Source of the DNA: an uncultured Collinsella sp. | GTDB lineage: Bacteria > Actinomycetota > Coriobacteriia > Coriobacteriales > Coriobacteriaceae | Direction of reading: 5' to 3' | Assembly (NCBI GenBank): GCA_900543645.1 | Contig: UQRZ01000002.1 | Location: 132,969-196,968, forward strand | Length of the DNA stretch: 64,000 nucleotides | Shown: in pieces, positions 1 to 64,000 of the stretch | Layout: each line of letters starts with the position of its first letter | Numbering within the stretch: position 1 is the stretch's first letter | Translations under genes and position numbers: made by a program | Notes under the pieces: model-generated | The model's database searches: none | What the model saw: the letters and a program-made list of their open reading frames with translations, nothing else | Told to the model about the DNA's origin: nothing

Positions 1-75
<75 letters not shown>

Positions 76-155
76 AAGCTTTTGTTTGTTGCTCTGCTCT
101 CGCTCGCAACAGGGAGTATATTAACCCGAAACTTTGTCCTTGTGCAAGAACTTTT

Positions 156-1370
156 TTACAAATTTTGAAGCAAGTCCAAAATTGCATCTGCGAGCTGGGG
201 TTTTGTTAGTACGGGAAGTTCTTGCGTGCCCGCTGTGCTCACGATCCAAGCTTTGTTGGTATCGGTTCCAAAGCCCGAATCGGCGCGCGAAACATCGTTG
301 GCGATAATGGCATCGCAACCCTTACGCGCGAGTTTGCGCTGCGCGTACTCCACGACGTTATCGGTCTCGGCCGCAAAGCCGATCACGCACCGCTCCCCCT
401 TTTGGCGTGAGAGCTCGGCCAAGATGTCAACGGTCTCGACGAGATCGATTCGATCCAGGCGCTCGTTGGCCTTTTTGAGCTTGTGGTCCGCCGGGGCCGC
501 AGGTATGTAGTCGGCGACGGCAGCTGCGCAAATGGCCGCGTCGGCCGTCTGGAAGGCGCTCAGCGCCGCCTGGAGCATTTCTGCGGCGGTCTGTACGTGC
601 ACACACTCCACACCGCGAGGAACGTCGAGCGATGTCGGTCCCAGCACGAGCGTGACGGCGGCACCGCGGCGTGCGGCCTCCCCCGCCAGAGCGATACCCA
701 TCTTGCCTGATGAACGGTTGCCGATAAAACGCACGGGGTCGATCGGCTCGTGCGTGGGGCCGGCGGTAATCACGATGCGCTTGCCCGCCAGGTCTTGCGG
801 CACGGGATTGAGCACCCTGCAGACGGCCTCGACGATGTCCTCGGGCTCGCTCATACGGCCCGTGTCCACGTCGCCGCAGGCAAGGTAGCCGCTTCCCGGA
901 CCCACCACATGTACGCCGCGGTCACGCAGCATGGCCATGTTGGCCTGCGTCGCCGGCGCCTTCCACATGCCGTTGTTCATAGCAGGTGCGATCACGATCG
1001 GTCGCGGCGTGGCAAGCAGTGTGGTAGAAATAAGGTCATCGGCGATGCCATTGGCCATCTTGGCGATGATATTGGCCGTCGCGGGCGCCACGACCACCAG
1101 ATCGGGCTCCTGCGCCAGCGAAATGTGGTGGATGGGGTCGGAGGGATCGTCGAATAGGCCCACGGCAACTGGCTCGTTGGTGAGCGCACGGAAGGTGAGC
1201 GGGCCCACAAACTCGGTGGCATGCTCGCTCATAACGGCCTTGACGCGCGCGCCGCGCTTTTGCAGCAGGCGCACGATATTGCACGACTTATAGGCGGCGA
1301 TCCCGCCGGTAATGCCCAGCAGGATCGTTTTTCCCTCAAGTTGCATTGAATTGTTGGATGTCGCCGTCAT
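156..1370 (-). CDS. coaBC: Bifunctional phosphopantothenoylcysteine decarboxylase / phosphopantothenate-cysteine ligase
   Basis: 404 aa. N-terminal flavoprotein motif (LLGITGGIAAYKS) and C-terminal DFP ligase domain. Length matches CoaBC. Confidence 0.9.
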   Translation of the reverse strand: MTATSNNSMQLEGKTILLGITGGIAAYKSCNIVRLLQKRGARVKAVMSEHATEFVGPLTFRALTNEPVAVGLFDDPSDPIHHISLAQEPDLVVVAPATANIIAKMANGIADDLISTTLLATPRPIVIAPAMNNGMWKAPATQANMAMLRDRGVHVVGPGSGYLACGDVDTGRMSEPEDIVEAVCRVLNPVPQDLAGKRIVITAGPTHEPIDPVRFIGNRSSGKMGIALAGEAARRGAAVTLVLGPTSLDVPRGVECVHVQTAAEMLQAALSAFQTADAAICAAAVADYIPAAPADHKLKKANERLDRIDLVETVDILAELSRQKGERCVIGFAAETDNVVEYAQRKLARKGCDAIIANDVSRADSGFGTDTNKAWIVSTAGTQELPVLTKPQLADAILDLLQNL

Positions 1371-1372
1371 CG

Positions 1373-2092
1373 CTAGGCTTCCTTGCTAGGGAGCACGAGC
1401 AGGCGGTGGCAGTACGGGCAGTGCGTAATCTCACTGCCGTCGTGGTTGAGGTCGCTCATGGACGATGCCTGCAGCGCGGTGTGGCAGACCGTGGGGATGT
1501 TGCCCTTGATGGTCTCGACGGCCAGGCCGCGGAACTGCTTGAGCAGGCGCTCGTAGTCGCTGAGCACGTCGGTGGGCAGCGTAGCGGCCAGCGCGGTGCG
1601 CTCCTTGGTGGCGGCTTCGATCTGAGCCTGCAGGTCGGCAGCCTTGGCGCGGGCGGCCTTGGTATCGGCCTTCACGCCCTCTTCGAACTTGGCGATGATT
1701 GCCTGCGCGCGGGTCTCGCGGTCGAGCGCCTCTTTGTGGGCGACAACGACGTCCTTGCGGGTGTGCTCAATCTTGTCCAGACGCTTGGCCAGGGTGGCGA
1801 GCTCGTTCTCCAGGTCCTGAACCTCGCGATAGTCAGAGCCGTCGACGTGGCGCTTCTTGGCGGCCTCGATGGCGTTGTTGGTCTGAATCTCGGTGGTGTT
1901 GAGATCGTCGAGCTCAATGTCCAGGTCCTTGCGTTGGGCGTAGAGCTTGGTCATCTCGGACTTGAGCTTTACATAGGTCTTGCGCTTGGAAGCGAGCTCC
2001 TTGAGCTCCGGCATATTGGCAAGTTCGCTCTTGTTGCGGGCGAGCTCCAAATCGATCTGTTGCAGCTTGAGTAGCGTAGCGCCGGCGCTCAT
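1373..2092 (-). CDS. C4-type zinc-ribbon / coiled-coil protein (COG1579-like)
   Basis: Long coiled-coil region with C-terminal CPYCHRLL zinc ribbon. Start reset to ATG (MSAGAT) preceded by AAGGAGAG and abutting the nif3 stop. A nif3 plus zinc-ribbon pairing is conserved. Confidence 0.7.
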   Translation of the reverse strand: MSAGATLLKLQQIDLELARNKSELANMPELKELASKRKTYVKLKSEMTKLYAQRKDLDIELDDLNTTEIQTNNAIEAAKKRHVDGSDYREVQDLENELATLAKRLDKIEHTRKDVVVAHKEALDRETRAQAIIAKFEEGVKADTKAARAKAADLQAQIEAATKERTALAATLPTDVLSDYERLLKQFRGLAVETIKGNIPTVCHTALQASSMSDLNHDGSEITHCPYCHRLLVLPSKEA

Positions 2093-2898
2093 AAGTTCTC
2101 TCCTTTTGTCACAGTCCACCATTGGCAAGGGTTCAGTATTTTAATCGCATGACGGGGGTCGGCCCCGGCGTCAACTGCAGAGTTCATCAATATATCAACG
2201 AACGGCTCCTCGGAGCGGTCGTGGCCGAGCAAGATCACCGGCAGCCCGCGCAAGGCAAGGTCTTGCGCCACGTGGTAGCCCGCCTCGCCCGTCACGATGA
2301 CATCCGCACCGGCGGCGATGGCAAGCTCGCCAAAGTCACCCAGCGAACCGCCCAAAATTGCGATGGTGCGGCACGGGTGATCGGCCTCGCCCCACACGCG
2401 CGGGTCGCTGCCAAACGCCGCTGCGGCGCGTGCGGCAAGGTTGCGCAGGCTGCAGGGGTCGTGGAGGGTCGCGAGTGCGCCCAGTCCGCAGGCCTCGGGG
2501 TCGTCCACGTGCTCCAACGAGCTTGCGGGCGCGGCGTCCAAAAGCCTACTTAGGCAGATACGTGCCTCGTGCGAGCGGTCCAGGTTGGTGTGGAGCGAGA
2601 TAATGCTCACGCCGCAACGGGCTGCCTCGTAGAGCGCCGCGCTGCATTGGGGGCGCGTCGCGCCGGGCGGGCAAAACGCCTCGGGCGCCTTGATATAGAT
2701 GGGATGATGCGTCAGCAGCACGTTGGCTCCGGCCTCCTGGGCGCGGTGCACATTGGCTTCGGTCGCATCGAGTGCGCAGGCAACACCGGTAATCTCCGCG
2801 GCAGGGTCGCCGACGGAGAGTCCTACATGGTCCCAACTCTCGGCATTGGTCTTGGGATAGCGTGCCAGCAGCGCGCGCTCAAGCTCGGCGACGATCAT
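2089..2898 (-). CDS. Nif3-family dinuclear metal center protein (GTP cyclohydrolase 1 type 2 homolog)
   Basis: 269 aa. Nif3-like motifs (LLTHHP, HDRSEEP). ATGA overlap with the upstream cysteine desulfurase. Confidence 0.85.
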   Translation of the reverse strand: MIVAELERALLARYPKTNAESWDHVGLSVGDPAAEITGVACALDATEANVHRAQEAGANVLLTHHPIYIKAPEAFCPPGATRPQCSAALYEAARCGVSIISLHTNLDRSHEARICLSRLLDAAPASSLEHVDDPEACGLGALATLHDPCSLRNLAARAAAAFGSDPRVWGEADHPCRTIAILGGSLGDFGELAIAAGADVIVTGEAGYHVAQDLALRGLPVILLGHDRSEEPFVDILMNSAVDAGADPRHAIKILNPCQWWTVTKGENL

Positions 2899-4073
2899 AC
2901 GGCACCCACGATCGAGAGCAGCGTTTGGGCGAACTCGTCCAGATCGCTCGGATTTACGCGGTCATCAAAGGAAATGCGCAGTGCTCCCAATGCCTGCTCG
3001 CGACCGATGCCCATCGCGCTCAAAACGTGGCTGGGGTCCATACTACCGCTCGAGCATGCCGAGCCTGCCGATACCTCAAAGCCGGCGGCGTCGAGCTTGA
3101 TGATGAGCTCCTCGGAGTCCATGCCGTCAATGTAGATCGAAACCATACCCGGCAGACGATCGGCCTGCGCGTAGTCGCCCATCGTGGCGTGAATGCGAGG
3201 ATGGGTCGTAAGCGTGGCATAGAGCTTGTCGGAAAGGGTTTGCAGCGTCGCACGCTCCTGGGCCACATGGGGCGCCAGCGTGCGGGCGGCAGCGGCAAAA
3301 GCCAGCTGTGTACGCAGGTCCTGCGTGCCCGCGCGACGTCCGGCTTCCTGTCCACCGCCAAAAATGCGGGGGCGCAGTGGCGTGCGGGTCTTAAGGTAGA
3401 GAGCGCCGGAAGCCACGGGGCCGCCGATCTTGTGCGCGGCAACGGTCATAGCGTCGACGCCCAGCTCGGTGACATCGAGCGGAATATGCAAGTAGCCCTG
3501 GATGGCATCGGTGTGGAACAGGGCGCCTGCGGTATGCGCGGCCGAGGCAAGCTCGCGGATAGGTTGTACCACGCCGGTCTCGTTGTTGGCGGCCATGATG
3601 CTTACGAGCGCCACGTCGTCGCCGAGCAGCTCGATGAGCGCGGCAGGTTCAATGTAGCCCGCACGGCAGGGTTGCACCAGATCGACGGTAAAGCCGGCGG
3701 CGCGCAGCAGCGGCAGGTTGTCCAGAATCGAATCGTGCTCGATGGCAGATACGATCACACGGTTACGCTTGCGATCGCGCTGACGAGCGCCCTCGGCAAG
3801 ACCGAGCAGCGCCAGCTGGTTGGCCTCGGTGCCGCCGTTGGTAAGGATGATCTCGGACGGGCGAACGCATGCGCCAAAGCTGCGGGCGATCTCGCGACGG
3901 GCGACTTCCAGGCGTGCGGCGGCCTTGCGGCCAAGTGAGTGCAGCGAGTTGGGGTTGACGCCGGCGAGCTCGCTATCATCGTACTCACGCTGCGCAAGGA
4001 GCGCCTCGGCGCGCATGGGCGTCGAGGCGGCATAGTCAAGATTCACGGGTATGCGGTTTTGACCTGCGGTCAT
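2895..4073 (-). CDS. Cysteine desulfurase (class V aminotransferase, NifS/IscS-like)
   Basis: 392 aa. PLP-lysine motif SAHKIGGP and a C-terminal SAGSACSSG active-site cysteine loop. Confidence 0.85.
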   Translation of the reverse strand: MTAGQNRIPVNLDYAASTPMRAEALLAQREYDDSELAGVNPNSLHSLGRKAAARLEVARREIARSFGACVRPSEIILTNGGTEANQLALLGLAEGARQRDRKRNRVIVSAIEHDSILDNLPLLRAAGFTVDLVQPCRAGYIEPAALIELLGDDVALVSIMAANNETGVVQPIRELASAAHTAGALFHTDAIQGYLHIPLDVTELGVDAMTVAAHKIGGPVASGALYLKTRTPLRPRIFGGGQEAGRRAGTQDLRTQLAFAAAARTLAPHVAQERATLQTLSDKLYATLTTHPRIHATMGDYAQADRLPGMVSIYIDGMDSEELIIKLDAAGFEVSAGSACSSGSMDPSHVLSAMGIGREQALGALRISFDDRVNPSDLDEFAQTLLSIVGAV

Positions 4074-4079
4074 AAGGGT

Positions 4080-4751
4080 TTATGCCTCCTGTGCGGCCTC
4101 ATTGCCCAGCTTCTGCAGCAGCGCAACCTCGGCGGCGGGATCTTCGGACTTAAAAACGGCGGAGCCGGCTACGAGCACGTTGGCGCCGGCCTTGACGACC
4201 TCGGCGATGTTCTTGGAAGAAATACCGCCATCGACCTCGATCAGGGGCGACACGCTGTGACGCTCACACATGGCCGTAAGCTCGTGCAGCTTAGGCAGCG
4301 TGCCCGGGATAAAGCTCTGGCCGCCAAAGCCCGGGTTCACACTCATGAGCAGCACCATATCGACGACGTCGATGATGCTCTCGAGCACGCACACGGGGGT
4401 GGCGGGGTTGAGCACCACGCCGGCCTTGACGCCGCGCTGCTGCAGATGCGTGAGCGTGCGGTGCAGGTGCGTGGAAGCCTCGTAGTGCACGGTGATCATG
4501 TCGGCACCGGCGTCGGCGTACCAATCGACCGTCTCGTCGGGGTTCGACACCATCAGGTGCGCGTCGACCGGCACGTCGGTGGAGCGCTTGACGGCCTTGA
4601 GGATGTCAACGCCAAAGGTGAGGTTGCCGGTAAAGTGGCCGTCCATGACGTCGAAGTGCACGTAGTCGGCACCGGCGATCTTGTCGAGTTCGCCCTTGAG
4701 GTTGGCCATGTCGGCCGAGAGGACGGACGGAGCGATTTTAATGGAACCCAT
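4080..4751 (-). CDS. rpe: Ribulose-phosphate 3-epimerase
   Basis: 223 aa. HFDVMDGHF and VNPGFGGQ motifs. Confidence 0.9.
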   Translation of the reverse strand: MGSIKIAPSVLSADMANLKGELDKIAGADYVHFDVMDGHFTGNLTFGVDILKAVKRSTDVPVDAHLMVSNPDETVDWYADAGADMITVHYEASTHLHRTLTHLQQRGVKAGVVLNPATPVCVLESIIDVVDMVLLMSVNPGFGGQSFIPGTLPKLHELTAMCERHSVSPLIEVDGGISSKNIAEVVKAGANVLVAGSAVFKSEDPAAEVALLQKLGNEAAQEA

Positions 4752-4769
4752 GGTAGTAGCCTTTCTGCA

Positions 4770-5777
4770 CTAGTCGGTGAGTCCGTAGAACTCTTGGGAG
4801 GGTACGCGGTCGGTAAGAATCTCGAGCGCCCTATCCAACGTAACACCGTTGTAGAGCGTTTGCTCCACGGCAAAGGTGAGCGGAATGTCTACGCCCAGTG
4901 AACGGGCAAGCTCACTGACGCTGCGGGCCGCGACGGCGCCCTCGACCACCATATGCGTACGTGCCTGGTACTCGTCGAGCGAGACGCCGTGGGCAAACTC
5001 GTAGCCAAAGGTGCGGTTGCGCGAATGCTCGGAGGTGCAGGTGGCAATGAGGTCACCCATGCCGGCAAGACCCATGCAGGTCATGGCTTGACCGCCGCGG
5101 GCGTGCACCAGACGGCTGATCTCGGCCAGGCCGCGCGTCATGATAAGGGCAAGCGTGTTGTCGCCCGCACCAGAACCGGCGGAAATGCCGCACACGATGG
5201 CGATGACGTTTTTCATGGCGCCGCAAACCTCGACGCCGATCATGTCCTGCGACAGGTAGATGCGGAAGGCCGTGGATAGGAGCAGGTCCTTAAAGGTCTC
5301 CCCTACCTGCGGATCTTTGCTGGCGATGACGGCGGCAGAAAGCCCGCCGCGGCAGATCTCCTCGGCATGGTTGGGGCCCGAGAGCGCCGCGACACGCGAC
5401 TCGTTGCCGATCTCACTGGCGATGACCTCGCTCATAAGCAGGCCGGATTCGGGCTCAATACCCTTGGTGAGGCAGAGTGTCGGGGTGTCGGCGGCGATGA
5501 AGGGTGCTGCCTGATGGCATACGCTGCGCAGGTGTGTGGAGGGCACGGCAAAGATGATCGCGTCGGCACCGTTGAGCGCCTGGGCGAGCTCAGTCGTTGC
5601 TACCACATTGTCCGGTAGCTCGTATCCCACCAGATAGCGCGGGTTGCGGTGCTCGCCGTTGATGCCGGCGGCCGTCTGCTCGCTATGGGCCCACATGGTC
5701 ACGCGCTCGGCTCGCGCGGCGGCAAGGCCGGCGACGGCGGTTCCCCAGGAGCCAGAGCCAATCAGCGCAACATTCAT
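4770..5777 (-). CDS. gpsA: NAD(P)H-dependent glycerol-3-phosphate dehydrogenase
   Basis: 335 aa. N-terminal GSGSWGTA Rossmann motif and GpsA-like core. Confidence 0.9.
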   Translation of the reverse strand: MNVALIGSGSWGTAVAGLAAARAERVTMWAHSEQTAAGINGEHRNPRYLVGYELPDNVVATTELAQALNGADAIIFAVPSTHLRSVCHQAAPFIAADTPTLCLTKGIEPESGLLMSEVIASEIGNESRVAALSGPNHAEEICRGGLSAAVIASKDPQVGETFKDLLLSTAFRIYLSQDMIGVEVCGAMKNVIAIVCGISAGSGAGDNTLALIMTRGLAEISRLVHARGGQAMTCMGLAGMGDLIATCTSEHSRNRTFGYEFAHGVSLDEYQARTHMVVEGAVAARSVSELARSLGVDIPLTFAVEQTLYNGVTLDRALEILTDRVPSQEFYGLTD

Positions 5778-5786
5778 GACTCTCTC

Positions 5787-6470
5787 CTACTTATCGTCGG
5801 GCTCGGTGACGCGCTTGGTAAACGAGAGCTTGGACTCCTTACCGCACGTGAGCTTTTTGATGTTCGCGCGATGGGCCCACACCACGGTGATGCCGATCAT
5901 CGCCATGCAAAACTTGAGACCTAGGCTGCTGTACGGAAAGACCGCACAAGCGGCGATGGGAAGGCCGATGGCGGCGGCAAGCGAGCCCACCGACACGTAC
6001 TTGGTAATGGCGACGGCTACGATAAACATGCCCAGCAGCGACAGGCCAATGGGCCAGTACCAGGCAAGGATAACGCCCAGACCGACCGCGATGCCCTTGC
6101 CGCCGTGGAAGTTGAGGTAGGGCGAGAAGATGTGGCCCCATACCGCTGCCAGGCAGATGACACCGAGCATCCAGTCACCGGGGGCTCCAGGCGCCATGAT
6201 GTTCGGCGGAAAACCATAGCCTAGATCGGCGATGAGCGGGCGGGCGATAAGGACGCAGATGGCGCCCTTAAGGCAGTCAAGCAGCAGCGTGAGTGCAGCG
6301 ACCTTGGGGCCGGCCACGCGCAGCGCATTGGTGGTGCCGATGTTGCCGGAGCCCGCCTTGCGAATGTCCGTGTGGTTGAACACGCGGCCCAGGATCAGGC
6401 CAAACGGAATCGCTCCGATAAAGAACGAGACCACGGCGCAGATGGCGGTCAGCAGAATCGGATTATGCAT
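5787..6470 (-). CDS. plsY: Glycerol-3-phosphate acyltransferase PlsY
   Basis: Multi-TM protein with a GSGNIGTTN motif. Start reset to ATG (MHNPILL) preceded by GAAGGAG. The longer ORF-track start lacks SD support. Confidence 0.85.
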   Translation of the reverse strand: MHNPILLTAICAVVSFFIGAIPFGLILGRVFNHTDIRKAGSGNIGTTNALRVAGPKVAALTLLLDCLKGAICVLIARPLIADLGYGFPPNIMAPGAPGDWMLGVICLAAVWGHIFSPYLNFHGGKGIAVGLGVILAWYWPIGLSLLGMFIVAVAITKYVSVGSLAAAIGLPIAACAVFPYSSLGLKFCMAMIGITVVWAHRANIKKLTCGKESKLSFTKRVTEPDDK

Positions 6471-7797
6471 CCTTTTGCTCCTTCTTCCTAAAGAAGAGTC
6501 GAATGGGCGTGCCGGCAAAATCGAAGGTCGAGCGCATGCGGTTCTCCACGTAGCGCTGGTAGGTGTCGTTGACCAGGTCGCTGTGGTTGACGAAGAACGT
6601 AAACGTCGGCGGGTTGATGCCCGTCTGAGTCACGTAGTGCATGCGCAGGCGGCGCTTGCCGTCCACCACGGTGTGGCCGAACTCGCGCAGGTCGGTGAGG
6701 AAGGTGTTGAGGCGCGAGGTAGTGATCTTTTGCGAGCGCGTCTTCTCAGCGGCGTCGACCATCGCCCAGATCTTCTCGACGCTGCGGCCAGTGAGGGCAG
6801 AGATGCGCAGGTACTGGGCCCAGGGAGCCATGACGCCCAGACGGCGGTCGACGGTCTCCATGCAGGCCTCGCGCTTGCGGTCGTCATCGAGCAGGTCCCA
6901 CTTGTTGAGCAGCACCACGATGGCGCAGCCACGCTCGATGGCCAAGCCCATGACCTTCTGGTCCTGTTCGGTAACGCCCACGGAGGCGTCGACGACGAAC
7001 AGCGCCACGTCGGCGCGGTCGATGGCGCGCAGGCCGCGGACCATCGAGTAGTACTCGATGTTCTCGTACACGGTGCTCTTCTTGCGAATACCCGCGGTGT
7101 CGACCATGCGGTAGTGCTTGCCGTTGCGCTCCACGACGGTATCGATGGCGTCGCGCGTCGTGCCGGCAATGTTGGACACGATAGAACGGTCGGCGCCCAG
7201 AATGCGGTTGAACAGCGACGACTTACCGGCATTGGGGCGGCCGATGATAGCGACGTTCAGCGCATCAGGGAACTCATCGGCGACCTCGTCCTCTTCCTCC
7301 GGAAGCAGGGCCACGATGTCGTCGAGCAGGTCGCCCGTGCCGTGGCCATGCAGGGCCGAGAGGGGCGTGGGCTCACCGATGCCGAGCGAATAGAACTCCC
7401 AGATGCTGTCGTTCTCGCGTTCGGGGTTGTCGAGCTTGTTTACCAGCAGAAAGACCGGCTTGTCGCAGCGCTTGAGCATGCGAGCGACCGACTCGTCCTC
7501 CTCGGTGACGCCGGTGCGGCCGTCGACCACAAACAGGATGACGGCGGCTTCCTCGGCGGCGGCGAGTGCCTGGTCGCGGATGGACGTGGCAAAGACATCG
7601 TCGCTCTTGAGTGGCTCGATACCGCCCGTGTCGACGATGGTGAACTCACGACCGTTCCAATCGGCCGTGTGATACGAGCGGTCGCGCGTGACGCCGCGGG
7701 ACTCGTGGACGATGGCGTCCGAGGTCTGGGCCAGGCGGTTAACGAGCGTGGACTTGCCCACGTTGGGGCGTCCGACGACGGCGACGATAGGTTTCAT
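6463..7797 (-). CDS. der: Ribosome-associated GTPase Der/EngA (tandem GTPase domains plus KH-like C-terminus)
   Basis: Two G domains (GRPNVGKS twice, DTAG/DTGG). Start reset to ATG MKPIVAVVGRPNVGKS with upstream GGAGA. Confidence 0.9.
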   Translation of the reverse strand: MKPIVAVVGRPNVGKSTLVNRLAQTSDAIVHESRGVTRDRSYHTADWNGREFTIVDTGGIEPLKSDDVFATSIRDQALAAAEEAAVILFVVDGRTGVTEEDESVARMLKRCDKPVFLLVNKLDNPERENDSIWEFYSLGIGEPTPLSALHGHGTGDLLDDIVALLPEEEDEVADEFPDALNVAIIGRPNAGKSSLFNRILGADRSIVSNIAGTTRDAIDTVVERNGKHYRMVDTAGIRKKSTVYENIEYYSMVRGLRAIDRADVALFVVDASVGVTEQDQKVMGLAIERGCAIVVLLNKWDLLDDDRKREACMETVDRRLGVMAPWAQYLRISALTGRSVEKIWAMVDAAEKTRSQKITTSRLNTFLTDLREFGHTVVDGKRRLRMHYVTQTGINPPTFTFFVNHSDLVNDTYQRYVENRMRSTFDFAGTPIRLFFRKKEQKDA

Positions 7798-7807
7798 CTG
7801 CTCTCCT

Positions 7808-9250
7808 TTAATGGGTAGGGTCAGTGGAATTAGTAGAGTCGGCAGGCACAATGCCAAGGATGTGCTCCAGGGTATCGAGCAGCTCATGCGGCATGGTCGA
7901 TACCACATGAACCTCGGCGCCGCGACTGGTAAGGCTTGCGAGTAAATCGTCACGATGATACTCGTCAAGCGTCATGCCGTCAGCGTTGAACATGAGCTTA
8001 GGCACAAAGAGCATAACCCCCGACAGGTCTTGGGGCAGCTGCTCCAGAATGTCGCACGCGACGATGAGGCCGGTCACGTCCACGTTGCCGCCAAAGTAGC
8101 GGTTCTTGATGGCCGTGACGGTGCCGTCGAGACCATGCGGCGACTCCACAAAGCGTGCCACGGTGTCGCGCGCGCTGGCGCCCGAAAGGCACAGCAGGTG
8201 CTGGCTGCGTGCGGCGATGGCCTCGCGGACGCGGGCCAGTCGCTCGGTATCGGCGGCAAGCACGTCGTCGGTCTCGTCTAGATACGAGCGGATCATGCCG
8301 ATGCCGTCGTAGTACTGCGGGTAACCGTCGTAAAAGTCCGCCTCGGGAGGATCGATGCCGGCGTCCAGATAGAACTCGTCGCTCATCTGGAAGGTGTGGC
8401 GGCCAAAGCGCTCGAAGGCACGGTCCTGGTAGGGACGGATCATGGCAATGGTCTCGCGCGCTAGCTCGGGCTTGTCGCTGTAGGACCAGCTAAAACGGTT
8501 CTGATGCTTGGTAAAGCCGAGCGGCACGATGCCCAGGCTTGTGATTTGCTCGTGCTCCTCGCAAAAGTGCAGGGTCTTTTCCAGCTCCTCGCCGTCGTTC
8601 ATGCCGGGGCACAACACGATCTGCGCGTGAATCTCGATGCCGGCGGCCATGATGGTCTCGAGTACGTCCATGCCTCGCTGGGCGTTACGGCCCATCATAC
8701 GACGGCGGACGTCGGGGCTCACAGCGTGGACCGACACGTTCATGGGACTCATGTTGCGCTGGATGACGTTTTGCACGTCCTCGTCGGTGAGGTTCGTAAG
8801 CGTGACAAAGTTGCCTTGCAAAAAGCTTAGGCGATAGTCGTCGTCGCGAATATAGAGCGTGGAGCGGCCGCCCTTGGGGAGCATGGTCATAAAGCAGAAC
8901 ACGCAGGCGTTGACGCAGGTACGCATGCCGTCGAAGATGGGGCCATCGAACTCCAAACCCCAATCCTCGCCGGGAAAGCGGTCGAGCTCGACGGGGGTGA
9001 CGGTGCCGTCGCGCGGATCGAAAACCTCGAGGTCGACGGTATCATCGTCGGCCTCCCAGAGCCACACGATCATATCGGTAAGCTGCTCGCCGTTGACCGT
9101 AAGTACGCGCATGCCCGGCTCGATACCCACATCCCATGCGGGCGATTCGGGACGCACGTTCTTTACGAGCGCGCCCTCACCCGGCTCGGGGTCGCGGCTG
9201 CGCCCGTAATCGGCCACCTCGGCGGCGTATGCGGGTACGGTCTGGTCCAT
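7808..9250 (-). CDS. DUF512-family protein (PDZ-like N-terminus, CxxC.FCF Fe-S-like motif)
   Basis: Conserved CVNACVFCF motif. Start reset to MDQTVPAY. The longer N-terminus in the ORF track overlaps ispH and is Arg/His-rich low-complexity. Confidence 0.65.
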   Translation of the reverse strand: MDQTVPAYAAEVADYGRSRDPEPGEGALVKNVRPESPAWDVGIEPGMRVLTVNGEQLTDMIVWLWEADDDTVDLEVFDPRDGTVTPVELDRFPGEDWGLEFDGPIFDGMRTCVNACVFCFMTMLPKGGRSTLYIRDDDYRLSFLQGNFVTLTNLTDEDVQNVIQRNMSPMNVSVHAVSPDVRRRMMGRNAQRGMDVLETIMAAGIEIHAQIVLCPGMNDGEELEKTLHFCEEHEQITSLGIVPLGFTKHQNRFSWSYSDKPELARETIAMIRPYQDRAFERFGRHTFQMSDEFYLDAGIDPPEADFYDGYPQYYDGIGMIRSYLDETDDVLAADTERLARVREAIAARSQHLLCLSGASARDTVARFVESPHGLDGTVTAIKNRYFGGNVDVTGLIVACDILEQLPQDLSGVMLFVPKLMFNADGMTLDEYHRDDLLASLTSRGAEVHVVSTMPHELLDTLEHILGIVPADSTNSTDPTH

Positions 9251-9252
9251 GA

Positions 9253-10152
9253 TTAGCGGCAAAGCTCCTTGATGCGCGTTACGGCGCGCTCGATGTGTTC
9301 TTGCGGGGTTGAGGCTCCGGCGGTGATGCCGATGTGGTGAGCGTCGGTAAACCACGCGGCCAGAAGCTCGGAAGCTTCCTCGATGTGATGCGTGTGCTCG
9401 CAGGCGTCTGCGCAAATCTGAGCCAGGCGGCGGGTGTTGCCCGAGTTCTTGCCACCCACGACGACCATGCAATCACAGCGTTTGGCAAGTGATGCGGCTG
9501 CCTGCTGGCGCTCGCTCGTGGCGGCGCAGATGGTGTTGATCACGCGCAGCTCCTGCACGCGCGGGGTGATGGCAGCCACGACCTCGGCGAGGTTCTGCGC
9601 GGTCTGGGTGGTCTGCACAACCAGGCCCACCTTGCCCTTGAGCGGCAGCGCGTCCGCATCGGCAGCGCAACTCACGACCTGCGCGTTATCACCAGCGTGG
9701 CCCAGGATGCCCTCCACCTCGGGATGGCCCGGCTCGCCCACGACGAGTACGCGGTAGCCCTCGCGCACCAGCCGCTCGGCGGCCACGTGGACCTTCTTGA
9801 CGTAAGGGCAGGTGGCGTCGACGACGTTAAGGCTACGCTTGCGGGCAGCATCGATGACCTGCGGCACCACGCCGTGGGCGCGGATGATTACGGTGCCCGA
9901 CGCTGCGTCGTCCAGGGTTTCGGCCAAGCCAACGCCTGCCTCAGCGAGCTCGCGCACCACGATGGGGTTATGGATGAGCGGACCCAAGGTATGGACCTGA
10001 GTGCACTCCCCTGCCTGCGGCGCGGCGGCCAGCGCCATATCGAGCGCACGCTGTACGCCGTAGCAAGTGCCGGCGTGGGCGGCGATCTCGATGGTAGGCG
10101 CGGTTGCCTGGTCGGACGCGGTCGCGGCAGTGTTCGTCACGTTCTCGCTCAT
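9253..10152 (-). CDS. ispH: 4-hydroxy-3-methylbut-2-enyl diphosphate reductase
   Basis: IspH/LytB fold motifs and conserved Cys residues. Start at internal ATG (MSENV). Confidence 0.88.
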   Translation of the reverse strand: MSENVTNTAATASDQATAPTIEIAAHAGTCYGVQRALDMALAAAPQAGECTQVHTLGPLIHNPIVVRELAEAGVGLAETLDDAASGTVIIRAHGVVPQVIDAARKRSLNVVDATCPYVKKVHVAAERLVREGYRVLVVGEPGHPEVEGILGHAGDNAQVVSCAADADALPLKGKVGLVVQTTQTAQNLAEVVAAITPRVQELRVINTICAATSERQQAAASLAKRCDCMVVVGGKNSGNTRRLAQICADACEHTHHIEEASELLAAWFTDAHHIGITAGASTPQEHIERAVTRIKELCR

Positions 10153-10154
10153 GG

Positions 10155-10883
10155 CTAGAACCTGCCCGGATGCTCGGCGCACAGCTCGTCTCGCATGGCG
10201 TAGACGCGGTTCATGGCCTCGGACTCAAACCATTCCAGGCGCTCCGTGCGCTTAAGCCCGGCCGGTGCGTCGGAAAGCGAGACGGCCTTGCCGGCGCGGA
10301 TCCAGCACTTCTTGGGACGCATGATCTTTTTGCCCGCGGGCGTGATGTCGGACCAGCCGCAGATGGCGAGCGGGTTCACAGGAGCCTTGCCCATCTGAGC
10401 GATGAGCGCAAAACCGCCGTGGACCTCGGGCTTGATCTCGCGCGAGCGGATGCGCGTGCCCTCGGGGAAGATCAGAACGTCCTCGCCGCGCTGCAGCGCA
10501 TGCTGGGCGGCGCGCAGGCACTTCATATCTGCAGTACCACGCTCCACGGGGATGCCGCCTACGCGGCTAAAGGCCCAGCGCACAATCTTGCTCTTGGCGA
10601 ACTCGGACTTAAAGATGGGGCGAATGCGGCGGCCGCCAAAGAACAACGCCGTCTCCACGGCCAAGAGCTCAGCCATCGAGGTGTGGTTGCAGATGACCAC
10701 GCTGCCGCGGCCGTCCTGGCGCTCAAACAGCAGATCGGCATCTTCGACCTTCCAACGCCACATGAGCTTGGAGAAGGCCCAAAGGATGGCCATGACTACG
10801 ACGACGGTGCCGCGAATGAGCGCTGGGAACTCTGCGTAGGGGGCGTTGTAATAGTCCTCGGGCGTCTGCTTAAACAGGCGCAT
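10155..10883 (-). CDS. plsC: 1-acyl-sn-glycerol-3-phosphate acyltransferase (lysophospholipid acyltransferase)
   Basis: NHTSMAE acyltransferase motif and FPEGTR motif. Confidence 0.8.
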   Translation of the reverse strand: MRLFKQTPEDYYNAPYAEFPALIRGTVVVVMAILWAFSKLMWRWKVEDADLLFERQDGRGSVVICNHTSMAELLAVETALFFGGRRIRPIFKSEFAKSKIVRWAFSRVGGIPVERGTADMKCLRAAQHALQRGEDVLIFPEGTRIRSREIKPEVHGGFALIAQMGKAPVNPLAICGWSDITPAGKKIMRPKKCWIRAGKAVSLSDAPAGLKRTERLEWFESEAMNRVYAMRDELCAEHPGRF

Positions 10884-10886
10884 GGG

Positions 10887-11573
10887 CTACCTCCTTTGGT
10901 TGATGAGGTCCTCAATAATGCGGACGACCTCGTCGATGGTATGGGCGGTGGAATCAACGTGCACGGCGTTCTCGGCGGGCACGAGCGGCGCGACCTCGCG
11001 GCTGCTGTCAAGCTTGTCGCGCTGCTTAAGGGCGTCGAGAGTCTCGTCGACCTCGGCCTCGAGCTGCTCGGCAGTAAGCGGCTGGGCGTCGTTTTGGTGA
11101 CGCTGCAGCACGCGGCGGCGGGCGCGCTCGCGCGGGTCGGCGGTCAGGAAGACCTTGACCTGCGCGTTGGGGAACACGACGGTTCCGATGTCGCGACCCT
11201 CGGCCACGATATCGCGGTCCTCAGCGGCTCGGCGCTGGTGAATGAGCATGGCGGCGCGCACGCCCGGGTAGGCCGAGACCTTGGATACGTTGGCGTCGAC
11301 CTGCGGGGTACGAATGGCAGCCGAAGCGTCCTGGCCGTCAATGGTCAGGCGCGTATCCTCGCCGGTGCCGTTGGTAAAGCGAATCTCGATTTGCTTGGCG
11401 AGGGCGTCGATGGCCGTCTCGTCGTCCAAATCGATGCCGCGGTCGAGCGCGGCGAAGGTGACGGCGCGATACATGGCGCCCGTGTCGAGCTTGTTAAAGC
11501 CCAGCTGGCGGGCGATCTCCTTGGCGATGGTGGATTTGCCGGAACCGGCGGGGCCGTCGATGGCGACGATCAT
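10887..11573 (-). CDS. cmk: Cytidylate kinase
   Basis: 228 aa. P-loop IAIDGPAGSGKST and Cmk-typical LDTGAMYR. Confidence 0.9.
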   Translation of the reverse strand: MIVAIDGPAGSGKSTIAKEIARQLGFNKLDTGAMYRAVTFAALDRGIDLDDETAIDALAKQIEIRFTNGTGEDTRLTIDGQDASAAIRTPQVDANVSKVSAYPGVRAAMLIHQRRAAEDRDIVAEGRDIGTVVFPNAQVKVFLTADPRERARRRVLQRHQNDAQPLTAEQLEAEVDETLDALKQRDKLDSSREVAPLVPAENAVHVDSTAHTIDEVVRIIEDLINQRR

Positions 11574-11639
11574 GCAATGCTTCCTTTCGATGGTTGACGT
11601 GCTGGTATGGTTCGTGGGCGCTGGGGCACGGCGGGTTGC

Positions 11640-12605
11640 CTAGCCCGTGTAGCGCTCGCGGTAGGTGTTGCGCTTGGGTGCGGAGCCGTGGCTGCCGTGG
11701 TGACGCGTGCGGCTGGCGGGCGTGTCTTGGGGCTTGCCGCCGTTGCGCTTGGCGCTCGCCTGCTTGGGCGGGATGCCGCCGCTTTTGAGGATCTGCACCT
11801 CGCGGTCGGTGAGCTCGCGCCACGAGCCCTTGGCCACGTCCTTGAGCTCCAGGCCGGCAAAGTTGCAGCGGTGCAGACGAATCACCGGGTGGTGGATCTT
11901 GCTCAGCATGCGCTTGACCTGATTTTTGCGGCCCTCGCGGATAATGACCTCCACGGCTGTGGTGCCGGGCTTCACACCTTGCGGTGCCACGGCCTCGGCC
12001 TCGCGTGCGGTGATGATGCGGCAGATAGCCGGCTGGCACAGGCCGTCGTCGAGCTCGATGCCACGGCGGAGCGGCGTAAGATCGTGGTCGGACAGCTGCC
12101 CGTCCACGAGTGCCTGGTAGGTCTTGTAGACGTGCTTGCTGGGGTGCAGCAGATCCTGCGACAGGTCGCCGTCGGTAGTAAAGAGCAAAAGGCCCGTGGT
12201 GTCGCGGTCCAGGCGGCCCACCGGGAAGAGCCCCGGAAAGCGGTCGCGGGGGACCAGGTCGGCCACGCAAGCACGCTCCTGCGGGTCGCTCATGGTAGTG
12301 AGGTAGCCGGTCGGCTTGTAGAGCATCAAGTACACGGCGCCCTGGTTGAGCTTGACGGGCATGCCGTCGACCTCGATATGGTCGCGGTCGACATCGACCT
12401 TGGTGCCCAGCTCGGTCGCGACCTGGCCGTTGACGGTCACACGGCCAGCGGTCATCAGGTCCTCCGACCCGCGGCGGCTCGCCACGCCCGCGCGCGCCAA
12501 AAAGCGCTGCAGGCGCATGGTGTGCGGATAGACGGGCTGAGCGTCGGTTGCGGGTACTGCGTTGCCCGTGGCGCGCGTCTCCCCTACTTCGTTAGTCCTC
12601 GTCAT
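11640..12605 (-). CDS. rluB: Pseudouridine synthase (RsuA/RluB family) with S4 domain
   Basis: GRLDRDTTGLLLFTTDG catalytic motif. The ATG at 12605 has a perfect GGAGG 6 nt upstream and overlaps the scpB 3' end by 14 nt. The alternative ATG at 12518 lacks an SD. Confidence 0.8.
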   Translation of the reverse strand: MTRTNEVGETRATGNAVPATDAQPVYPHTMRLQRFLARAGVASRRGSEDLMTAGRVTVNGQVATELGTKVDVDRDHIEVDGMPVKLNQGAVYLMLYKPTGYLTTMSDPQERACVADLVPRDRFPGLFPVGRLDRDTTGLLLFTTDGDLSQDLLHPSKHVYKTYQALVDGQLSDHDLTPLRRGIELDDGLCQPAICRIITAREAEAVAPQGVKPGTTAVEVIIREGRKNQVKRMLSKIHHPVIRLHRCNFAGLELKDVAKGSWRELTDREVQILKSGGIPPKQASAKRNGGKPQDTPASRTRHHGSHGSAPKRNTYRERYTG

Positions 12606-13320
12606 GCATAACCTCCGAGGTCTCGTCGACGACCAGGGTTTCCAAGTCCTCGACCACCTCAACATCTTCAACATCGGTATCGAGCAGTTCGCGCTCTTCG
12701 TCCAGGTCCTCGGCCTGCTCCTCGAGCGTGGACTGAATGCTGCGGCCGCTCAGACGCTCGCGGATAAACTGACGCGACTGCTCGTCGGGGGCAAACTGCT
12801 CCAGGTCGGGCAGGTCGCGGGCGGAGCGCAGACCGAACTTTTCCAAGAAGGCGTTGGTCGTGCCGTAGATGATGGCCTGACCGCGCTGGGGGTCGCGGCC
12901 GAGCTCGCGCACCAGACCTTTGTCCACGAGCGACGCGATGACGCCGTCGGAATTGACGCCGCGGATGCCCTTGACCACCTCGCGCGTCACGGGCTGGTGG
13001 TATGCGATGACTGCCAGTGTTTCGAGCGCGGCCTGCGACAGCTTTTGCGTGTCCCAGCTCAGCACGTAGGCCTCGACCACGTCGTGGTAGGCGGGGTGCG
13101 TAAACAGGCGCCAGCCGCCGGCGACCTCACGCAGCTGAAAGCCACGGTTGGCCTCCTCGTACTCAACCTTGAGCTCGGCGAGCAGCGATGCGCACTCGCC
13201 GGGGGCGATATCCAGTGCGCCGGCGAGCGCGGGCGCACTCACCGGGTCGCTCGACACCAGCAGCAGCGCCTCGAGGGCGCCTTTGAGGCTGTTTGCCTCC
13301 AGCGTTGAAAGGGTTGACAT
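12592..13320 (-). CDS. scpB: Segregation and condensation protein B
   Basis: 242 aa. ScpB winged-helix pattern and acidic C-terminal tail. Follows scpA. Confidence 0.85.
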   Translation of the reverse strand: MSTLSTLEANSLKGALEALLLVSSDPVSAPALAGALDIAPGECASLLAELKVEYEEANRGFQLREVAGGWRLFTHPAYHDVVEAYVLSWDTQKLSQAALETLAVIAYHQPVTREVVKGIRGVNSDGVIASLVDKGLVRELGRDPQRGQAIIYGTTNAFLEKFGLRSARDLPDLEQFAPDEQSRQFIRERLSGRSIQSTLEEQAEDLDEERELLDTDVEDVEVVEDLETLVVDETSEVMHDED

Positions 13321-13331
13321 GGTTGCTGCTC

Positions 13332-14144
13332 CTATTCGGTGAGCTCGGGGCCCTCGCCGGGCACGTATGCCTCGGCGCCCTCGACTCGGTTGATGCAGAT
13401 GGTTCCGAAGATCTCGTCCTGGCTCAGCGTGAGCGAACCGCGCTTTGCGAGCTCTAACATGGCCAGGAAGGTGACGACGAGTTGCTCGGTGGTGGCGTCG
13501 CCGTCCAACAGCTCGCGGAAGGTGCAGGTTTGGTGCGCCATGGTAAAGCGGTCGACTGAGGCCACGGTCAGGTCGAGCGGTACGCGATGCGGCGCCACAT
13601 GCTCGGCCTCCAGCAGGAAGGTCTGGCGCTTGCCATCCAGGTCGGCACAGATAACGGCCAGGCCGCGCAGGGTGATGCCAGCCAGATAGTCGGGCATGAG
13701 CCCTAGGAACTCAGGGTCGGGGCCGGCCACACGCGGATGCATACGGCTTTCGGCCTGCATGCGGGCACCGAGGGCCGCAGCCGCGCCTTTAAACTGCTTG
13801 TAGGCAATCAGGCGCTGGATCAGGACCTCGCGCAAGGCGTCGCCGTCGAGCGCGCTGAGTTCCTCGAGGTCTTCGTCGAACTCGTCATCGTCGTCATCGA
13901 CTTTGCGCGGGGCCTCCTGCGGCACCAGAGAGGCGGCCTTGATGTCCAGAAGGGTTGCCGCGACCAGCAGAAAGTCGCTCGCCACGTCCAGGTCCAGCGC
14001 CTCGATGCGCTCCACCTCGGCAAGGTACTGCTCGGCCACCTCGCTGATGGAGATGGCGCCGATATCTACTTTTTGGCGGGTTACCAGCTGCAGCAACAGG
14101 TCGAACGGCCCGCTGTAGACCTGCGTCGACACGCGATACGACAT
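13332..14144 (-). CDS. scpA: Segregation and condensation protein A
   Basis: 270 aa kleisin-like. The scpA-scpB order is conserved. Confidence 0.85.
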   Translation of the reverse strand: MSYRVSTQVYSGPFDLLLQLVTRQKVDIGAISISEVAEQYLAEVERIEALDLDVASDFLLVAATLLDIKAASLVPQEAPRKVDDDDDEFDEDLEELSALDGDALREVLIQRLIAYKQFKGAAAALGARMQAESRMHPRVAGPDPEFLGLMPDYLAGITLRGLAVICADLDGKRQTFLLEAEHVAPHRVPLDLTVASVDRFTMAHQTCTFRELLDGDATTEQLVVTFLAMLELAKRGSLTLSQDEIFGTICINRVEGAEAYVPGEGPELTE

Positions 14145-14228
14145 CTTCGACCTCCTTTGACGGCGCCTTCGCGGCGCGGTTTGGGTGCATGTTGCGACCG
14201 TTTTGCGCGGTCGACCTGTAAGTTTACC

Positions 14229-14912
14229 TTAGATGCCGGCGATTGCGAAGTTGAGCAGCCACTCGGCCAGCGGATACACGGTAACGTCGAAATAGCGGCC
14301 GATCACATCAATGCCAGTCCACATGGGCAGCAGGTACAGCACGATGATGAATATGGGCATGGCGTATTGCTGCAGATGGTAGTAGTTGGTGAGCGCCTTG
14401 CCTTTGAGGAATGGGACGATGATCGACGAGCCATCGAGCGGCGGGATCGGGATGAGGTTAAAGAACGCGAGCGACAGGTTGACCACGATAAACGTGGCAC
14501 CGAAGTTCATGATTTGGGACGCCACGGCAAAGGACATGCTGGCGTAGAGGTTGCCGTACGCTGCGTGCATGAGGGCGGCCGCGAGGCACGCGAGTGCGAT
14601 GTTCGACGCGGGGCCTGCCACGCTCACCAGGACCTCGTCGCGCTTGGGGTGCTTGAGGTTGTTGAGGTAGACGGGCACGGGCTTGGCGAAGGCGAATACC
14701 GGGCCGCCGGCCGCGAGCATCAGCAGCGGCAGGATGATGGTGCCAAACGGGTCGATATGGTTGAGCGGATTGAGCGACACGCGGCCGCGCGAACGCGCCG
14801 TCTTGTCGCCGAGCGCCCAGGCCGCGGCGGCGTGCGCGCTCTCGTGGATGACAATACCCACGATGACGGCAACGGCGCTGGCGAGCAGGTTCATGAGGTA
14901 GCTGCTGGACAT
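14229..14912 (-). CDS. Site-2 protease family (M50) membrane metalloprotease
   Basis: HESAH zinc-binding motif inside a TM helix, with multiple TM segments. Confidence 0.75.
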   Translation of the reverse strand: MSSSYLMNLLASAVAVIVGIVIHESAHAAAAWALGDKTARSRGRVSLNPLNHIDPFGTIILPLLMLAAGGPVFAFAKPVPVYLNNLKHPKRDEVLVSVAGPASNIALACLAAALMHAAYGNLYASMSFAVASQIMNFGATFIVVNLSLAFFNLIPIPPLDGSSIIVPFLKGKALTNYYHLQQYAMPIFIIVLYLLPMWTGIDVIGRYFDVTVYPLAEWLLNFAIAGI

Positions 14913-14921
14913 GGCACTCCC

Positions 14922-15188
14922 CTAGCGGACGCGGCGCGAGGCGCGCGTGAGCAGGTAATCGGCCACAAACAGGATGACGGCCACGATGGCGTAATCCAAG
15001 CGGAACACGCCGCCAAAGGGCGATGTGATGACGCCGTAGCCGGCGATGGCGCTCGGCAGTGCGCGCGAAAGCTCGACGACGAAGCCCACAATCTGCAACT
15101 TGGCGGTGAGGCCGCTAAAGCACAGCAGCACGGTCATCGCGCTCATAAAGATGCCGCAGATGCGACAGGCGATGGCGATGATGCTCAT
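14922..15188 (-). CDS. Small hydrophobic membrane protein (hypothetical)
   Basis: 88 aa from an internal ATG. The long ORF-track N-terminus would overlap the ABC-F gene. Two or three predicted TM helices. Confidence 0.4.
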   Translation of the reverse strand: MSIIAIACRICGIFMSAMTVLLCFSGLTAKLQIVGFVVELSRALPSAIAGYGVITSPFGGVFRLDYAIVAVILFVADYLLTRASRRVR

Positions 15189-15204
15189 CGCCACGGCAGC
15201 GGCC

Positions 15205-17238
15205 TTACGAGAGTTCACGCGCGGTCTCCTCTTCGATCTGGGTGGAAAGCTCCAGCCATTCGTCCTCGAGCTTGGGTAGCTCTTGCTTAAGGCCGTTATA
15301 TTCCCCCAGCGCGGCGTTGAACTTGTCTTGATCGGCATAAAGCTCTTCGCTCGCCATCAATTCCATAAGCTCGTCATAGCGGGCGCGCTTTTTGTCGAGC
15401 TCCGTCTCGATCTTCTTGAGCTGGTTACGCACGCCCTTGAGCTTTTTGTTGAGCGCAGCGCGGGCTTGGGCCTCGGCGCGCTTTTGCTCCTTGGTCTTTT
15501 TGCCCTCGGCAGGCTTGGGGGCGGCGACGGGGGTGTCGGCATGGGCGGCGCTGTCTTTGGTGGACTTGGCCGTGGCCGGCGCGCTCTCCGTGGACGCCTC
15601 GGCGGCGGCGCGGGCCGCGAGGTCCTCACGCTTGTAGAGGTAGTAGTCGTAGTCGCCGTCGTAGACCGTGACTTGTCCGTCGCGGATGTCGATGATGCGG
15701 TTGGCCACGGCGCGCACCAGGTGCTCGTCGTGGCTGATCAGCACGATGGTGCCGGGGAAATTTTGCAGGGCGTTCTCGAGCATGTCCACCGAGTCGATGT
15801 CTAGGTGGTTGGTGGGCTCGTCCAGGCACAGGAGCGCCTCGGGGGCCACGAGCATCTTGGCCAGGGCCAGACGCGCTTTTTCGCCGCCGGAGAGGACGCG
15901 AACCTGCTTCTCGATGGAATCGTTGTCGCTAAACAGGAAGGCGCCCAGTAGGCTGCGCTGCTGTGGCACGGTCCACTTGGGCGTGACGGTGTCGATCTCT
16001 TGCAGGACGGTGTTGGACTCGGTCATGCCCTCGAGCGCGTGCTGGGCGTAATAGGCCACGCCCACGTTGGTGCCCAGGTCGCGGGTGCCGGTGGTGGGCG
16101 GCTCCAGTCCGGCGATGATCTTCATGAGCGTGGACTTGCCGGCCCCGTTGGGGCCGACGAGCGCCACGTGCTCGCCGCGGTAGAGTTTGAGGTCGATGTC
16201 GCTGTAGATGTGCTTGTCGCCGTAGGACTTGGAGACTCCCTCCAAGCCCACGACCATGTCGCCGGAGCGTGGCGGATCGGGGAACTTAAAGTCAATGTGC
16301 TTGTGGCCCTCGGGCAAGATGACGAGCTCCTTTTTGATCTGCTCGATCTTGCGGATGCGCTCCTGAGCCTGGGCGGCCTTGGTGGGCTTGTAGCGGAACT
16401 TGTCGACGAAGACCTGCATGTGGGCGATGTCGCGCTCCTGGGCTGCGCGCTTGGCGCGCATCTGCTCCAGGTTGTCCTCGCGCTGCTTGAGGTAGCTGCT
16501 GTAGTTGCCGGTGTAGGTGGTCACGCGGCGGTTCTCGAGCGCGGCGACGTGGTCGACGCAGGCGTCCATAAAGGTGCGGTCGTGGCTGACGATGAGGACG
16601 GCGCCGTCGTAGTTGGCGATAAAGCCACGCAGCCACTGGACGCTTTCGAGGTCCAGGTGGTTGGTGGGCTCGTCCAGAAGCAGCAGGTCGGGGTGACGCA
16701 GGAAGAGCTTGGCGAGCGCGATGCGCATCTGCCAGCCGCCCGAGAACTCGGAGCATGGGCGCTCAAAGTCAGTGACCTTAAAGCCCAGGCCGGACAGGAT
16801 CTTGCGGGCGTTGCTCTCGAGCTCGTAGCCGCCCAGGTGCTCAAAGCGGTCCTGGACCTGACCGTACTCGTTGAGGAGTGCGTCGACGTCCTTGCCCCGC
16901 TCGGAGAGCTCGGTGATTTGGGCCTGCAGCTCGTTAGCGCGCTCGCCCATGCGGCGGATTTCCTTGGCGGCGGCCATGACCTCGGCGAGGATGGTGGTGT
17001 CCTTTTGTTCCAGATTAGTTTCCTGCTCTAGGTAGCCCACCTGGCAGTCCTTTGCGTACTGGACCTGGCCGGAGTCGGGACTGTCGATGCCCATGATGAT
17101 CTTGAGCATGGTGGTTTTGCCGGCGCCGTTGGGGCCCACGAGCGCGAAGCGCTCGCCGGGGTTGATCTGGAAGGACGCGCCGCTAAAGAGGACGCGTGCG
17201 CCGAAGCTTTTTTCGATCTTGTCGACCAGGAGGATCAT
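15205..17238 (-). CDS. ABC-F family ATPase (two ABC domains, Lys/Glu-rich coiled-coil C-terminal extension)
   Basis: Two Walker A motifs ([18 protein letters not shown]), two LSGG signatures and no TM domain. Confidence 0.85.
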
Positions 17239-17267
17239 GGTGCCGCCTTTGACCTTGTGTGCCTATA

Positions 17268-17297
17268 TGAAAAAAGGCCCCAACTTGCGTTGGAGCC
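17268..17297 (-). terminator. Intrinsic terminator after tRNA-Ala copy 1
   Basis: Minus-strand hairpin GGCTCCAAC-GCAA-GTTGGGGCC followed by TTTTTT. Confidence 0.65.
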
Positions 17298-17311
17298 TCA
17301 TTCAATGCTCG

Positions 17312-17386
17312 GGTGGAGACGAGGGGGATCGAACCCCTGACCTCTTGACTGCCAGTCAAGCGCTCTCCCAGCTGAGCTACGCCCCC
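17312..17386 (-). tRNA. tRNA-Ala (anticodon GGC), copy 1
   Basis: GGGGGCGTAGCTCAGCTGGGAGAGCGC... with a G3:U70 pair. Anticodon loop CTGGCAG and T-loop TTCGATC. Confidence 0.9.
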
Positions 17387-17398
17387 GTGCGAAAAAGT

Positions 17399-17427
17399 AC
17401 TATACGGGAACTCGGACGGCGATGCAA
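17399..17427 (-). promoter_or_regulatory. Sigma70-like promoter for tRNA-Ala copy 1 (TTGCAT-17-TATAGT)
   Basis: Minus-strand TTGCAT, a 17-nt spacer and TATAGT, about 12 nt before the tRNA 5' end. Conserved in both cassette copies. Confidence 0.6.
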
Positions 17428-17630
17428 GGACAATTTTGAAAAAAAACTTTCGCGAGTGCCGGCGCGCTCGGGACCGCGCCAACCCGCGGGGCGCCTGGCC
17501 CCCGCACGGCCCGTACGCCGGCCGACTTGGCGCGTGGAACACGACGCACCCCGTTCAACAGGGTTTTCCGTGCGCCTCCAGTCCCATTATCGGGTCCGAT
17601 TGCGAAGCGCCCCTCCCCAGCGCCCCAGAA

Positions 17631-17775
17631 CCATGCCGGTTTACTACGATAAATCAGAAATGTCCGACCATACACGCCTTTTCGTGCAACTGGCGGGCTA
17701 CCTACCTGCGGTTTTGCAAACGGAGAACACACGGTGCTCGGGGGGTCGCCGATTCGTCGTAGTAAACCGGCATGG
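17631..17775. repeat. MITE-like element copy 1: 18-bp perfect terminal inverted repeats (CCATGCCGGTTTACTACG / CGTAGTAAACCGGCATGG)
   Basis: Terminal inverted repeats read directly. Internal CTACCTGCGGTTTT core is shared with copies at 18628-18761 and 50406-50533. Confidence 0.6.
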
Positions 17776-18007
17776 TTTTGAAATGGCATCAGGTTGATTT
17801 CACGCAAAAGTGTGTTGGAGCCCTGAATTAAAGGCCTTAACTTATTTAGATCGCTTCTATTCTGCGACGCGCCTAGATTAGCTGTTGTTTAGCATCGGAC
17901 TTGATCTTGCGTTGTGCGACTTGCTCGTGCATGGTAGTATTTCACAACGTGAAGCGAAGAAATTAGGTCTGAGTTGCCTTTGTTAGAATTGCATTCACCG
18001 TTCATAA

Positions 18008-18083
18008 GGGCTCTTGGCGCAACGGTTAGCGCAGGGGACTCATAATCCCTGGGTTCTGGGTTCGAATCCCGGAGGGCCCACCA
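18008..18083 (+). tRNA. tRNA-Met/Ile2 (anticodon CAT), CCA encoded
   Basis: Cloverleaf with acceptor GGGCTCT/AGGGCCC, anticodon loop CTCATAA and T-loop TTCGAAT. It lacks the three consecutive G-C pairs of initiator tRNA in the anticodon stem, so elongator Met or lysidine-Ile2. Confidence 0.8.
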
Positions 18084-18093
18084 GAATCGTTCG

Positions 18094-18121
18094 AGGCCGG
18101 GCATGCTGCCCGGCCTCTTTA
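18094..18121 (+). terminator. Putative intrinsic terminator after tRNA-Met
   Basis: GAGGCCGGG-CATGCTG-CCCGGCCTC hairpin followed by TTT. Confidence 0.5.
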
Positions 18122-18247
18122 CATTACGGTGATACTAAATTTTTCCCTACATAGACGTGAAACACTTTTAATCATTCCTCTTTGCAATTTAGGATAGATT
18201 TTCGCCAAGCAGCCACTGGGCAAAAGCATATTATTGGCCAATCAAAA

Positions 18248-18277
18248 TGAAAAAAGGCCCCAACTTGCGTTGGAGCC
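18248..18277 (-). terminator. Intrinsic terminator after tRNA-Ala copy 2
   Basis: Identical hairpin plus T-run as copy 1, offset by 980 bp. Confidence 0.65.
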
Positions 18278-18291
18278 TCATTCAATGCTCG

Positions 18292-18366
18292 GGTGGAGAC
18301 GAGGGGGATCGAACCCCTGACCTCTTGACTGCCAGTCAAGCGCTCTCCCAGCTGAGCTACGCCCCC
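18292..18366 (-). tRNA. tRNA-Ala (anticodon GGC), copy 2
   Basis: Identical sequence to copy 1. Sits in a 980-bp-offset direct repeat of the whole cassette. Confidence 0.9.
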
Positions 18367-18378
18367 GTGCGTAGAAGT

Positions 18379-18407
18379 ACTATACGGGAACTCCCCCGCC
18401 GATGCAA
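18379..18407 (-). promoter_or_regulatory. Sigma70-like promoter for tRNA-Ala copy 2 (TTGCAT-17-TATAGT)
   Basis: Same hexamers as copy 1. Confidence 0.6.
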
Positions 18408-18627
18408 GGACAATTTTGGACAATTTTGCGTCGCGTGGAACGGGCGCGGGGCCGAGAGGACCCACGGTACCCGACATAGTCCGCGGGGCTCGGCATGTCG
18501 CCCCAGGTGCCGCCGGCCAGACCAAAGCGATCCGCGGTGCTTCCGGGGACCTGAGCCCTTCCGCACGCCTTCGGACCATTTTCGGAACCGTGCGTAGCTC
18601 GCCCAAGCTGGTCGCTTCATAAACGGA

Positions 18628-18761
18628 CCGGTTTACTACGCCGATTCCCGGATTACTGACCTCACGCCTACTTTTGCAAAACGGGCAGGCGATCTACCTG
18701 CGGTTTTACGAGCGGCGAATTCGGTGTGCTCAACTACTCCCAATCCAACGTAGTAAACCGG
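18628..18761. repeat. MITE-like element copy 2 (terminal inverted repeats CCGGTTTACTACG / CGTAGTAAACCGG)
   Basis: 13-bp perfect terminal inverted repeats. Internal GATCTACCTGCGGTTTT core. Confidence 0.55.
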
Positions 18762-18829
18762 CGTGGTTGTAAAATGGCATTTAATTACTGGCAGCATTTA
18801 AAGTATTAAAAATGCTCAGTTGGGCATTA

Positions 18830-19984
18830 TTACTTACCAATATCAAGCCAATTGCACAGAACGTTGGCCCGCAATCTGGTCTCAGCGCATCTCATCGCTT
18901 CGGTTTTTGGCTTGTAGCGCAACTCTAATCGCTCACACACACTGTGGATGATGGCATCAAGTTGATCGTGATCATTGAGCATGTCATGGGTTACAAGAAA
19001 TACGTCGTATCCCATGCTTTGCAATGCTGTCATTCGGGTGGCATCGTGGTCAAGCACGGCGCCCGACCCATGGATAACCTCTCCTTGAAGTTCGATAATC
19101 ACAGCCTTCATTGTTATTGGATTTACGATGACGATATCGCCGTAACAGATTTTCTGGCCTGCGATTTTCCGAGCTGAATTCGACAGCGGTGTTAAGTCGT
19201 TGACGAATATGTTTTTAAACTCCGCTCCGCCGGCACGCCTCGGATGACTTAGCAACATGATTCCAGCAACTTCTAGCGGGGATGCAGCAATACCTATTAC
19301 CTGCTGTGCGGCTTCGTAGAATTGCTTTCCCCACATCTCGCTTTTAACCTTCGCTGCAAATCTATGCAGTTCTTCTATTTCAATAAGAGGCTTTCTCATC
19401 CAGAGCGATGTGCCCTTTCCGCTAGCATTATTTCCGGATCCGTCATCCTGCTGCCCACTTTGATCATTCTCGCTGTCCTTCTGGTGCGCCCGAGCATAGA
19501 CTCGCTTCCATGGGGCCTCGTCTTGGGTTTCGTCTAGTTCAAACAGACTTTCTATGGTGTACTGCTCCTCATTTGGTTTTGCCTGCTCAAGTGCCATATC
19601 GACCGTGGGCGATGGTTTAAAAATCGAGAACCACCCGCAGAACTCGTACATAGCAAGAACTAGATCGCATGAAGACACGCTTCGAGTCATGGTGAATAGC
19701 GTATTAAGAGGGTCTGTGACGCTAAAGCCCATACCCGTGTCGATGGAAACCTTCTCTGTATAGGCGCTGTTCCATCGGATGGTCCGTCTTGTCTCGGAAT
19801 GCAGGTTACTTCGTGTTGATGCTGCTGTGATGACTGGCGTCTTGAGGACGTCGGTCACGAAAGGGGCTTGGGATAGGGCTCGCCAGCCGTCTTCGGCGTT
19901 GGGTAAGCGCGGGTAGAGGTCGCGCATCTGCGGTGGGCAGCGCCAGTAGCGGAATGCGGTGTTTGCGCAGACAATTTCGTCCAT
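18830..19984 (-). CDS. Hypothetical protein with C-terminal DUF559-like (Vsr/MutH-fold endonuclease) domain
   Basis: C-terminal region (AVIIELQGEVIHGSG...DATRMTALQSMGYDVFLVTHDML) matches the DUF559 pattern. ATG start MDEIV preceded by GGGGGA. AT-rich relative to the core genome. Confidence 0.6.
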   Translation of the reverse strand: MDEIVCANTAFRYWRCPPQMRDLYPRLPNAEDGWRALSQAPFVTDVLKTPVITAASTRSNLHSETRRTIRWNSAYTEKVSIDTGMGFSVTDPLNTLFTMTRSVSSCDLVLAMYEFCGWFSIFKPSPTVDMALEQAKPNEEQYTIESLFELDETQDEAPWKRVYARAHQKDSENDQSGQQDDGSGNNASGKGTSLWMRKPLIEIEELHRFAAKVKSEMWGKQFYEAAQQVIGIAASPLEVAGIMLLSHPRRAGGAEFKNIFVNDLTPLSNSARKIAGQKICYGDIVIVNPITMKAVIIELQGEVIHGSGAVLDHDATRMTALQSMGYDVFLVTHDMLNDHDQLDAIIHSVCERLELRYKPKTEAMRCAETRLRANVLCNWLDIGK

Positions 19985-20323
19985 TTGCGTCCCCCTGATA
20001 TCGGCCGTAGGCCGTGCGAATTGCGGGCATGGCCGATTATCTACCGGGGCATCATGCGGGTAAGTACCGGAAGCAAACCAAAAGCTTGACGAGTTCTGCC
20101 GAAAAACCGTCGTGTGATAGAAATCCGCTGGAAGGCGCTCTGTGCATATGGTCCCTGTCTCCACATTAGAGCTCGGATCACAGGGGGAATTCAATGAAAA
20201 TTCGCATGCGTTTTATACAGAACGGGCAATGTCGTCAGCAAAAAGGGTGCGATAAAAATGACGCCTTAGACGACTACGATTTGATTTTGGTGTCAGTTTT
20301 GGTGTCACCCTTGGTGTCAAAAT

Positions 20324-20355
20324 AAAAAAAGGTCAGAGGCTTAACACCTCTGACC
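20324..20355 (-). terminator. Intrinsic terminator after tRNA-Val
   Basis: Minus-strand hairpin GGTCAGAGG-TGTTAAG-CCTCTGACC followed by TTTTTTT. Confidence 0.8.
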
Positions 20356-20366
20356 TGTGCTTTAGA

Positions 20367-20441
20367 TGGTGGGCGATACAAGATTCGAACTTGTGACCCC
20401 ATCCGTGTGAAGGATATGCTCTACCCCTGAGCCAATCGCCC
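20367..20441 (-). tRNA. tRNA-Val (anticodon CAC), CCA encoded
   Basis: GGGCGATTGGCTCAGGGGTAGAGC... with anticodon loop TTCACAC and T-loop TTCGAAT. Confidence 0.85.
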
Positions 20442-20582
20442 GTCGCCTTTCGGCAAAAGAGATACTATCATAGCCGCGCGTGGTTTACCAAGAACTTTTT
20501 GCCCCCGATTATAAATTCGTGGGCGCAAACCGCACCACCACAATCGGGGCAGCCGACAAACCACCGGCTAAACCGACCTTTA

Positions 20583-21368
20583 TCGCTTGATCCACGAGGT
20601 CTCGGGGCGGCAGATAAGTCGCGCGTTGTTGTAGGCCATGTCGAGCGTGAGGCAGGTACGCGCGGCGTAGAAGCCGTCCTAGCGCTGGATGGTCAGTGCC
20701 AGCTCGGGCTTGTCGCCGGTTAGGCACAGCGGAAGCAGCAGCTGGATTCGGCCGCCGTAGAACTGCGGCACCGCGAGCGTGTAGTTGGCGGCGGCGCGGC
20801 GGGCGGCCTCGACGACGGCGCCCTCAAAGGCACGGCGCAGCAGCAGCGAGTTGCCCTCCCCCATCAGGCTGGCGGGAATGCGCGTAAGGTTTTCCTCGTC
20901 GCCCAGAATGTGGTCGATATTGGAGCGGATGGGCAGGCGGTAGTCAAAGACCAGCTCGGAGGGGTCCTCGGCAAAGCGCACGCGGCACGGCAGGTACTCA
21001 AACGAGACCAGCATGGGGTCGCTTTCCTTAAAGAAACCCTTCAAAAACCAGCGCTGGCGCGCATCGGGCTTGGTGTTGGGCTCAAACAGACCGTAGATGG
21101 TCTCGTAACGGCGTGTGTACAGGCCGGTGTTAAACAGGCAGCGGTCGTCGTCGAACACCAGCGGTAGGTTGGACGGGGCGGTCTGGTCCACGTCGCGCTC
21201 GGTCAAAAACACCGCGCGGCTAAACGAAAACGACAAGTAGTTTTTGAGGATGCGGTTGCTGGGACCCCAGTCCTCGGGATCGGCGAGGTCGGCCAGGCGG
21301 TCGTAACAGGGCTCGGGGCAAAACGCAAAGTCGTAGACATTGCTGCACAGGGTGCTGGGGATCTCCAT
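20583..21368 (-). pseudogene. Hypothetical gene downstream of doc, interrupted by an in-frame TAG (amber) at 20679-20681
   Basis: Reading frame continues 32 codons past the TAG (...ALTIQR*DGFYAARTCLTLDMAYNNARLI...) to a TAA at 20580-20582. No family recognised. Confidence 0.5.
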
Positions 21369-21413
21369 GTGGTGTCCAATCAATTCAATAACCGACGTGC
21401 GGATGCTTAGATT

Positions 21414-21929
21414 CTATACGTGCGACGGGTTGTCCGCGCCCGCAACGCAACCGCGGCGCAGCTCTTCGGCGAGTCTGCCGTTCGTGCGGCGACTGGAAAC
21501 GAGGTCCTGGATCCAGGCGTAGTACTGGTTGTCTTTGGGCTCGGGGTTGTCGGACAGCACGACCGGAGTGCCTGCAAACCTTAAGACGGACAACGCAAAG
21601 ACAAGGCTGGTGCGTTTGTTGCCGTCCTCAAAGATGTGGTCCTTGACCATGTGCTCGGCCACGTAGGTGACCTGGTCAAAGATGTCTGCGAAGCGATCGG
21701 CCGGCGATTGACCGAATATCGTACAGAATGCACCCGCAAGCACGGACTCGACGCGTCCGAGCTCAAGCGCGGCCCGGTCGCCCGTGGCGTCGGTCGTATA
21801 GCAGCGCCCGACCGTCATCAGCGTGCTGTGCAGACGCATCACGGCCTCGGCCATAGCTTCGAGCGAACCGGCATCATCGAGCGCGAGCGGCGCGAACGGA
21901 TGTGCCCGGCGCGGCGCGAACGCCGTCAT
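21414..21929 (-). CDS. doc: Doc/Fic-family toxin (death-on-curing-like)
   Basis: HIFEDGNKRT matches the Doc motif HxFx(D/N)(A/G)NKR. Start ATG overlaps the upstream gene stop (ATGA). Confidence 0.7.
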   Translation of the reverse strand: MTAFAPRRAHPFAPLALDDAGSLEAMAEAVMRLHSTLMTVGRCYTTDATGDRAALELGRVESVLAGAFCTIFGQSPADRFADIFDQVTYVAEHMVKDHIFEDGNKRTSLVFALSVLRFAGTPVVLSDNPEPKDNQYYAWIQDLVSSRRTNGRLAEELRRGCVAGADNPSHV

Positions 21930-22111
21930 GAGTTCTCCAAGAGCCTGAGAGCGTTGGGCATGCCCGCAATAGTCAGCCGAATAGCATCGTCGATCGACGT
22001 GACGCCGTCGAGCGAAATCGGTAATGTTGAATTTGCCTCGTGCGCTATTGAATGATCTTCTTGAACAGCTAGGCCAGCGCCGTCATCATTTTGAACATTG
22101 CCCCAAAGCAT
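21926..22111 (-). CDS. Putative Phd-like antitoxin (small protein translationally coupled to doc)
   Basis: 61 aa. ATG preceded by AGGAGG at 5-nt spacing. Stop overlaps the doc start. No confident family match. Confidence 0.5.
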   Translation of the reverse strand: MLWGNVQNDDGAGLAVQEDHSIAHEANSTLPISLDGVTSIDDAIRLTIAGMPNALRLLENS

Positions 22112-22122
22112 GTCTGCCTCCT

Positions 22123-22395
22123 TTATAGCTCTATGGATGGAATAGCCCGCGAGTCGTACTCCAGAGCAATCGGCTGCCCCGCATGGGCAATAATATCGCG
22201 CGCGAGCTCGTCGCCCGCCATGCCGCAGACGACGCGAGGCGCACCGCGCTCAAACTGTTTCATCTCAAAAGCGTTCGACAGGATCGCCGTCAATTCGGCT
22301 GGAGTCAGCCCTTGGTCACAGAGAGCAAAATCGACCGCCTCCCCCAGCGTTCTCATGGCATCCTCGAGATACATCTCACCGTAGGCGTGGGTCAT
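22123..22395 (-). CDS. Hypothetical small protein, first gene of the doc operon
   Basis: 90 aa. ATG with GGGGA upstream. Stop 12 nt before the next gene's SD. Confidence 0.4.
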   Translation of the reverse strand: MTHAYGEMYLEDAMRTLGEAVDFALCDQGLTPAELTAILSNAFEMKQFERGAPRVVCGMAGDELARDIIAHAGQPIALEYDSRAIPSIEL

Positions 22396-22439
22396 CGCCC
22401 GTCATCCCCTCTCGAATGATATCGACGATACGAATTCCC

Positions 22440-22754
22440 TCAAACGGATTTTTCGGCAAGTAGCTCTCGATACATCGTCCTTGCCGCTACATCTCGCTCC
22501 TTGGCCAATGGACCATACAGAGCTTGTGGCGCACGTTCAAATCCAGCAAAACGAATGCCCTTAAACGCGCGCTCACTTTTAAGCACAATCTGCTCTCCCA
22601 GGTTGCCGAGCCCCATAGATCGATCAAGCTGATCGACGGTAATCGTATTGTTCACAAAGGCTCTAGCATAGGATGGCCAGCAAATAGACGAGGGCATACC
22701 AACATCAGTCGATACGCCCCACATCAGAAGATATGTTTTTCTAGTCTTAAGCAC
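22440..22754 (-). CDS. Hypothetical protein (possibly a gene fragment)
   Basis: 104-aa ORF with GTG start overlapping the stop of the upstream dCD-like gene. AT-rich. No family recognised. Confidence 0.3.
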   Translation of the reverse strand: MLKTRKTYLLMWGVSTDVGMPSSICWPSYARAFVNNTITVDQLDRSMGLGNLGEQIVLKSERAFKGIRFAGFERAPQALYGPLAKERDVAARTMYRELLAEKSV

Positions 22755-23544
22755 AGGCCGCTTGATGCAATGCCAAGTACACCGCTACACCAATACAAAC
22801 GATACCTAATGCAAGAGGCAAGTACGCCTTCTTGTCTTTGTCCTTAACAAGGAAGGCTTCGATTGCGGATGCTAGGACCAGAAAACCGCCAATAATCAGC
22901 AGATCGAGTGCAACAAAGTTGACGGTTGTTATATTGGAGGACAGACCTCCGGCGTTGACGTTTACGAGCGTAAAGATCGCAGCGAAAATGGCGAAGAGGG
23001 CCAGGACGTTGCCATAGATACGGGACTCGATATTGACGATTTCTTCCTTCTTGTTCTCGACCTTTTTAAGTTCCCCGGCATATACGTCGGAATAATCTGC
23101 AAGTCCGTTAAAGTTGAGCTCATCAGAGAAAGCGCCGTGGTAAGGATGGGCTACCATGCCATCAACGCGCTGGAATGCAACCTGCGCTATACCCTTAGAC
23201 GTATCGAGCGTAATAGTGTTGCCGCTTACGTTTGTAACACGGTAAAACAGCCGTGTTCCATGTCCGGGGAAATATAGCGGCGCGTCCAAAGAAAGCCCCT
23301 GGCGAATGCGCGAATTGCGCAGAAGTACGCTAGCGGTCAAATTGTTTGGCAACGCTACACATTCAACGCAAGAGACGAATGTCGAATCCCCAGGACCGAG
23401 TTCGACCTCGGACTGCTTGTTCTCGTTAATGTAGAAGCCGTCGGTGCGCAAGTCATACGTAACCTGTCCGATGTTCGAAGCATCGGCATGGAGCAGAACC
23501 TCGCTGTCGATTAGCTCCTGAATCTTAGTATCGCTCAAGTACAT
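22747..23544 (-). CDS. dCTP deaminase/dUTPase-superfamily domain protein fused to C-terminal transmembrane helices
   Basis: N-terminus MYLSDTKIQELIDSEVLL... and LLRNSRIRQGLSL resemble the Dcd core (xRSSLARxGL). C-terminal 90 aa form about 3 hydrophobic helices. ATG with AAGGAAG SD. Confidence 0.55.
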   Translation of the reverse strand: MYLSDTKIQELIDSEVLLHADASNIGQVTYDLRTDGFYINENKQSEVELGPGDSTFVSCVECVALPNNLTASVLLRNSRIRQGLSLDAPLYFPGHGTRLFYRVTNVSGNTITLDTSKGIAQVAFQRVDGMVAHPYHGAFSDELNFNGLADYSDVYAGELKKVENKKEEIVNIESRIYGNVLALFAIFAAIFTLVNVNAGGLSSNITTVNFVALDLLIIGGFLVLASAIEAFLVKDKDKKAYLPLALGIVCIGVAVYLALHQAACA

Positions 23545-23690
23545 ATGAACCACTTCCTTAGGGTCCGAGTATAGCACCAAGGTATGGCACGGTGGTTACC
23601 CCCAAAGGTGGTACAGAGAAGTAATAAGAAAGCGTTGCCCTTAAAGCTCCTACAGAGCTCTTGTATCGCAGCCAAGTGCGTCGCGCCGCA

Positions 23691-24779
23691 TCAGCAGCGA
23701 TATGCGGCGTTTAGAAGCACTGTCCCCAGCAGGAATAGCGTTAAGGAGGCTGCTATCCAGTAGCTGTCGCCGGTCTTGGGAAGTGTCGGTGATGTTGCCA
23801 TAGTGGATTTGGGCCTGGTCGTCTTGGTGACGGTGGTCTTGGTGACCGTTGTCTTGGGCGACGCAGCCACGGGTTTCACCGTGGGATGCGTCGTCTGCTC
23901 CGCAGCGGCCCCTCTATTAGCAGGGTCAACATCGGCGCCCGCCACGCCATCCCCCGGCACCTCGCCGACGGGCGACTCAGTCTCCCCCGCCGGGCCGGTG
24001 GCGCCATCGGGCTCAATCTCCACGTGCGGCGCCACGGCCCCGCTAACATCCACCACGCTGGCAACACCAAAGGCTCCGCCTGCAGGCGTCACAAAGTGCG
24101 CGGCCACGAGCGACCCGCGATTGCAGGCAACGCCGGCATCCGTACCGGTTGCATCCAGCCAGGACGCATCCACGACGAGTGTCTCGCTCGCAGCCTCAGC
24201 ACCAAACCCCTCGTCGAGCAAGCGTACGCCATAAAAGCGCAAGCCAGTATCGGAACCCGCGCCCGAAGCAGCAACGCGCCCGCCGCCACGTACTGTCAAG
24301 CTACCTGCGGCGATGCCAGCCACAGTCTGGCTAACAACGCCTGCCCCGTCGGCCCTGGCATCGACCGTGCAGTCGTCCACCACCAGCGCCTGGGCCACAT
24401 GGATCCCGCATTGCGAACCCGTCGCCGTGAGCGAACCCGAGCCGCGAAGCGTAAGGTTTCCCCACACCTCCATGCCGCTCATGGAAATGTCCGCATCGGG
24501 CGCATGCGTCTCGATCACGGAGTTTTGCCCCACAAGCGTCACCACCAGGTCGCCGTCGGCGCCGATGGCCTCGCCCGCATAGCCGGTAAGCTCCAGATGG
24601 TCGACTTCGGTCCAAGCCCAACCGGGACCCGAAACACCTGGCTCGTAGTACGTGGCGCCCGCAATGAACAGGCTGTCCGCGCCCGCGGCACAAGAAGGCC
24701 CGCCCAGCAAAACGCATAGGCAGGCCATGACGGTAAGCAGAATGTAGTGACGGCTAGTGTGGAACGCGGTGGCAAACAT
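23691..24779 (-). CDS. LPXTG-anchored cell-wall surface protein (Gly/Ala/Thr-rich repeats)
   Basis: N-terminal signal peptide. C-terminal LPKTGD plus hydrophobic segment plus a short charged tail. TTVTKTT repeats. High GC unlike neighbours. Confidence 0.7.
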   Translation of the reverse strand: MFATAFHTSRHYILLTVMACLCVLLGGPSCAAGADSLFIAGATYYEPGVSGPGWAWTEVDHLELTGYAGEAIGADGDLVVTLVGQNSVIETHAPDADISMSGMEVWGNLTLRGSGSLTATGSQCGIHVAQALVVDDCTVDARADGAGVVSQTVAGIAAGSLTVRGGGRVAASGAGSDTGLRFYGVRLLDEGFGAEAASETLVVDASWLDATGTDAGVACNRGSLVAAHFVTPAGGAFGVASVVDVSGAVAPHVEIEPDGATGPAGETESPVGEVPGDGVAGADVDPANRGAAAEQTTHPTVKPVAASPKTTVTKTTVTKTTRPKSTMATSPTLPKTGDSYWIAASLTLFLLGTVLLNAAYRC

Positions 24780-24997
24780 AACCGCTCCGATCTTCGCAAG
24801 AGCCAATGGAAGCTGTACCAAGAAATGCCCTGGTAGCAGCAGTTATTAGTGTAGCGAGATTGGGCGAGTGGCGAACGAATTACCTGTAAAACGACCCGGA
24901 AATTAGGTGTAATCCGTTTTGTCAGTCGGTGAAAGGAAGCTTCGGAAACGTCGAGCAAGTGCGCGGCATCGGCAAGCCATTGAGCGACTAAACGCAA

Positions 24998-26788
24998 TCA
25001 CATATATACACCGGAATCAGTTGAAATATCCTGCGCCCTTTCATTTAACGTTGCTATTGTCTGCTTGATGTCATTGCGAATCCATTTGGTCCTCAGTCCG
25101 CCCATGCGAGATTTGGACCCCACTTTGACAAGTTGAGTGTCAATCATTTTTAACCATTCAACGGCTTCATTCAGGCTATGCTTGTCTGCATAACTCTTCA
25201 TGCCGGTATGAAAAAATAAATGCAGGGAATTTTGTGAATCGGCGGTTCCTTCATAGGTTGCCATGGCAACAGTTTCAGCTGGTACATTCAGTATTCTATT
25301 TTGGTTCTCTGATTTTATGGCTTTTTCAAAAAACGCAGAGATTGTTTTACCTGTGTTCTGGTCAACTATAGAAAACTCAAGACTGATGCGATTTAAATCT
25401 CGATCTCTTTCATCTTGTTCAACCTCAGTTATAAGTTTGTCCATTATGAGATTGGCATCTGTACCATAAAAATCATTCATATTATCTCGTTCTTGCCTCA
25501 AAGCGGCAGCGTCGCACTTGGGGTCATGATTGGCGGCATGCCGAAGCGAATCGAGAAGCTTCTCGCGAAAAGATTCATCCCAGAACCCAAGAATAATAAG
25601 ATCGAGTGAATGTCTAATAATCTTATAAAACCATACTTGAGAATACTGTCCCTTAGCTAGCATGTTTTTAAGATGGTTCGCGAGCAATTCAACCTGACCG
25701 TCTTCCAAGCTCCGTAAAGCGCCCCAATGGTATTCCATTTCTTGGGCCTCGACATCTGCGGCAGAATTGGGATTTTTCTCTAGTACAAATTTATTGAAAG
25801 AACTCTTAACAGTTTCTGGGTCTACATCCTTCCCTTCAGTTAATGGAGCAAGGGCCTTTGATAAAGTAAGATAATAATCGTATTCCTGGAGTTCAGACTC
25901 GTCGAAAATGCTCATTGAGCTATTCGCGTCTTTTGGCTCATTAGGAACTATTCCTGCTGATGCTTGAACTGCATATCCAACAAAATCTGAGAACGCTTGT
26001 ACTCTTCCATGAAAATCTATGGACTCATCGACAAGAGCCGACGAGCTTAATACGTAGTTTATACACGGGATTGATCTCGATAGAGCTCTTGCGTTGATAA
26101 GGGAGTCCTTAAGTCCGTCGATAACTGCATCCTTGACTTTGAAGTCAATCTGTTCGGGAATGGATAACTGGTCCTTTACTATTGCCCGGTAAAGCACCTG
26201 TAGATCTGGCTCATACTCAATTTGGCTAATAACCGCTTTTTCTATAGAGCAGTCATCCTCAAAAGACAGTGGCTGATTTCTGACAAGCATCACATGCCAG
26301 CCATGATTTTCGACCATATTGTTAACAAACCCAAGAAATGAGCGGTCATCATGAGCGAAGCTGCTACGTTCGCAATCGTCCAATATCACGAGAACTTTAT
26401 TCATTCCAATCAAAGATAGTAATAAGTCAGGTTTAATGGAAACCTGAATTCCAATTTTTGCTAGCCGCTTGCTTGCAATTGACTTACTAACGTCAATTGC
26501 GCCTTTCTTAAAAACATTTTTTGTGGCATCAATGCGCTTCGTTGAGTTTTCAGAAAAATGAAGCCAAGAGGCTAGAACCCTATTGCAAATCTCGTCATAA
26601 TCGGAAACGCCGAATAGCGATACACGGCATACCTTTATACCTAATTCCTTAAGCGCAGGCTTAAGATCGTTCTCGCAATAATACGTCTTCCCCGAACCCC
26701 ATTCGCCATGCAGGACTAAAGCTTGAAGGCCAATGGTGTCACATTGCATGTATTTTTTAATTGTCTCGGTGATTTCTTTGGCATGCAT
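24998..26788 (-). CDS. KAP-family P-loop NTPase
   Basis: About 596 aa with Walker A LHGEWGSGKT near the N-terminus and Walker B VLVILDDCE. KAP-like size. No obvious TM insertions. ATG with GGAG upstream (ORF-track M is TTG). AT-rich. Confidence 0.6.
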   Translation of the reverse strand: MHAKEITETIKKYMQCDTIGLQALVLHGEWGSGKTYYCENDLKPALKELGIKVCRVSLFGVSDYDEICNRVLASWLHFSENSTKRIDATKNVFKKGAIDVSKSIASKRLAKIGIQVSIKPDLLLSLIGMNKVLVILDDCERSSFAHDDRSFLGFVNNMVENHGWHVMLVRNQPLSFEDDCSIEKAVISQIEYEPDLQVLYRAIVKDQLSIPEQIDFKVKDAVIDGLKDSLINARALSRSIPCINYVLSSSALVDESIDFHGRVQAFSDFVGYAVQASAGIVPNEPKDANSSMSIFDESELQEYDYYLTLSKALAPLTEGKDVDPETVKSSFNKFVLEKNPNSAADVEAQEMEYHWGALRSLEDGQVELLANHLKNMLAKGQYSQVWFYKIIRHSLDLIILGFWDESFREKLLDSLRHAANHDPKCDAAALRQERDNMNDFYGTDANLIMDKLITEVEQDERDRDLNRISLEFSIVDQNTGKTISAFFEKAIKSENQNRILNVPAETVAMATYEGTADSQNSLHLFFHTGMKSYADKHSLNEAVEWLKMIDTQLVKVGSKSRMGGLRTKWIRNDIKQTIATLNERAQDISTDSGVYM

Positions 26789-26941
26789 CGCTTTGTTCTC
26801 CAATCGACTGTATTTCGCTTTGCATTGTTAAGTCAAGTGTTTTTTAGCGACCACGTCTCTAAAAATTTTTATTTTGCCTCATGCTAGCTAGTGTTCAACT
26901 CGTGACCGTGGTATCTGATATTGTATTTTCGAGTTAACTAA

Positions 26942-26981
26942 GGACGGGGGCGTATCGGCGCTAGCCGATACGCCCCCGTCC
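26942..26981. terminator. Near-perfect 40-bp hairpin (18-bp arms, 4-nt loop) between the ugd fragment and the KAP NTPase gene
   Basis: GGACGGGGGCGTATCGGC-GCTA-GCCGATACGCCCCCGTCC. No T-tract on either side, so function as a terminator is uncertain. Confidence 0.35.
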
Positions 26982-27051
26982 TCAGGTACGATGATCGTAC
27001 TGTGGTCTTGCCTTAATCTAAGTCCGCCCACTGCAACCAGCCGCCTCTCCC

Positions 27052-27444
27052 CTAGCCCCGCTTAAACATACCCCTCGTGTACACCTTGTCCGCAACGTCC
27101 GCGAGCTCGTCGCTCCAGCGGTTGGCGACGATCACGTCGCAGCCGGCCTTGAAGGCCTCCAGGTCGTGGGTCACCTCGGAGCCGAAGAACTCCGGCGCGT
27201 CCAGCGTGGGCTCGTAGACCACCACGGGCACGCCCTTGGCCTTCACGCGCTTCATGACGCCCTGGATGGAGCTCGCGCGGAAGTTGTCGGAGTTGGACTT
27301 CATCGTCAGGCGGTAGACGCCCACGACCGGCCTCTCCTTGCCCTCGTACACGCGGTCCCACACCATCTGCAGCACCTCGTCGGCCACGAAGTCCTTGCGG
27401 GTGCGGTTGGCGTCCACGATGGCCTCGATCAGGTTCTGGGGCAC
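27052..27444 (-). pseudogene. ugd: UDP-glucose 6-dehydrogenase 3' fragment (C-terminal 130 codons only)
   Basis: Matches the UDP-glucose/GDP-mannose dehydrogenase C-terminal domain (IQGVMKR...VVVYEP...ANRWSDEL...KVYTRGMF). 5' part replaced by AT-rich DNA. Confidence 0.7.
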
Positions 27445-27622
27445 GTCCCTGTAGTTGGCCAGCAGCTGCTTAGTGTCCTTGGACAGGCAGTAGCCGCCGT
27501 AGCCGAAGCTGGGGTTGTTGTAGTGGCTGCCGGTGAGTGGCTGACTAGAGTGTTAAGAACCTAAAACTGAGCTTCTCAAGTCAAATGACCTTAAATAAAT
27601 GTTAGCTATAATTGTCCACTGT

Positions 27623-28390
27623 TTATCCAGCCTTATCTCCGCTTATGCCATTCGCCCATTCCCACCGAAGAACATAGCGATGCCCAATTATTGGTTTATC
27701 TATCGCCACTATCCAAATACTAGAAGCAACACTTTCGATTGTCAGATTTGAGACGAAACGATACTCAAGTTGTCCTAACCCACTTCTCTTCTTCATTTCT
27801 TCGGCGCTCAAGCTCGATTCATTAATGACATTTGGTATAGCACTTGCATCTAAGCATAGCGTCAAAGATTTACAAGGCCTTAGAACGACAAACGAATAAA
27901 ACGGTTTAAGGGAGTAAATTGGATCAAAGTGGTTGAATTCTAGAACGTACGAAAATTCCTCGCCACGCTCTCTGCCGAATAGATTGTACAAATAATATGG
28001 CTGTACCATACCTCTTGATGGATTAGGCTGAGGAGTGAACAATTCAACGCCATCGCCGTCAACCAGCTGCGGTGATGATGATGTACCGCCACCGCTCCAA
28101 TCATACAAACCGCCAATAAAATCCACCTTAGATTTGAGCAATCTTTCTTTAACACAAACTGTCGATTGAAACTGCCCCGCAGGAAAGAGTTTTAGCGTCA
28201 TTTTTCGATCGACTGTCAGAACTTGATAGCCAAGTGGGTGGCTGCGCAACCAATTAGCAGCCGCAGTTATTAAAAACAAAAGAAGCAGAGCGCCAGAAAA
28301 AAAAATGTTATCGAAGTAGATTTGGAATAACCCAGTGCAGACCATCGCAAGTACGCAAGTAAAAAGCTCTTTTACTAAGCCATCCTTCAT
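27623..28390 (-). CDS. Hypothetical membrane protein (two N-terminal TM helices plus soluble domain)
   Basis: 255 aa, AT-rich. TM1/TM2 in the first 60 aa. No family recognised. Confidence 0.45.
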   Translation of the reverse strand: MKDGLVKELFTCVLAMVCTGLFQIYFDNIFFSGALLLLFLITAAANWLRSHPLGYQVLTVDRKMTLKLFPAGQFQSTVCVKERLLKSKVDFIGGLYDWSGGGTSSSPQLVDGDGVELFTPQPNPSRGMVQPYYLYNLFGRERGEEFSYVLEFNHFDPIYSLKPFYSFVVLRPCKSLTLCLDASAIPNVINESSLSAEEMKKRSGLGQLEYRFVSNLTIESVASSIWIVAIDKPIIGHRYVLRWEWANGISGDKAG

Positions 28391-28587
28391 GCAGCGTCCC
28401 CCCCGATAACTTAGTTAAAAGGATCCAAATTCTTAAACGATGATGGTCAACTTGCGAATAGATCTTGAAGAACGCACTTTGTGCAAGACATACCTCTACG
28501 AACTATAAACCATACAAGAGTAAATCCTCCACAAAAAAGAAATTAGCCAAAATCAGTCGTTAAGCGACTCTTCGATTTTAATAAACA

Positions 28588-28797
28588 TCATCGCTTCCCA
28601 AGCACGCCTGTTCCGTAGATCGAAAAGACCTTGCAAGTCCCGTTTTCCTTCGAAAACACTTCGGCAGCAACTTCTTGAATATGCGCTCGCGAACTTTCAC
28701 GATCGCTCTTCTCAGACGACGCCTTTAAGGTGTAGTCATTGGCCATGCCTGCTGCATAGCTCTGATTATCGCCAAGAACAAAGACATCAGCTCCCAT
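28588..28797 (-). CDS. Hypothetical fragment (SGNH/GDSL-hydrolase-like N-terminus)
   Basis: 69 aa. N-terminal DVFVLGDNQSY resembles the SGNH block I region. Probably a remnant. Confidence 0.3.
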   Translation of the reverse strand: MGADVFVLGDNQSYAAGMANDYTLKASSEKSDRESSRAHIQEVAAEVFSKENGTCKVFSIYGTGVLGKR

Positions 28798-28829
28798 TGC
28801 AATATCCCAATCTTATAGTTTCAGAGGTT

Positions 28830-28992
28830 ATCGATAGTCGCTTCCAGTTTCTTTTCGAAGGGTTTTAAGGGTTTTATCCTTCCGGGCTTTACGTCCATCA
28901 GAGTTCCTAAGTGTCCCCGTGGGAAGGTCGTGTTTCTTCTCGTAGGTGCCAACCGTGCAATCGCTTCTGGTTTTCCTGACTTTTCCAAACAT
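28830..28992 (-). CDS. Small basic ORF (54 aa) not in the ORF track
   Basis: ATG MFGKVRKTRSDC... preceded by AGGAAAGGAA SD-like sequence. Lys/Arg-rich. Confidence 0.3.
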
Positions 28993-29184
28993 TCCTTTCC
29001 TCCTTTATAGAACGTTATTTAGTCATGATGTTTGCGACAGCAAATAGTTCTAGATACGTGTCATTAGTATAAGGCGCACATCCTTCGCATCGCCAGGCGA
29101 ACTAAATCAAGGTCCTAACAGAAATGAAGGGTATGAGGCAAAGAAATCTATAGCAAACACGCAAAGAAACAAATATCGCGACTA

Positions 29185-29320
29185 GTCCCGCTTAAACAGA
29201 TCCCTCGTGTAGACCTTGTCCGCCACGTCCGCGAGCTCGTCGCTCCAGCGGTTGGCAATGACAACGTCGCAGCAGGCCTTAAAGGCCTCCAGGTCGAGGG
29301 TCACCTCTGTTGATGTTCAC
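29185..29320 (-). pseudogene. ugd: Second ugd 3' remnant (about 42 codons), about 88% identical to 27055-27190
   Basis: Direct repeat of the ugd C-terminal coding sequence. Reading frame ends where the IS-like sequence begins. Confidence 0.6.
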
Positions 29321-29790
29321 TAAGAAGTGGTCCGAGTGTTCACTGGGAAATGGGCACCGTGAGCACGAAAAATTGAGCAGTTTAAGCAAGAGGGCCGCGC
29401 CCCGGGGACCGGGGGCGCGGCCCCGCCGCATGGTTTCCCCGGGCGGTTACTTTGGCGAGCCCGCCCGGGAAGGATGGAGGAGATGACCGTGCCCCTGGAC
29501 ACAGTGAATAATATACGGTCGATGAATGCCGCCGAGCGCTCGAGGTCCGAGATCGCCCGAGTGCTCCACGTGAGCCGAAACACCGTGGCGAAGTACGCCA
29601 CCCAATCGTTGAGCCATTGGTAGAGAGTCCGCCGAGAGGGGTACCCCGACTTGCGGGTCGTGCGCATGACGGACCCTCCGCATTCCTCGACCGTCTCGAC
29701 AGTCTTGCGCTTTTCCTCTTCCGTCTAGCTCGTCATCTGCGAACTCCTAACCGGACCGATTCGGTCCAACTATTTGTCCGCGCCCCCATC
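29321..29790. mobile_element. Degraded IS21-family insertion sequence remnant
   Basis: Contains a frameshifted istA-like 5' end. Direct repeats TGTTCACT near the left edge, as in IS21 terminal multi-repeats. Truncated before pgm. Confidence 0.4.
29480..29626 (+). pseudogene. IS21-family transposase IstA N-terminal HTH fragment
   Basis: Plus-strand translation MTVPLDTVNNIRSMNAAERSRSEIARVLHVSRNTVAKYA resembles the IstA HTH (IAR.LG.SRNTV.KY). Frame is lost after about 48 codons. Confidence 0.5.
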
Positions 29791-31512
29791 TCAGCAATCA
29801 AGCAATGCATTCATAGAGCTCCACAAAGCATCCAATAGGTTATCAGCAGATTCTTTCGTCAAGCCCTTCGCAAAGAGATACACCTTGAGCTTAGGCTCAG
29901 TACCACTTGGACGAACAAGCACACGAGACCCGTTCGAGAGTCTCCACTCAAGCACGTTGCTCGGCGGTAGTATTTGAACGGGCTCGTCAGCTAGCGAATT
30001 CACCATTGGCATAGGCGCTCCCGCTTTGTAGTCAATCACATGGTCAACTGTCAAGTTGGCGATCTCGGTAGGAGCTCCCGCGCGAAATCTGTCCATAAGC
30101 GCAGTCATTCGCTCGGCACCGTCGACACCCTCGAAAGCTCTCGTTAACTGCTTGCCAGACCACCAGCCGTAGCGGTCATACAAGCGCGCCATGGCATCGA
30201 CCAGATCAAGCCCATCGGCCTTCAGGTCCGCGGCCATCTCGCACACGAGCATACACGCTTCGATGCCGTCTTTATCGCGCACGTGCGTTCCAGACAGATA
30301 CCCAAGGCTCTCTTCAAGGCCGAACAGGAAATCGCCCCGTCGACCATCCCGCTCAAGGAGCCCGATTTGCTCACCGGTGAATTTAAAACCCGTCAACGTG
30401 CGTCTGAGCTCTAAGCCATACCCATTTGCCACATCATCAGCCATGGGCGTTGAAACAATCGTGGTGACAGCAACTTTTCGGTCAAGCCCTCCCCTCGAAG
30501 CAGCCCGTCGAGCAAGCCAGTCCAGCAATAACACGCCAACCTGATTACCCGATAGCGTTATATATTCACCGCCATGGCGAACAACAACTCCCACTCGGTC
30601 AGCATCGGGATCCGTCGCCAAGGCAAGATCGCATCTCTCTCGGCTCGCGAGATCAATAACAGCCTCCATGGTCTGCGGAACCTCGGGGTTAGGCTTAGGA
30701 CACGTTGGGAAGTCACCGTTCGGCTCGGCCTGTTCCGCAACGACATGAAATGCTCCCATACCCATATTGCCAAGCACGCGCTGCACACACACAAGGCCGG
30801 CACCGTTGAGCGGAGTATACGCGACTGATAGGTCACTGCAATCAATGCCCTGCGAGCACGAGAGCGTAGAGTTGACATAACGGTCTAAGACATCTCCACT
30901 GGCCCACGCAGTCAAACCAGATTCAATTACCGCATCGAAAGGCTCCGCGCAAACATCGTCAAAAATATCAACCGAATCGATGGCAGCCTGAATTTGCCGG
31001 CACATCTCTGTTGTCGCCTGGCAGCCATCGGGTCCGTAGACCTTGAATCCGTTGTACTCAGCCGGATTATGCGAGGCGGTAACGACAATGCCCGCCGAGC
31101 AGCCGAGGTCTCGGACAGCGAACGAAAGAACTGGCGTGGGAGAGGGATGCCCGAATACCACGGAGCGAATTCCGTTTGCAGCGAGCACCTCAGCGGCACG
31201 ACGAACGAATTCCGGGCCGCCGTGGCGCGAATCCCGTGCAATAACAACCAGCGGTTCATCAACCTGCGAGTTGAGCCAATTGGCGAGACCCTGAGTAGCC
31301 TTACCCACCGTCCACACATTCAACCGGTTAGGGCCCATACCAATCTTAGCGCGCAAGCCACCCGTACCGAAATGGAGGTCACGAGCGAACGCGTCCTTTA
31401 GAAGCTGAGGATTAGACGCGAGGGCATTCAGAGCCTCCCGATCCTCATTACCGTCCATCGCTTCCAGCCAGCGATCAAATTCGTTTTCGATTGATACGTC
31501 GTTCACCGTCAT
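29791..31512 (-). CDS. Phospho-sugar mutase (phosphoglucomutase/phosphomannomutase family)
   Basis: 573 aa. Active-site TASHNPAEYNG and a metal-binding DPDADR loop. Confidence 0.85.
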   Translation of the reverse strand: MTVNDVSIENEFDRWLEAMDGNEDREALNALASNPQLLKDAFARDLHFGTGGLRAKIGMGPNRLNVWTVGKATQGLANWLNSQVDEPLVVIARDSRHGGPEFVRRAAEVLAANGIRSVVFGHPSPTPVLSFAVRDLGCSAGIVVTASHNPAEYNGFKVYGPDGCQATTEMCRQIQAAIDSVDIFDDVCAEPFDAVIESGLTAWASGDVLDRYVNSTLSCSQGIDCSDLSVAYTPLNGAGLVCVQRVLGNMGMGAFHVVAEQAEPNGDFPTCPKPNPEVPQTMEAVIDLASRERCDLALATDPDADRVGVVVRHGGEYITLSGNQVGVLLLDWLARRAASRGGLDRKVAVTTIVSTPMADDVANGYGLELRRTLTGFKFTGEQIGLLERDGRRGDFLFGLEESLGYLSGTHVRDKDGIEACMLVCEMAADLKADGLDLVDAMARLYDRYGWWSGKQLTRAFEGVDGAERMTALMDRFRAGAPTEIANLTVDHVIDYKAGAPMPMVNSLADEPVQILPPSNVLEWRLSNGSRVLVRPSGTEPKLKVYLFAKGLTKESADNLLDALWSSMNALLDC

Positions 31513-31562
31513 TCCCCCGTCGATGAGTCCATAACCCTAATTGCTTACAAGATGCGAAGAGC

Positions 31563-32549
31563 TTATACCTCTATGAAAATCTCACCGATTTCCTTGCGGT
31601 GACTATACGGAACCATCGTGCAATCCGGGTAGTAACCGGCACCCAAGACAACCGCGATGCGCTCGCTGTCCTTAAGGTTCAGCAGCTTGGAAATAGCCGC
31701 CTCCTCGGCACCGGTATTCCCCCACTGTAGGAAACACGACCCGATTCCCTTGAAGTGGAGAGCGTCGGCGAACCTCATGGCAACAAGGCCCGCATTTAAA
31801 TAGCCCTGATTACGCTCTCCGTAAAAGGTGAACGCGTTGAGATCGAACGTCACGACAAAGAGCGTGACGGCGTCCTTGTCAAACCCACCAAGGCCCATAA
31901 TCGCATCTTTGAGCTTGGACGCCTTTGCCTGATCGGTAACCTCGAGAATCTTAATCATCTGCCTGTTGCAGGCGGTAGGCGCATACCGAGCCGCTTCCAC
32001 GCAATCAAGAACATCGTCGCGCTTCAAGGGCACGCGCTTAAATTCACGAACAGAATGACGATCTTTGATAACGGTCGTGAAATCATCAATGCGATGCGCC
32101 GTCGCATCTTGAAGCGTGTATTCATGAGCGCCGACAGGGACCGGTTCGAAAGAGGCCGGAATCGTCTTCAGGAACTCGTTCACGGCTTTATAGCCGTCTT
32201 CCTGCTGCCAGCCATGCTTATCAAACAGGTCTTTCCAAACCAAAAGAATGCTGACGCCCATCTCATACGCCGTCGATACCTTCTGGTTCTCGGAATACGT
32301 CTTCAAATAATCAATCAGCTCTCGCACCTTCTTCTTGCCGAAGGGACGAAGGCCCTGAGAGCACATGCCCTTTTCCAAGCTGTGAACAATCAGAAGCACG
32401 TGATAATCAACACACGCGTGATCCGACATCGACTCCGCGTAGTTGGCGACGAATCGATTCGCATCGGTACGCATCTCCCTGCGAACCTTATGTGCCTTCA
32501 CAACCCTACGCAGGGCATCAATTGATTGCAGCTGCTCCTTAACGGACAT
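31563..32549 (-). CDS. Nitroreductase-family protein with about 150-aa N-terminal extension
   Basis: C-terminal half shows the nitroreductase pattern (RHSVREF...APTACNRQ). N-terminal domain unassigned. Sits inside the polysaccharide locus. Confidence 0.6.
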   Translation of the reverse strand: MSVKEQLQSIDALRRVVKAHKVRREMRTDANRFVANYAESMSDHACVDYHVLLIVHSLEKGMCSQGLRPFGKKKVRELIDYLKTYSENQKVSTAYEMGVSILLVWKDLFDKHGWQQEDGYKAVNEFLKTIPASFEPVPVGAHEYTLQDATAHRIDDFTTVIKDRHSVREFKRVPLKRDDVLDCVEAARYAPTACNRQMIKILEVTDQAKASKLKDAIMGLGGFDKDAVTLFVVTFDLNAFTFYGERNQGYLNAGLVAMRFADALHFKGIGSCFLQWGNTGAEEAAISKLLNLKDSERIAVVLGAGYYPDCTMVPYSHRKEIGEIFIEV

Positions 32550-34026
32550 TCTTTTTTCTCCTTACGATTGAAAGGCCAAATTCGAATAGCGTTTTGTCAA
32601 ATACATGCGCCCAAAGCACCGTCAAAGGAATGAACAGAATCGAACCGACAAAAAGCTGAAGGATCAACGTCAAAACCGAGATACCAAATACCCGTTGGAC
32701 TAGTAATGCCGGAAGTGCACTTGCAAGTCCAATCAGGTAGTACGGCACGCTGGCAAGCACTGCCTTTGAGTAATCGAATCGTGACCTCAAACGGAAATAT
32801 TGATAAAGCGGAACGAAGCTTTCAGCCACTAGGGACGCTATAGCCGCACCCAACGCAGCCAAACGAGGAATCAGCAATACATTGATAAGCACGTTCAAAA
32901 TACTGCTGATAAGAGTGGACTTCACATAGATGTCATCAATTTTGCTCGGAATGATGTACTGCATTCTGATGACATTGCCTAACCCCATGGCAATTAGAGC
33001 AAAACCGGACAGACGCAAGATGTTGGCGCTTTGGCTGAACTCAGCACCAAACAAGAGATCAATCAAACTGTCTGCAACTGCGAACAAGCAAAACGCCATC
33101 ATCGAGGTCATTATTGCCATGAGCCTTAGGGAGAGGGAGATATAGTGCTCGATTTTCGCCGAGTCCCCCTCAGCCACCAATTTCGACATCTTCGGCATCA
33201 TGACTGAACCGAAAGAAGCAATCAGGCCTGACAGGCAGTAGACGATTTTCTCTCCATTATCAAAAATACCTGTCTGAACCATGGTGCTCATCGCACCCAG
33301 CATCACTCTGTTCAACGACCGATATACATTCAAAGCAAGCGTTGGGATTAGCAACAACGAGCAGGGAAAGAGGTGCTCTTTGAAGTCCAACAGATACTGA
33401 GGAAGGATTCGTACACGCTTCCTCAGTCCTATCCAGTTCGTAAGATAGCCGCACACATATCCGCTCACCATGATCAATGCGTACAGCGGCGTGTCGCTCT
33501 TCGTTTTCACGAACAGGAAAATCCCGGCGACGCTCAGCAGCTTGACCGTAATATTCCTGATGGAAACACGCCGAAAGTCCTCGAGGCCAAACCAAAACCA
33601 ATCGATATCCGAAAAGGTGCCGACCACCCAAATCAGAAACACCAAGGCCATGATGAAATGTTCAGAGGAAAAGCAGAATGCGTAAATGGCATAGCAAATC
33701 GAAATCAAAACCGTCGAGCAGCACTGAAGTCCAAAAAGACGCGAGAACAGCTGATTCAACGCATCCTGATTGCCACGTACTTTGGCGATTTCCCGCGTTC
33801 CATAATTGGTAAGCCCGAGCTTGGCAATAAGAATCACGAATTGCGCGATGGAAAACGAATACGCGTATATTCCAGTACCCTCAGCGCCGATGATTCGAGC
33901 AAGATATGGTGCCGTCACAAGCGGCAATCCCATATTCAGAATCGAATACGCTGAGTTATAGATAAAGTTCTTTTTTGTGCCTACTGCCATAGAGCTAATC
34001 CTGAACACATTTCTCGAGATAGCCAA
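32539..34026 (-). CDS. wzx: Oligosaccharide flippase (Wzx, MOP superfamily)
   Basis: 495 aa with about 12-14 TM segments. AT-rich. Confidence 0.75.
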   Translation of the reverse strand: MAISRNVFRISSMAVGTKKNFIYNSAYSILNMGLPLVTAPYLARIIGAEGTGIYAYSFSIAQFVILIAKLGLTNYGTREIAKVRGNQDALNQLFSRLFGLQCCSTVLISICYAIYAFCFSSEHFIMALVFLIWVVGTFSDIDWFWFGLEDFRRVSIRNITVKLLSVAGIFLFVKTKSDTPLYALIMVSGYVCGYLTNWIGLRKRVRILPQYLLDFKEHLFPCSLLLIPTLALNVYRSLNRVMLGAMSTMVQTGIFDNGEKIVYCLSGLIASFGSVMMPKMSKLVAEGDSAKIEHYISLSLRLMAIMTSMMAFCLFAVADSLIDLLFGAEFSQSANILRLSGFALIAMGLGNVIRMQYIIPSKIDDIYVKSTLISSILNVLINVLLIPRLAALGAAIASLVAESFVPLYQYFRLRSRFDYSKAVLASVPYYLIGLASALPALLVQRVFGISVLTLILQLFVGSILFIPLTVLWAHVFDKTLFEFGLSIVRRKKNVR

Positions 34027-35041
34027 TAGAGCTGGCTCTCAACTCGCTGAATTTACTTTCAACCGAGGTGTAATCAATATCCTCGTTGAGAACGGCTTCG
34101 ATTCCCGCACCGACAATTCGCTGATCCAACGCAAGGTCATGCAGCAAGTTCTCAATCTTTTTCTTTTGATAGTCAAGAACGACAAACCGCTTATGGAAAA
34201 TCAACGAGAACACCGTACCGTGGAAGGTGTTGGTGACAACAGCTGATGCGCCATTAAAGCAGGAAAGAAAAGAAACGACGGTCGATTCATAATGCATATC
34301 AGCGAACGGCATACGGCGACCAAGTGACACTATTTTCAAGCTGTTATCGGCTGCATACTGTTTGATCTCGTCGACCACCGCAGCTGAAGGCGTATCGAAC
34401 AGATACAGTAGAAGATAGGTGCCCGCTTCTTCCATTGACCTACAGAATCCCTGATAAAAACTTCGATCCTTCAAGAGCGTGGGGTCGCACACCTTGCACG
34501 GTACCCGATCCGTCCGAGAAGTGATGTACTCGAGGGAACAGTCATCCCTAACGCTGATGTTCGCGTACTTCTTTATGGACTCACATGGATACTTCAGCGA
34601 ATCCAACGTTTCATAGGGCGAATTCGCGATTGAGGCTGCATAGGTAACGATCTTAGAACCATCCCATGGCAATCCCCAGAAGACATCCTGGGACTCCAAG
34701 AAATATGGCGACGTTACATCCCAAACGGTATCGCTGCCAATGGAAAGCAAATCAAAGCGTTCAGCTCCACTAGGATCGACGATGTGAAAATGTTCACGAA
34801 TGAACTGCCGGGAATCTCGATACTTTTTAATAACGGCTCCTGGACTTGACCTAGACACCAAAGCCTTTATAACGTCCTTGAATTCCTTCTTGTAAGAAAG
34901 CGCTGAGAGCTTATTGATCGTAGAGATGAATGACACATTGCATCCAAGCTTGCTGTACGCATCCTGCATCGCAAGCGCTTGAAGCACGCTTCCGCAATTG
35001 GTGCTATATATGACTGTAATGATTCCGACGCTATGCTTCAT
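33995..35041 (-). CDS. Polysaccharide pyruvyl transferase (CsaB/WcaK family), paralog 1
   Basis: 348 aa. Pyruvyl transferase pattern including NTFHGTVFSL. Confidence 0.7.
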   Translation of the reverse strand: MKHSVGIITVIYSTNCGSVLQALAMQDAYSKLGCNVSFISTINKLSALSYKKEFKDVIKALVSRSSPGAVIKKYRDSRQFIREHFHIVDPSGAERFDLLSIGSDTVWDVTSPYFLESQDVFWGLPWDGSKIVTYAASIANSPYETLDSLKYPCESIKKYANISVRDDCSLEYITSRTDRVPCKVCDPTLLKDRSFYQGFCRSMEEAGTYLLLYLFDTPSAAVVDEIKQYAADNSLKIVSLGRRMPFADMHYESTVVSFLSCFNGASAVVTNTFHGTVFSLIFHKRFVVLDYQKKKIENLLHDLALDQRIVGAGIEAVLNEDIDYTSVESKFSELRASSIGYLEKCVQD

Positions 35042-35057
35042 GAGCTCATCGGCCTCC

Positions 35058-36320
35058 TTATCGCTTGCTTAAATAGGGTTTTCGATTTTCCGCACCCTCA
35101 GGAATGTCAACGGTCTCTGAGCTATCCATAGCCTTCTCTTGAGAAACGTTCATGCACATAACCGCAAGATAGAAAGTTACCCAAACACTGAAATAATCAA
35201 GAATATGCGATGTAATGGCAACGAAGACGAGATACAGCATCATAAAGAAATGCCAATAGTTCTTCTTTGAGAATTCCACAATGCCGAAAGCGAAAGATGC
35301 GATTCCCAGAAATCCCGTTTCCAAGTAGATGCCGATAGTGTCGTTGTGAAGAATACCGTTCCACACAGTACCGAAATGCGATGAAGCGTACCCGGCTAGA
35401 TAGTAATTAATCGAACCATAGCCATTAAAGTCGCCAGACATACCCGATATGGCAAGATGATAGATGGTTGGACGGCCAGTCATCTCAGCGTTAAGGTCAA
35501 TTCCAAAGGAGCTATACAGCCATCCCATCACGTCATACCTGTAAAGCCACATCAGAACGAATGGGCTCAGAACTATCGCAACCATAACGAGCACACGATA
35601 GACGCGTTTCACATCACCCTTAGGCACGCGACTCGACAAGACAAATGCAACCGGGGCGAGAATGAAACTAAGGCGCTTCATCGAAAGCATACAGAAAAGA
35701 AAGCAAATAAAGGCCTTTCCTTTCTGCTTCATCGCCAGAAAGAGCATCTCCATGATTAGAAAGTCATGAGCAAGAGAGGATTCGGTCGCCGCCTCGGAAT
35801 CAAACCAGTTTATTGAGAGAATGCTACTTAAGGACAGCTTGTCAGCATTCATAAAAAGAAAATGACAGCAGAATCTGACCAAGAGGATGTTGAAGTAATA
35901 GTTCCAATCCTCTTCATCGACCGAATTAGCAAATAGCAGGGCATTGATAATCGGCAAACCAAGGCGTCCAAGCGCAGAGAACAGGAACCCTCGTAACCCA
36001 TCATGCATAATCTGAATTGGAATTGAGATGGCTCCAAAAACGACGATAAAGAAAAGTATGTAACCGGCATACTGAAATCCGCGTTTTTTAGCGGTGCCTC
36101 TATATACAAAGATAATGCCGTTGGCAGCACAAAAGAGCAGCAAAGTAGCCATATATAGGGCCTGTGACGCATACCCCAGCATGTAGGCAACATAAAGCAG
36201 GTTGTAGAGAATGAACAACAGGAACCTAAACCCCGACTTAGGAAGAAGCGGGGTGTTCAAAGCTCTCTGAATAATACTTGTCATCGTATTCATATTCGTA
36301 TTGCGAATCACGCTAGCCAA
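35058..36320 (-). CDS. wzy: O-antigen/polysaccharide polymerase (Wzy-like, O-antigen ligase family)
   Basis: 420 aa with about 10-12 TM helices and a large periplasmic loop. Confidence 0.65.
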   Translation of the reverse strand: MASVIRNTNMNTMTSIIQRALNTPLLPKSGFRFLLFILYNLLYVAYMLGYASQALYMATLLLFCAANGIIFVYRGTAKKRGFQYAGYILFFIVVFGAISIPIQIMHDGLRGFLFSALGRLGLPIINALLFANSVDEEDWNYYFNILLVRFCCHFLFMNADKLSLSSILSINWFDSEAATESSLAHDFLIMEMLFLAMKQKGKAFICFLFCMLSMKRLSFILAPVAFVLSSRVPKGDVKRVYRVLVMVAIVLSPFVLMWLYRYDVMGWLYSSFGIDLNAEMTGRPTIYHLAISGMSGDFNGYGSINYYLAGYASSHFGTVWNGILHNDTIGIYLETGFLGIASFAFGIVEFSKKNYWHFFMMLYLVFVAITSHILDYFSVWVTFYLAVMCMNVSQEKAMDSSETVDIPEGAENRKPYLSKR

Positions 36321-37434
36321 TGTGGCTCAGACGATCCCTCAGCAAAGCCTGCTTTTCGGCACACAGACTTGCAAGCTCACGCTGAATATCAGTGAAATCG
36401 ATATTCCGCACACGGGAAGACCATTCCTGTACATCAGAACAAATAAGATCGTTGGCACCGACAGCATTCAACAGAGTTGTAATCCTGGTACTAAAGTGAG
36501 AAGGAAGCGTTACGGCAACCGGCTTATTAAAGACGAGAGAAAACACGGTTCCATGGAAGGAGTCAGTGAACACACAGTTTGCGCCCTTAAAGAGCCCAAC
36601 CCATTCATGAACATCTGGAGCGATGATGTTTTGGCAACCGGGCTTAGTCTGATAGGGCATCGTAATAATCGACTTGATCTTCAAGCCGTGTTGCTTTGCA
36701 TATGCACGAGCACAATTCGCCGTGTCGCTATCTCCATGGAGCTGATACAAAAGAACATAGCTCTCTTCGTCAGTATCCTTAGCAAAGCGGCTCCACGTAT
36801 CCGGCGAAACAAGAAGCGTCGGATCGAGCATCAAATCGACGTCTGAATAGCCCATTTCCCGAAGCAATTTGATTCCCGACGTCTCTCTTACGGACAAGTA
36901 GGTATATTTCGAGAGCTGATTGTTAATGAAAGCTGAATCTTCCTCATTAAAGGATGATTTACCAAAACTCGAAGCAATCGAAATGCATGTAGAACCGCTA
37001 GGTGCAAATGCAAGGAAATACGAAGGATCGAACTTCTTTGTATAGTAGTTATTCCAAACCTGATCGCTACCCGAACAATAGAAATCAGCCTCCGGGAGAT
37101 CATCCTTCAATTCCTGGCACGAAAAGTATCTTTTGTTCGTAAGAGGCATTTCACTATCGATGAACCTGTCGAATGTAGAAATCCTCTTACGATTTCCCAG
37201 AGACTTGAGGAATGCTTTAGCAACCCGAATTGGAAAGGCCGAATTCATATTCGACACGTCGTTAAACTGATTTCTGAACGTGCCATAACCCAATATATTA
37301 TTGGGGCAATAGTCAATAATAATCGGCTCAAAACCAGCATCCTTAAGATACTGGACAGTCGCATACGCTTGCAGCGCGGCTCCGTAGTTATAAGCACGAT
37401 GATACGTCATGATAGCAACTGACTTTTTGGGCAT
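36313..37434 (-). CDS. Polysaccharide pyruvyl transferase, paralog 2
   Basis: Start at MPKKSVAIMTY. DSFHGTVFSL motif shared with paralog 1. Confidence 0.7.
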   Translation of the reverse strand: MPKKSVAIMTYHRAYNYGAALQAYATVQYLKDAGFEPIIIDYCPNNILGYGTFRNQFNDVSNMNSAFPIRVAKAFLKSLGNRKRISTFDRFIDSEMPLTNKRYFSCQELKDDLPEADFYCSGSDQVWNNYYTKKFDPSYFLAFAPSGSTCISIASSFGKSSFNEEDSAFINNQLSKYTYLSVRETSGIKLLREMGYSDVDLMLDPTLLVSPDTWSRFAKDTDEESYVLLYQLHGDSDTANCARAYAKQHGLKIKSIITMPYQTKPGCQNIIAPDVHEWVGLFKGANCVFTDSFHGTVFSLVFNKPVAVTLPSHFSTRITTLLNAVGANDLICSDVQEWSSRVRNIDFTDIQRELASLCAEKQALLRDRLSHIG

Positions 37435-37539
37435 TAGATTCCCTTCCCTCATTTCGTTTTTAAGCCGAATGATAACGACCTATGATTAGTGGATTGTTAA
37501 ACGCTGCGAATACCATCAATGCAGCCACAGCAATCGTTT

Positions 37540-38073
37540 TTATAGAATCAAGCCCATACCGCCGTCGAGCTCTTCGCGCATTTGCTGCATTCGATCGTAC
37601 GTAATCGATGCACGAAGAAACTCTGACCCATAGACCCCTCCCCCGGATTTGGTAACCTTTTTCGTCCGCTCTTCAAACTCCTCCACAGTCATCAAGACCT
37701 TAGCGGGAGACCCAGCCGCAACGACACCATTGGGCAGACTGCGCGTAACGACAGAATTGGCACCCACCACGCATCCATCACCGATACGAACGTTCGGCAT
37801 CACGATGCTACCGAAACCGATAAACACGTTGTCACCGACTGAAACTTTGCCGACCTTCGAGTATCCAACGAGCTTCTTTGTACTGCCATCGTGGGCAAGA
37901 AGGCAGACATTGGATGCAAAGGTGACGTTATTGCCGATTTCAATCAGCCATGGGAAGTTGGCATCGATGTTGCAACCCTTTTCCATCTGAAAATCGCTAC
38001 CGACAACGAGCCCATGTTTGATAAGTCGCTTTAGATAAAGGGCTTTAAAGGCGTTTCGAATGAAACCTAGCAT
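37540..38073 (-). CDS. Sugar O-acetyltransferase (hexapeptide-repeat, LbH family)
   Basis: 177 aa with left-handed beta-helix hexapeptide repeats (VGDNVFIGFGSIV...IGDGCVVGANSVV). Confidence 0.8.
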   Translation of the reverse strand: MLGFIRNAFKALYLKRLIKHGLVVGSDFQMEKGCNIDANFPWLIEIGNNVTFASNVCLLAHDGSTKKLVGYSKVGKVSVGDNVFIGFGSIVMPNVRIGDGCVVGANSVVTRSLPNGVVAAGSPAKVLMTVEEFEERTKKVTKSGGGVYGSEFLRASITYDRMQQMREELDGGMGLIL

Positions 38074-39134
38074 AGGCGATACAACTCCTTAACCTGCTTC
38101 ATATGAGCGTCGAGAGAATAGGTGGATTCGATAAGCTCGAAAGCGGCTTCGCTCATCTGCTTCCGATCGTCCGGATCGTCCAAAAGAGAAGTAAGGGCAT
38201 CGCCAAGCGCATCGATATCACCTGGCTCAATCAACATACCGTTAACCCCCGATTGAACCACTTCGGGAATAGCCGCGATGTTCGTGCTGATTGTGGGAAT
38301 ACCATGCGCCATCGCCTCAAGGATGCTCATGGGAAGCCCCTCATTGTATGACGGCAGGACGTTCAAGACGGCATCGTTCAAGATGCGCTCGCGCTGCTTC
38401 GAATCGACCCAGCCCAGGCACGCGATGCGATCAGAAAGCCCAAGTTCATCGATCTGGCTGCGAGCTGCATCGATATCACCGTCGCCGCAAAGGGCGACAT
38501 GGTATTTGCTGTCGATTCGAGAGGCTACGGTGCTAAACGCCTTGATCAGATCGAATGTCCCCTTGCGCTCACCAAGCCTGCCCATAAATACAATGGTATC
38601 TGCGTCAGGGCTGTAGAGATTCCTCCCGTACGTGGGAACAGCATTGTAGAGGACCTTGAAGCGAGCATTAGGAAAATGCTGTTCCATGGAGCGCTTGATC
38701 GAGTCAGAGAGCACAAGGTTCACATCGACATCGTTGCATACCTTCTCGACCTTTTCCTGCGCGTCTTGACTCAGGCCCGCAAAAAACGGTTCGAACTCCG
38801 CTGCATGATGGTGAAACACAACGGGGATACCGTTCTTCTTTGCCTCTTCCGCGATCATTGCCTTCCGCCAAAAACTGCCCCGTTCGGCAACATGAAGATG
38901 AACCAGGTCGACTTCGTGCTTCCTCAGCATATGACGAATTTTCGGGATTGTCAGCGCAAAGTGAGCTGCAACACGCACCTTATTACCCGGAACGTGGGTT
39001 GGAACAAAATCGATGTTGAATTCATCCCAGTCAGGGTATGACAGATAGTTTTTGACAACGGAGACCATGCCACCCTTCACATCTAGAGAGGAGCAGCACA
39101 TCAGCACCCGTATTTGAGAGGCAGTGGATTTCAT
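38067..39134 (-). CDS. Glycosyltransferase family 4 (GT-B)
   Basis: 355 aa. C-terminal EGLPMSILEAMAHGIPTI motif typical of GT4. Confidence 0.8.
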   Translation of the reverse strand: MKSTASQIRVLMCCSSLDVKGGMVSVVKNYLSYPDWDEFNIDFVPTHVPGNKVRVAAHFALTIPKIRHMLRKHEVDLVHLHVAERGSFWRKAMIAEEAKKNGIPVVFHHHAAEFEPFFAGLSQDAQEKVEKVCNDVDVNLVLSDSIKRSMEQHFPNARFKVLYNAVPTYGRNLYSPDADTIVFMGRLGERKGTFDLIKAFSTVASRIDSKYHVALCGDGDIDAARSQIDELGLSDRIACLGWVDSKQRERILNDAVLNVLPSYNEGLPMSILEAMAHGIPTISTNIAAIPEVVQSGVNGMLIEPGDIDALGDALTSLLDDPDDRKQMSEAAFELIESTYSLDAHMKQVKELYRLC

Positions 39135-39902
39135 CTAGCAGCCAGCCTTACGGTATTTGAAGATGAGTGGAACGATCTTAAGGTCATCAACCAGGTAGCG
39201 CTTTGCCAAACGCGCGGGATCCTGCGTGATTCGATAAAGCCACTCAAGCCCGCACCGCTGCATCCACTCGGGAGCTCGGGTCACGTTACCCGCCTCGAAA
39301 TCCAAGCTCGCTCCCAATCCGAGCATCAGCTTCGCATGAATACGATCCCGATAATGATGAATGAACTTCTCCTGCTTAGGGCAACCGAGTCCCACGATGA
39401 GAATGTCGGGTGCAGTCTCATTGATTTGGCTAATCGCCTCATCAACTTTTTTGGAATCGCGTTCGAAGCCATAATCGGGAGACATCGTGCCCACAACACG
39501 CAATCCCGGGAACTTAGCTGTTAAGTTGTTCGCCGCCTTCTGAGCAACACCAGGTGCCGCGCCGAAGAAGTACATCGTGAGACCACGCTTGGAGCACTCG
39601 GAGCACAGGGCAGGAAACAAATCGGATCCGGAAATCTTTTCTTTTATCGGGCTACCGTATCCCTTGGATATCCAGATGAGCGGCTTTCCATCCGTCAGGA
39701 TAAGGTCCGCATCACGGTATACGGCACGCAGCTCATCGTCCTTTTCGAGCTGCACGATATGATCGACGTTAGGCGTGACGACGTAATTACCCTGTCGCGA
39801 TCCAGAAGCCAATTCGCAGCAACGCTCGACCGCATCATCAAAGGTGATGTTGTCGACCTCGGTATTCATGAACTTCAAGCGACTCAATTCGACTCTCCCC
39901 AA
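39135..39902 (-). CDS. WecB/TagA/CpsF-family glycosyltransferase
   Basis: 255 aa. Conserved IVGLGCPKQE and LEWLYR motifs. Confidence 0.8.
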   Translation of the reverse strand: MGRVELSRLKFMNTEVDNITFDDAVERCCELASGSRQGNYVVTPNVDHIVQLEKDDELRAVYRDADLILTDGKPLIWISKGYGSPIKEKISGSDLFPALCSECSKRGLTMYFFGAAPGVAQKAANNLTAKFPGLRVVGTMSPDYGFERDSKKVDEAISQINETAPDILIVGLGCPKQEKFIHHYRDRIHAKLMLGLGASLDFEAGNVTRAPEWMQRCGLEWLYRITQDPARLAKRYLVDDLKIVPLIFKYRKAGC

Positions 39903-41254
39903 TGGTTGCCATACCGCACGTTATCGCTCTCGACCAAAATATCGCCCAGCTGTATTTCTATGGCGTTGATGTCGGTACGCGCTAGCAAAGCGTGACGAAC
40001 ACCGGCAGGAATCTCGACAACGCTTCCAGCGACCACGGGGCGCTCGCGGCCCGCGAGCGAAAACAGACCCTCACCTGATACGATGGTCCACACCTCTGAA
40101 CGGTTAACATGGCTTTGCTCACAAATCTGACTACCCGCCCGAACGAAAATCTCCTTCACAATCGTTCGCGAGCCATCGCGATAGGAACCTGAGTCGACAA
40201 CACGGTACGAGCCCCACGTCATGGTCTCTTGCATAGGGCGGTCCTCGGCCGCCTCTTTCACCAGCGATTTAATGTGCGCGGATTCTTCTTTTCCGGACAC
40301 CAGGACTCCGTCTGGCGTTGCGACCACCACGGAATCATGGAGCCCTGCGATCACCACGGGAATGCCTAGCTCATTGATGGCATGAACATCAGAGCAACTG
40401 TCTTCGTCAATGGAAACCCGTCCGCTTACAGATTCGCCCATCTCCTCGGTAAGCGTATTCCAAGTACCAAGGTCCTTCCAAGATCCAGCATACGGAATAA
40501 CGGCGACGGATTCCGCCGTCTCCACCACCTCGTAATCGAACGAGTTCTTTGGAAGCTCAGCATAACGCGACTGGAGGTCCTCATAGCTTGCATACGATCC
40601 ATACTGAGACAGGATGTCGAGAACATAACCAAGGCGGAATCCAAAGACGCCACAGTTCCAAAGAGCCCCGCGACTTATGAGCTCGCTCGCCTTGACCTCA
40701 TTGGGTTTCTCGGTAAAGCGCTCCACCATCCGCGGAGAGCCCTGCGATTCAGAGGGAACGATATAGCCGTACTTCTCGCTCGGGTAAACAGGTTCAACGC
40801 CCAGCAGCACGATGTCTGCTGTATTCGCCTCGATTGCCGATGCGACATCTGCAACCTTTTGGAAGTAGGTATCCTCGACATAGGAATCGATGGGCATCAC
40901 AATAACCGGGTCGGCAAGACCCGCACCCTGCTCTGCCAGTAGGTGCTCGCACGCAAGCATGATTGCAGGAGCGGTATCACGACGCTCAGGCTCCACGACC
41001 TCAGCATAGTGACCCTTAACTTGCATCTCGAGAGCACGAACCTGTGTCGCACAGGTTGCCACAGTTACATCCGCGTCGGGAACCACGCGTTCAATCTGGT
41101 CGAAGGTTCTCTGCACCATCGATACATGGTTGCCATTGGCATCGCGCAACACTTTAAGAAACTGTTTTGATCGCGCATCATTCGAAAGGGGCCAGAGCCG
41201 AGAACCTGAACCACCTGATAGCAAAATGATATGAATAGCCTGGCGCATCAGCAC
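39884..41254 (-). CDS. manC: Mannose-1-phosphate guanylyltransferase / mannose-6-phosphate isomerase (cupin C-terminus)
   Basis: 456 aa. N-terminal LSGGSGSRLWPLS nucleotidyltransferase motif and C-terminal cupin. Confidence 0.85.
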   Translation of the reverse strand: MLMRQAIHIILLSGGSGSRLWPLSNDARSKQFLKVLRDANGNHVSMVQRTFDQIERVVPDADVTVATCATQVRALEMQVKGHYAEVVEPERRDTAPAIMLACEHLLAEQGAGLADPVIVMPIDSYVEDTYFQKVADVASAIEANTADIVLLGVEPVYPSEKYGYIVPSESQGSPRMVERFTEKPNEVKASELISRGALWNCGVFGFRLGYVLDILSQYGSYASYEDLQSRYAELPKNSFDYEVVETAESVAVIPYAGSWKDLGTWNTLTEEMGESVSGRVSIDEDSCSDVHAINELGIPVVIAGLHDSVVVATPDGVLVSGKEESAHIKSLVKEAAEDRPMQETMTWGSYRVVDSGSYRDGSRTIVKEIFVRAGSQICEQSHVNRSEVWTIVSGEGLFSLAGRERPVVAGSVVEIPAGVRHALLARTDINAIEIQLGDILVESDNVRYGNHWGESN

Positions 41255-42009
41255 GCACCATCCCCGGTAAACACCTCAAGCACGGTGAGGCAGATGATTT
41301 TAAGATCCAACAGGACACCCCTCTTTGCTATATATTCCAGGTCGCGGCGAACCATGCCGTCGAACCCAGTATGGTTTCTCTCCGTCACCTGCCACCAGCC
41401 GGTGATTCCCGGCTTCACGGCCAGGCGCTGCAGGTCGTACTCGGTGTACTCGGCCACCTCGTTGGGCAGCGGCGGGCGCGGGCCGACAACGGACATCTGG
41501 CCCAGGAACACGTTGAGGAACTGCGGGAACTCGTCGATGGAGTGCTTGCGGATGAACTTGCCAATCTTCGTTACGCGCGGGTCATCCTTCATCTTGAACA
41601 TGGCGCCGGCGATCTCGTTCTGTCCCTTGAGCTCGGCGAGGCGCTCGTCGGCGTCTTTGTACATGCTGCGGAACTTCCACATGCGGAAGGTGGACAGGCT
41701 GCCGTCGCGGTGGCGCTGCCCCACGCGGATCTGGCTGTAAAACGGGTTGCCCTCGCTTTCCAAGCGGATGGCGGCGGCGAGTACCAGGCTCGGCACGGCG
41801 ATGACGGCCAGCACGCAGCCGCTGAACACGATGTCGAACGCGCGCTTGACGGTACGGTATGCCAGGCGCGAATTGTCCCAGTCCCTGACGGCCTGCATGG
41901 CCTTGTAGCGCATGCTCGCGTCGCCGCCGTTCATGGCCTGGGCAACGAGCGCGGCCCCCACCGGCGCGTTTTGCCCTGTCGCTTCTTTAGTGGTCAAGTT
42001 CAACTCCAC
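41248..42009 (-). CDS. Initiating sugar transferase (polyprenyl-phosphate glycosyl-1-phosphate transferase, short WbaP/CpsE-like form)
   Basis: 253 aa. KRAFDIV..., one TM segment, and conserved MSVVGPRPPLPNE. Confidence 0.85.
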   Translation of the reverse strand: MELNLTTKEATGQNAPVGAALVAQAMNGGDASMRYKAMQAVRDWDNSRLAYRTVKRAFDIVFSGCVLAVIAVPSLVLAAAIRLESEGNPFYSQIRVGQRHRDGSLSTFRMWKFRSMYKDADERLAELKGQNEIAGAMFKMKDDPRVTKIGKFIRKHSIDEFPQFLNVFLGQMSVVGPRPPLPNEVAEYTEYDLQRLAVKPGITGWWQVTERNHTGFDGMVRRDLEYIAKRGVLLDLKIICLTVLEVFTGDGAC

Positions 42010-42078
42010 GTCCCTGTCCCAAGGGGTCCCCCAATCGATGAATTCAAATTGCGAATAAATTGCCAGTACGACGTCCCC

Positions 42079-42669
42079 TTACGTCTTACTGGGCACGTCC
42101 AACGGAAGCAGCTCCCTAAAAGCGGAGTCGCCTTCGCCCACGTCTACCAGGCACCAGCGCTTATGACGGTCGATCTTGTGCACTCGGGCCTCTTGCCCCA
42201 CAAGTGGCCCTTGCTCTATGTGCAGCACGCCGTCCTCTATGCGCGCTACGCTGTTGCGCACCACGCCGTCGTCATCGAGCACGCTGCGGTACCAGTCCTG
42301 CGCATCGTCCGGCATGGGCGCATAGGCCCGCTCCCTGCTGCCAGCAATGCGGCAGCCAAAGCTCAACTGGGCCAAAGCCCTGTCGAGCAGGGCAGCATCG
42401 CGCGTGGCGACGAAGAAGTATTCCTTGTACATGGGTTTGGTTTGGAGCGACCAGGCGCCGTCCCGCTTAAACCAGAACTCCTTTTGCATCACAAAAGCGT
42501 CCTGCATCAGCTCGTGCGGGATAATACGACGGACCTTTTCGCAGGTCTCGCGCTCTTTTCCATTGGGGGTGTGGACCAGATACCAGCGGACGCGGCCGTG
42601 CTGGCTGCTGGCAGTAGCGCCACTAAAGGCACCGGGCAGCTGCTCTTGGCGCCGCATCGTCTGTTCCAT
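42079..42669 (-). CDS. NusG-paralog transcription antiterminator (UpxY/LoaP-like) heading the polysaccharide locus
   Basis: NGN-like VRWYLVHTPNGKE and KOW-like GPLVGQEARVHKID. Start set to ATG MEQTM. Confidence 0.65.
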   Translation of the reverse strand: MEQTMRRQEQLPGAFSGATASSQHGRVRWYLVHTPNGKERETCEKVRRIIPHELMQDAFVMQKEFWFKRDGAWSLQTKPMYKEYFFVATRDAALLDRALAQLSFGCRIAGSRERAYAPMPDDAQDWYRSVLDDDGVVRNSVARIEDGVLHIEQGPLVGQEARVHKIDRHKRWCLVDVGEGDSAFRELLPLDVPSKT

Positions 42670-42756
42670 CTCTCGCCCCCTTTTTTCTTGCTCCGCGACG
42701 CACGCGGATGCAGGGGCGTTAAGAACAGGCTTCTCGCTCGCAGCTAGGCGCAGTCG

Positions 42757-42887
42757 CAAAAGTACAGGTTTTTGTATCTTTCGACGTTGCTCATTATACG
42801 AGCAAACTGCTCGCGTTTTCCCAGATTGCACAAAATGCGCCGCGAATGGGTGCATCTCCATACCCCTCTACAAAAACCTGTACCTTT
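42757..42887. promoter_or_regulatory. Promoter segment bracketed by 19-bp inverted repeats (candidate invertible promoter)
   Basis: Left repeat AAAAGTACAGGTTTTTGTA at 42757-42775. Right repeat TACAAAAACCTGTACCTTT at 42869-42887 (18/19 complementary). The 93-bp interior carries a minus-strand TATAAT at 42793-42798 pointing into the antiterminator gene. Confidence 0.45.
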
Positions 42888-42894
42888 TTGCACA

Positions 42895-42970
42895 ACAAAA
42901 AAGCCGCTCTAACCAGCGGCTTTTCTTCTATAGACAACAAAAAGGCGACCGCCCGCGAGGACGATCGCCT
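42895..42970 (-). terminator. Two tandem intrinsic terminators downstream of thrS
   Basis: Minus-strand hairpins GGCGATCGTCCTCGCGGGCGGTCGCC plus TTTTT and AAGCCGCT-GGTTAG-AGCGGCTT plus TTTTTT. Confidence 0.75.
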
Positions 42971-42994
42971 TTATTAATTCTTGTATAGTTTGTG

Positions 42995-44758
42995 CTAGGC
43001 GCGAGTCTTGATCTCCTCGAGCACCTTGGCCACAAACTCGTCAACGCTCATCTGAACGGTCTCGTTGGAACGGTCGCGGACGGAGATATTGCCGGCCTCG
43101 ACCTCCTTCTCGCCCAGGATGAGCATGTAGGGCACGCGGTCGATGCTGCGGGCCTCGCGGATCTTGTAGCCGATCTTCTCGTCGCGGTCGTCGCAGACCA
43201 CGCGAATGCCGGCCTCCTCCAGCTTAGCGCACACCTCGTGAGCATAGTCGCGGCTCTTCTCAGAGACGGGAAGTGCCTTGACCTGCACGGGAGCCAACCA
43301 AGTGGGGAACTTGCCCGCAAAGTGCTCAATCAGAATACCGATGAAGCGCTCGATGGAGCCAAAGCACACGCGATGCAGCATGATGGGGCGCTTCTTGGTG
43401 CCGTCGGCGTCCACGTACTCCAGGTCAAAGTTGAGCGGCATCTGGAAGTCGAGCTGGACGGTGCCGCACTGCCAGGTACGGCCGAGCGAGTCCTCCAGGT
43501 GGAAGTCGATCTTGGGGCCGTAGAAGGCGCCGTCGCCCTCGTTGACCTCGTAGTCCATGCCCAGCTTCTCCAGAGCGGTGCGCAGGCCCTCCTCGGCGCG
43601 CGCCCAGTCCTCGTCCGAACCCATAGAGTCCTCGGGGCGGGTGGAAAGCTCAACGTGGTACTTAAAGCCAAACTTTTGGTACACGGAGTCGATGAGGTTG
43701 ACCACGCCCACGATCTCGTCGGTCAGCTGGTCGGGACGCACAAACAGGTGGGCGTCGTCCTGGTTAAAGCAGCGCACGCGGAACAGGCCGTGCAGGGCGC
43801 CGCGCAGCTCGTGGCGGTGGACCAGGCCAATCTCGCCGGCACGGATGGGCAGCTCGCGGTAGGAGTGCGGCTTGGAGGCGTACACCAGCACGCCGCCCGG
43901 GCAGTTCATGGGCTTAATGCAGTACTCTTCGTCGTCGATGACAGTGGAGTACATGTTGTCCTTGTAGTGGTCCCAGTGGCCCGAGGTCTTCCACAGCTGC
44001 TTGTTCATGATGAGCGGCGTGGAAATCTCAACGTAGCCGGCCTTGTGGTGGATCTCGCGCCAGTAGTCCAGCAGCGTGTTCTTAAGGATCATGCCGTTGG
44101 GCAGGAAGAACGGGAAGCCGGGGGCCTCGTCGCGCATCATAAAGAGGTCCATCTCGCGGCCGATCTTGCGGTGGTCGCGCTTCTTGGCCTCCTCCAGCAT
44201 GTGCATGTGCTCGTCGAGCTCTTCCTTGGTGGCAAAGGCGACGCCGTTGATGCGGGTGAGCATCTTGTTGTCCTTGTCGCCCTTCCAGTAGGCGCCCGAG
44301 ACGCCGGTGAGCTTAAAGGCCTTGAGGGCCTTGGTGTAGCAAATGTGGGGGCCAACGCACATGTCGATGTAGTCGCCCTGCTGGTAGAAGGTGATGCGGG
44401 CGTCGTCGTCCAGGTCGCCGATGTGCTCGACCTTGTACTTCTCGCCGCGCTCCTCCATAAGGGCGATGGCCTCGGCACGGGGCTTCTCGTACACGGAGAA
44501 CTTAAGGTTCTCCTTGACGATCTTTTTCATCTCGGCCTCGATCGCGGGGAAGTCGTCCTCGCTGATCTTGACGCCCTCGGGCAGGTCGACGTCGTAGTAG
44601 AAGCCGTTGTCGGTCGCGGGGCCGTAGGCAAAGTCGGCCTCGGGGTACAGGCGCTTGATGGCCTGCGCCATGATGTGCGCGGCGGAGTGGCGGATGACGT
44701 GCGTGACCTCGTCCTGCGGGAGCTCGGCCACCGAACCGTCATTGTAGAGTGCCTTCAT
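42995..44758 (-). CDS. thrS: Threonine--tRNA ligase
   Basis: 587 aa. TGS and second additional domain, class II motifs and anticodon-binding C-terminus. Confidence 0.92.
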   Translation of the reverse strand: MKALYNDGSVAELPQDEVTHVIRHSAAHIMAQAIKRLYPEADFAYGPATDNGFYYDVDLPEGVKISEDDFPAIEAEMKKIVKENLKFSVYEKPRAEAIALMEERGEKYKVEHIGDLDDDARITFYQQGDYIDMCVGPHICYTKALKAFKLTGVSGAYWKGDKDNKMLTRINGVAFATKEELDEHMHMLEEAKKRDHRKIGREMDLFMMRDEAPGFPFFLPNGMILKNTLLDYWREIHHKAGYVEISTPLIMNKQLWKTSGHWDHYKDNMYSTVIDDEEYCIKPMNCPGGVLVYASKPHSYRELPIRAGEIGLVHRHELRGALHGLFRVRCFNQDDAHLFVRPDQLTDEIVGVVNLIDSVYQKFGFKYHVELSTRPEDSMGSDEDWARAEEGLRTALEKLGMDYEVNEGDGAFYGPKIDFHLEDSLGRTWQCGTVQLDFQMPLNFDLEYVDADGTKKRPIMLHRVCFGSIERFIGILIEHFAGKFPTWLAPVQVKALPVSEKSRDYAHEVCAKLEEAGIRVVCDDRDEKIGYKIREARSIDRVPYMLILGEKEVEAGNISVRDRSNETVQMSVDEFVAKVLEEIKTRA

Positions 44759-44827
44759 GGGTATGTTTTCTCCTCTCGGATGCCTGATGCAAGTGCGTGC
44801 GATGCGCTCGGCGTTTTAACTTGCATC

Positions 44828-44855
44828 ATTATAGGCAGGTTGCCTTGGTATACAA
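44828..44855 (-). promoter_or_regulatory. Sigma70-like promoter of thrS (TTGTAT-16-TATAAT)
   Basis: Minus-strand hexamers about 75 nt upstream of the thrS ATG. The leader contains a 9-bp-stem hairpin. Confidence 0.5.
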
Positions 44856-44983
44856 GCGCCCGCCGCACCTTAATGGCACGGCGGGCGATTTTCTACGCAT
44901 GCTTCATCGTGTGGGGCGGGGCCGCGGGGCGCGCATGGCTTGTGGCGTGCACGTGGCTTGCGGCCGGCCCGGCGATGGATGCG

Positions 44984-45415
44984 TTACTGGATGCGAGTTC
45001 GGCAGTAGGGGCAGACCTTCCAGTGCGCATCGAGCGGGCGATGGCAGCTGGGGCATACGTTGCGAACCTGGGTATCGCACACCGGGCAGACGACGAAGTC
45101 CTTCTCGATGGGGGCACCGCACTGCGGGCAGGTGCCGTACTGGGCAAGCTGGCGCTCGCGCAGGGCCATGTCCAGCTCCTGCTCCTCGCGGTCGGACGCG
45201 TAGGAGTGCGGGCGCAGGACCAGGTAAGCGATGAGGCCCACAAACGGGATGAGGGCGATGATGCCCCATGCCACGTAGGCGCTGGCGCCGCGGCGGCGAG
45301 CGTCGATGAACACATAGACGACCGACAGCACGTACAGGGCGATGATAAAGCCAACAAAGGCATAGATGACGCCCATAAGCTGCGGCGACATGAGCTCAGA
45401 GATGTACTTGGACAT
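44984..45415 (-). CDS. Membrane protein with PLDc_N-like N-terminal TM domain and C-terminal double zinc ribbon
   Basis: 143 aa. Two TM helices flanking RRRG, and four CxxC pairs at the C-terminus. Confidence 0.55.
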   Translation of the reverse strand: MSKYISELMSPQLMGVIYAFVGFIIALYVLSVVYVFIDARRRGASAYVAWGIIALIPFVGLIAYLVLRPHSYASDREEQELDMALRERQLAQYGTCPQCGAPIEKDFVVCPVCDTQVRNVCPSCHRPLDAHWKVCPYCRTRIQ

Positions 45416-45515
45416 TGGGGTGTACCTTTCGGAATATTTACAGTCTGCTCAAGTTTACCACGGGGTTTGTTTATATGGGACTACGGCCAGGGGCGGGGCT
45501 GGCGCGGACACAAAC

Positions 45516-45732
45516 ATCTCAATCTGTAACAGGTGGAAGCGGAATCCGGGTCTAGGTGTTACAGATCGAGACACAGGGGTCCCTCCGCGACTTCAATCTC
45601 GATCTGTAACATCTTAGGCCCCAAAACCCCTCTTACTGTTACAGATCGAGACATTCAAAATCCACCGGAAGGTTTGTCTTGATCTGTAACATCTAGAACC
45701 CAAATCCTCGTCTAACTGTTACAGGTCGAGAC
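45516..45732. repeat. Three tandem 80-bp units, each a 16-bp inverted repeat (GTCTCGATCTGTAACA / TGTTACAGATCGAGAC) around a 25-nt variable loop
   Basis: Units start at 45516, 45596 and 45676, an exact 80-bp period. Arms are conserved and loops and linkers are variable. Confidence 0.7.
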
Positions 45733-45875
45733 AAACGGTTGCCGTAGCTGTCGGCAGACGAGCTTGTCGACGTTGCTGGATCTCCCCTCGTCTGCCGTTG
45801 GCGGGTGTTGCGGGGCTGTTCGCCGCATTGCCGCCGCGCTGGGGGTGTGCAGACCGTAGGATAGTCTTATTGACA

Positions 45876-45890
45876 GCCTGTCAACTTATC
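45876..45890. promoter_or_regulatory. Palindromic operator-like site TTGACAG-C-CTGTCAA overlapping the start region of the glpA-like operon
   Basis: 7-bp perfect arms, 10-25 nt upstream of the GTG start and its GGGAGG SD. Confidence 0.35.
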
Positions 45891-45901
45891 TGGGAGGCAC
45901 C

Positions 45902-47380
45902 GTGGCAGAAACGTTTGATATCGCAATTGTGGGCGCGGGCATTACCGGGTGTGCCATCGCGCGGCAGCTCGCGCGATTTGACCTGTCCATTTGCGTGGTC
46001 GAGGCGGCCAACGATGTCGCCCTAGGCGCATCGAAGGCCAACGGCGGCCTGGTACACGCCGGCTACGATCCGTCGCCGGGCACCGTAAAGGCGCAGGTCA
46101 ACGCCCGCGGCTGCGAGCTATATGGCACGTGGGCCCAGGAACTGGGCTTTTTGTTTTGCCGCACCGGATCCATGGTGCTGGGATTTAGCGACGAGGACCG
46201 TGCGCAACTGGAGAAGCTGCGCCAGAATGGCATAGCCAACGGCGTTCCCGAGCTGTCGATTATCGGCCCCGAGCGCATCCACGAGCTGGAACCGCGCGCG
46301 AGTGCCCTGGCCACGTGCGCGCTATGGTGCCCCTCGACTGGCTTTGTCGATCCCTTTGAGGTCGCCATTGCCGCGCTGGAGAACGCCGTCGCCAACGGCG
46401 TGACATTTATGTGGTCTGCGCCGGTGGAAGCGATTGAGGTTGCTGGCGGCGAGGCTACCGACGGGGCTGTGCGCTTTACGCTGGCGACGCCCGCCGGAGA
46501 GGTGCGCTGTCGCTACCTGATCAACGCCGCGGGCAACGGCGCCGCGGACATCTCGCATATGGCGGGCGCCGAAGAGTTTCAGATGGTCTGGCGCCAGGGC
46601 AACATCGTGGTGCTGGACAAGGAGCCGCGGGCGCTCATGCCGCTCTACCCCGTTCCCACGCCGGTGTCCAAGGGCGTTATCGTCACGGGAACCGTGCACG
46701 GCAACACCGTGATTACCGCGACGGCCGCCGTGCGCGAGCCGGGCGACACGCAGACCTATGCGAGCGATGTAAACGCGCTCCTGAACGGCGCGCGCAAGCT
46801 GGTGCCCGACCTGGAGACGCACCGCGTGGTGCGTGCGTTTGCCGGCGGGCGTCCGGTCATTCGGGGAACGAACGACTTCTTTATTGGACAGTCGGCCGTG
46901 GTGCCGGGGCTCTTCCAAGCGGCGGGCATTCAGTCCCCAGGCGTGGCGAGCGCGCCTGCCATTGCCGAGCGTATAGAACTTGTGATGCGTGAGTCGGGCG
47001 TGGAGCTGCGCGAGCGGGCGGACTGGAATCCAATTCGCCGCGAGCCGGACGACTTTGACCGCGCACCGCTGGCGCGCAAGGAGGAGCTGATCGAGTCCGA
47101 CCCCGCGTGGGGGCAGATCGTCTGCCGCTGCGAGACGGTGCCCGAGGCCGAGATAGTGGCCGCGATCCGACGCCACCCGGGCGCGGTTTCGGTCGAGGGC
47201 GTCAAGCGCCGCTGCCGAGCCGGCATGGGTCGGTGCCAAAGCGGCTTTTGCCAGAGCCGCGTGGTGGCGATCCTGGCGCGCGAGCTGGGCTGCGACCCCA
47301 GCGAAGTGCTGTTGGAAGATGCCGGATCTTGGTTGGTCGAGGGACCGCTGAAGGGGGTGCGCCAGAATGGCGACGTTTGA
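45902..47380 (+). CDS. FAD-dependent glycerol-3-phosphate dehydrogenase-like oxidoreductase with C-terminal BFD-like [2Fe-2S] domain
   Basis: N-terminal IAIVGAGITGCAIA FAD motif. C-terminal CRCETV...CQSGFC cysteine cluster. GTG start. Confidence 0.8.
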   Translation: MAETFDIAIVGAGITGCAIARQLARFDLSICVVEAANDVALGASKANGGLVHAGYDPSPGTVKAQVNARGCELYGTWAQELGFLFCRTGSMVLGFSDEDRAQLEKLRQNGIANGVPELSIIGPERIHELEPRASALATCALWCPSTGFVDPFEVAIAALENAVANGVTFMWSAPVEAIEVAGGEATDGAVRFTLATPAGEVRCRYLINAAGNGAADISHMAGAEEFQMVWRQGNIVVLDKEPRALMPLYPVPTPVSKGVIVTGTVHGNTVITATAAVREPGDTQTYASDVNALLNGARKLVPDLETHRVVRAFAGGRPVIRGTNDFFIGQSAVVPGLFQAAGIQSPGVASAPAIAERIELVMRESGVELRERADWNPIRREPDDFDRAPLARKEELIESDPAWGQIVCRCETVPEAEIVAAIRRHPGAVSVEGVKRRCRAGMGRCQSGFCQSRVVAILARELGCDPSEVLLEDAGSWLVEGPLKGVRQNGDV

Positions 47381-48722
47381 TATGCGCGACGAACGCGCGG
47401 AGGCGAGCGCCGTGGCAACGCAAGTCTTCGACGTGGTCGTTATCGGCGGCGGACCTGCCGGCATGGCGGCCGCGCTGGCCGCTCATAAGGCCGGAGCGCG
47501 CGTGGCCATCGTGGAGCGCGAGCAGCATCTGGGCGGCATCCTGCGCCAGTGCATCCACCCCGGCTTTGGCCTGTCGCACTTTAAACAGGAGCTCACCGGT
47601 CCCGAGTACGCGCAGCGCTTTATCGACCAGGTGCACGCAACCGACATTGCGCTGTTCCTGAACAGCATGGTGCTTGGGATTGATTCAGGCGAGCCTGCGG
47701 AAGACACCGCGGTCCATACCGTCACGCTCATGAGCCGCGCCGGCATGCTGCAGCTCACCGGGCACGCCGTCGTTCTTGCCATGGGATGTCGCGAGCGCAC
47801 CCGCAGCGAGATCAAGATTCCCGGCAGCCGCCCTGCCGGCGTGTTTACGGCCGGCTTGGCGCAGCGATACATCAATATCGAAAACCTCAAACCCGGCTCG
47901 CGCGCCGTCATCTTGGGTTCGGGCGATATCGGACTCATCATGGCACGTCGCTGCACGCTCGAGGGGATTTCGGTCGAGGGCGTGTACGAGCTCATGCCGT
48001 ACGCCAACGGTCTGCGCCGCAACGTTAAGAACTGTCTGGACGACTTTGGCATTCCGCTGCATCTGTCTACCACGGTCACGCGCGTGATCGGGCACGACCG
48101 CGTGGAAGCCGTCGAGGTAAGCCAGGTCGACGAGCGCCTGGCGCCCATTCCGGGGACCGAGCGCGTTGTTCCGTGTGACACACTGCTGCTTTCGGTGGGC
48201 TTAATTCCCGAGAACGAGCTTTCGGTTGCTGCAGGCGTGGAGCTTGACCCGCGCACGCGCGGCGCCGTGGTGGACCAGAGCCTGCAGACGGGCGTGCCGG
48301 GCATCTTTGCCTGTGGCAACGTTCTGCACGTGCACGACCTGGCCGACAACGTGACGACCGAGTCCGAGCGCGCCGGTGCAGCCGCGGCGGCGTACGCGCT
48401 GGGTGGCGGAGCCGAAACGAACGCGGTCGCGGACATGAGCTGCGAGCTCACGGTCTCCCCTGCCGGCATTGCGGGCTACGCGCTGCCGGGACGCATTACG
48501 GCTGTGGCGCTCACCAGGCTCAACTTCCGCGTACGCCGGCCGGTCGATACCGCTCGAGTACGCATCTTGGCCAACGGCGAAGAAGTGTTTGCGGGCAAAG
48601 TCCGCGCGTTTAAACCGAGCGTCATGGAAAGCTTCCCGCTGCCGGCTAAGGTGATTCAACGCGCACTCGACCTGGGTGCCAGCGAAATCGTCCTGTCCGT
48701 CGATCCCGTTGAGGAGGCATAG
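47367..48722 (+). CDS. NAD(P)/FAD-dependent oxidoreductase (pyridine nucleotide-disulfide family)
   Basis: VVVIGGGPAGMAAA and a second Rossmann motif VILGSGDIGL. Confidence 0.8.
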   Translation: MATFDMRDERAEASAVATQVFDVVVIGGGPAGMAAALAAHKAGARVAIVEREQHLGGILRQCIHPGFGLSHFKQELTGPEYAQRFIDQVHATDIALFLNSMVLGIDSGEPAEDTAVHTVTLMSRAGMLQLTGHAVVLAMGCRERTRSEIKIPGSRPAGVFTAGLAQRYINIENLKPGSRAVILGSGDIGLIMARRCTLEGISVEGVYELMPYANGLRRNVKNCLDDFGIPLHLSTTVTRVIGHDRVEAVEVSQVDERLAPIPGTERVVPCDTLLLSVGLIPENELSVAAGVELDPRTRGAVVDQSLQTGVPGIFACGNVLHVHDLADNVTTESERAGAAAAAYALGGGAETNAVADMSCELTVSPAGIAGYALPGRITAVALTRLNFRVRRPVDTARVRILANGEEVFAGKVRAFKPSVMESFPLPAKVIQRALDLGASEIVLSVDPVEEA

Positions 48723-48725
48723 CTC

Positions 48726-49124
48726 ATGAGTACGAATGTGACCGAGACGCTGCAGTTCAACTGCACCACCTGCCCATCCGAGTGCCTCCTGACCGTAGAG
48801 GTGGAGCACGACGCCAATGGCACCGTGGTGGAAGTGCGCTCCGTAACCGGTAACAACTGCCCGCGCGGCGATACGTTCGCACATCAGGAGCTCACCTGCC
48901 CCATGCGCGTGCTCACAACGACCGTGGCCGTCTCCGGCGGCGACGAAGCCCTACTCCCCGTCCGCACGGCCGAAGCCATCCCGCTAGAACTCCACGCCCA
49001 GGCCATGGACCTCATCCGCGGCGTGGTCGTCGAGGCCCCCATCCGCATGGGCGACATCGTTCTGAAGAACCTCCTCAACACCAACATCGACCTCATCGCC
49101 AGCATGGACATCGACCGAGCCTAA
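48726..49124 (+). CDS. DUF1667-domain protein
   Basis: 132 aa with Cys cluster (CTTCPSEC...NNCPRGD). Third member of the conserved glpA-like trio. Confidence 0.7.
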   Translation: MSTNVTETLQFNCTTCPSECLLTVEVEHDANGTVVEVRSVTGNNCPRGDTFAHQELTCPMRVLTTTVAVSGGDEALLPVRTAEAIPLELHAQAMDLIRGVVVEAPIRMGDIVLKNLLNTNIDLIASMDIDRA

Positions 49125-49252
49125 GTAGCTCATTTGGGACGGGCTCTTTTAGCTGCTTTTGCAAGGAGTGTCCCCAGGTGCCGGCATAAAAGGAACGTCC
49201 CTATGTGCCGGGCTTGGGATACCATGGTGGCACCCTAGCGAAAGGATGTTTC

Positions 49253-50341
49253 ATGGCACATGTCGATGACCAGCGCGTGGCGCGTGTGCTCGATGCGCTC
49301 GAGGCTCAGCACCCCGGCGCACAGCTGCTCGTAAACGACCCGTGGTCGATCTATTACCTGACCGGCTTTTATGCCGATATGTTCGAGCGCTTTTGCGGCG
49401 TGCTACTCGCGCGCAATGCCGAGCCAGTGATCTTGGTCAACGCGCTGCATCAGCTGCCCGAGTATGACAATGCCCGCGTCGCCTATCACACCGATACCGA
49501 TATCGTGACCGATGCCATCGCTCGCGAGATCGATCCGACCAAGCCGCTTGGCATCGACACTGTCATGCGTTCTGGCTTCTTAATGCCCCTCATGGAACGC
49601 CAGGCCGCAAGCGAGTTTTTCCTGGGTGACTTTGCCGTCACCGCCGCACGCACCTACAAAGACGCTACCGAGCAGGAGCTTATGCGCGCGTCCTCGGCCG
49701 CCAACGACGCCGTGATGGCCGACGCCATCAAGCTCGTCCACGAGGGTGTAACGGAGCGCGAGATTGCCGACCAGATGCTCAATCTGTATCGCAAGCACGG
49801 CTGCGAGGGCTTTAGCTTTCCGCCCATCGTGAGCTTTGGCGCCAACGCCGGCGACCCGCATCACGAGCCCGACGATACCGAGCTTAAACGCGGCGACGCG
49901 GTGCTGTTCGACATTGGCGGACGCCATCGCAACTACTGCTCGGACATGACGCGCACGTTCTTTTGGGGCGAGCCGGACGAGGAGACGGCGCACATCTACG
50001 ATATCGTGCGCCGCGCCAACGAGGCCGCCGAGGCGCTCATCGCACCGGGCGTGCGCATGTGCGACCTGGACCGTGCCGCGCGCGACGTGATTGAGGACGC
50101 GGGCTACGGCGAATACTTTACGCATCGCCTGGGTCACTCGATCGGCCTGCAGGACCACGAGCCGGGCGACGTCTCGCTCGTCAACGAGCAGGTCGTAGAG
50201 CCGGGCATGACGTTCTCCATCGAACCGGGCATCTACCTCCCCGACCGCACCGGCGTCCGCATCGAGGACCTGGCCCTGGTGACCGAGAACGGCGTCGAGA
50301 TTCTCAACGCCCACCCCCACGATCCGGTCCGCCTAGACTAG
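49253..50341 (+). CDS. M24-family Xaa-Pro aminopeptidase
   Basis: Metal-binding HRLGHSIGLQDHE and a pita-bread fold pattern. ATG with AAAGGA SD. Confidence 0.85.
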   Translation: MAHVDDQRVARVLDALEAQHPGAQLLVNDPWSIYYLTGFYADMFERFCGVLLARNAEPVILVNALHQLPEYDNARVAYHTDTDIVTDAIAREIDPTKPLGIDTVMRSGFLMPLMERQAASEFFLGDFAVTAARTYKDATEQELMRASSAANDAVMADAIKLVHEGVTEREIADQMLNLYRKHGCEGFSFPPIVSFGANAGDPHHEPDDTELKRGDAVLFDIGGRHRNYCSDMTRTFFWGEPDEETAHIYDIVRRANEAAEALIAPGVRMCDLDRAARDVIEDAGYGEYFTHRLGHSIGLQDHEPGDVSLVNEQVVEPGMTFSIEPGIYLPDRTGVRIEDLALVTENGVEILNAHPHDPVRLD

Positions 50342-50405
50342 CCAATGTGCCAAAGGGACAGCCCCGTTGACACATTCCGCTAACGTCGCGCCACGAAACC
50401 GGGCC

Positions 50406-50533
50406 ATCTACTACGTTTAACCCGCATGGGTCGACCATGCGGGAATTTTTTGAAAATCGACAAGTTATCTACCTGCGGTTTTAATTTCACAATGCTCCGC
50501 GTGGTCGAGGGTAGTCGGTAAAACGTAGTAGAT
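50406..50533. repeat. MITE-like element copy 3 (17-bp terminal inverted repeats ATCTACTACGTTTAACC / GGTAAAACGTAGTAGAT)
   Basis: Shares the TACTACG terminal inverted repeat core and the internal ATCTACCTGCGGTTTT motif with copies 1 and 2. Confidence 0.5.
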
Positions 50534-50692
50534 AAGCCCATTTCGTGGCGAGCAAGTCAACTCGAGGCGCAGGGTAGTCAAAATTGCCCCGTCCCAAATT
50601 GACTACTTTTAAGTTGCGGTGATATACGGACTGTTTGAGGCTCCTGGCTTGTAAAACAGTCCGCATTTCACCGCAACCGCTGAGGGGATGGG

Positions 50693-52036
50693 TTAGCGCA
50701 GCAGGCCGGCTACTTCGCCGGCTAGGGTGATGGTGCCGGCTGCTACGAAGGGCTCGCCTGCGGCATCGAAGGCAGCGAGGGCCTCGGACACGCTCGGGTA
50801 TACGCCCGCGAGCTTATCGGCACCCACCAGGGCAGCGAGCTCCTCTGCCGGCAGGGCGCGATCGGAATCGGTCTGGGTCACGACCACGCGGGGGAACGCC
50901 GGAACCAGAACGTCAACGATACCCGCCACGTCCTTATCGGCCAGCGCGGCACACAGCAGCACGGGGCGGTTCTCCACGCACGGATCGATCTCGTCCAGCG
51001 CGCTCACAAAGTTCTCGCAGCTCTGGGGGTTATGACAGGCGTCGATCAGCTTGAGCGGATCAGTTCCCAGCACATCAAATCGGCCCGGCGTGGGGCAGCC
51101 CACAAGCGACACATCGAGCTTGTCATGATCGAGCTCGCGAGCCAGATACCCCTCGCAAAGCATAATCGCGCACGCAGCATTCTGCGGTTGATACGCCGGC
51201 TTGACCATGCTCGACGTATAAATCGCACGCGGCGTAGTGCAGCTAAACTCAACCGTATCGCCCACATGCGCCGGCACCTTAGTCGTGGCGTGGCTCACCA
51301 CGAGCGGCACGACGCCGCACTCGCGACAACGGGCATCCATCACGCGCTGAACGCTCGCCTCATGCGTGCCCTCGCCCAGTACAACCAGGCGTCCGGGCTT
51401 AATGACCGCAGCCTTCTCCCCCGCAATGGCCTCGAGCGTATCGCCCAAAATACGTGTGTGATCGAGCCCAATGCCCGTAATGGCAACGGCGACGGGATCG
51501 GTCGCGCTCGTGGCGTCCCAACGCCCGCCCATGCCAACCTCGAGCACGGCAACATCCACCGCGGCCTCGGCAAACACCACAAGTGCAGCAGCCGTCAAAA
51601 GGTCAAACGGCGTGATGGTATAGGCGCGCTCCCCCGCCGCCACACGACGGGCATTCACTCGATGCCCCGCCTCAACAGCGGCCGAAACGCCACGGGCGAA
51701 TGCCTCATCGCTCACGACGCATCCATCGACTTCCATGCGCTCGGGATAGCGTACCAGCTGTGGCGACGTATACAGCGCGGTCTTGAGCCCCTCACCATGA
51801 AGAATGGCAGCCGAAAAACGCGTAGTCGAAGTCTTGCCATTGGTACCGGCGACCTGAATGCAATCGAAATACTCGTCCGGACGTCCCAGCTCATCAAGCA
51901 TATCGACAACCGTCTCAAGCAGAGGCCCAGCATCCCCAGAAATCCGCCCCGTATCAGCAGCCAGCCCAACAGCCTCATCAAACGAAAGCAACTCAAACGA
52001 GAAAGGAACGACATACGACCCAGAACGCTTAGCCAT
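50693..52036 (-). CDS. folC: Bifunctional folylpolyglutamate synthase / dihydrofolate synthase
   Basis: Mur-ligase fold and P-loop AGTNGKTST. Start reset to ATG MAKRSG with GGGGGA SD. Confidence 0.85.
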   Translation of the reverse strand: MAKRSGSYVVPFSFELLSFDEAVGLAADTGRISGDAGPLLETVVDMLDELGRPDEYFDCIQVAGTNGKTSTTRFSAAILHGEGLKTALYTSPQLVRYPERMEVDGCVVSDEAFARGVSAAVEAGHRVNARRVAAGERAYTITPFDLLTAAALVVFAEAAVDVAVLEVGMGGRWDATSATDPVAVAITGIGLDHTRILGDTLEAIAGEKAAVIKPGRLVVLGEGTHEASVQRVMDARCRECGVVPLVVSHATTKVPAHVGDTVEFSCTTPRAIYTSSMVKPAYQPQNAACAIMLCEGYLARELDHDKLDVSLVGCPTPGRFDVLGTDPLKLIDACHNPQSCENFVSALDEIDPCVENRPVLLCAALADKDVAGIVDVLVPAFPRVVVTQTDSDRALPAEELAALVGADKLAGVYPSVSEALAAFDAAGEPFVAAGTITLAGEVAGLLR

Positions 52037-52316
52037 AACCCAAAGTCCCCCATAACAGAAAAAGAGGCCCACCAAAAAGAATGAGCCCCTCGCGTTGACA
52101 ATATCAGCCTCTATCCGCTTGCAGCGAGATCAAGGCCACAACCAAGTGGCCCTAACACGCCAGATGCAAACAACCACGTAACCGCACTAGGAGCGGCCCG
52201 ACGCTTTGCTCGCCGCAAGTTCCGCACGCAAAGGACAGCACTTAATGTGCTGTCCGTCTTGCGCAGGACTGTCCGCAGCGGAGAGCAAAGCGTCGGGACG
52301 CGCCCCCCAGTACCGC

Positions 52317-55013
<2,697 letters not shown>

Positions 55014-55027
55014 ATATCTCTCCCTTG

Positions 55028-55146
55028 CCCGTCGGGGAGGAATGTAGGCCCGATTTTCGCTCGGTCAGGTCCTGGGCTCGCTCGAAGACCACATTAAGTG
55101 GTCTTCGGCTCGTGCGGAATCTACGAAAATCGGGCCTACATTCCTC
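55028..55146 (-). promoter_or_regulatory. Structured valS 5' leader: 24-bp inverted repeat enclosing a 7-bp-stem hairpin
   Basis: GGAGGAATGTAGGCCCGATTTTCG at 55028-55051 pairs with CGAAAATCGGGCCTACATTCCTCC at 55123-55146. Inner hairpin GAAGACC-ACATTAAGT-GGTCTTC. Lies 14-130 nt upstream of the valS ATG. Confidence 0.5.
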
Positions 55147-55299
55147 CCCTTAGGTATCGATTACTTCAGTCTGAATGACTTCGCTGAGGCTTAAACAAAC
55201 ACACAGAATAACACAGGTAGTTGGGTGTTTTGCGTATATATAAAATAGCCTACGACCGCGGATGGTCGGAGGCTATCGACAAAGACGTTTTGACAGGTT

Positions 55300-56709
55300 T
55301 TAGCCGTAGATGCGCTGGGGCTGTTCTTCGCCCTTTACGGAGGCTTCGGTCACGATGACCTTGGCGACGCCTTCCTCGCTGGGGAGGTCGAACATCGTCT
55401 GCTGCAGCACGTCCTCGCAGATGGAGCGCAGGCCGCGGGCGCCGGTCTTGCGGGCGAGTGCCATGCGGGCGATCTCGTGCAGCGCCGCGTCCTCAAACTC
55501 AAGCTCAACGTCCTCGAGCTGGAACATCTTACGGTACTGGCGCACCACGGCGTTCTTGGGCTCGGTCAGAATCGACACCAGATCGTCCTCGTCGAGCGCC
55601 TGCGTCTGGGTGACGACGGGCGTACGGCCCACAAACTCGGGGATCATGCCAAAGGCGTTGAGGTCCTGCGGGAGCACCTGACGCAGCAGGTCGTTCTCGT
55701 CGACCGAAGTGGGGCCGGCGATCTCGGAGTTAAAGCCCACGCCCTTGTTGCCAACACGGTCGGCGATGATCTTATCCAGGCCCACAAAGGCACCGCCGCA
55801 GATGAACAGGATGTTGGTCGTGTCGATCTGCAGCAGCTCCTGCTGGGGATGCTTGCGGCCGCCGGTGGGCGGAACGCTTGCCACCGTGCCCTCAAGGATC
55901 TTCAGCAGCGCCTGCTGAACGCCCTCGCCCGAAACATCGCGGGTGATGGAGAGGTTCTCGGCCTTGCGGGCAATCTTGTCGATCTCGTCCACGTAGATAA
56001 TGCCGACCTGCGCGCGCTCAATGTCGCCATCGGCAGCATTGATGAGCTTGAGCAGGATGTTCTCCACGTCCTCGCCCACGTAACCGGCCTCGGTGAGCGC
56101 GGTGGCGTCGGCGATGGCAAACGGCACCTCGAGGATGCGCGCGAGCGTCTGGGCGAGCAGAGTCTTACCGGTACCGGTGGGACCGAGCAGCAAAATGTTA
56201 GACTTGGCGAGCTCCACCTCGTCCATATCATCGTCGAGCTGCGAGTCAAAGCCGTCGTCAAAGGCCGAAAGCGCAGCACCGCCCTCGATCACGCGGCGGT
56301 AGTGGTTGTACACGGCAACCGACATGGCGCGCTTGGCGTCCTCTTGGCCCATGACATAGGCCGAAAGCTCGGCATAGATCTCGTGCGGCGTCGGCACGTG
56401 CGTAATGACCTGGCGGGCATCGTCCTCGAGCTCAAAGCCCTCGGCCTCAGGATCCACAGCAGGCTGAGACGCAGCCTGGCCGTGGTCGTTAAGGAAGCCC
56501 GGCAGCTTGCCGTTGCGGGCGGCATCCATAAAGTCCGAAGCCAGCGACTCCTCCAAGATCTCGGAGCAGGCGGCAACACACTCGTCGCAGATAAAGATGT
56601 TGGTCGGACCCTTAACAAGGCGGCGAACCTGGCCCTGCTCTTTTCCGCAGAAGGAGCAGCGGATGGGGTTGCCGTTCTCGTCAAAGTTGTCCTGCATGTT
56701 ACCGGCCAT
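55300..56709 (-). CDS. clpX: ATP-dependent Clp protease ATP-binding subunit ClpX
   Basis: N-terminal C4 zinc finger, Walker [13 protein letters not shown] pore loop. Confidence 0.93.
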
Positions 56710-56710
56710 C

Positions 56711-57331
56711 CTAGGCGTCCTTCGCGGCCAAGTCGCGCGAGGTGACGATGCGGTCGATCAGGCCGTAGTCGAGGGCCTCGGCGGCGGTCAGGTAATTGTC
56801 GCGCTCGGTATCGGCCTGGACCTTCTCGATGGGCTGGCCCGAGGCATCGGACAGGATCTGGTTGAGCTCGCGGCGGGTCTTCTTGATCTCCTCAGCCACG
56901 ATCTCGATCTCGGTCTGCTGGCCCTGGGCACCGCCGCTGGGCTGGTGAATCATGACCTTGGAGTGCGGCAGGCAGAAGCGCTTGCCCTTGGCGCCAGCCG
57001 AAAGCAGCACGGCGGCCATGGACGCGGCCATGCCCACGCAGATGGTGGAGACCTGCGGCTTGATGAAGTTCATAGTGTCCAGAATGGCCAGGCCGGAGTA
57101 GACCTCTCCGCCGGGCGAATTGATGTAGAGCGAGATATCCTTCTCGGCATCCTGGCTCTCAAGATGCAACAGCTGGGCAACGACCAGGTTGGCGCTGACG
57201 GAGTTGATCTCCTCGCCCAAGAAGATGATGCGGTCGTTGAGCAGGCGCGAATAGATATCGTAGCTGCGCTCGCCGCGCGGCGTCTGCTCGATAACGTATG
57301 GCACGAGGGCGGAATCGAACTTAGCGATCAT
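56711..57331 (-). CDS. clpP: ATP-dependent Clp protease proteolytic subunit
   Basis: Ser-His-Asp triad context ([13 protein letters not shown]). Start set to ATG MIAKF with GGAG at 6 nt. Confidence 0.9.
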
Positions 57332-57494
57332 ACGCATCTCCATTTCTCTCTTGCGGACCAAATTGGTTCTAGATAAACGTACGGTGCCCGCATGCTATGC
57401 ATTGGCTGGCACCGTACGAAGCAACCGGATAACCGGTGTATAACTTTACCCCATCACGGGCGCACGCATGCGCTCGCGGGCAAGGTGGCGAGAA

Positions 57495-58808
57495 TTACTC
57501 GGCGTCCTTGGCGGTCTCGTCGACCTCGGTCACCTTGGCGTTCTCGACCAGGTGGTCGACGGCCTTGGAGCGACGGATGGACTCGCGGACGGCAGGCATG
57601 CGGCCGTCGGCGATGAACTCGGCCTTGGAAGCCTCGACATCCTTGACGCCGGCCTTCTCGAACTCGGCGTTAATGTCGTCCTCGGTGACCTCGATCTTGA
57701 GCTCGCGGGCGAGGACGTCGAGGGCCAGGGACTCACGGGCAACGTCGTTGGCCTGCTTGTGCAGGTCGCCGATGAACTGCTCCATGGTCAGGCCGGAAGC
57801 GGGCAGCCAGGTGTCCAGCGTCATGCCGCGGGCAGCGAGGTTGGACAGGAAGTTCTGGCCAAGCTCCTCAAAGACGGACTGCTCGTAGTCGGCGTCCATC
57901 TCCTCGAGCTGCAGGCGCTCGGCGAGAGCGGAGACGCAACGGTTCTCCTTCTCGGCCGGGAGGCGGGAAGCCTTGTCCTGCTCGATCTCGAGCTTGATGG
58001 CGTCGCGCATAGCGTCGATGCTGTCGAAGCCAAAGTCAGACTTGACGAGCTCGTCGGTGAGCTCGGGGGTGTTGCGGACCTTGATGCCCTTGACGGTGAC
58101 CTCGACGGTGTGGGTCTCGGCCTCCTCGCCCTCCTCGGCCTCGTCGGTCCAGGTGACGGACTTGACGTCGTCAACGTTGGCGCCGATCAGAGCCTCGTTG
58201 AACTCGGCGGGGTTGCTGTCGCTACCGGCGATGAGCATGCGGCCTTCGGCGGCAAAGTTGTCGGCATTCTCGACGGCCTTGAGGTCGACGGTGACGTAGT
58301 CCTCGGCCTCGACGGCGCGGCCCTCGACGTCCTCGAAGGTAGCGCGGTAGTTGAGGAGCATCTCGACCTGGTTGTTGATCTCGGACTCGGTGACCTCCGC
58401 AGGGGGCATCTCGATCTCGACAGCGTCGAAGGAGGAGAGCTCAGCGGCGGGACGCAGGGAGAACTCGACGGTGTAGGTGTAGTCCTCGTGATCCTTGGCG
58501 AGGTCGAGCTCCTTGTAGTCACCGCTCTTGGTGGGGACGATGTCCAGCTCGTTGAGGACGGCGGGCTCGTTGGCGGCGATCAGGTCGTTGGTGGCCTGAG
58601 CGAGGGTAGCCTCGGCGCCAAGAGCGGAATCGATGACCGGACGGGGAGCCTTGCCGGCACGGAAGCCCGGGAAGCGGTACTTCTTGGCGGTGTCCTTGTA
58701 GGCCTTCTTGATCGCGGCGTCGACGTCGGCGGCCGGGATGGTGACCGTAGCGGTGAGCTTGGCGTCCTTGACGTCAGAAGCGGTGATGTTCAACACGTTC
58801 CTCCTCAT
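57495..58808 (-). CDS. tig: Trigger factor
   Basis: Ribosome-binding N-terminus, FKBP-like middle and C-terminal arm. Conserved tig-clpP-clpX order. ATG start chosen over the TTG of the ORF track. Confidence 0.88.
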   Translation of the reverse strand: MRRNVLNITASDVKDAKLTATVTIPAADVDAAIKKAYKDTAKKYRFPGFRAGKAPRPVIDSALGAEATLAQATNDLIAANEPAVLNELDIVPTKSGDYKELDLAKDHEDYTYTVEFSLRPAAELSSFDAVEIEMPPAEVTESEINNQVEMLLNYRATFEDVEGRAVEAEDYVTVDLKAVENADNFAAEGRMLIAGSDSNPAEFNEALIGANVDDVKSVTWTDEAEEGEEAETHTVEVTVKGIKVRNTPELTDELVKSDFGFDSIDAMRDAIKLEIEQDKASRLPAEKENRCVSALAERLQLEEMDADYEQSVFEELGQNFLSNLAARGMTLDTWLPASGLTMEQFIGDLHKQANDVARESLALDVLARELKIEVTEDDINAEFEKAGVKDVEASKAEFIADGRMPAVRESIRRSKAVDHLVENAKVTEVDETAKDAE

Positions 58809-58884
58809 ACTGCCCAGCTTATCTGAGGTGCTGGTACCTTTATGCAACAAAGAGTCGCGACGGCCGAAGCCGACGCAGATGCGT

Positions 58885-58968
58885 TGGTGCGGGCGAAAGG
58901 ACTCGAACCTTCACGGGAATCCCACCAGAACCTAAATCTGGCGCGTCTACCAATTCCGCCACGCCCGC
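58885..58968 (-). tRNA. tRNA-Leu (anticodon TAG), long variable arm, CCA encoded
   Basis: GCGGGCGTGGCGGAATTGGTAGACGCG with anticodon loop TTTAGGT and an extra arm GGTGGGATTCCCGTGAAGG. Confidence 0.85.
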
Positions 58969-59108
58969 ATGAGCGCACAGACTAGGAATGATAGCAGATA
59001 CGAACGACAAGCGCACGCACACGTTTTACAGGCTCACGACCTCACCACGAGTGCGAAAGGCGGGGCGAGTTGCCCCGCCCCGCCCATTACGACTTGTTCG
59101 CCGACCCG

Positions 59109-61940
59109 CTACTCCCCCAGCAGGGCCTTCTCGGGCGTGATCGGCAGCGAGCGCACCTGGTGGCCGGTGGCGTGTGCCACGGCCGAGGCCACGGCGGCGA
59201 GCGGCGTGTTAATGACGACCTCGCCGATCGACTTGGCGCCAAACGGGCCCGTCGGCTCGTAGCTCGGCTCAAAGGCCACGCGAATACTGCCGATGTCCAG
59301 GCGCGTGGGCAGCTTGTAGCTCATAAAGTTGCCGGTGCGCAGGCGGCCGCGGTCGTCGTGCTCGACGATCTCGTAGAGCGCGTGGCCGATGCCCTGGGCA
59401 ATGCCGCCCTCGGCCTGGACGCGCGCGAGTGCCTCGTTGATCACGGTGCCGCAGTCCACAGCCGCCGCGTAGTCCACCACAGTCACCTTACCGGTGGCCT
59501 TGTCGACCTCGACCTCGGCAATGCCGGCCATAAACGGCGGGGGCGAAACGGGCAGGCAGGCAGAAGCATGCGAGGTGAGCGCGTCGCCGCCCGCGATGTT
59601 CTTGACGCACAGGTTGGCAAAGTCGCGCAGCGTGAGGTAGCGGTTCTGCTCGCGCGCGGCACGCTCGTCGGACAGGCGCACGTACTGGCCGTCGAAGACC
59701 ACGTCGGCGGCGTCCACATCCCACATCTGGGCGGCCTTGGCACAAATCTTCTCACGCAGCTCGGTCGCGGCGTTCTTGGCGGCAAGGCCCGTCACGTACG
59801 TGCCCGAGCTCGCGTACGAGCCAGCGTCGAACGGCGACACGTCGGTGTCCACGCCGCGTACCACGATGAGCGAGCTCTCCACGCCCAGCTCCTCGGCGGC
59901 AATCTGCGCCAGGATCGTGTCGACGCCCATGCCGTTATCGGTAGCGCCGGTGCCGATGGTAATGAAGCCGTCCTCTTCCAGGCGCATATCGATGCCGGCG
60001 ATGTCGACATTGGAAATGCCCGAGCCCTGCATGGTGAGCGCACAGCCCAGAGCACGCACGCGGTCGCCCAGGTCGACGGCCAGCGGCTTGTCGCGCCAAC
60101 CGATCATGTCCATCGCGCGCAGCAGGCAGCGGTCGAGTGCGCAGGCGTTGAGCTTTTCGTTGTAGTACTGCGGCATGATCTCGCCCTCGCGCACGATGTT
60201 CTTAAGGCGCAGGTCGGCGGGGTCCATGTGCAGCATGTCGGCGAGCTCGTTAACGGCGCTCTCCACGGCAAACTGGCCCTGGGTGGCACCGTAGCCGCGA
60301 TACGCGCCGCCGCGGTTGGTATTGGTGTAGACAGCGTCCCAGCCAAAGCGGCTCGCCTTCACATGGTTGTAAATCGGCAGGCTCTTGTGGCCCGAAAGGC
60401 CGATCGTCGTGGTGGCGTGCTCGCCGTACGCTCCGGCGTTGGACAGCGTGTGCAGGTCGATGGCCGTGATGGTGCCGTCGTTCATGGCGCCCAACTTGAC
60501 GGTCATCTGCATCTGGTGGCGCGAGTTGCCCGCGGTGATGGTCTCCTCGCGGGTGTAGCAGCAGTAGCTCGGACGGCCAGTCTGCTGGGTGACGAACGCC
60601 ACGAAGATCTCGCAGCAGCCCGTCTGCTTGGAGCCAAAGCCGCCGCCGATGCGCGGCTTAATGACCTGCACCTGCGACTGCGGAATGTCGAGCGACTGCG
60701 CGACCATGCGGCGCACGTGGAAGGGCACCTGCGTCGAGGTGGTCACGGAGATGCGCCCAAACGCGTCGGTCGTCGCGAAGGCGCGGAAGGTCTCCATGGG
60801 CGCGGTCTGCGTGGCCTGGCTGGTGTAGGTGCGCTCAAAGACGATGTCGCTCTGGGCGAAGGCCTCGTCCAGGTCGCCAAAATCGCTGGTACCGCTGCAC
60901 ACCAGATTGCGTGGGACATCGCCGCCCTGCGGGAACATAAAGGTCACGTCGCCCTCGGGGTGGACCACGATATCGTTATCGAGTGCCTGGGTAAAGTCGA
61001 GCAGGGGCTCGAGCACCTCATAGTCGACCTTGATGAGCTTGAGCGCCTTGTCGGCAGCCTCCTCGGTCTCGGCAGCGACGATCGCCACCTCCTCGTTTTG
61101 GTAGCGCACAAGGTTCTCGAGAATCAGGCGGTCGTAGGGACTCGGCTGCGGATAGCTCTGACCGGCGATAGTAAAGCGGCGCTTGGGCACGTCCTCGTAA
61201 GTGTAGACGCCCACAACGCCGGGCACCTTCAGGGCGCGCGACGTATCGATGGAGCGGATCTTGGCGCGGGCATAGGGGCTGCGCTTGAGTTTGACGATCA
61301 GGGCGCCGGCGGGCACCATATCGCCCGTGTAGACGGGACGGCCCTCGAGCAGCGCCTTCGAGTCCTTCTTGGGCTGCTTATGGGTGATCTGCTTGTACGA
61401 GACACCGTCGCAGCTGGTGTCGTTGACCGGCAGCTCGGGCATCTCAAAGCCCACATGCACGCCGGACTCGTTAAGAAAGCGGACGATGGCGCGCAGCTGG
61501 CTCTCATAGCCGCTGCAACGGCAGAGGTTGCCGGCGAGCTGGCGTGAGAGTTCCTCGCGCGTGGCGACGAGGCTCGGGTCCTCCTTGGCGGCGCGTGCAA
61601 GCGCCAGCACGTTCATGATGAGGCCGGGGGCGCAAAAACCGCACTGCTCGGCGCCTTCGGCAGCCATCGCACGGGCAAGCGCCTCGGACTCGGCTTTGAG
61701 GCCCTCGAGCGTGGTGATGGAGCGGCCCTCGATGCGCGCGGCGGGAACCGAGCAGCTCAGCACCGGGTCGCCGTCGAGCCACACCGTGCACAGGCCGCAG
61801 TTGGTGGTCTCGCAGGCGCAGCGCACCGACGAGCAGCCCTGCTCGCGCAACAGTGCAAAGAGCATGGTGTCGGGGGCAATCTGAACCTTGACCTTACGGC
61901 CGTTGAGCGTAAAGGAAAGATCGATGAGTTTGGCAGCCAT
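59109..61940 (-). CDS. Xanthine dehydrogenase-family molybdoenzyme with fused [2Fe-2S] (CoxS-like) and molybdopterin-binding (CoxL-like) domains
   Basis: 943 aa. N-terminal two [2Fe-2S] cysteine clusters (CETTNCGLC, CGFCAPG), then Ald_Xan_dh hammerhead and MoCo-binding domains. Confidence 0.8.
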   Translation of the reverse strand: MAAKLIDLSFTLNGRKVKVQIAPDTMLFALLREQGCSSVRCACETTNCGLCTVWLDGDPVLSCSVPAARIEGRSITTLEGLKAESEALARAMAAEGAEQCGFCAPGLIMNVLALARAAKEDPSLVATREELSRQLAGNLCRCSGYESQLRAIVRFLNESGVHVGFEMPELPVNDTSCDGVSYKQITHKQPKKDSKALLEGRPVYTGDMVPAGALIVKLKRSPYARAKIRSIDTSRALKVPGVVGVYTYEDVPKRRFTIAGQSYPQPSPYDRLILENLVRYQNEEVAIVAAETEEAADKALKLIKVDYEVLEPLLDFTQALDNDIVVHPEGDVTFMFPQGGDVPRNLVCSGTSDFGDLDEAFAQSDIVFERTYTSQATQTAPMETFRAFATTDAFGRISVTTSTQVPFHVRRMVAQSLDIPQSQVQVIKPRIGGGFGSKQTGCCEIFVAFVTQQTGRPSYCCYTREETITAGNSRHQMQMTVKLGAMNDGTITAIDLHTLSNAGAYGEHATTTIGLSGHKSLPIYNHVKASRFGWDAVYTNTNRGGAYRGYGATQGQFAVESAVNELADMLHMDPADLRLKNIVREGEIMPQYYNEKLNACALDRCLLRAMDMIGWRDKPLAVDLGDRVRALGCALTMQGSGISNVDIAGIDMRLEEDGFITIGTGATDNGMGVDTILAQIAAEELGVESSLIVVRGVDTDVSPFDAGSYASSGTYVTGLAAKNAATELREKICAKAAQMWDVDAADVVFDGQYVRLSDERAAREQNRYLTLRDFANLCVKNIAGGDALTSHASACLPVSPPPFMAGIAEVEVDKATGKVTVVDYAAAVDCGTVINEALARVQAEGGIAQGIGHALYEIVEHDDRGRLRTGNFMSYKLPTRLDIGSIRVAFEPSYEPTGPFGAKSIGEVVINTPLAAVASAVAHATGHQVRSLPITPEKALLGE

Positions 61941-62854
61941 TAGCGCACCTCGCTAGAATCGACGCCGGGCACGCGGCGGCAGGAATACTCGTCCGTGGCG
62001 AACTTGGGGATCTGCACGGTCTCGAGCTCGCGGGCAAGCGCGGCCGAAAGCTCGATGCCGGCGGCACGGCGCACAGCCTGGATGGCGAGCGGGGCAGAGA
62101 TGCGGCGGCGGTAGTCGGCCGAGCCCCACAGGTTGGTGCCGTAGCTCAGCGAGCGCACGGATGCGGCCAGGGCGCGAAGCTCGTCCTCGGAAGGATGCTC
62201 GTTCACCAGGCCGCACGCCTCGCCCTGCAGCAGAGTCGCGTGCAGCGGGCGGGCGCCCACGGTGACGTGCCAGGTGTTGTCCCACCAGGCGGCGGTGACG
62301 TTCAGCGAGGGGAAGTCGGTCGCGGCCTTGCGCACGGCCTCGTAGCTCGCGCGGTAATCATGCTTGACGACCACGACGTGCTCGATCACGTCGCGCACAT
62401 AGCCCATATCCACGAACTCCGCGAGCGGCACGCGACCGGCGCCCGTCAGCTCAACATAGGAATCGAGCGCGAGAAAGGCGGAGAGAACGTCCGAGAAGCC
62501 AAAGCGGCCGTAGATGCTGCCGCCCACCGTGGCGGTGTTGCGCAGCTGCACGCCCACGATGTCGTGGACGGCGAACTCAAAGACATTATTGACAAGCGCG
62601 TTGAGCCCGGCATGACGCTCGAGCTGGCGCAGGGTGCACATGGCACCGATGCGAAACTCGGTCTCGGTCTCCTCGATATGATCGAGTCCGCAGGCCGAAA
62701 GGTCAATCGCCGTCGCCACGCGACGCGAACCCAGGCGCATCCAGATGCCGCCGCCCACAATCTTGTTGTTGCGGTTCTTCTGCAAGAGCTCATAGGCTTC
62801 GGCCGCGTTTCCAACACGGACGTAGGTACCGAACTTGAGCACGTTCTCCCCCAT
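61940..62854 (-). CDS. FAD-binding subunit of the xanthine dehydrogenase-family enzyme (CoxM-like)
   Basis: FAD_binding_5-type pattern (IVGGGIWM..., ATVGGSIYG). Overlaps the downstream large subunit by 1 nt. Confidence 0.8.
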   Translation of the reverse strand: MGENVLKFGTYVRVGNAAEAYELLQKNRNNKIVGGGIWMRLGSRRVATAIDLSACGLDHIEETETEFRIGAMCTLRQLERHAGLNALVNNVFEFAVHDIVGVQLRNTATVGGSIYGRFGFSDVLSAFLALDSYVELTGAGRVPLAEFVDMGYVRDVIEHVVVVKHDYRASYEAVRKAATDFPSLNVTAAWWDNTWHVTVGARPLHATLLQGEACGLVNEHPSEDELRALAASVRSLSYGTNLWGSADYRRRISAPLAIQAVRRAAGIELSAALARELETVQIPKFATDEYSCRRVPGVDSSEVR

Positions 62855-62948
62855 CTCTTCACTTGTCCAGTACCTTTAAGTGTACCAAACGAGGGGGCAC
62901 AGCTCGTGTCGGGACAAAATGAACCGTTTTCCTCCGTCGCATGCGGAT

Positions 62949-62983
62949 CAAAAAAGGCTCCCAGCCAAGATGACTGGGAGCCT
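62949..62983 (-). terminator. Intrinsic terminator after gdhA
   Basis: Minus-strand GGCTCCCAG-TCATCTTGG-CTGGGAGCC followed by TTTTTT. Confidence 0.75.
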
Positions 62984-63009
62984 TCTGCGATGCTATGTCG
63001 AGCGAAGAT

Positions 63010-64000
63010 TTAGCAGACGCCCTGGGCGAGCATGGCGTCGGCGACCTTCAGGAAGCCGGCGATGTTGGCGCCCATGACGAAGTTGCCCTCCTCGCCGTAC
63101 TCCTTGGCGGTGTCGTCCACGTTGTGGAACATGCCGCGCATGAGCTGCTCGAGCTTGCCGTCGACCTCCTCGAAGGTCCAGGACAGGTGCTCGGCGTTCT
63201 GGCTCATCTCCAGGCCGGACACGAGCACGCCACCGGCGTTGGCAGCCTTGCCGGGCATAAAGGCGACGCCGTTCTCCTGGAAGTAGGTCGTGGCCTCGAT
63301 GGTCGTGGGCATGTTCGCGCCCTCGCCGACCACCTTGCAGCCGTTGGCGACGAGCGCCTGGGCGTCCTCGAGCAGCAGCGTGTTCTCGCGAGCGCAGGGC
63401 AGCGCGATGTCGCAGGGAAGCTGCCACACGCCACGGCCGTCGCCCTCGTGCCACGTGGCATTGGGCTTCTCGTCGACGTACATAGCGAGCGTGACGCCCT
63501 TGTCGTGGCCAGAGCGCTTCTTGTTATAGACATGCTCGAGCACGGTGTAGTCGATGCCGTCGGGGTCCTCGACCCAGCCGTGGGTGTCGGAGCAGGCCAG
63601 CACCTTGCCGCCGAGCTGGGCGACCTTCTGGACCGCGTAGATGGCGACGTTACCGGAGCCGTGAACGACGACGTTCTTGCCCTCGAAGGACTCGCCGCGG
63701 CTCTTGAGGTACTCGTCCACAAAGTAGACCAGACCGTAGCCGGTGGCCTCGGTACGGGCGAGCGAGCCGCCAAAGGAGAGGCCCTTGCCGGTAAGGACGC
63801 CGGTCCACTCGTTGGTCAGGCGCTTGTACTGACCGAACATGTAGGCAACCTCGCGGCCGCCAACGCCCAGGTCGCCGGCGGGAACGTCGGTATTGGGGCC
63901 AATATGGCGATAGAGCTCGGTCATGAAGGACTGGCAGAAGTGCATGATCTCGTTGTTGGACTTGCCCTTGGGGTCAAAGTCGGAGCCGCCCTTGCCGCCG
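63010..64000 (-). CDS. gdhA: NADP-specific glutamate dehydrogenase (5' end beyond window)
   Basis: C-terminal two-thirds of GDH including the FCQSFMTELYRHIGP and GKGLSFGGSLAR motifs. Frame continues upstream past position 64000. Confidence 0.85.
   Translation of the reverse strand, partial: GGKGGSDFDPKGKSNNEIMHFCQSFMTELYRHIGPNTDVPAGDLGVGGREVAYMFGQYKRLTNEWTGVLTGKGLSFGGSLARTEATGYGLVYFVDEYLKSRGESFEGKNVVVHGSGNVAIYAVQKVAQLGGKVLACSDTHGWVEDPDGIDYTVLEHVYNKKRSGHDKGVTLAMYVDEKPNATWHEGDGRGVWQLPCDIALPCARENTLLLEDAQALVANGCKVVGEGANMPTTIEATTYFQENGVAFMPGKAANAGGVLVSGLEMSQNAEHLSWTFEEVDGKLEQLMRGMFHNVDDTAKEYGEEGNFVMGANIAGFLKVADAMLAQGVC

Follow-up and report, generated by a model that had tools for sequence, protein, structure and literature searches.

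dCTP deaminases (Dcd) and dUTPases share one of the best understood nucleotide-binding folds, a β-barrel whose C-terminal arm contacts the phosphates and is known as a ligand-operated lid. Dcd itself is a soluble housekeeping protein of ~170–195 residues, encoded at a stable chromosomal location. The trimeric dUTPase fold with its mobile C-terminal arm also has precedents as a nucleotide-dependent switch or interaction module. Staphylococcal phage Dut, for example, de-represses SaPI Stl, and herpesvirus dUTPase-related proteins likewise put the fold to non-enzymatic use. To our knowledge, the proteins using the fold in this way are all soluble, none of them is fused to membrane helices, and the phage Duts keep their catalytic residues.

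Two kinds of described defence system come closest to the protein analyzed here. The defensive dCTP deaminase of Tal et al. 2022 and AvcD reportedly combine a zinc-dependent cytidine/dCMP-deaminase fold with a P-loop kinase-like domain. The second kind comprises the CBASS 2TM and SAVED-TM, Pycsar TM, type III CRISPR CARF-TM/CorA and SLATT effectors, which follow a common logic, a cytoplasmic nucleotide-binding head joined to a few helices, and which occur in defence islands and prophages. The head of the known TM effectors is a SAVED, CARF or cNMP-binding domain. Here, we describe a gene from an uncultured Collinsella sp. whose product follows the same logic and is found in the same kinds of places, but has a Dcd-fold head. 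We found no description in the literature of an architecture with a dCTP-deaminase-/dUTPase-like head and TM helices. Its product most likely acts in conflict or phage defence, not in metabolism, the defence role being inferred from context.

The gene lies on the minus strand of the window, by which we mean the entire 64,000-nucleotide stretch that was analyzed (contig UQRZ01000002.1), and runs from an ATG at 23544 to a stop codon at 22747–22749 (Table 1). This gene model had already been given in the first-pass annotation, and both the Shine-Dalgarno-like motif and the starts of the homologs agree with it. The ATG was chosen because of the spacing of AAGGAAG and because the homologs all begin M-x-L-S/V-D; the same two observations rule out the longer TTG start at 23580 in the mechanical ORF list. 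The product is identical to WP_118256045.1, a "hypothetical protein" of Collinsella sp. AF02-46-1, and an exact-sequence look-up places it on 341 contigs. The hairpin downstream of the stop codon is only suggestive of a terminator; the consensus scan of the region returned 5 sites, where 1.3 are expected.

Table 1. Features of the Dcd-fold/TM gene, in window coordinates.
Feature	Coordinates	Strand	Basis
CDS, 265 aa + stop	22747..23544	(-)	ORF list; start from ribosome-binding site and homolog N-termini
Shine-Dalgarno-like AAGGAAG, 8 nt upstream of ATG	23553..23559	(-)	Read from upstream sequence
Dcd/dUTPase-fold β-barrel head, residues 1–135	23140..23544	(-)	Pfam, PDB profile, AF2, Foldseek, hhalign
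Re-tooled pocket segment, residues 76–105 (RNSRIRQGLSLDAPLYFPGHGTRLFYRVTN)	23230..23319	(-)	Residue-by-residue alignments
C-terminal arm and stalk helix, residues 136–174	23023..23139	(-)	Conservation, AF2 model
TM1, residues 175–198 (RIYGNVLALFAIFAAIFTLVNVNA)	22951..23022	(-)	Hydropathy
TM2, residues 207–232, Asn/Asp conserved at 214	22849..22926	(-)	Hydropathy, model helix
TM3, residues 240–262, after KDKDKK loop	22759..22827	(-)	Hydropathy, loop charges, model helix 238–264
Terminator-like hairpin, 13-bp stem, 27 nt past stop codon, weak T-tail	22691..22720	(-)	Consensus scan

In composition the gene is foreign to its neighbours: its GC content is 49.7%, against 62–64% for the adjoining LPXTG protein, Doc and DUF3825 genes. 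The KAP-like gene stands at 41.6%, and the 17–43 kb stretch of the window is a mosaic of 41–60% in a genome of ~62–66% GC. The "AT-rich island" proposed earlier is thus partly right. The neighbours were named correctly: Doc is a Fic/Doc protein, an LPKTG sorting signal is seen in the translation of the LPXTG protein, and the KAP NTPase, although weak in Pfam, matches PADLOC PDC-S49 with an E value of 5e-23. They do not, however, behave as functional partners, since 64 Collinsella loci show 16 different neighbour pairs and the contexts elsewhere are wholly different. A single operon of KAP, LPXTG and Doc genes with the Dcd-fold gene was rejected for the same reason, the neighbours differing from genome to genome.

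The N-terminal Dcd/dUTPase-fold module, first recognized by eye, is genuine, and the motifs quoted for it (MYLSDTKI, LGPGDS, LRNSRIRQGLSL and PGHGTRLFYRVTN) are all present. Pfam DCD PF22769 scores 34.9 bits against a gathering score of 27, PHROG 1663 "dCTP deaminase" matches with an E value of 2e-13, and a family profile retrieves 8y1w (2e-18), 4xjc (1e-15) and 4a6a (1e-13) from the PDB. The N-domain of the AlphaFold model has a pLDDT of ~84–95 (block means). Foldseek ranks DCD-DUT, archaeal dUTPase and E. coli Dcd highest (TM-score to target of up to 0.81, rmsd 1.9 Å), and the E values for DCD-DUT and Dcd structures range from 3e-12 to 1e-9. In an hhalign comparison, E. coli Dcd is matched with a probability of 97%. 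The Dcd similarity is thus confirmed well beyond chance. With the homologous β-barrels of Dcd and DCD-DUT (E. coli 1xs1, M. tuberculosis 2qxx/4a6a, B. halodurans 4xjc and M. jannaschii 1ogh), the protein shares the M-x-L-x-D-x-x-I N-terminal helix, the YDL motif, the Glu of the E-x-(I/V)-x-LP strand, the R-x-G-L Arg (Arg115), the PG turn, the Asn of "xxN" and the PY-x-G arm motif. Unlike Dcd, it has ~120 extra residues, which make up the stalk helix and three membrane helices. A Pfam scan reported no PF00692 (trimeric dUTPase) match for the window protein, and a BFVD fold search returned only soluble phage or viral Dcd/dUTPases, none of the top 50 matches having helices fused to the fold.

The notion that the protein is simply a housekeeping dCTP deaminase or dUTPase which happens to be bound to the membrane is effectively refuted. 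It would account for the Pfam DCD match, for the name dCTP deaminase given to a C. intestinalis homolog by its source, and for the automatic annotations that read "deoxycytidine triphosphate deaminase". However, the protein falls below the cut-off of the dCTP deaminase equivalog TIGR02274 (EC 3.5.4.13; 48.7 versus 92.8 bits) and of the dUTPase equivalog NF002598 (21 versus 130 bits), the gene is patchily distributed, mobile and foreign in composition, no homolog locus examined lies in a nucleotide-metabolism context, and the catalytic Ser, Glu and Asp have all been replaced.

These replacements are found throughout the family. Residue frequencies were computed on 62 diverse members sharing 25–52% identity. 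In 59 of them an Arg stands where Dcd has its catalytic Glu (E. coli Glu138, M. jannaschii Glu145), in 61 an Asn takes the place of the catalytic Ser of the G-R-S-S motif (E. coli Ser111), and the dUTPase motif III Asp ("DPG") has given way to Gln (35/62) or Phe (17/62) and is never Asp. In the window protein the residues are R102, N77 and F92, the last aligned with E. coli Asp128; H95 corresponds to Trp131, and R81 to the retained Arg115. The first-pass annotation was right that the Glu is missing, R102 lying both at the E. coli Glu138 position and at the TLELxN Glu of 4xjc and 4a6a, but it overlooked the other two substitutions. The best sequence and structure matches, archaeal Dcd-type dUTPases (Thermococcus pacificus 8y1w and "P45" 9ln0; E value 2e-18, TM-score to target 0.79–0.81, rmsd ~2 Å), also lack the deaminase Glu, with Met where the window family has Arg. 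These soluble 155-residue enzymes nevertheless keep the "DPG(W)" Asp and the Ser-Ser motif, both of which dUTP hydrolysis requires, as well as a Y-x-G-N-Y-Q-G arm; the window family keeps none of the three.

The replacement of all three catalytic residues makes canonical deamination and dUTP hydrolysis unlikely. A near-invariant set nevertheless lines the pocket segment in the 62 members: N77 (98%), R81 (98%), Y91 (97%), P93 (100%), H95 (95%), T97 (95%), R102 (95%) and N105 (100%). That the replacement residues are 95–100% conserved among proteins only 25–52% identical, together with an N-domain dN/dS of 0.06, shows that the head is functional, though non-canonical. Of the earlier description "non-canonical or inactive", the first half thus stands, whereas the second is contradicted by a nearly invariant pocket under purifying selection. 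The loss of the canonical residues would also be compatible with a new catalytic mechanism, as H95, R102, N77, T97 and E142 are conserved.

Beyond the barrel, the arm carries the motif PY-x-G-x-F-x-(D/N)-E, where the aligned Dcd-type chains have Y-x-G-(K/N)-Y, and is well conserved (Y135 98%, F139 81%, E142 95%). It is modelled as flexible, because the pLDDT is below 50 for residues 137–152. A single model helix then spans residues 156–202, so that the stalk passes straight into TM1, and is followed by helices at 207–232 and 238–264. Hydropathy gives hydrophobic segments at residues 175–202, 204–235 and 239–265, in agreement with the three membrane helices originally noted, and the positively charged loop between the second and third helices is predicted to be cytoplasmic. 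The predicted topology places the N-terminus inside and the C-terminus outside. The helices had been described as an anchor, a term that falls short of what we observe. The mean top-residue frequency falls from 0.59 in TM1 to 0.51 in the head and 0.26 in TM3, making TM1 the most and TM3 the least conserved segment, and dN/dS is 0.019 in TM1 against 0.064 in the head. TM1 also has conserved polar residues (Y177 94%, N179 82%, N197 81%), and position 214 in TM2 is Asn in 85% and Asp in 6% of the members. This combination of conservation and polar residues argues that TM1 is more than an anchor.

A membrane-tethered, catalytically active but non-canonical enzyme is a somewhat unlikely alternative. 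It might act as a pyrophosphatase or deaminase on one particular pyrimidine dNTP, perhaps a phage-modified one, and would thereby deplete or sanitize a nucleotide pool, while the helices would mainly localize or regulate the enzyme. The near-invariant polar residues N77, S78, R81, Y91, H95, T97, R102 and E142 could form a new active site, and a DNPH1/nucleoside-2'-deoxyribosyltransferase (NDT)-like domain fused to the same head in a sister clade, described below, would follow naturally, as the second step, on a dNTP-to-dNMP reaction. Nucleotide-pool attack is, moreover, an established anti-phage defence strategy (reviewed in PMC13276650). On the other hand, all three residues that perform the chemistry in Dcd, DCD-DUT and the Dcd-type dUTPases are replaced, and a mere localization tag would leave unexplained why TM1 is more conserved than the head. 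In addition, the Lys/Asn, Tyr and Gln positions of the arm are here Ala/Ser/Thr, Phe and an acidic pair, which, given that the arm contacts phosphates, would disfavour triphosphate binding.

The family is uncharacterized but widespread, and its members are annotated as "hypothetical" or, wrongly, as dCTP deaminase. At E < 1e-30 it comprises about 152 clusters at 50% identity, nearly all of them 255–280 residues long with full-length matches. The fusion to TM helices was judged from the outset not to be a housekeeping arrangement, and the retention of the same ~260-residue architecture across these clusters bears this out. Among 45 Collinsella alleles with a dS of ~0.73, dN/dS is 0.074, reflecting strong purifying selection. 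The family occurs commonly in Actinobacteria and Firmicutes of the human gut and in their prophages. It is so far known from uncultured prophages and MAGs only: tblastn found no match in 50,697 GenBank phage records and a single weak Dcd-like match, from Agrobacterium, in 72,556 plasmids.

Surveying the neighbourhoods of the homologs revealed mobile-element and defence-type surroundings, not pyrimidine metabolism. In Collinsella the gene occupies a variable, chromosomal, non-prophage island in dozens of species-level genomes, where the defence families include retron RT-protease XI, AbiLi/ii, AbiH, Abi_2 and PDC-S49. A recognized defence family lies within 6 kb in 19 of the 48 Collinsella loci of at least 8 kb; that this is only ~40% of the loci counts against a defence role. 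The C. intestinalis copy is flanked on one side by the gene for a TPR protein, which shows a faint STAND-NTPase match, and on the other by one for an HD protein; an OLD-like ATPase, a KAP NTPase, ParE/Phd and transposases are encoded nearby. The gene is also found directly upstream of the small terminase gene in prophages of at least eight kinds, with differing phage backbones. Sister phages with 96–100% identical flanks have an IrrE/M78 peptidase gene, HicA with its antitoxin, or nothing in the same slot, and because they do without the gene, it is dispensable cargo in a phage hotspot. No partner gene is conserved across at least 12 distinct contexts. When ORFs within 1.2 kb were clustered for the non-Collinsella loci, only late-regulator-like and HNH genes recurred, within one related phage group, and these were rejected as partners because they also border the empty slot of phages without the Dcd-fold gene. 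The gene is thus a single-gene, horizontally mobile cargo of prophage accessory slots and defence islands.

Such contexts cannot fix the direction of function, because phage accessory slots also hold anti-defence genes and other morons. The protein might instead serve the phage, either as an anti-defence factor acting at the membrane as a sponge for nucleotides or second messengers, as a lysis-timing regulator or as a lytic-cycle membrane factor, with the chromosomal copies being prophage remnants. Most of the diverse homologs do lie in prophages, where they share the orientation of the early or late genes, and there are prophage copies that directly follow the late-regulator-like gene and precede the terminase. 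In one prophage locus (L012) the adjoining gene encodes a Lar-like restriction-alleviation protein, an example of the anti-defence genes carried in such slots, and class I holins with three helices exist. We consider this reading unlikely, however. Near-identical phages do without the gene, which argues against a core lytic function. Holins are small and are encoded in a lysis cassette beside the endolysin, whereas the window protein has a 170-residue cytoplasmic head, no endolysin-type Pfam family occurs within ~7–8 kb in any phage locus examined, and in none of the loci surveyed, phage or other, does the gene adjoin an endolysin gene. One prophage copy lies at the prophage end, beside an integrase-like gene and a SIR2_2 gene, a typical place for lysogen-expressed genes, and the sponges we know of are soluble proteins. 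Finally, the retention of the gene at a chromosomal, non-prophage locus with such allele divergence and constraint (dN/dS 0.07) argues for a benefit to the host.

A few homologs are found in other settings, namely beside a sugar epimerase gene, with a transposase next to housekeeping genes, and, in two diverged cases, within EPS/capsule loci with Wzz-type kinase, DUF4012, EpsG and flippase genes. The EPS/capsule loci and the transposase beside housekeeping genes are not obviously defensive, and count against a defence role. Together with the EPS locus that begins ~6 kb from the gene in the window, and a weak PG_binding_1-like C-terminal extension, predicted to be extracellular, in two long members, they could point to a cell-envelope or surface-polysaccharide accessory protein that binds a nucleotide-activated precursor at the membrane, in which case the prophage copies would be serotype or receptor converters. 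We regard such a role as very improbable. The EPS/capsule copies are flanked by IS transposases, separated by intergenic gaps of 0.5–0.9 kb and located outside the operons, and EPS loci are general recombination hotspots. Furthermore, the protein contains no glycosyltransferase or other sugar-handling fold, and polysaccharide genes are absent from most of the contexts.

Comparison with known defence systems sets the family apart. The nucleotide-depleting dCTP deaminases invoked as a precedent in the first-pass annotation turn out to resemble the window protein only in name and in the idea of pyrimidine-dNTP chemistry, given the different fold and the absence of the deaminase residues. Against 5027 PADLOC models, presumed to include the defensive dCTP deaminase, the window protein had no significant match at E values up to 10, and a scan of 62 relatives gave no significant or consistent match. 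That the family matches no described defence family counts against a defence role. Sporadic hits, namely the SAVED_TM and 2TM models for the window protein (E values of 0.035–0.066) and CorA-like models for 7 and 4 of the 62 members (best E value 7e-4), most probably reflect the composition of the membrane helices. In the DefensePredictor paper, the predicted-defence domain named "dUTPase" belongs to a different system, with a MazG-C kinase and an aGPT-pyrophosphorylase. In the at least 12 contexts, no signal-producing enzyme (CD-NTase, pyrimidine cyclase, Cas10, TIR/SMODS) is consistently adjacent.

Taken together, we favour a nucleotide-sensing trimer that gates a membrane effector, that is, a mobile conflict module, most likely acting in single-gene abortive infection or superinfection exclusion, and we assign this model a probability of about 40%. 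The head would be a trimeric Dcd/dUTPase fold that keeps the scaffold of the pyrimidine-nucleotide pocket, including the Arg115-equivalent Arg, the PG turn, the aromatic residue/His over the sugar and the PY-x-G arm. With Ser111 changed to Asn, Glu138 to Arg and Asp128 to Phe/Gln, it may bind a nucleotide-like ligand or a phage factor without turnover; we propose binding instead of turnover because all three acid/base residues are replaced. Upon ligand binding, the flexible arm would close over the pocket of the neighbouring subunit, and, as it appears to continue unbroken into the stalk helix and the highly conserved TM1, its ordering could re-pack a nine-helix (3 × 3) membrane bundle. The re-packed bundle would then permeabilize or depolarize the membrane, and phage development would stop. 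If this model is correct, it adds a new sensor fold to bacterial immunity, one in which the ligand-operated lid appears to be wired straight to a membrane module. As a single small gene is involved, the hypothesis is cheap to test, and even if the defence idea fails, the corrected mis-annotation matters for metabolic reconstructions of Collinsella.

A second entry point is offered by the sister clade (P0226/P0298/P0315), present on more than 100 contigs, in which the same head carries a DNPH1/NDT-like domain instead of the three helices. The head motifs RNSRIRQGL, PxYQPGHxT, (F/Y)xR(L/V)TN and Y-N-G-A-F-Q-x-E are shared with the window family, whereas membrane helices are missing. The C-terminal domain matches DNPH1/Rcl both by profile (E value 1.3e-4, including the Y-E-L-G catalytic-Glu motif) and by fold (E value 4e-5, TM-score to target of up to 0.73). 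The sister gene belongs to a cassette of four genes, SLATT_1 and DUF4062 among them, which is carried on mobile elements and has resolvase, IS110 and MobA genes at its flanks; only this helix-free clade shows the linkage to SLATT/DUF4062. SLATT is a predicted membrane-permeabilizing immune effector (PMC9503650); an hhalign comparison of the window family with SLATT from this cassette gave a probability of 0.2%, and so revealed no relation between the two. According to PDB entry names, the substrates of DNPH1 are dNMPs such as 5-hmdUMP, and the fusion and cassette linkage hint at pyrimidine deoxynucleotides, possibly modified, as the currency of the system.

In a further, quite improbable reading, the head is a receptor or specialized hydrolase for non-canonical pyrimidine deoxynucleotides (dUTP, 5-hydroxymethyl-dUTP or 5-hydroxymethyl-dCTP) that appear only when a phage with modified DNA replicates, and the outputs are interchangeable. 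The three-helix version would then collapse the membrane, leading to abortive infection, and the DNPH1-fused version would destroy the modified nucleotide, DNPH1 being a 5-hmdUMP N-hydrolase. The family would in that case be an innate sensor of foreign nucleotide pools, giving the dUTPase/Dcd fold its first immune role and modified dNTPs their first pattern-recognition receptor. The DNPH1 fusion is equally readable as a two-step nucleotide-degrading enzyme.

The gene under study encodes a Dcd/dUTPase-fold head followed by three membrane helices (Dcd-3TM). A mechanical call of the minus-strand ORF ending at 22747 begins at a TTG at 23580 (277 aa). The correct start is the ATG at 23544, because it has an AAGGAAG ribosome-binding site 8 nt upstream and the resulting M-x-L-(S/V)-D start is the N-terminus of every homologue; the 265-residue model of the first-pass annotation therefore stands. 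The protein is identical to WP_118256045.1, a "hypothetical protein" of Collinsella sp. AF02-46-1, and an exact-sequence look-up places it on 341 contigs; Collinsella genomes match the window over the gene at 100% identity. Its GC content is 49.7%, against 62–64% in the adjoining genes.

The head is a true Dcd/dUTPase-fold domain, as had been proposed from the sequence alone. Pfam DCD (PF22769) scores 34.9 bits on the studied protein (gathering score 27), and PHROG 1663 "dCTP deaminase" matches it with E 2e-13. A family profile, built from 62 diverse members for the structure search, matches Thermococcus pacificus dUTPase (8y1w, E 2e-18) and the bifunctional dCTP deaminase-dUTPases (DCD-DUT) of B. 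halodurans (4xjc, E 1e-15) and M. tuberculosis (E 1e-13). In the AlphaFold model, residues 1–130 have block-mean pLDDT values of ~84–95, and Foldseek ranks DCD-DUT, archaeal dUTPases, and E. coli Dcd highest (TM-score to target ≤0.81, rmsd 1.9 Å). An hhalign comparison with E. coli Dcd gives 97% probability; the Dcd sequence used is consistent, in its length and at S111, R115, H121, and E138, with the names of PDB mutants.

Although Dcd and dUTPase share ancestry with the head, it lacks their defining catalytic features, and the studied protein lies outside both enzyme families, scoring 48.7 on the NCBIfam dCTP deaminase equivalog (cut-off 92.8) and 21 on that of dUTPase (cut-off 130). A housekeeping Dcd or dUTPase role is barely credible, as the protein falls short of the tests for membership of these enzyme families. 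Residue-by-residue alignments with E. coli Dcd put Asn77 at the catalytic Ser111, Phe92 at Asp128 (the "DPG" Asp, which in motif III of dUTPases activates water), His95 at the sugar-stacking aromatic position Trp131, and Arg102 at the deaminase Glu138, while Arg81 (Arg115) is retained. The first-pass annotation was thus right that the Glu is missing, but its account was incomplete, as every canonical acid/base residue is gone. The flexible arm after the head reads P-Y-x-G-A-F-S-D-E, compared to Y-x-G-(K/N)-Y in the aligned Dcd-type chains. What has been gained is a different conserved pocket: among the 62 members, conservation is 100% for P93 and N105, 98% for N77, R81, and Y135, 97% for Y91, 95% for H95, T97, R102, and E142, and 92% for S78. 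These members are only 25–52% identical to the studied protein, and the replacements are not decay. The dN/dS of the head among Collinsella alleles is 0.064.

Hydropathy identifies three segments in the membrane part (residues 175–202, 204–235, and 239–265), in agreement with the three helices originally described as an anchor. However, TM1 does not behave as a passive anchor, since it is the most conserved stretch of the protein (mean top-residue frequency 0.59; head, 0.51; TM3, 0.26), carries the conserved polar residues Y177, N179, and N197, and has the lowest dN/dS in the protein (0.019); TM2 has a conserved Asn/Asp at 214. The model shows one unbroken helix at 156–202 (stalk and TM1), then helices at 207–232 and 238–264, with TM1 directly continuous with the arm, of which residues 137–152 have pLDDT <50. 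The loop after TM1 is uncharged and that after TM2 is KDKDKK, and the head is therefore predicted to be cytoplasmic and the C-terminus outside. Two long relatives have a weak PG_binding_1-like extension after TM3, below the Pfam cut-off, which is compatible with this topology but only suggestive.

Our preferred reading, with a probability of roughly 0.4, is that a head that binds a nucleotide or phage factor without turnover gates a membrane module, which aborts infection or excludes superinfection. We infer that the head would trimerise like its Dcd/dUTPase relatives and bind, but not turn over, a phage factor or a nucleotide of the pyrimidine type, and that arm closure would be passed via the stalk to a 3 × 3 helix bundle; the resulting membrane permeabilisation could then abort the infection or exclude the superinfecting phage. 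This proposed logic has parallels in CBASS, Pycsar, and type III CRISPR, whose membrane effectors are ligand-gated. Dcd-3TM is not one of those effectors, however: it has no signal synthase partner, and its sensor fold is different and without profile similarity. It is also a different protein from the "dCTP deaminase" defence family. The "dUTPase" that DefensePredictor flags belongs to another predicted system. We infer that Dcd-3TM is an accessory gene of the sensor-plus-membrane-effector type, among which the Dcd/dUTPase fold has not previously been reported as a sensor; a literature search found no paper on a Dcd-fold head with membrane helices.

A sister clade (clusters P0226, P0298, and P0315) has a head with all family motifs and, in place of membrane helices, a C-terminal domain of ~140 aa. 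The profile of this domain matches Rcl/DNPH1 (E 1.3e-4) over the catalytic Y-E-L-G motif, and its model is closest to DNPH1 and nucleoside 2'-deoxyribosyltransferases (Foldseek E 4e-5, TM-score to target ≤0.73); the domain also matches the PADLOC model "Effector" (description "TIR"; E 2.5e-5). The head-DNPH1 protein occurs on >100 contigs, and is found in a four-gene mobile cassette with a large protein of no assigned family (1211 aa; 620 aa in one variant), SLATT_1, and DUF4062. SLATT, which is predicted to act as the permeability effector in antiviral systems, is known beside TIR genes in Firmicute phages (PMC9503650). In itself the cassette looks like a candidate conflict system that has not been described. 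Conflict systems often pair a constant sensor with swappable effectors, and one head joined to either a membrane module or a nucleotide N-glycosidase resembles that pattern, but the head-DNPH1 fusion may instead be an enzyme that degrades nucleotides in two steps. The main rival to a head that binds without turnover keeps the defence role and makes the head, with its altered pocket, an unconventional enzyme, which we consider unlikely.

The Dcd-3TM architecture is constant across a large family. In an exhaustive profile search, 2,554 proteins reach E ≤1e-3; at E ≤1e-30 there are 152 clusters (50% identity), nearly all of 255–280 aa with full-length matches. With a word-indexed search, the number of clusters at 90% identity was 251. 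Recorded hosts are Collinsella, other Coriobacteriia, Olsenella, Bifidobacterium, and one Acutalibacteraceae record, and more distant relatives have sequences that are low in GC and Firmicutes-like. No member was found among the GenBank isolated phages or plasmids searched, and neither the protein nor 62 relatives had a significant match to PADLOC models.

The gene moves singly and resides in both phage accessory hotspots and defence islands. In at least eight types of prophage or viral-contig backbone it ends the early/regulatory region, just upstream of small terminase, HNH, or portal genes, and the gene immediately before it is often late-regulator-like (PHROG 36 or 79, weak). It is missing from IMG/VR phages that share this regulator and the genes downstream; the flanks at one locus, L118, are 96–100% identical. 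In such phages the slot holds IrrE/Peptidase_M78 (L118), HicA with an HTH antitoxin (L119), or essentially nothing (L120, L122). Because these sister phages carry other genes or nothing between the same flanking genes, the gene is dispensable cargo. In another prophage it lies at the extreme end, beside an integrase-like gene, a 530-aa SIR2_2 gene, and a cI-like repressor. A role in serving the phage, with which residence in prophages could be reconciled, is quite unlikely given this dispensability and the long-term retention, under purifying selection, at a chromosomal site outside prophages. In a single cluster, P0257 (285 aa), the head and a HicB-like antitoxin domain (Pfam E 4e-9) are fused; this may have come about by deletion in a slot that has the gene next to HicAB.

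In Collinsella the gene occupies a fixed site close to a tRNA cluster, with an LPXTG-protein gene on one side and a DUF3825/REase-like gene pair on the other. Its immediate neighbours vary (16 neighbour pairs among 64 Collinsella loci), and no gene is consistently adjacent to it across the contexts examined. Among the variable cargo are a retron-type RT-protease (PADLOC RT-Protease_XI, E 2e-105), AbiLi/AbiLii, AbiH, Abi_2, a PDC-S49 KAP-like NTPase, nucleotidyltransferase genes, and Doc, and a recognised defence family lies within 6 kb of the gene in 19 of the 48 loci of at least 8 kb. PDC-S49 is a PADLOC candidate single-gene defence family; its representative in the window is marginal for Pfam KAP_NTPase (19.1 bits versus 20) and, at 41.6% GC, the most foreign gene of the neighbourhood. 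In C. intestinalis the gene is flanked by a TPR protein (faint STAND-NTPase match) and an HD protein, with an OLD-like ATPase, a KAP NTPase, an AAA_21 ATPase, Phd/ParE, and several transposases in the vicinity. Other settings are less obviously defensive: two homologues are IS-flanked insertions in EPS/capsule loci, and one lies beside a transposase amid housekeeping genes. A few IS-flanked insertions are the basis for a polysaccharide-related role, which is very improbable; diverged homologues lie within EPS loci elsewhere and the window also has a surface-polysaccharide locus, but two recombination hotspots may simply coincide. Pyrimidine metabolism, named in the first-pass annotation as the consistent setting that would refute its reading, was absent from every homologue context examined.

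Positions of the features discussed, in window coordinates unless a locus is named
Feature	Position	Strand	Remarks
177-nt copies of ~1-kb segmental duplication	17267-17443 / 18247-18423		95% identical; with tRNA-Ala(GGC); tRNA-Met between copies
41-nt repeat	17749-17789 / 18740-18780		equal spacing
454-aa protein	18830-20194	-	51% GC; conserved at Collinsella island edge (cluster c3)
tRNA-Val	20367-20441		
90-aa ORF	22123-22395	-	internally deleted copy of 229-aa HTH_3 protein
104-aa ORF	22440-22754	-	truncated DUF3990 protein; overlaps Dcd-3TM stop by 8 nt
Dcd-3TM gene	22747-23544	-	265 aa
601-aa P-loop protein (KAP-like NTPase)	24998-26803	-	PDC-S49, PADLOC E 4.7e-23
UDP-glucose-dehydrogenase-like fragment	27052-27444		C-terminal
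126-nt direct repeat	27052-27177 / 29182-29307		90% identity; 3' end of UDP-glucose-dehydrogenase-like gene
255-aa membrane-like ORF	27623-28390		42.6% GC
Surface-polysaccharide locus	29791-42000	-	45-56% GC
Late-regulator-like gene; slot	L016 7414-7899; 7900-8992		slot variable in prophage lineage L016/L118-L123
Dcd-3TM gene, then hicA immediately	L111 7001-8083		one prophage
196-aa + 174-aa proteins	e.g. L076 4751-5341, L069 3174-3698		commonest pair upstream of Dcd-3TM in Collinsella
Four-gene cassette	L114-L117, ~2690-8930		flanks: resolvase, IS110, MobA genes

The variable slot listed in the table belongs to a gut actinobacterial prophage lineage and is bounded downstream by a 72-aa/HNH gene pair. 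In the Collinsella island, the 90-aa and 104-aa ORFs look like decayed genes (the HTH_3 protein is intact in other Collinsella), and the pair resembles a degraded two-gene module between Dcd-3TM and the Doc operon. The 196-aa and 174-aa genes form an unannotated two-gene module; the former protein has two N-terminal hydrophobic helices and a GIY-YIG-like motif by eye only, and the latter only a weak Bles03-like match. The C-terminus of the 454-aa protein matches REase_MTES_1575 (DUF559-like endonuclease) only weakly. The tRNA cluster borders the variable island. The 126-nt repeats enclose a low-GC segment of ~2.1 kb, apparently inserted with duplication of the end of the gene; its 255-aa ORF has no Pfam or PADLOC match. 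The surface-polysaccharide locus encodes phosphoglucomutase, a nitroreductase-like protein, a Wzx-type flippase, two pyruvyl transferases, a Wzy-like polymerase, a hexapeptide acyltransferase, GT4, WecG/TagA, and ManC.

Follow-up and report, generated by a model that had tools for sequence, protein, structure and literature searches.

The 92-nt segment at positions 42777–42868 of the 64,000-nucleotide stretch analyzed here (the window) is very probably an invertible promoter, or inverton, that switches a LoaP-dependent exopolysaccharide (EPS) operon of Collinsella ON and OFF. The segment lies between two short inverted-repeat arms and is found in either orientation in different strains, which makes it a real phase-variation switch. 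The window derives from a member of the genus Collinsella, class Coriobacteriia, phylum Actinomycetota, and has a G+C content of about 0.62–0.65 outside the polysaccharide locus. In the human gut, few Actinomycetota are as abundant as Collinsella aerofaciens and its relatives, which have repeatedly been linked to disease states; to our knowledge, Collinsella surface biology is almost unstudied. An initial annotation, made from the letters of the window, had proposed a DNA-inversion switch that stands in the ON state, and both orientations of the exact segment have now been found at the same locus in public assemblies.

Structure of the Arms and Invertible Segment

An inverted-repeat search of the window places the two arms at 42758–42776 (AAAAGTACAGGTTTTTGTA) and 42869–42887 (TACAAAAACCTGTACCTTT). 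Each arm is 19 nt long, and the two are complementary at 18 of 19 positions (95%), so the search agrees with the initial annotation that inverted repeats flank the promoter segment. The spacing between them is 92 nt, rather than the 93 bp first given. The proximal arm adjoins the leader and the loaP gene, reads TACAAAAACCTGTAC-TTTT on the gene strand, and is unchanged in ON and OFF loci; it is probably a site of recombinase binding and crossover. The distal arm lies on the side of thrS and was delimited by the repeat search together with comparison of loci. As read from the sequence, the symmetry of the arms runs further outward with a 1-nt bulge (GCAAAA(A)G on both sides). The position at which the arms differ is at the outer end (AAAAGTACA in the proximal arm, AAAGGTACA in the distal arm) and stays with the flank in 81 of 81 loci, which places the crossover inside the shared 15-mer GTACAGGTTTTTGTA. 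Locus comparison also reveals an inner-arm variant that moves together with the GAGG end of the segment. The two orientations are told apart by their junctions (GCAAAAAGGTACAGGTTTTTGTA followed by GAGG versus GCAAAAAGGTACAGGTTTTTGTA followed by TCTT, plus the proximal equivalents).

The window contains 13 inverted-repeat pairs of 15 nt or longer spaced within 400 bp, and an arm pair of such size is not unusual alone. When up to three mismatches are allowed, the 15-mer arm core matches the window twice, against 0.42 matches expected, and 7 of 100 shuffles also reached two. Because inverted repeats of this size are common in the window, it is the comparative data and not the in-window statistics that give the switch its significance. 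Two further inverted repeats of the window (50389–50550 and 52190–52304) are colinear in the few relatives that cover them, with no inversion seen.

The arms have no extra copies in the window at up to three mismatches, and each examined locus has a single pair. A metagenome scan with a pattern that skips the canonical flanks returned 22 partnerless matches in unrelated contigs (21 of them low-GC), along with three variants of the canonical locus. All close homologs examined with a long enough upstream flank lie at the single thrS-linked site.

Orientation of the Segment in Collinsella

Orientation was counted in 80 GTDB species-representative Collinsella genomes, with exact arms required and the site defined as thrS, the switch, and the NusG paralog. 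The window orientation (termed ON, with the −10 element aimed at loaP) is present in 40 of the 59 species representatives with exact arms, and the remaining 19 carry the exact reverse complement between unchanged arms (OFF). Allowing up to two mismatches in the arms yields 71 unique inner sequences, with 61 ON and 24 OFF. In loci L001, L002, and L003, the inner segment is reverse complemented while the arms and flanks are unchanged; L003, an OFF metagenome contig, differs from the ON loci L007 and L008 at 0 of 1,780 flank positions and has 0 inner differences. Both orientations are found in Collinsella isolates, MAGs, and metagenome contigs, and cultured isolates are known in both states (ON, L014, L026, L038, and L077; OFF, L022 and L033). 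Inversion is visible in the protein records as well, as two classes of over-called loaP N-termini that read the segment in opposite directions.

On a neighbor-joining tree of 74 loci, the distribution of orientations needs at least 20 changes, and shuffled labels need a mean of 19. Orientation is uncorrelated with phylogeny; the segment has flipped many times, without regard to strain phylogeny. The arms, whose absence or variability in relatives the initial annotation had named as grounds for doubt, are nearly invariant across Collinsella loci while the inner sequence diverges. Some contigs start exactly at an arm (L020 and L072) or inside the segment (L015 and L027), as expected if populations are mixed; these breaks only suggest mixed orientations within a population.

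The Predicted Promoter and Conserved Blocks within the Segment

A −10 hexamer, TATAAT, lies on the minus strand at 42793–42798 (ATTATA on the plus strand) and faces the NusG-paralog gene, just as the initial annotation had it. The hexamer is nearly invariant in the 71 unique inner segments, departing from TATAAT only as TAAAAT, TATGAT, or TATAGT, while the spacer and the region past the −10 vary. In the distant loci L093, L096, L097, L098, and L104, a TATAAT, TAGAAT, or TACAAT hexamer points outward through one arm. Judged by sequence conservation, TATAAT is the only strongly conserved promoter element in the segment, directed outward through one arm and, in the window, toward loaP. Transcription would start at about 42785–42788, roughly 7 nt downstream of the −10. 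A sigma-70 consensus scan of 42000–43300 called no promoter, owing to the poor −35 region, though the −10 is perfect.

Two further blocks on the minus strand stand out by inner-segment conservation. The block AATCTGGGAAAACG (42814–42827), 15–28 nt upstream of the −10, is not a TTGACA-like −35 and could represent a diverged −35 or an activator or accessory site; the distant locus L098 keeps part of it (CCATCTGGTAGAACG). The block GAGGSGTATGGAGATG (42853–42868) is located at the distal end of the segment, contains GGGTATGGAGA, which is also present in L098, and may be a recombination accessory site.

The Leader, the Operon, and the thrS Side

The first gene of the operon (42079–42669, minus strand, true ATG at 42669) encodes a LoaP-like specialized NusG paralog of 196 aa. 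Its match to the Pfam NusG domain has an E value of 0.003. The NCBIfam model antiterm_LoaP (NF033641) aligns over 147 of 166 model positions with an E value of 4e-24 and 85.6 bits (cutoff 125), whereas the UpxY model (NF033644) gives an E value of 4e-4 and 20.3 bits (cutoff 100). The initial annotation had likened the setting of the gene to that of a UpxY-type antiterminator; by these sequence models the protein, as encoded here, is best called LoaP-like and not UpxY-like, while scoring below the curated cutoffs of both. The exact protein is present in 45 blocks of the public collection. The loaP-like gene heads a 12-gene polysaccharide (EPS) operon whose further genes (29791–42009, minus strand) were assigned from Pfam and from the gene tables of loci L003–L008. 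These genes encode, in order, a priming sugar transferase, ManC, a WecG-type glycosyltransferase, a GT4 glycosyltransferase, a hexapeptide acyltransferase, a pyruvyl transferase, Wzy, a second pyruvyl transferase, a Wzx-type flippase, a nitroreductase, and a phosphoglucomutase. The second gene of the operon is a Bac_transf priming glycosyltransferase by Pfam and is not UpxZ-like.

The leader between the switch and loaP is GC-rich and without a −10-like hexamer. It contains a 33-nt element, CUUUUGCGACUGCGCCUAGCUGCGAGCGAGAAG (42730–42762, minus strand), which is predicted to form an imperfect hairpin and reaches into the outer end of the proximal arm. The element does not vary among 13 diverse Collinsella leaders, and so offers no covariation, and L098, whose LoaP protein is 60% identical, has it nearly unchanged. 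The LoaP-like factor may be recruited at this element. In a second leader hairpin (UCCGCG-UGCGU-CGCGGA, 42692–42708, minus strand), two base pairs change from CG to UA in a compensatory manner in 6 of 14 sequences.

On the other side of the switch, the inverted-repeat search found a hairpin, AAAAGCCGCT-N6-AGCGGCTTTT (42899–42924). Bordered by an A-run and, on the opposite side, a T-run, it reads as a putative bidirectional intrinsic terminator; the terminator scan did not call it. L001, L002, and L011 keep the hairpin immediately upstream of the distal arm, and L098 has a different hairpin there. The scan did call the intrinsic terminator of thrS (42941–42972, minus strand). The thrS gene itself (threonine-tRNA ligase, 42995–44758, minus strand; TIGR00418, E value 1.5e-210) is the conserved upstream neighbor that fixes the locus: it lies upstream of the switch in essentially all loci with a long enough flank, at about 98–100% amino acid identity, with one at 92%. 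At gathering thresholds, an Rfam search of the whole window returned tRNAs only and no known RNA family for the repeat; at permissive thresholds, a search of 42500–43050 returned just sub-threshold chance matches around the terminators.

A Candidate Recombinase

Pfam finds no recombinase domain among roughly 50 ORFs scanned in the window, and tblastn with the resolvases of two relatives gave no match in the window or in 92 Collinsella loci, in line with the initial annotation, which had reported no recombinase gene in the window and had suggested looking elsewhere in the genome. In three distant Coriobacteriia loci with the same architecture (L096, L098, and L104), a gene for a serine recombinase (Resolvase) of about 200 aa lies directly upstream of the switch, and the arm core (an A-tract, GTACA, and a T-tract) is related across Collinsella and distant Coriobacteriia loci. 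The search elsewhere yielded one strong candidate, the C. aerofaciens ortholog WP_368138072.1, which is 201 aa long, shares 67–68% identity with the L098 enzyme, and falls in a cluster of 5,597 members. Its gene occupies a conserved housekeeping site (ftsEX-rnr-[resolvase]-vanZ), and the switch-adjacent and housekeeping-site recombinases form one group with 61–75% mutual identity.

The candidate has a PF00239 match, an N-terminal serine, a YARVSS motif, and a C-terminal DNA-binding region. Its PDB matches (Bin3/Sin, gamma-delta resolvase, and Gin) cover residues 4–192. Against the Mpi model (NF009949) it aligns over the full length and scores 38.6 bits, compared with a cutoff of 272. No arm-like sequence or inverted repeat was found beside the Collinsella resolvase gene, and the homologous switches L093 and L097 have no recombinase within the flank examined. 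Synteny in relatives points to the rnr-linked serine recombinase of C. aerofaciens as an enzyme that may act in trans on the switch.

A Model for the Switch

In the ON state, transcription would begin some 7 nt past the −10, and the transcript would cross the proximal arm and the invariant leader hairpin. The LoaP-like NusG paralog, as the first product, would then make RNA polymerase processive over the operon of about 13 kb. In the OFF state, the promoter would fire toward thrS and be halted by the bidirectional terminator at 42899–42924; this terminator and that of thrS would also shield the operon from thrS read-through. Inversion would be carried out by the 201-aa serine recombinase whose gene lies, between rnr and vanZ, in another part of the Collinsella chromosome. 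From its sequence, each arm, which has dyad symmetry (C-A5-GGTACAGG-T5-G), could bind a dimer, with the crossover at its center and predicted to fall within GTACAG. We lean moderately toward the fuller model in which a single core-genome, vertically inherited, rnr-linked invertase acts in trans on a very short 92-bp inverton and so phase-varies the LoaP-dependent EPS, with the module of invertase, inverton, and LoaP ancestral across the Coriobacteriia and its invertase gene found next to the switch or moved elsewhere.

It is unlikely that the segment is instead inverted by some other recombinase encoded elsewhere (a tyrosine recombinase or another serine recombinase), with the rnr-linked resolvase having another role. 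The bare surroundings of the Collinsella resolvase gene, with neither an arm-like site nor an inverted repeat, would fit such an enzyme, as would the L093 and L097 switches. The resolvase ortholog nevertheless adjoins the homologous switch in three independent distant loci, the Collinsella resolvase is as close to the switch-adjacent copies as those are to each other, and the arm cores are conserved across loci. The arms also have the A-tract/T-tract dyad symmetry that is typical of small serine invertase sites (hix and gix). That the segment inverts while the operon promoter lies in the leader or upstream, the segment being an orientation-dependent terminator, roadblock, or regulator-binding module, is quite improbable. 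The consensus scan called no promoter in the segment, and the inner blocks at 42814–42827 and 42853–42868 are conserved without an assigned function; but no inner element is better conserved than TATAAT, whose counterparts in the distant homologous switches all point out through one arm, the leader offers no −10-like hexamer, and two terminators bar entry from thrS.

There is very little likelihood that the orientations stem from non-programmed events, either template switching during replication between short inverted repeats or assembly artefacts. Rare RecA-independent inversions can be promoted by short inverted repeats, and the enzyme at the Collinsella arms is a candidate by synteny. Against such an origin, isolate genomes show both states; the arms are near-invariant while the inner sequence diverges; different genera share the arm core, the size class, and the location upstream of loaP, and three of them have an adjoining recombinase gene; and orientation turns over as fast as random labeling. 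Assemblers cannot invent the inversion, since both reads and assembly k-mers exceed the 19-nt arms in length. A fixed element, whether an operator pair, a closing RNA stem, or a miniature transposable element, is scarcely credible: the proximal arm would be transcribed and overlaps the predicted leader hairpin, as such an element might, but both orientations are directly observed, no Rfam family exceeds its threshold, and the arms have no extra copies in the window, in the examined loci, or, beyond chance matches, in the metagenome. The inverted loci led to rejection of the RNA stem, and the single fixed site without extra copies to rejection of a MITE or transposon. A fixed pair of protein-binding sites, which the initial annotation had offered as its alternative, is likewise refuted by the inverted loci as the sole explanation; the arms may also bind regulators.

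Relation to Known Systems

The invertible promoter of Collinsella is a genuine one of an already known type. Capsular polysaccharide expression in Bacteroides fragilis involves inverted-repeat-flanked promoters, UpxY and UpxZ, and the remote serine recombinase Mpi (PMC11685472, which cites Coyne et al. 2003). As in that system, the Collinsella promoter is carried on a short inverted-repeat-flanked segment, a specialized NusG paralog is first in a polysaccharide operon, and a small serine recombinase appears to be coded away from the switch; both organisms are human gut commensals. In contrast to B. fragilis, which belongs to the Bacteroidota and has 7–8 such loci, Collinsella belongs to the Actinomycetota, showed only one such locus per genome, encodes a LoaP-like paralog, and lacks a UpxZ-like second gene, and its candidate recombinase matches the Mpi model weakly (38–53 bits against the cutoff of 272). 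The invertible promoter segments of B. fragilis are roughly 170–230 bp long, compared with 92 nt in Collinsella.

A closer relative in taxonomy is Bifidobacterium breve UCC2003, also an Actinomycetota gut commensal, in which EPS production from eps2 is described as governed by inversion of an inverted-repeat-flanked promoter, the invertase being unidentified (PMC4155821). The B. breve promoter lies between two divergent operons and picks one of two EPS types, whereas that of Collinsella would turn one operon ON or OFF, with a terminator met when OFF; the parts of the B. breve account drawn on here mention no NusG paralog, unlike the Collinsella operon (PMC4155821). The initial annotation had regarded such a switch as notable in a high-GC Gram-positive, and the Collinsella switch is real, but on this account it is not unprecedented. 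It had also called the segment unusually short; the length of 92 nt stands as measured, although Actinobacteria invertons are reported, in the portion of the survey used here, to be the shortest and the highest in G+C (PMC11602134). The element meets the generic inverton definition of catalogues such as PhaseFinder and DeepInverton. The main texts of the inverton surveys, as far as covered here, make no mention of Collinsella or Coriobacteriia, and survey tables may already list the site. No description of the switch was found in the searchable literature on invertons or phase variation in these bacteria.

In LoaP operons (Bacillus amyloliquefaciens dfn and mln, and LoaP-linked polysaccharide clusters), as in Collinsella, a LoaP-type gene is first in a long biosynthetic operon and a conserved leader hairpin (predicted in Collinsella) follows the promoter. 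LoaP has been proposed to recognize a nascent RNA hairpin (PMC11685472). The Collinsella protein differs from the LoaP family proper in falling below the NCBIfam LoaP cutoff. No report of a LoaP system under an invertible promoter was found in the literature.

The Collinsella candidate also resembles Hin, Gin, Cin, and Pin in its size of about 200 aa, its YARVS catalytic motif, and its C-terminal DNA-binding region, and the arms resemble hix sites in their A-tract/T-tract dyad symmetry (ACAAAAACC is close to the hix half-site TCAAAAACC of hixC). Hin and Gin invert segments of about 1–3 kb and need a Fis-bound enhancer. The Collinsella sites, unlike those of Hin and Gin, are 111 bp apart from center to center and have no known enhancer, and their A- and T-tracts are 8 nt apart versus 6 nt. 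The 111-bp spacing argues for a geometry other than Fis- and enhancer-dependent inversion.

Implications

If the proposed model is true, the Coriobacteriia would hold an independent, Actinomycetota-wide counterpart of the Mpi/UpxY logic of Bacteroides, and the first LoaP-family operon known, as far as was found, to be under DNA-inversion control. The logic of the Bacteroides capsule, which combines an invertible promoter with a NusG-type processivity factor and, in Collinsella probably, a remote serine invertase, would recur in a second phylum and with another NusG lineage. With a substrate of 130 bp, the switch also offers a compact system in which to test how sites just 111 bp apart can be brought into synapsis and inverted by a serine recombinase. 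Because the exopolysaccharide would be phase variable, surface phenotype can vary among isolates or metagenome bins of one strain with orientation as the sole sequence change, and EPS phase variation in Collinsella bears on immune recognition, phage susceptibility, and colonization experiments. The inverton also splits assemblies and leaves its mark on gene calls. The over-called N-termini of loaP homologs make up two artefactual protein classes, which correspond to the minus-strand and plus-strand readings of the inner segment of the window and both run into QKPVLLRLRL.

Inversion of the segment upstream of loaP

The source organism belongs to the genus Collinsella (C. aerofaciens complex; class Coriobacteriia, phylum Actinomycetota). 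Between the minus-strand gene thrS and the polysaccharide operon headed by loaP lie two 19-nt arms, a proximal arm on the loaP side (42758-42776) and a distal arm on the thrS side (42869-42887). The arms are 18/19 complementary and enclose 92 nt by measurement (42777-42868) rather than the 93 bp of the initial annotation; with a one-base bulge, their symmetry reaches outward as far as GCAAAA(A)G at either side. Judged by window statistics the repeat is unremarkable (the window holds 13 inverted-repeat pairs of 15 nt or more within 400 bp), and the in-window test of the arm core 15-mer is weak. The case for inversion therefore rests on comparison with other genomes.

This comparison bears out the proposed inversion switch: across Collinsella loci, the segment occurs in both orientations between unchanged arms, and it is a genuine invertible element carrying a putative promoter. 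In two homologous loci (L001 and L002) the flanks and both arms are as in the window, and the 92 inner nucleotides are exactly reverse-complemented. When the NusG paralog encoded by loaP was used as a protein query, homologs were recovered whose N-termini had been over-extended by gene callers into the upstream region, and these over-called N-termini fall into two classes. Class 1 (MHPFAAHFVQSGKTRAVCSYNE...RKIQKPVLLRLRL) is the inner segment of the window read on the minus strand; class 2 (MYLSTLLIIRANCSRFPRLHKMRREWVHLHTPLQKPVLLRLRL) reads that segment on the plus strand and continues into the same downstream sequence. Over-calling of loaP through the leader into the switch is frequent (e.g., proteins P0003, P0004, P0007, and P0032), and the two artefactual variants, which report switch orientation, offer a proxy for mining protein databases.

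Look-up of the exact 196-aa protein returned ten metagenome loci, all at the thrS-linked site: one is inverted (L003), eight have the window's orientation, and another (L011) has it with one extra nucleotide inserted in the proximal arm. Scanning a single genome for each GTDB species yielded 80 Collinsella loci, with thrS upstream of the switch wherever the upstream flank is long enough; among those with exact arms, 40 have the window's orientation and 19 are inverted. Over all loci, with at most two arm mismatches allowed, the counts are 61 and 24, respectively, and 71 different inner sequences occur. Cultured isolates are found in the window's orientation (L014, L026, L038, L040, L050, L070, and L077) and inverted (L022 and L033). 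The Collinsella locus also turns up on a contig filed in an Alloprevotella sp. bin (L028, with thrS 99.5% identical), most probably through faulty binning.

An assembler could not have created a false inversion from arms as short as 19 nt. Several contigs start exactly at an arm (L020, L072) or within the segment (L015, L027), as would be expected of assemblies from mixed populations. The inversion is also recurrent. On a neighbour-joining tree of the flanks (74 loci), orientation changes at least 20 times, against a mean of 19 (range 15-22) for shuffled labels, and the inverted locus L003 is identical to the non-inverted loci L007 and L008 in 1,780 bp of flanks and in the inner segment; flipping thus outpaces point mutation.

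Several loci carry further changes around the switch. On one metagenome contig (L001, 658-1116), an IS200-type Y1 transposase gene lies between thrS and the terminator-plus-switch module, and the neighbouring switch is intact and OFF (inner segment inverted). In C. aerofaciens ATCC 35085 (L090, 1-330) and in L064 (2600-2900), all that remains of the inner segment at the proximal arm is about 20 nt from its GAGG end, in OFF orientation. Further upstream is unrelated GC-rich sequence with neither thrS nor a distal arm, and the upstream ORFs of L064 include a PyrK-like oxidoreductase and no transposase. This arrangement suggests a rearrangement with its breakpoint within the switch; the operon would then probably be locked off.

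Probable position of the crossover

The sole difference between the arms (AAAGGTACA in the distal, AAAAGTACA in the proximal) stays with the flank in 81 of 81 loci, in either orientation. In either orientation, a TTTCTG variant located in the arm's inner third adjoins the segment's GAGG end. With the outer mismatch staying with the flank and TTTCTG travelling with the GAGG end, exchange probably takes place within GTACAGGTTT, which would fit cleavage at the midpoint of the dyad C-A5-GGTACAGG-T5-G. The arm half-site ACAAAAACC resembles what we take to be the hix half-site, TCAAAAACC.

Leader, operon, and putative promoter

The sequence ATTATA at 42793-42798 is a minus-strand TATAAT aimed at loaP. 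When the inner segments are aligned in one orientation, four conserved blocks appear (GAGGSGTATGGAGATG, ATTTTGyGyAATCTGGGmAAACG, CTCGTATAAT, and GTCGAAAGA), and the stretches from the third-last block to the -10 and immediately past the -10 vary freely. TATAAT is nearly invariant, its only variants being TAAAAT, TATGAT, and TATAGT (all TANNNT). The expected -35 region is conserved and is not TTGACA-like, which is why a consensus promoter scan called nothing. Transcription from this putative promoter would start at about 42785-42788 and span the proximal arm and leader.

An invariant 33-nt predicted hairpin at the start of the leader (42730-42762) is kept even in a locus with a LoaP of just 60% identity, and a second leader hairpin (42692-42708) shows two compensatory base pairs. 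The former is a candidate site for recruiting the LoaP-like factor, a reading based on the RNA-hairpin model of LoaP as cited in PMC11685472. In the predicted leader fold (42692-42762), CGCCCC (~42712-42717) pairs with GGGGCG of the loaP ribosome-binding site, a pairing that could make loaP translation structure-dependent.

The gene loaP (42079-42669, minus strand, ATG at 42669) encodes a 196-aa NusG paralog (Pfam NusG E 0.003). The initial annotation likened its setting to that of UpxY-type antiterminators; in profile searches it resembles LoaP far more closely than UpxY (NCBIfam LoaP E 4e-24, 85.6 bits against a cutoff of 125; UpxY E 4e-4). The co-directional operon extends down to ~29791 and, from Pfam and gene tables, encodes a priming sugar transferase, ManC, a WecG-type GT, a GT4, an acyltransferase, two pyruvyl transferases, Wzy, a flippase, a nitroreductase, and a phosphoglucomutase. 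Compared with window 29791-41254, L001 and L002 keep the switch, loaP, and the priming transferase, and the later glycosyltransferase genes vary by strain (after Bac_transf, a GT2 follows in L001 and a GT4 plus GT1 in L002); the same switch would thus control different polysaccharide structures across strains.

A predicted terminator follows thrS at 42941-42972, and a second hairpin (42899-42924), bordered by an A-run at one end and a T-run at the other, is read as a putative bidirectional terminator. In the proposed mechanism, the ON promoter (the window's orientation) would fire through the proximal arm, and the leader would recruit the LoaP-like factor so that the ~13-kb operon is read through. 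In the OFF orientation, the promoter would fire toward thrS and stop at the 42899-42924 hairpin. The two terminators would keep thrS read-through away from the operon.

Distant loci and the candidate recombinase

Where LoaP homologs are more distant (45-60% identity), their loci show the same arrangement ahead of a Bac_transf-led polysaccharide operon. The -10 apparently faces loaP in L093 (TATAAT; arm, one strand, CCAAAAGGTACACGTTTTG; 153 nt between arms), L098 (AAAAGTACACATT; 103 nt), and L104 (AAAAAGTACACGTTT; 101 nt), and apparently faces away in L096 (CAAAATGTACACCTTT / AAAGGTGTACGTTTTG; 113 nt) and L097 (TCAAAAGGTACACCTTTTCA; 107 nt). Their common arm core is an A-tract, (G)GTACA, two to three bases, and a T-tract; L098 additionally shares the Collinsella leader element, and a terminator hairpin immediately precedes its distal arm. 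Judged from these sequences, the switch architecture appears to be older than Collinsella.

As noted initially, the window ORFs scanned contain no recombinase domain, and in relatives none is encoded within 10 kb either side of the locus. In L096, L098, and L104, by contrast, the switch directly follows a gene for a Resolvase-domain protein (198-209 aa). Among the homologs of the L098 enzyme are very large clusters of 5,597 and 2,328 members, whose named members are a recombinase family protein of Collinsella aerofaciens (WP_368138072.1) and DNA invertase Pin-like. The C. aerofaciens protein (201 aa), a candidate recombinase encoded outside the window, matches the L098 enzyme along its entire length at 67-68% identity. 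Its gene lies in a conserved housekeeping neighbourhood, in the order ftsE, ftsX, rnr, [resolvase], vanZ, ... smpB, that is unchanged in four independent assemblies, and at that rnr...smpB site another species has a copy with 72% identity.

The three switch-adjacent and the rnr-linked enzymes share 61-75% mutual identity, do not separate by location, and all carry the catalytic motif YARVS(S/T). The closest solved relatives of the candidate are Bin3/Sin, gamma-delta resolvase, and Gin; the Mpi model aligns over the full length with a score far below cutoff. From synteny, with orthologs beside the switch in relatives, we propose that the rnr-linked serine recombinase flips the thrS-linked switch in trans.

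Relation to known systems

In function, the nearest analogue is the capsule system of B. fragilis, with inverted-repeat-flanked promoters, Mpi, and UpxY/UpxZ (PMC11685472), but the Collinsella locus is not a member: its NusG paralog and the candidate recombinase fall short of the UpxY and Mpi models, respectively, the second gene of its operon is not UpxZ-like, and a single switch locus per genome is seen among the fetched loci. The initial annotation regarded such a switch as notable in a high-GC Gram-positive. Actinomycetota already have a precedent in the eps2 promoter reorientation of B. breve UCC2003, whose invertase is unidentified (PMC4155821). The shortest invertons are reported in Actinobacteria by DeepInverton (PMC11602134). 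Literature searches found no description of an inverton for Collinsella or Coriobacteriia (inverton catalogue tables might list the site) and none of a LoaP operon under inversion control. The system is notable for its very short segment, LoaP-type partner, class-wide conservation, and good candidate for a trans-acting core-genome invertase.

Other repeats and the neighbouring island

Past the operon end, a low-GC island (17000-29800; 0.41-0.57) looks like a variable defence or mobile region. Encoded there are Fic, DUF3825, a KAP-type NTPase, and a 454-aa protein whose C-terminus weakly resembles a restriction endonuclease, together with several tRNAs and gene fragments (the C-terminal part of a UDP-glucose dehydrogenase and a piece of HTH_28). 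A 30-nt inverted repeat (17626-17655 / 17751-17780; 90% complementary) at the far, low-GC end of the polysaccharide region surrounds 95 nt between tRNA genes; its geometry is like that of the switch, and its arms are unrelated.

Just upstream of valS, in the valS/clpX intergenic region, two perfectly complementary 26-nt arms (55034-55059 / 55124-55149) lie 64 nt apart; Rfam calls no family there. Long imperfect intergenic inverted repeats (50389-50550 and 52190-52304; 54 nt at 74% and 27 nt at 89%) surround a folC-like gene and are colinear, with no inversion, in the few relatives covering them. At 45554-45651, upstream of a plus-strand FAD-oxidoreductase (glycerol-3-phosphate dehydrogenase-like) operon, TCTCGATCTGTAACA occurs three times in alternating orientation with 25-nt spacing and looks like a regulator operator array.

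Follow-up and report, generated by a model that had tools for sequence, protein, structure and literature searches.

An 80-bp-periodic inverted-repeat array beside a glpA-like operon as a probable member of a dispersed Collinsella repeat family

The DNA analyzed here (the window) is a stretch of 64,000 nucleotides from an uncultured Collinsella sp. In this window, a gene for a double-zinc-ribbon (DZR) membrane protein stands divergent from a gene for a FAD-dependent, GlpA-like dehydrogenase, which is the first gene of a cluster and is followed by a Pyr_redox_2 gene and then by a DUF1667 gene. The gene context given in the preliminary description of this locus, a zinc-ribbon membrane protein gene divergent from a glpA-like operon, was borne out by the domain search. 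The repeat array that is the subject of this study lies in the spacer between the two genes. The coordinates of the array, its parts and the flanking genes are shown in Table 1.

The array is composed of six arms of the type GTCTCGATCTGTAACA, each with 0 to 2 mismatches, which alternate strictly in orientation, as seen both by reading of the sequence and by a mismatch-tolerant search. The arms form three hairpin units of 57 bp each, consisting of a 16-nt arm, a 25-nt interior and a second 16-nt arm, and the units are separated by linkers of 23 nt, so that unit starts follow an exact 80-bp period. In the search, which was a pattern match to GTCTCGATCTGTAACA allowing up to 3 mismatches, the number of matches expected by chance was 0.34 per 64-kb window, and seven matches were reached in none of 100 shuffles. 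The seventh match in the window, at 55820 with 3 mismatches, is a chance hit. A repeat finder recovered the 80-bp direct-repeat family and the inverted-repeat pairs. Thus, the sequence and the arm search both confirmed the six alternating arms in three 80-bp-periodic units that had been reported for this region. The accompanying claim that the arms are conserved held within the limit of 0 to 2 mismatches, but exact copies of the 16-mer quoted there make up only two of the six arms. Similarly, the interiors do vary in sequence as had been stated, but they are related to one another: the loops of units 2 and 3 have about 16 of 25 positions in common, and the loop of unit 1 resembles the reverse complement of that of unit 3 (inverted-repeat pair I1, 57 nt at 79%). 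The linker-like stretch that follows the last unit differs among the window and loci L006, L009 and L010, and beyond it these loci are again conserved. A search of the window array for promoter-like and terminator-like sites was negative.

Table 1. Positions of the array, its component parts and the two flanking genes in the window.
Feature	Position	Strand	Remarks
Flanking gene, double-zinc-ribbon (DZR) membrane protein	44984-45415	-	PF12773, E = 2.4e-11; context, outside the element
Unit 1 left arm, ATCTCAATCTGTAACA	45516-45531	+	2 mismatches to GTCTCGATCTGTAACA; fits the family consensus RTCTYRATCTGTAACA
Unit 1 loop	45532-45556	.	25 nt; T-run orientation, opposite to the loops of units 2 and 3
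Unit 1 right arm, TGTTACAGATCGAGAC on the + strand	45557-45572	-	0 mismatches
Linker 1	45573-45595	.	23 nt; sequence reading
Unit 2, whole	45596-45652	.	inverted-repeat pair I7: 15 nt, 100% complementary, 25 nt apart
Unit 2 left arm	45596-45611	+	1 mismatch
Unit 2 loop	45612-45636	.	25 nt
Unit 2 right arm	45637-45652	-	0 mismatches
Linker 2	45653-45675	.	23 nt; same linker type at the orthologous position in L007, L010 and L011
Unit 3, whole	45676-45732	.	repeat finder and arm search
Unit 3 left arm	45676-45691	+	1 mismatch
Unit 3 loop	45692-45716	.	25 nt
Unit 3 right arm	45717-45732	-	1 mismatch
Terminal linker-like stretch past the last unit	45733-45751	.	strain-variable; ends at the conserved GGCAGACGAG
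Flanking gene, FAD-dependent GlpA-like dehydrogenase (DAO/Fer2_BFD)	45902-47380	+	first gene of the cluster; context, outside the element

Exact-protein look-ups with the two flanking genes led to orthologous loci on contigs from human-gut metagenomes and genomes. In these relatives the length of the DZR/glpA-like spacer was 325, 486, about 566, about 805 or about 885 bp, and when the spacers were aligned in the 80-bp register they were found to hold 1, 3, 4, 7 or 8 units. The distance from the DZR start codon to the first unit was about 100 bp in all related loci, and the array extends from there toward the glpA-like side. Particular types of loop and linker reappear at matching positions across the contigs. 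From these correspondences and from unit counts of 1 to 8, it is therefore clear that the unit number varies between strains and species by whole-unit steps; variation between strains had been predicted, and the orthologous locus showed it.

Two further palindromic sequences lie in the same spacer. Directly after the array there is a perfect 11-bp inverted repeat, CGGCAGACGAG / CTCGTCTGCCG (45752-45762 and 45787-45797, with a 24-nt spacer), which is kept with few substitutions in all related loci regardless of the unit number and which may be a regulatory hairpin or operator of the glpA-like operon. The other, TTGACAGCCTGTCAA (45870-45884), directly precedes the ribosome-binding site of the GlpA-like gene and is likewise kept in the related loci. 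These two palindromes are nearer to the glpA-like start and are better candidates for control of the operon than the array is.

The same units occur far from this locus. With a hairpin pattern consisting of TCTGTAACA, 24-26 nt and TGTTACAGA, we found matches in GTDB species genomes, in at least 120 blocks of 8 kb each. The blocks belonged to Collinsella apart from a few loosely labelled bins ('bacterium' or 'Acutalibacteraceae'), and those bins contained the same 80-bp arrays. Arrays were also carried by 11 IMG/VR contigs, in which the array was the sole likeness to the window. When 144 arrays were clustered by their flanks, 56 flank clusters were obtained, corresponding to about 45-55 distinct genomic contexts, many of them occupied in 5 to 9 different genomes; the same sites are occupied across species. 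In addition, BLAST found at least 26 array-matching places in the 0.9-Mb PLSDB record NZ_OY725717.1 of C. aerofaciens, one of them a three-unit array between converging RluA-family and DeoR/GlpR-family genes. Extrapolating from this record, a genome of about 2.4 Mb would hold roughly 70 arrays or more and a few hundred arms. The preliminary description had set a dispersed repeat beforehand as the outcome that would count against its reading of the 16-mer, and essentially this is what the related genomes contain. As for the record itself (loci L155 and L156; 899,693 bp), it is labelled 'Collinsella aerofaciens plasmid 6', yet it carries recA, ftsK, scpAB, lexA and a ribosomal protein operon; it is a piece of the chromosome that was entered as a plasmid.

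The gene contexts of the arrays were classified with a simple GC3-based gene caller, which reproduces the genes of the window. Among the classified arrays, 48 lay between convergent, 40 between divergent and 34 between co-directional genes, and by the same gene calls none of the 144 arrays was inside an ORF. The neighboring genes are functionally unrelated; among them are genes for Nramp, GATase_2 (glutamate synthase), pantothenate kinase, a MalK-type ABC ATPase, MurT/GatD, ClpB, a LacI-family regulator, a GDSL lipase and PTS components. Some of the sites are on integrase-bearing elements.

The arms were absent from the 12-20 kb around the orthologous DZR gene in five relatives whose DZR proteins are 74-86% identical, namely Coriobacterium glomerans PW2, Collinsella sp. 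zg1085 and three metagenomic contigs. In one of these arm-free relatives (L154), the same divergent gene pair is separated by an unrelated spacer of 231 bp that has no array. It therefore appears that the repeat family is restricted to the C. aerofaciens-like group. Within the sampled array-bearing clade, no empty orthologous site was found. Locus L123 was considered as such a site and rejected, because a decayed single unit with a 5-nt deletion in its left arm is present at 399-486, where L044 holds two intact units. This case shows that repeat units can erode in place.

The rules of the family were drawn from 450 units. The loop was 25 nt long in 445 of them. Linkers of 23 nt (174 cases) outnumbered those of 24 nt (96 cases), and from start to start the units followed each other at 80 bp (171 cases) or 81 bp (99 cases), which places the arm centers alternately 41 and 39-40 bp apart. 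The consensus of the arm is RTCTYRATCTGTAACA, in which TCTGTAACA is nearly invariant. A left arm came first in 136 of 140 arrays and a right arm came last in 132 of 140, and true solo arms were essentially absent, since the apparent ones were decayed partners or chance hits. The quantum of the family is therefore the arm-loop-arm unit.

When the loops are oriented, they read nn-TAG-n6-AAA-n6-CTA-nn. The two orientations are equally common (205 versus 189) and are mixed within arrays, and at a given orthologous position the orientation is stable. We rejected the idea that the loops are invertible, because none of 405 similar orthologous loop pairs was flipped, and likewise the idea that they are self-complementary, because their apparent palindromy comes from mixing the two orientations. 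Conservation of the linker is limited to an A/T-rich triplet adjoining each arm. About 21% of units have a C directly before the arm, no extension of the stem past the arms was seen in the units, and the hairpins are not followed by a T-run.

Both gain and loss of units in register can be seen in individual loci. In L042, near-identical neighboring linkers mark the gain of a unit, and L016 has exactly one unit fewer than L018 and L021, a clean deletion that marks a loss. Such changes may arise by slippage or by unequal recombination between same-orientation 16-bp arms 80 bp apart. As a yardstick of neutral change we used the 4-fold synonymous diversity of the DZR gene among genomes with an identical DZR protein, which was 0.11. 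In the orthologous first unit, the left and right arms had diversities of 0.025 and 0.072, compared with 0.18 for the loop and 0.53 for the linker that comes next. Thus, the arms are at or below the neutral level, a modest result as it comes from 32 sites, and recent homogenization between copies could be an alternative cause of their similarity. The loops, and especially the linkers, turn over via replacement of whole units.

We then consider whether the arms are kept as a stem or as a sequence. The variable positions of the arms are 1/57, 5/53 and 6/52. The fraction of Watson-Crick pairs at these positions, compared with random re-pairing, was 0.47 versus 0.53, 0.66 versus 0.67, and 0.52 versus 0.50, respectively; that is, no covariation was found at the variable arm positions. 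After the units were oriented by their loops, A-C and G-T pairs were about equally frequent, so there was no strand bias of G.T, and the halves of the loop paired less frequently than chance. The predicted folding is strong. As DNA hairpins, unit 2 has an energy of -14.3 kcal/mol (z-score -9.1) and unit 3 of -10.8 kcal/mol, and a single strand of the array region has an RNA MFE of -108.8 kcal/mol (z-score -11). However, folding is no worse than that of the nominal hairpin in an alternative register, in which a right arm pairs across the linker with the left arm of the following unit. The region folds strongly because it is made of inverted repeats, and the fold is a consequence of them and is no evidence for a selected RNA. 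We therefore rejected selection of the hairpin as a structure, on the grounds that covariation and strand bias are missing and that the stem ends at the arms. Together with the mixed orientations and the occurrence of arrays in every gene-orientation context, these results argue against a function at the RNA level and favor the view that what is conserved is the sequence of each arm, at a constant distance from its neighbors.

Regularly spaced, alternately oriented repeats with fixed linkers are the architecture of BIMEs (PMC2817692), and in a REPIN two inverted copies and a spacer form a larger hairpin (PMC3337134, PMC3116915). The Collinsella family resembles the REP/BIME elements of Enterobacteria and Pseudomonads (BIME-2 arrays, REPIN clusters) in being dispersed, strictly intergenic and hairpin-forming, with alternating regular copies, linkers of fixed length, tandem reiteration and a copy number that varies between strains. 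Its unit, like a REPIN, has two inverted copies around a spacer. In contrast to a REP, each of which is an imperfect palindrome of 20-40 bp, the 16-nt arm RTCTYRATCTGTAACA has no internal stem-loop. Two REP super-families are defined by GTAG or CGTC end tags, and REPs have stems of 5-13 bp and loops of 2-20 nt (PMC3733652, Table 1), whereas neither tag is conserved in Collinsella and its 16-bp stem and 25-nt loop are outside these ranges. Membership in the REP family thus fails on the arm stem-loop, the end tag and the stem and loop sizes. The host is also different, being an actinobacterium (Coriobacteriia). RAYT-associated REPs have a cognate Y1 (HUH) transposase gene, the RAYT, which REPs typically flank. 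When 1.33 Mb of the DNA retrieved here was searched by tblastn with approximate queries for E. coli RayT and IS200 TnpA, no match had an E-value below 0.4.

The CGTC-1 elements of Neisseria are the dRS3 repeats, which form large clusters (PMC3733652). The Collinsella arrays are like NIMEs in that conserved inverted repeats bracket variable interiors in tandem intergenic arrays at many loci, some with integrative elements close by. In a NIME, dRS3 repeats flank variable RS units, so that short conserved sequences bearing inverted repeats surround interiors of varied length (50-150 bp) in tandem intergenic arrays at many loci per genome, with integrative elements nearby; dRS3 is a target of phage integration. 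The Collinsella spacers, in contrast, are fixed at 25 and 23/24 bp, and the one junction that was looked at is about 75 bp outside the array. This junction belongs to an element with a tyrosine integrase, and comparison with the integrase-free L069 placed the homology break about 75 bp beyond the array, past a terminator-like hairpin. At the one junction compared, therefore, the array is not the attachment site of the element, and we rejected it as a prophage attachment site there.

In the IMG/VR contigs, two kinds of integrase were observed, one a protein of 375 aa that matches tyrosine integrases weakly and the other a large serine recombinase of 479 aa. The integrase genes are at 1162-2289 in L016, 2281-3408 in L018, 6407-7534 in L021 and 3691-5130 in L024, and each of them ends about 120-140 bp from the array.

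With MITEs the Collinsella unit shares a short non-coding sequence, 16-bp terminal inverted repeats, intergenic dispersal and ends that are better conserved than the interior. It differs from them in that its 57 bp are at the lower size limit and in that it occurs mostly in regular tandem arrays rather than as single insertions. No target-site duplication was detected; direct-repeat matches in the flanks, compared with shuffled flanks, had frequencies of 0.14 versus 0.09 for 2 bp, 0.083 versus 0.056 for 3 bp and 0.056 versus 0.056 for 4 bp. Despite the 16-bp terminal inverted repeats, we rejected membership in the MITEs because of this lack. No parent insertion sequence with matching ends was found in the sample. 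The IS21 copy in L156 was rejected as a parent, since its ends are unrelated, and the genes situated between two arrays (Nramp, an AAA ATPase, DUF4867 and a DUF559-like ORF) include no transposase. In L042 (5004-6098), and likewise in 8 other genomes, a 364-aa ORF lies between two arrays, which are 3 and 9 nt from its ends; it has no Pfam hit, and by eye its C-terminus resembles a DUF559/Vsr-type endonuclease fold.

A CRISPR has in common with the array a regular period, a conserved repeat, less conserved intervals of fixed length and a unit number that varies between strains. In the Collinsella array, however, the repeats alternate, the 'spacers' have the TAG, AAA and CTA positions in common and are met again at other loci, and a genome has dozens of such loci beside housekeeping genes. 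No cas domain was present among ten genes scanned around the window array, and the loops and linkers matched none of 50,697 phage records. We rejected a CRISPR on the orientation of the repeats, the nature of the spacers and the lack of a phage match. The expression 'inverse of a CRISPR' in the preliminary description was fair for the layout, but it gave no mechanistic lead, because the loops have fixed positions in common and reappear at different loci.

Integron attC sites have RYYYAAC and GTTRRRY boxes at the outer ends of an imperfect palindrome of 57-141 bp, with gene cassettes between sites. We rejected this assignment, since the AAC/GTT triplets of the Collinsella unit are at the inner ends of the arms, the boxes match at 5 of 7 positions, and the 23-nt linkers contain no cassettes. 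Split parS sites and LacI-type operators were rejected on geometry. Among known RNAs, Collinsella-1 is RF01700 (PMC2864571). An Rfam search of the whole window and 18 array-bearing loci at the gathering threshold returned only tRNAs and no Collinsella-1, and in the array region, with E-values up to 10, there were only sub-threshold, chance hits to miRNA-like hairpins. Our literature search found no paper with the 16-mer or describing such a repeat in Collinsella. The hairpin-repeat family thus appears to be undescribed, and its geometry is unusually strict.

Taken comprehensively, the array in the window is very probably one locus of a dispersed, genus-specific repeat family and a passenger where it stands. 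The 'novel small repeat element' that had been listed as an option agrees with the occurrence of the family at about 45-55 unrelated intergenic sites in Collinsella. The family most likely consists of non-coding palindromic repeats broadly akin to REP/BIME, REPIN clusters, NIMEs and MITEs, and most likely it is tolerated only in intergenic DNA. For the explanation as a whole, namely a Collinsella-restricted intergenic palindromic repeat family with in-register turnover, here a passenger, whose arms are read by a protein, we would give a probability of about 0.7. According to this explanation, the arms would be kept since a trans-acting protein reads each of them as a sequence at a fixed spacing, with no need of an RNA stem, and the same protein could account both for the conservation of the arms and for the spread of the family. 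The likeliest candidate for such a reader may be a transposase-like or other DNA-binding enzyme. This part of the explanation, recognition of the arms by a protein that also drives their spread, is a candidate which we put forward tentatively. In the window, the array would be a passenger between divergent promoters, in a spacer that is probably not transcribed, and would have no glpA-specific role.

A more specific proposal is that Coriobacteriia have an undescribed, non-RAYT repeat system of which the arrays form the DNA half and in which a dedicated protein reads RTCTYRATCTGTAACA at the spacing of 41 and 39-40 bp. Such a protein might propagate the 80-bp units or use the arrays as chromosome-organizing platforms. 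If a protein that measures the spacing exists, the near-invariance of the spacer lengths during drift of the spacer sequences would follow from it. We consider this proposal speculative and somewhat unlikely.

Another explanation is that the arrays persist because the cell uses them as DNA architecture, for example in roles like those proposed for REP/BIME: platforms for nucleoid-associated proteins or gyrase, supercoiling buffers, insulators between transcription units, bidirectional terminators or protectors of mRNA 3' ends. A selfish origin would be compatible with it. The filling of the same sites across species with no empty site in the sampled clade, the strictly fixed spacing of the arms, their diversity at or below the neutral level and the strong single-strand folding all speak for such a use, as does the enrichment of arrays between convergent and divergent genes, where supercoils build up. 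However, the unit number is free to vary from 1 to 8 at one locus, and the loci of five relatives do without arms, including L154, which keeps the divergent pair. Against a terminator role in particular, a third of the arrays lie between divergent genes, where a terminator has no use, and the hairpins lack a T-run. In the GDSL-lipase context, moreover, separate terminator-like hairpins flank the array, and thus the array itself is not the terminator there. We therefore think that use as architecture is improbable, and we continue to prefer the passenger repeat family.

It could also be supposed that the array acts in cis at this locus, with the six arms serving as operators through which a regulator controls the divergent DZR and glpA-like promoters. 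The position in a divergent promoter spacer, the constant distance of the first unit from the DZR start codon and the behavior of the arms as sequence motifs rather than stems would suit this supposition. Against it, dozens of unrelated loci have the identical arm type, and 39% of these lie between convergent genes; the earlier suggestion of protein-binding hairpins specific to the glpA-like operon is not supported either. With 1-8 units at the DZR/glpA-like locus itself, and with the separate conserved candidate operators at 45752-45797 and 45870-45884 nearer to the glpA-like start, we regard such a local role as very unlikely. Finally, an array of structured RNAs or sRNAs, in which every hairpin of a transcribed region acts as an RNA and its variable loop is possibly a guide, would fit the layout of conserved stems and variable loops and the strong predicted folding, but this earlier suggestion is hardly credible in view of stems that show neither covariation nor a strand bias of G.U versus A.C, unit orientations that are equally frequent within arrays, an equally good alternative register, an array without promoter-like or terminator-like sites, the lack of any Rfam match including Collinsella-1, the occurrence in every gene-orientation context, and loops that recur between loci with fixed positions and, like the linkers, match no phage.

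Collinsella is an abundant genus of the human gut, which taxonomists have split into very many species. A repeat family with hundreds of arms per genome accounts for some of the breaks in assemblies, and its arrays are ready-made variable-number markers for strain typing. Caution is also needed, in that such arrays should not be read as locus-specific regulators or sRNAs. The present findings extend BIME-like arrays of alternating, regularly spaced repeats to an actinobacterial lineage, with no RAYT found in 1.33 Mb by approximate queries, and lead one to ask what protein would read the arms and keep their spacing constant. At the window locus, the array is an ordinary feature and is most likely a passenger.

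Two minor observations were made on the genes of the window. The amino-acid sequence of the DZR protein (143 aa) was identical in 2644 index blocks of the assembly collection, whereas its GlpA-like and ThrRS neighbors in the same contigs varied in both length and sequence. This conservation is unusually strong for a protein without known function. The other observation concerns four tRNA genes that are clustered in a stretch of about 3 kb in the window, at 17314-17386, 18008-18080, 18294-18366 and 20370-20441. Two of this cluster are on the minus strand and have identical Rfam scores, with short tandem repeats nearby (18049-18063 and 18408-18428), and their identical scores suggest a local duplication.
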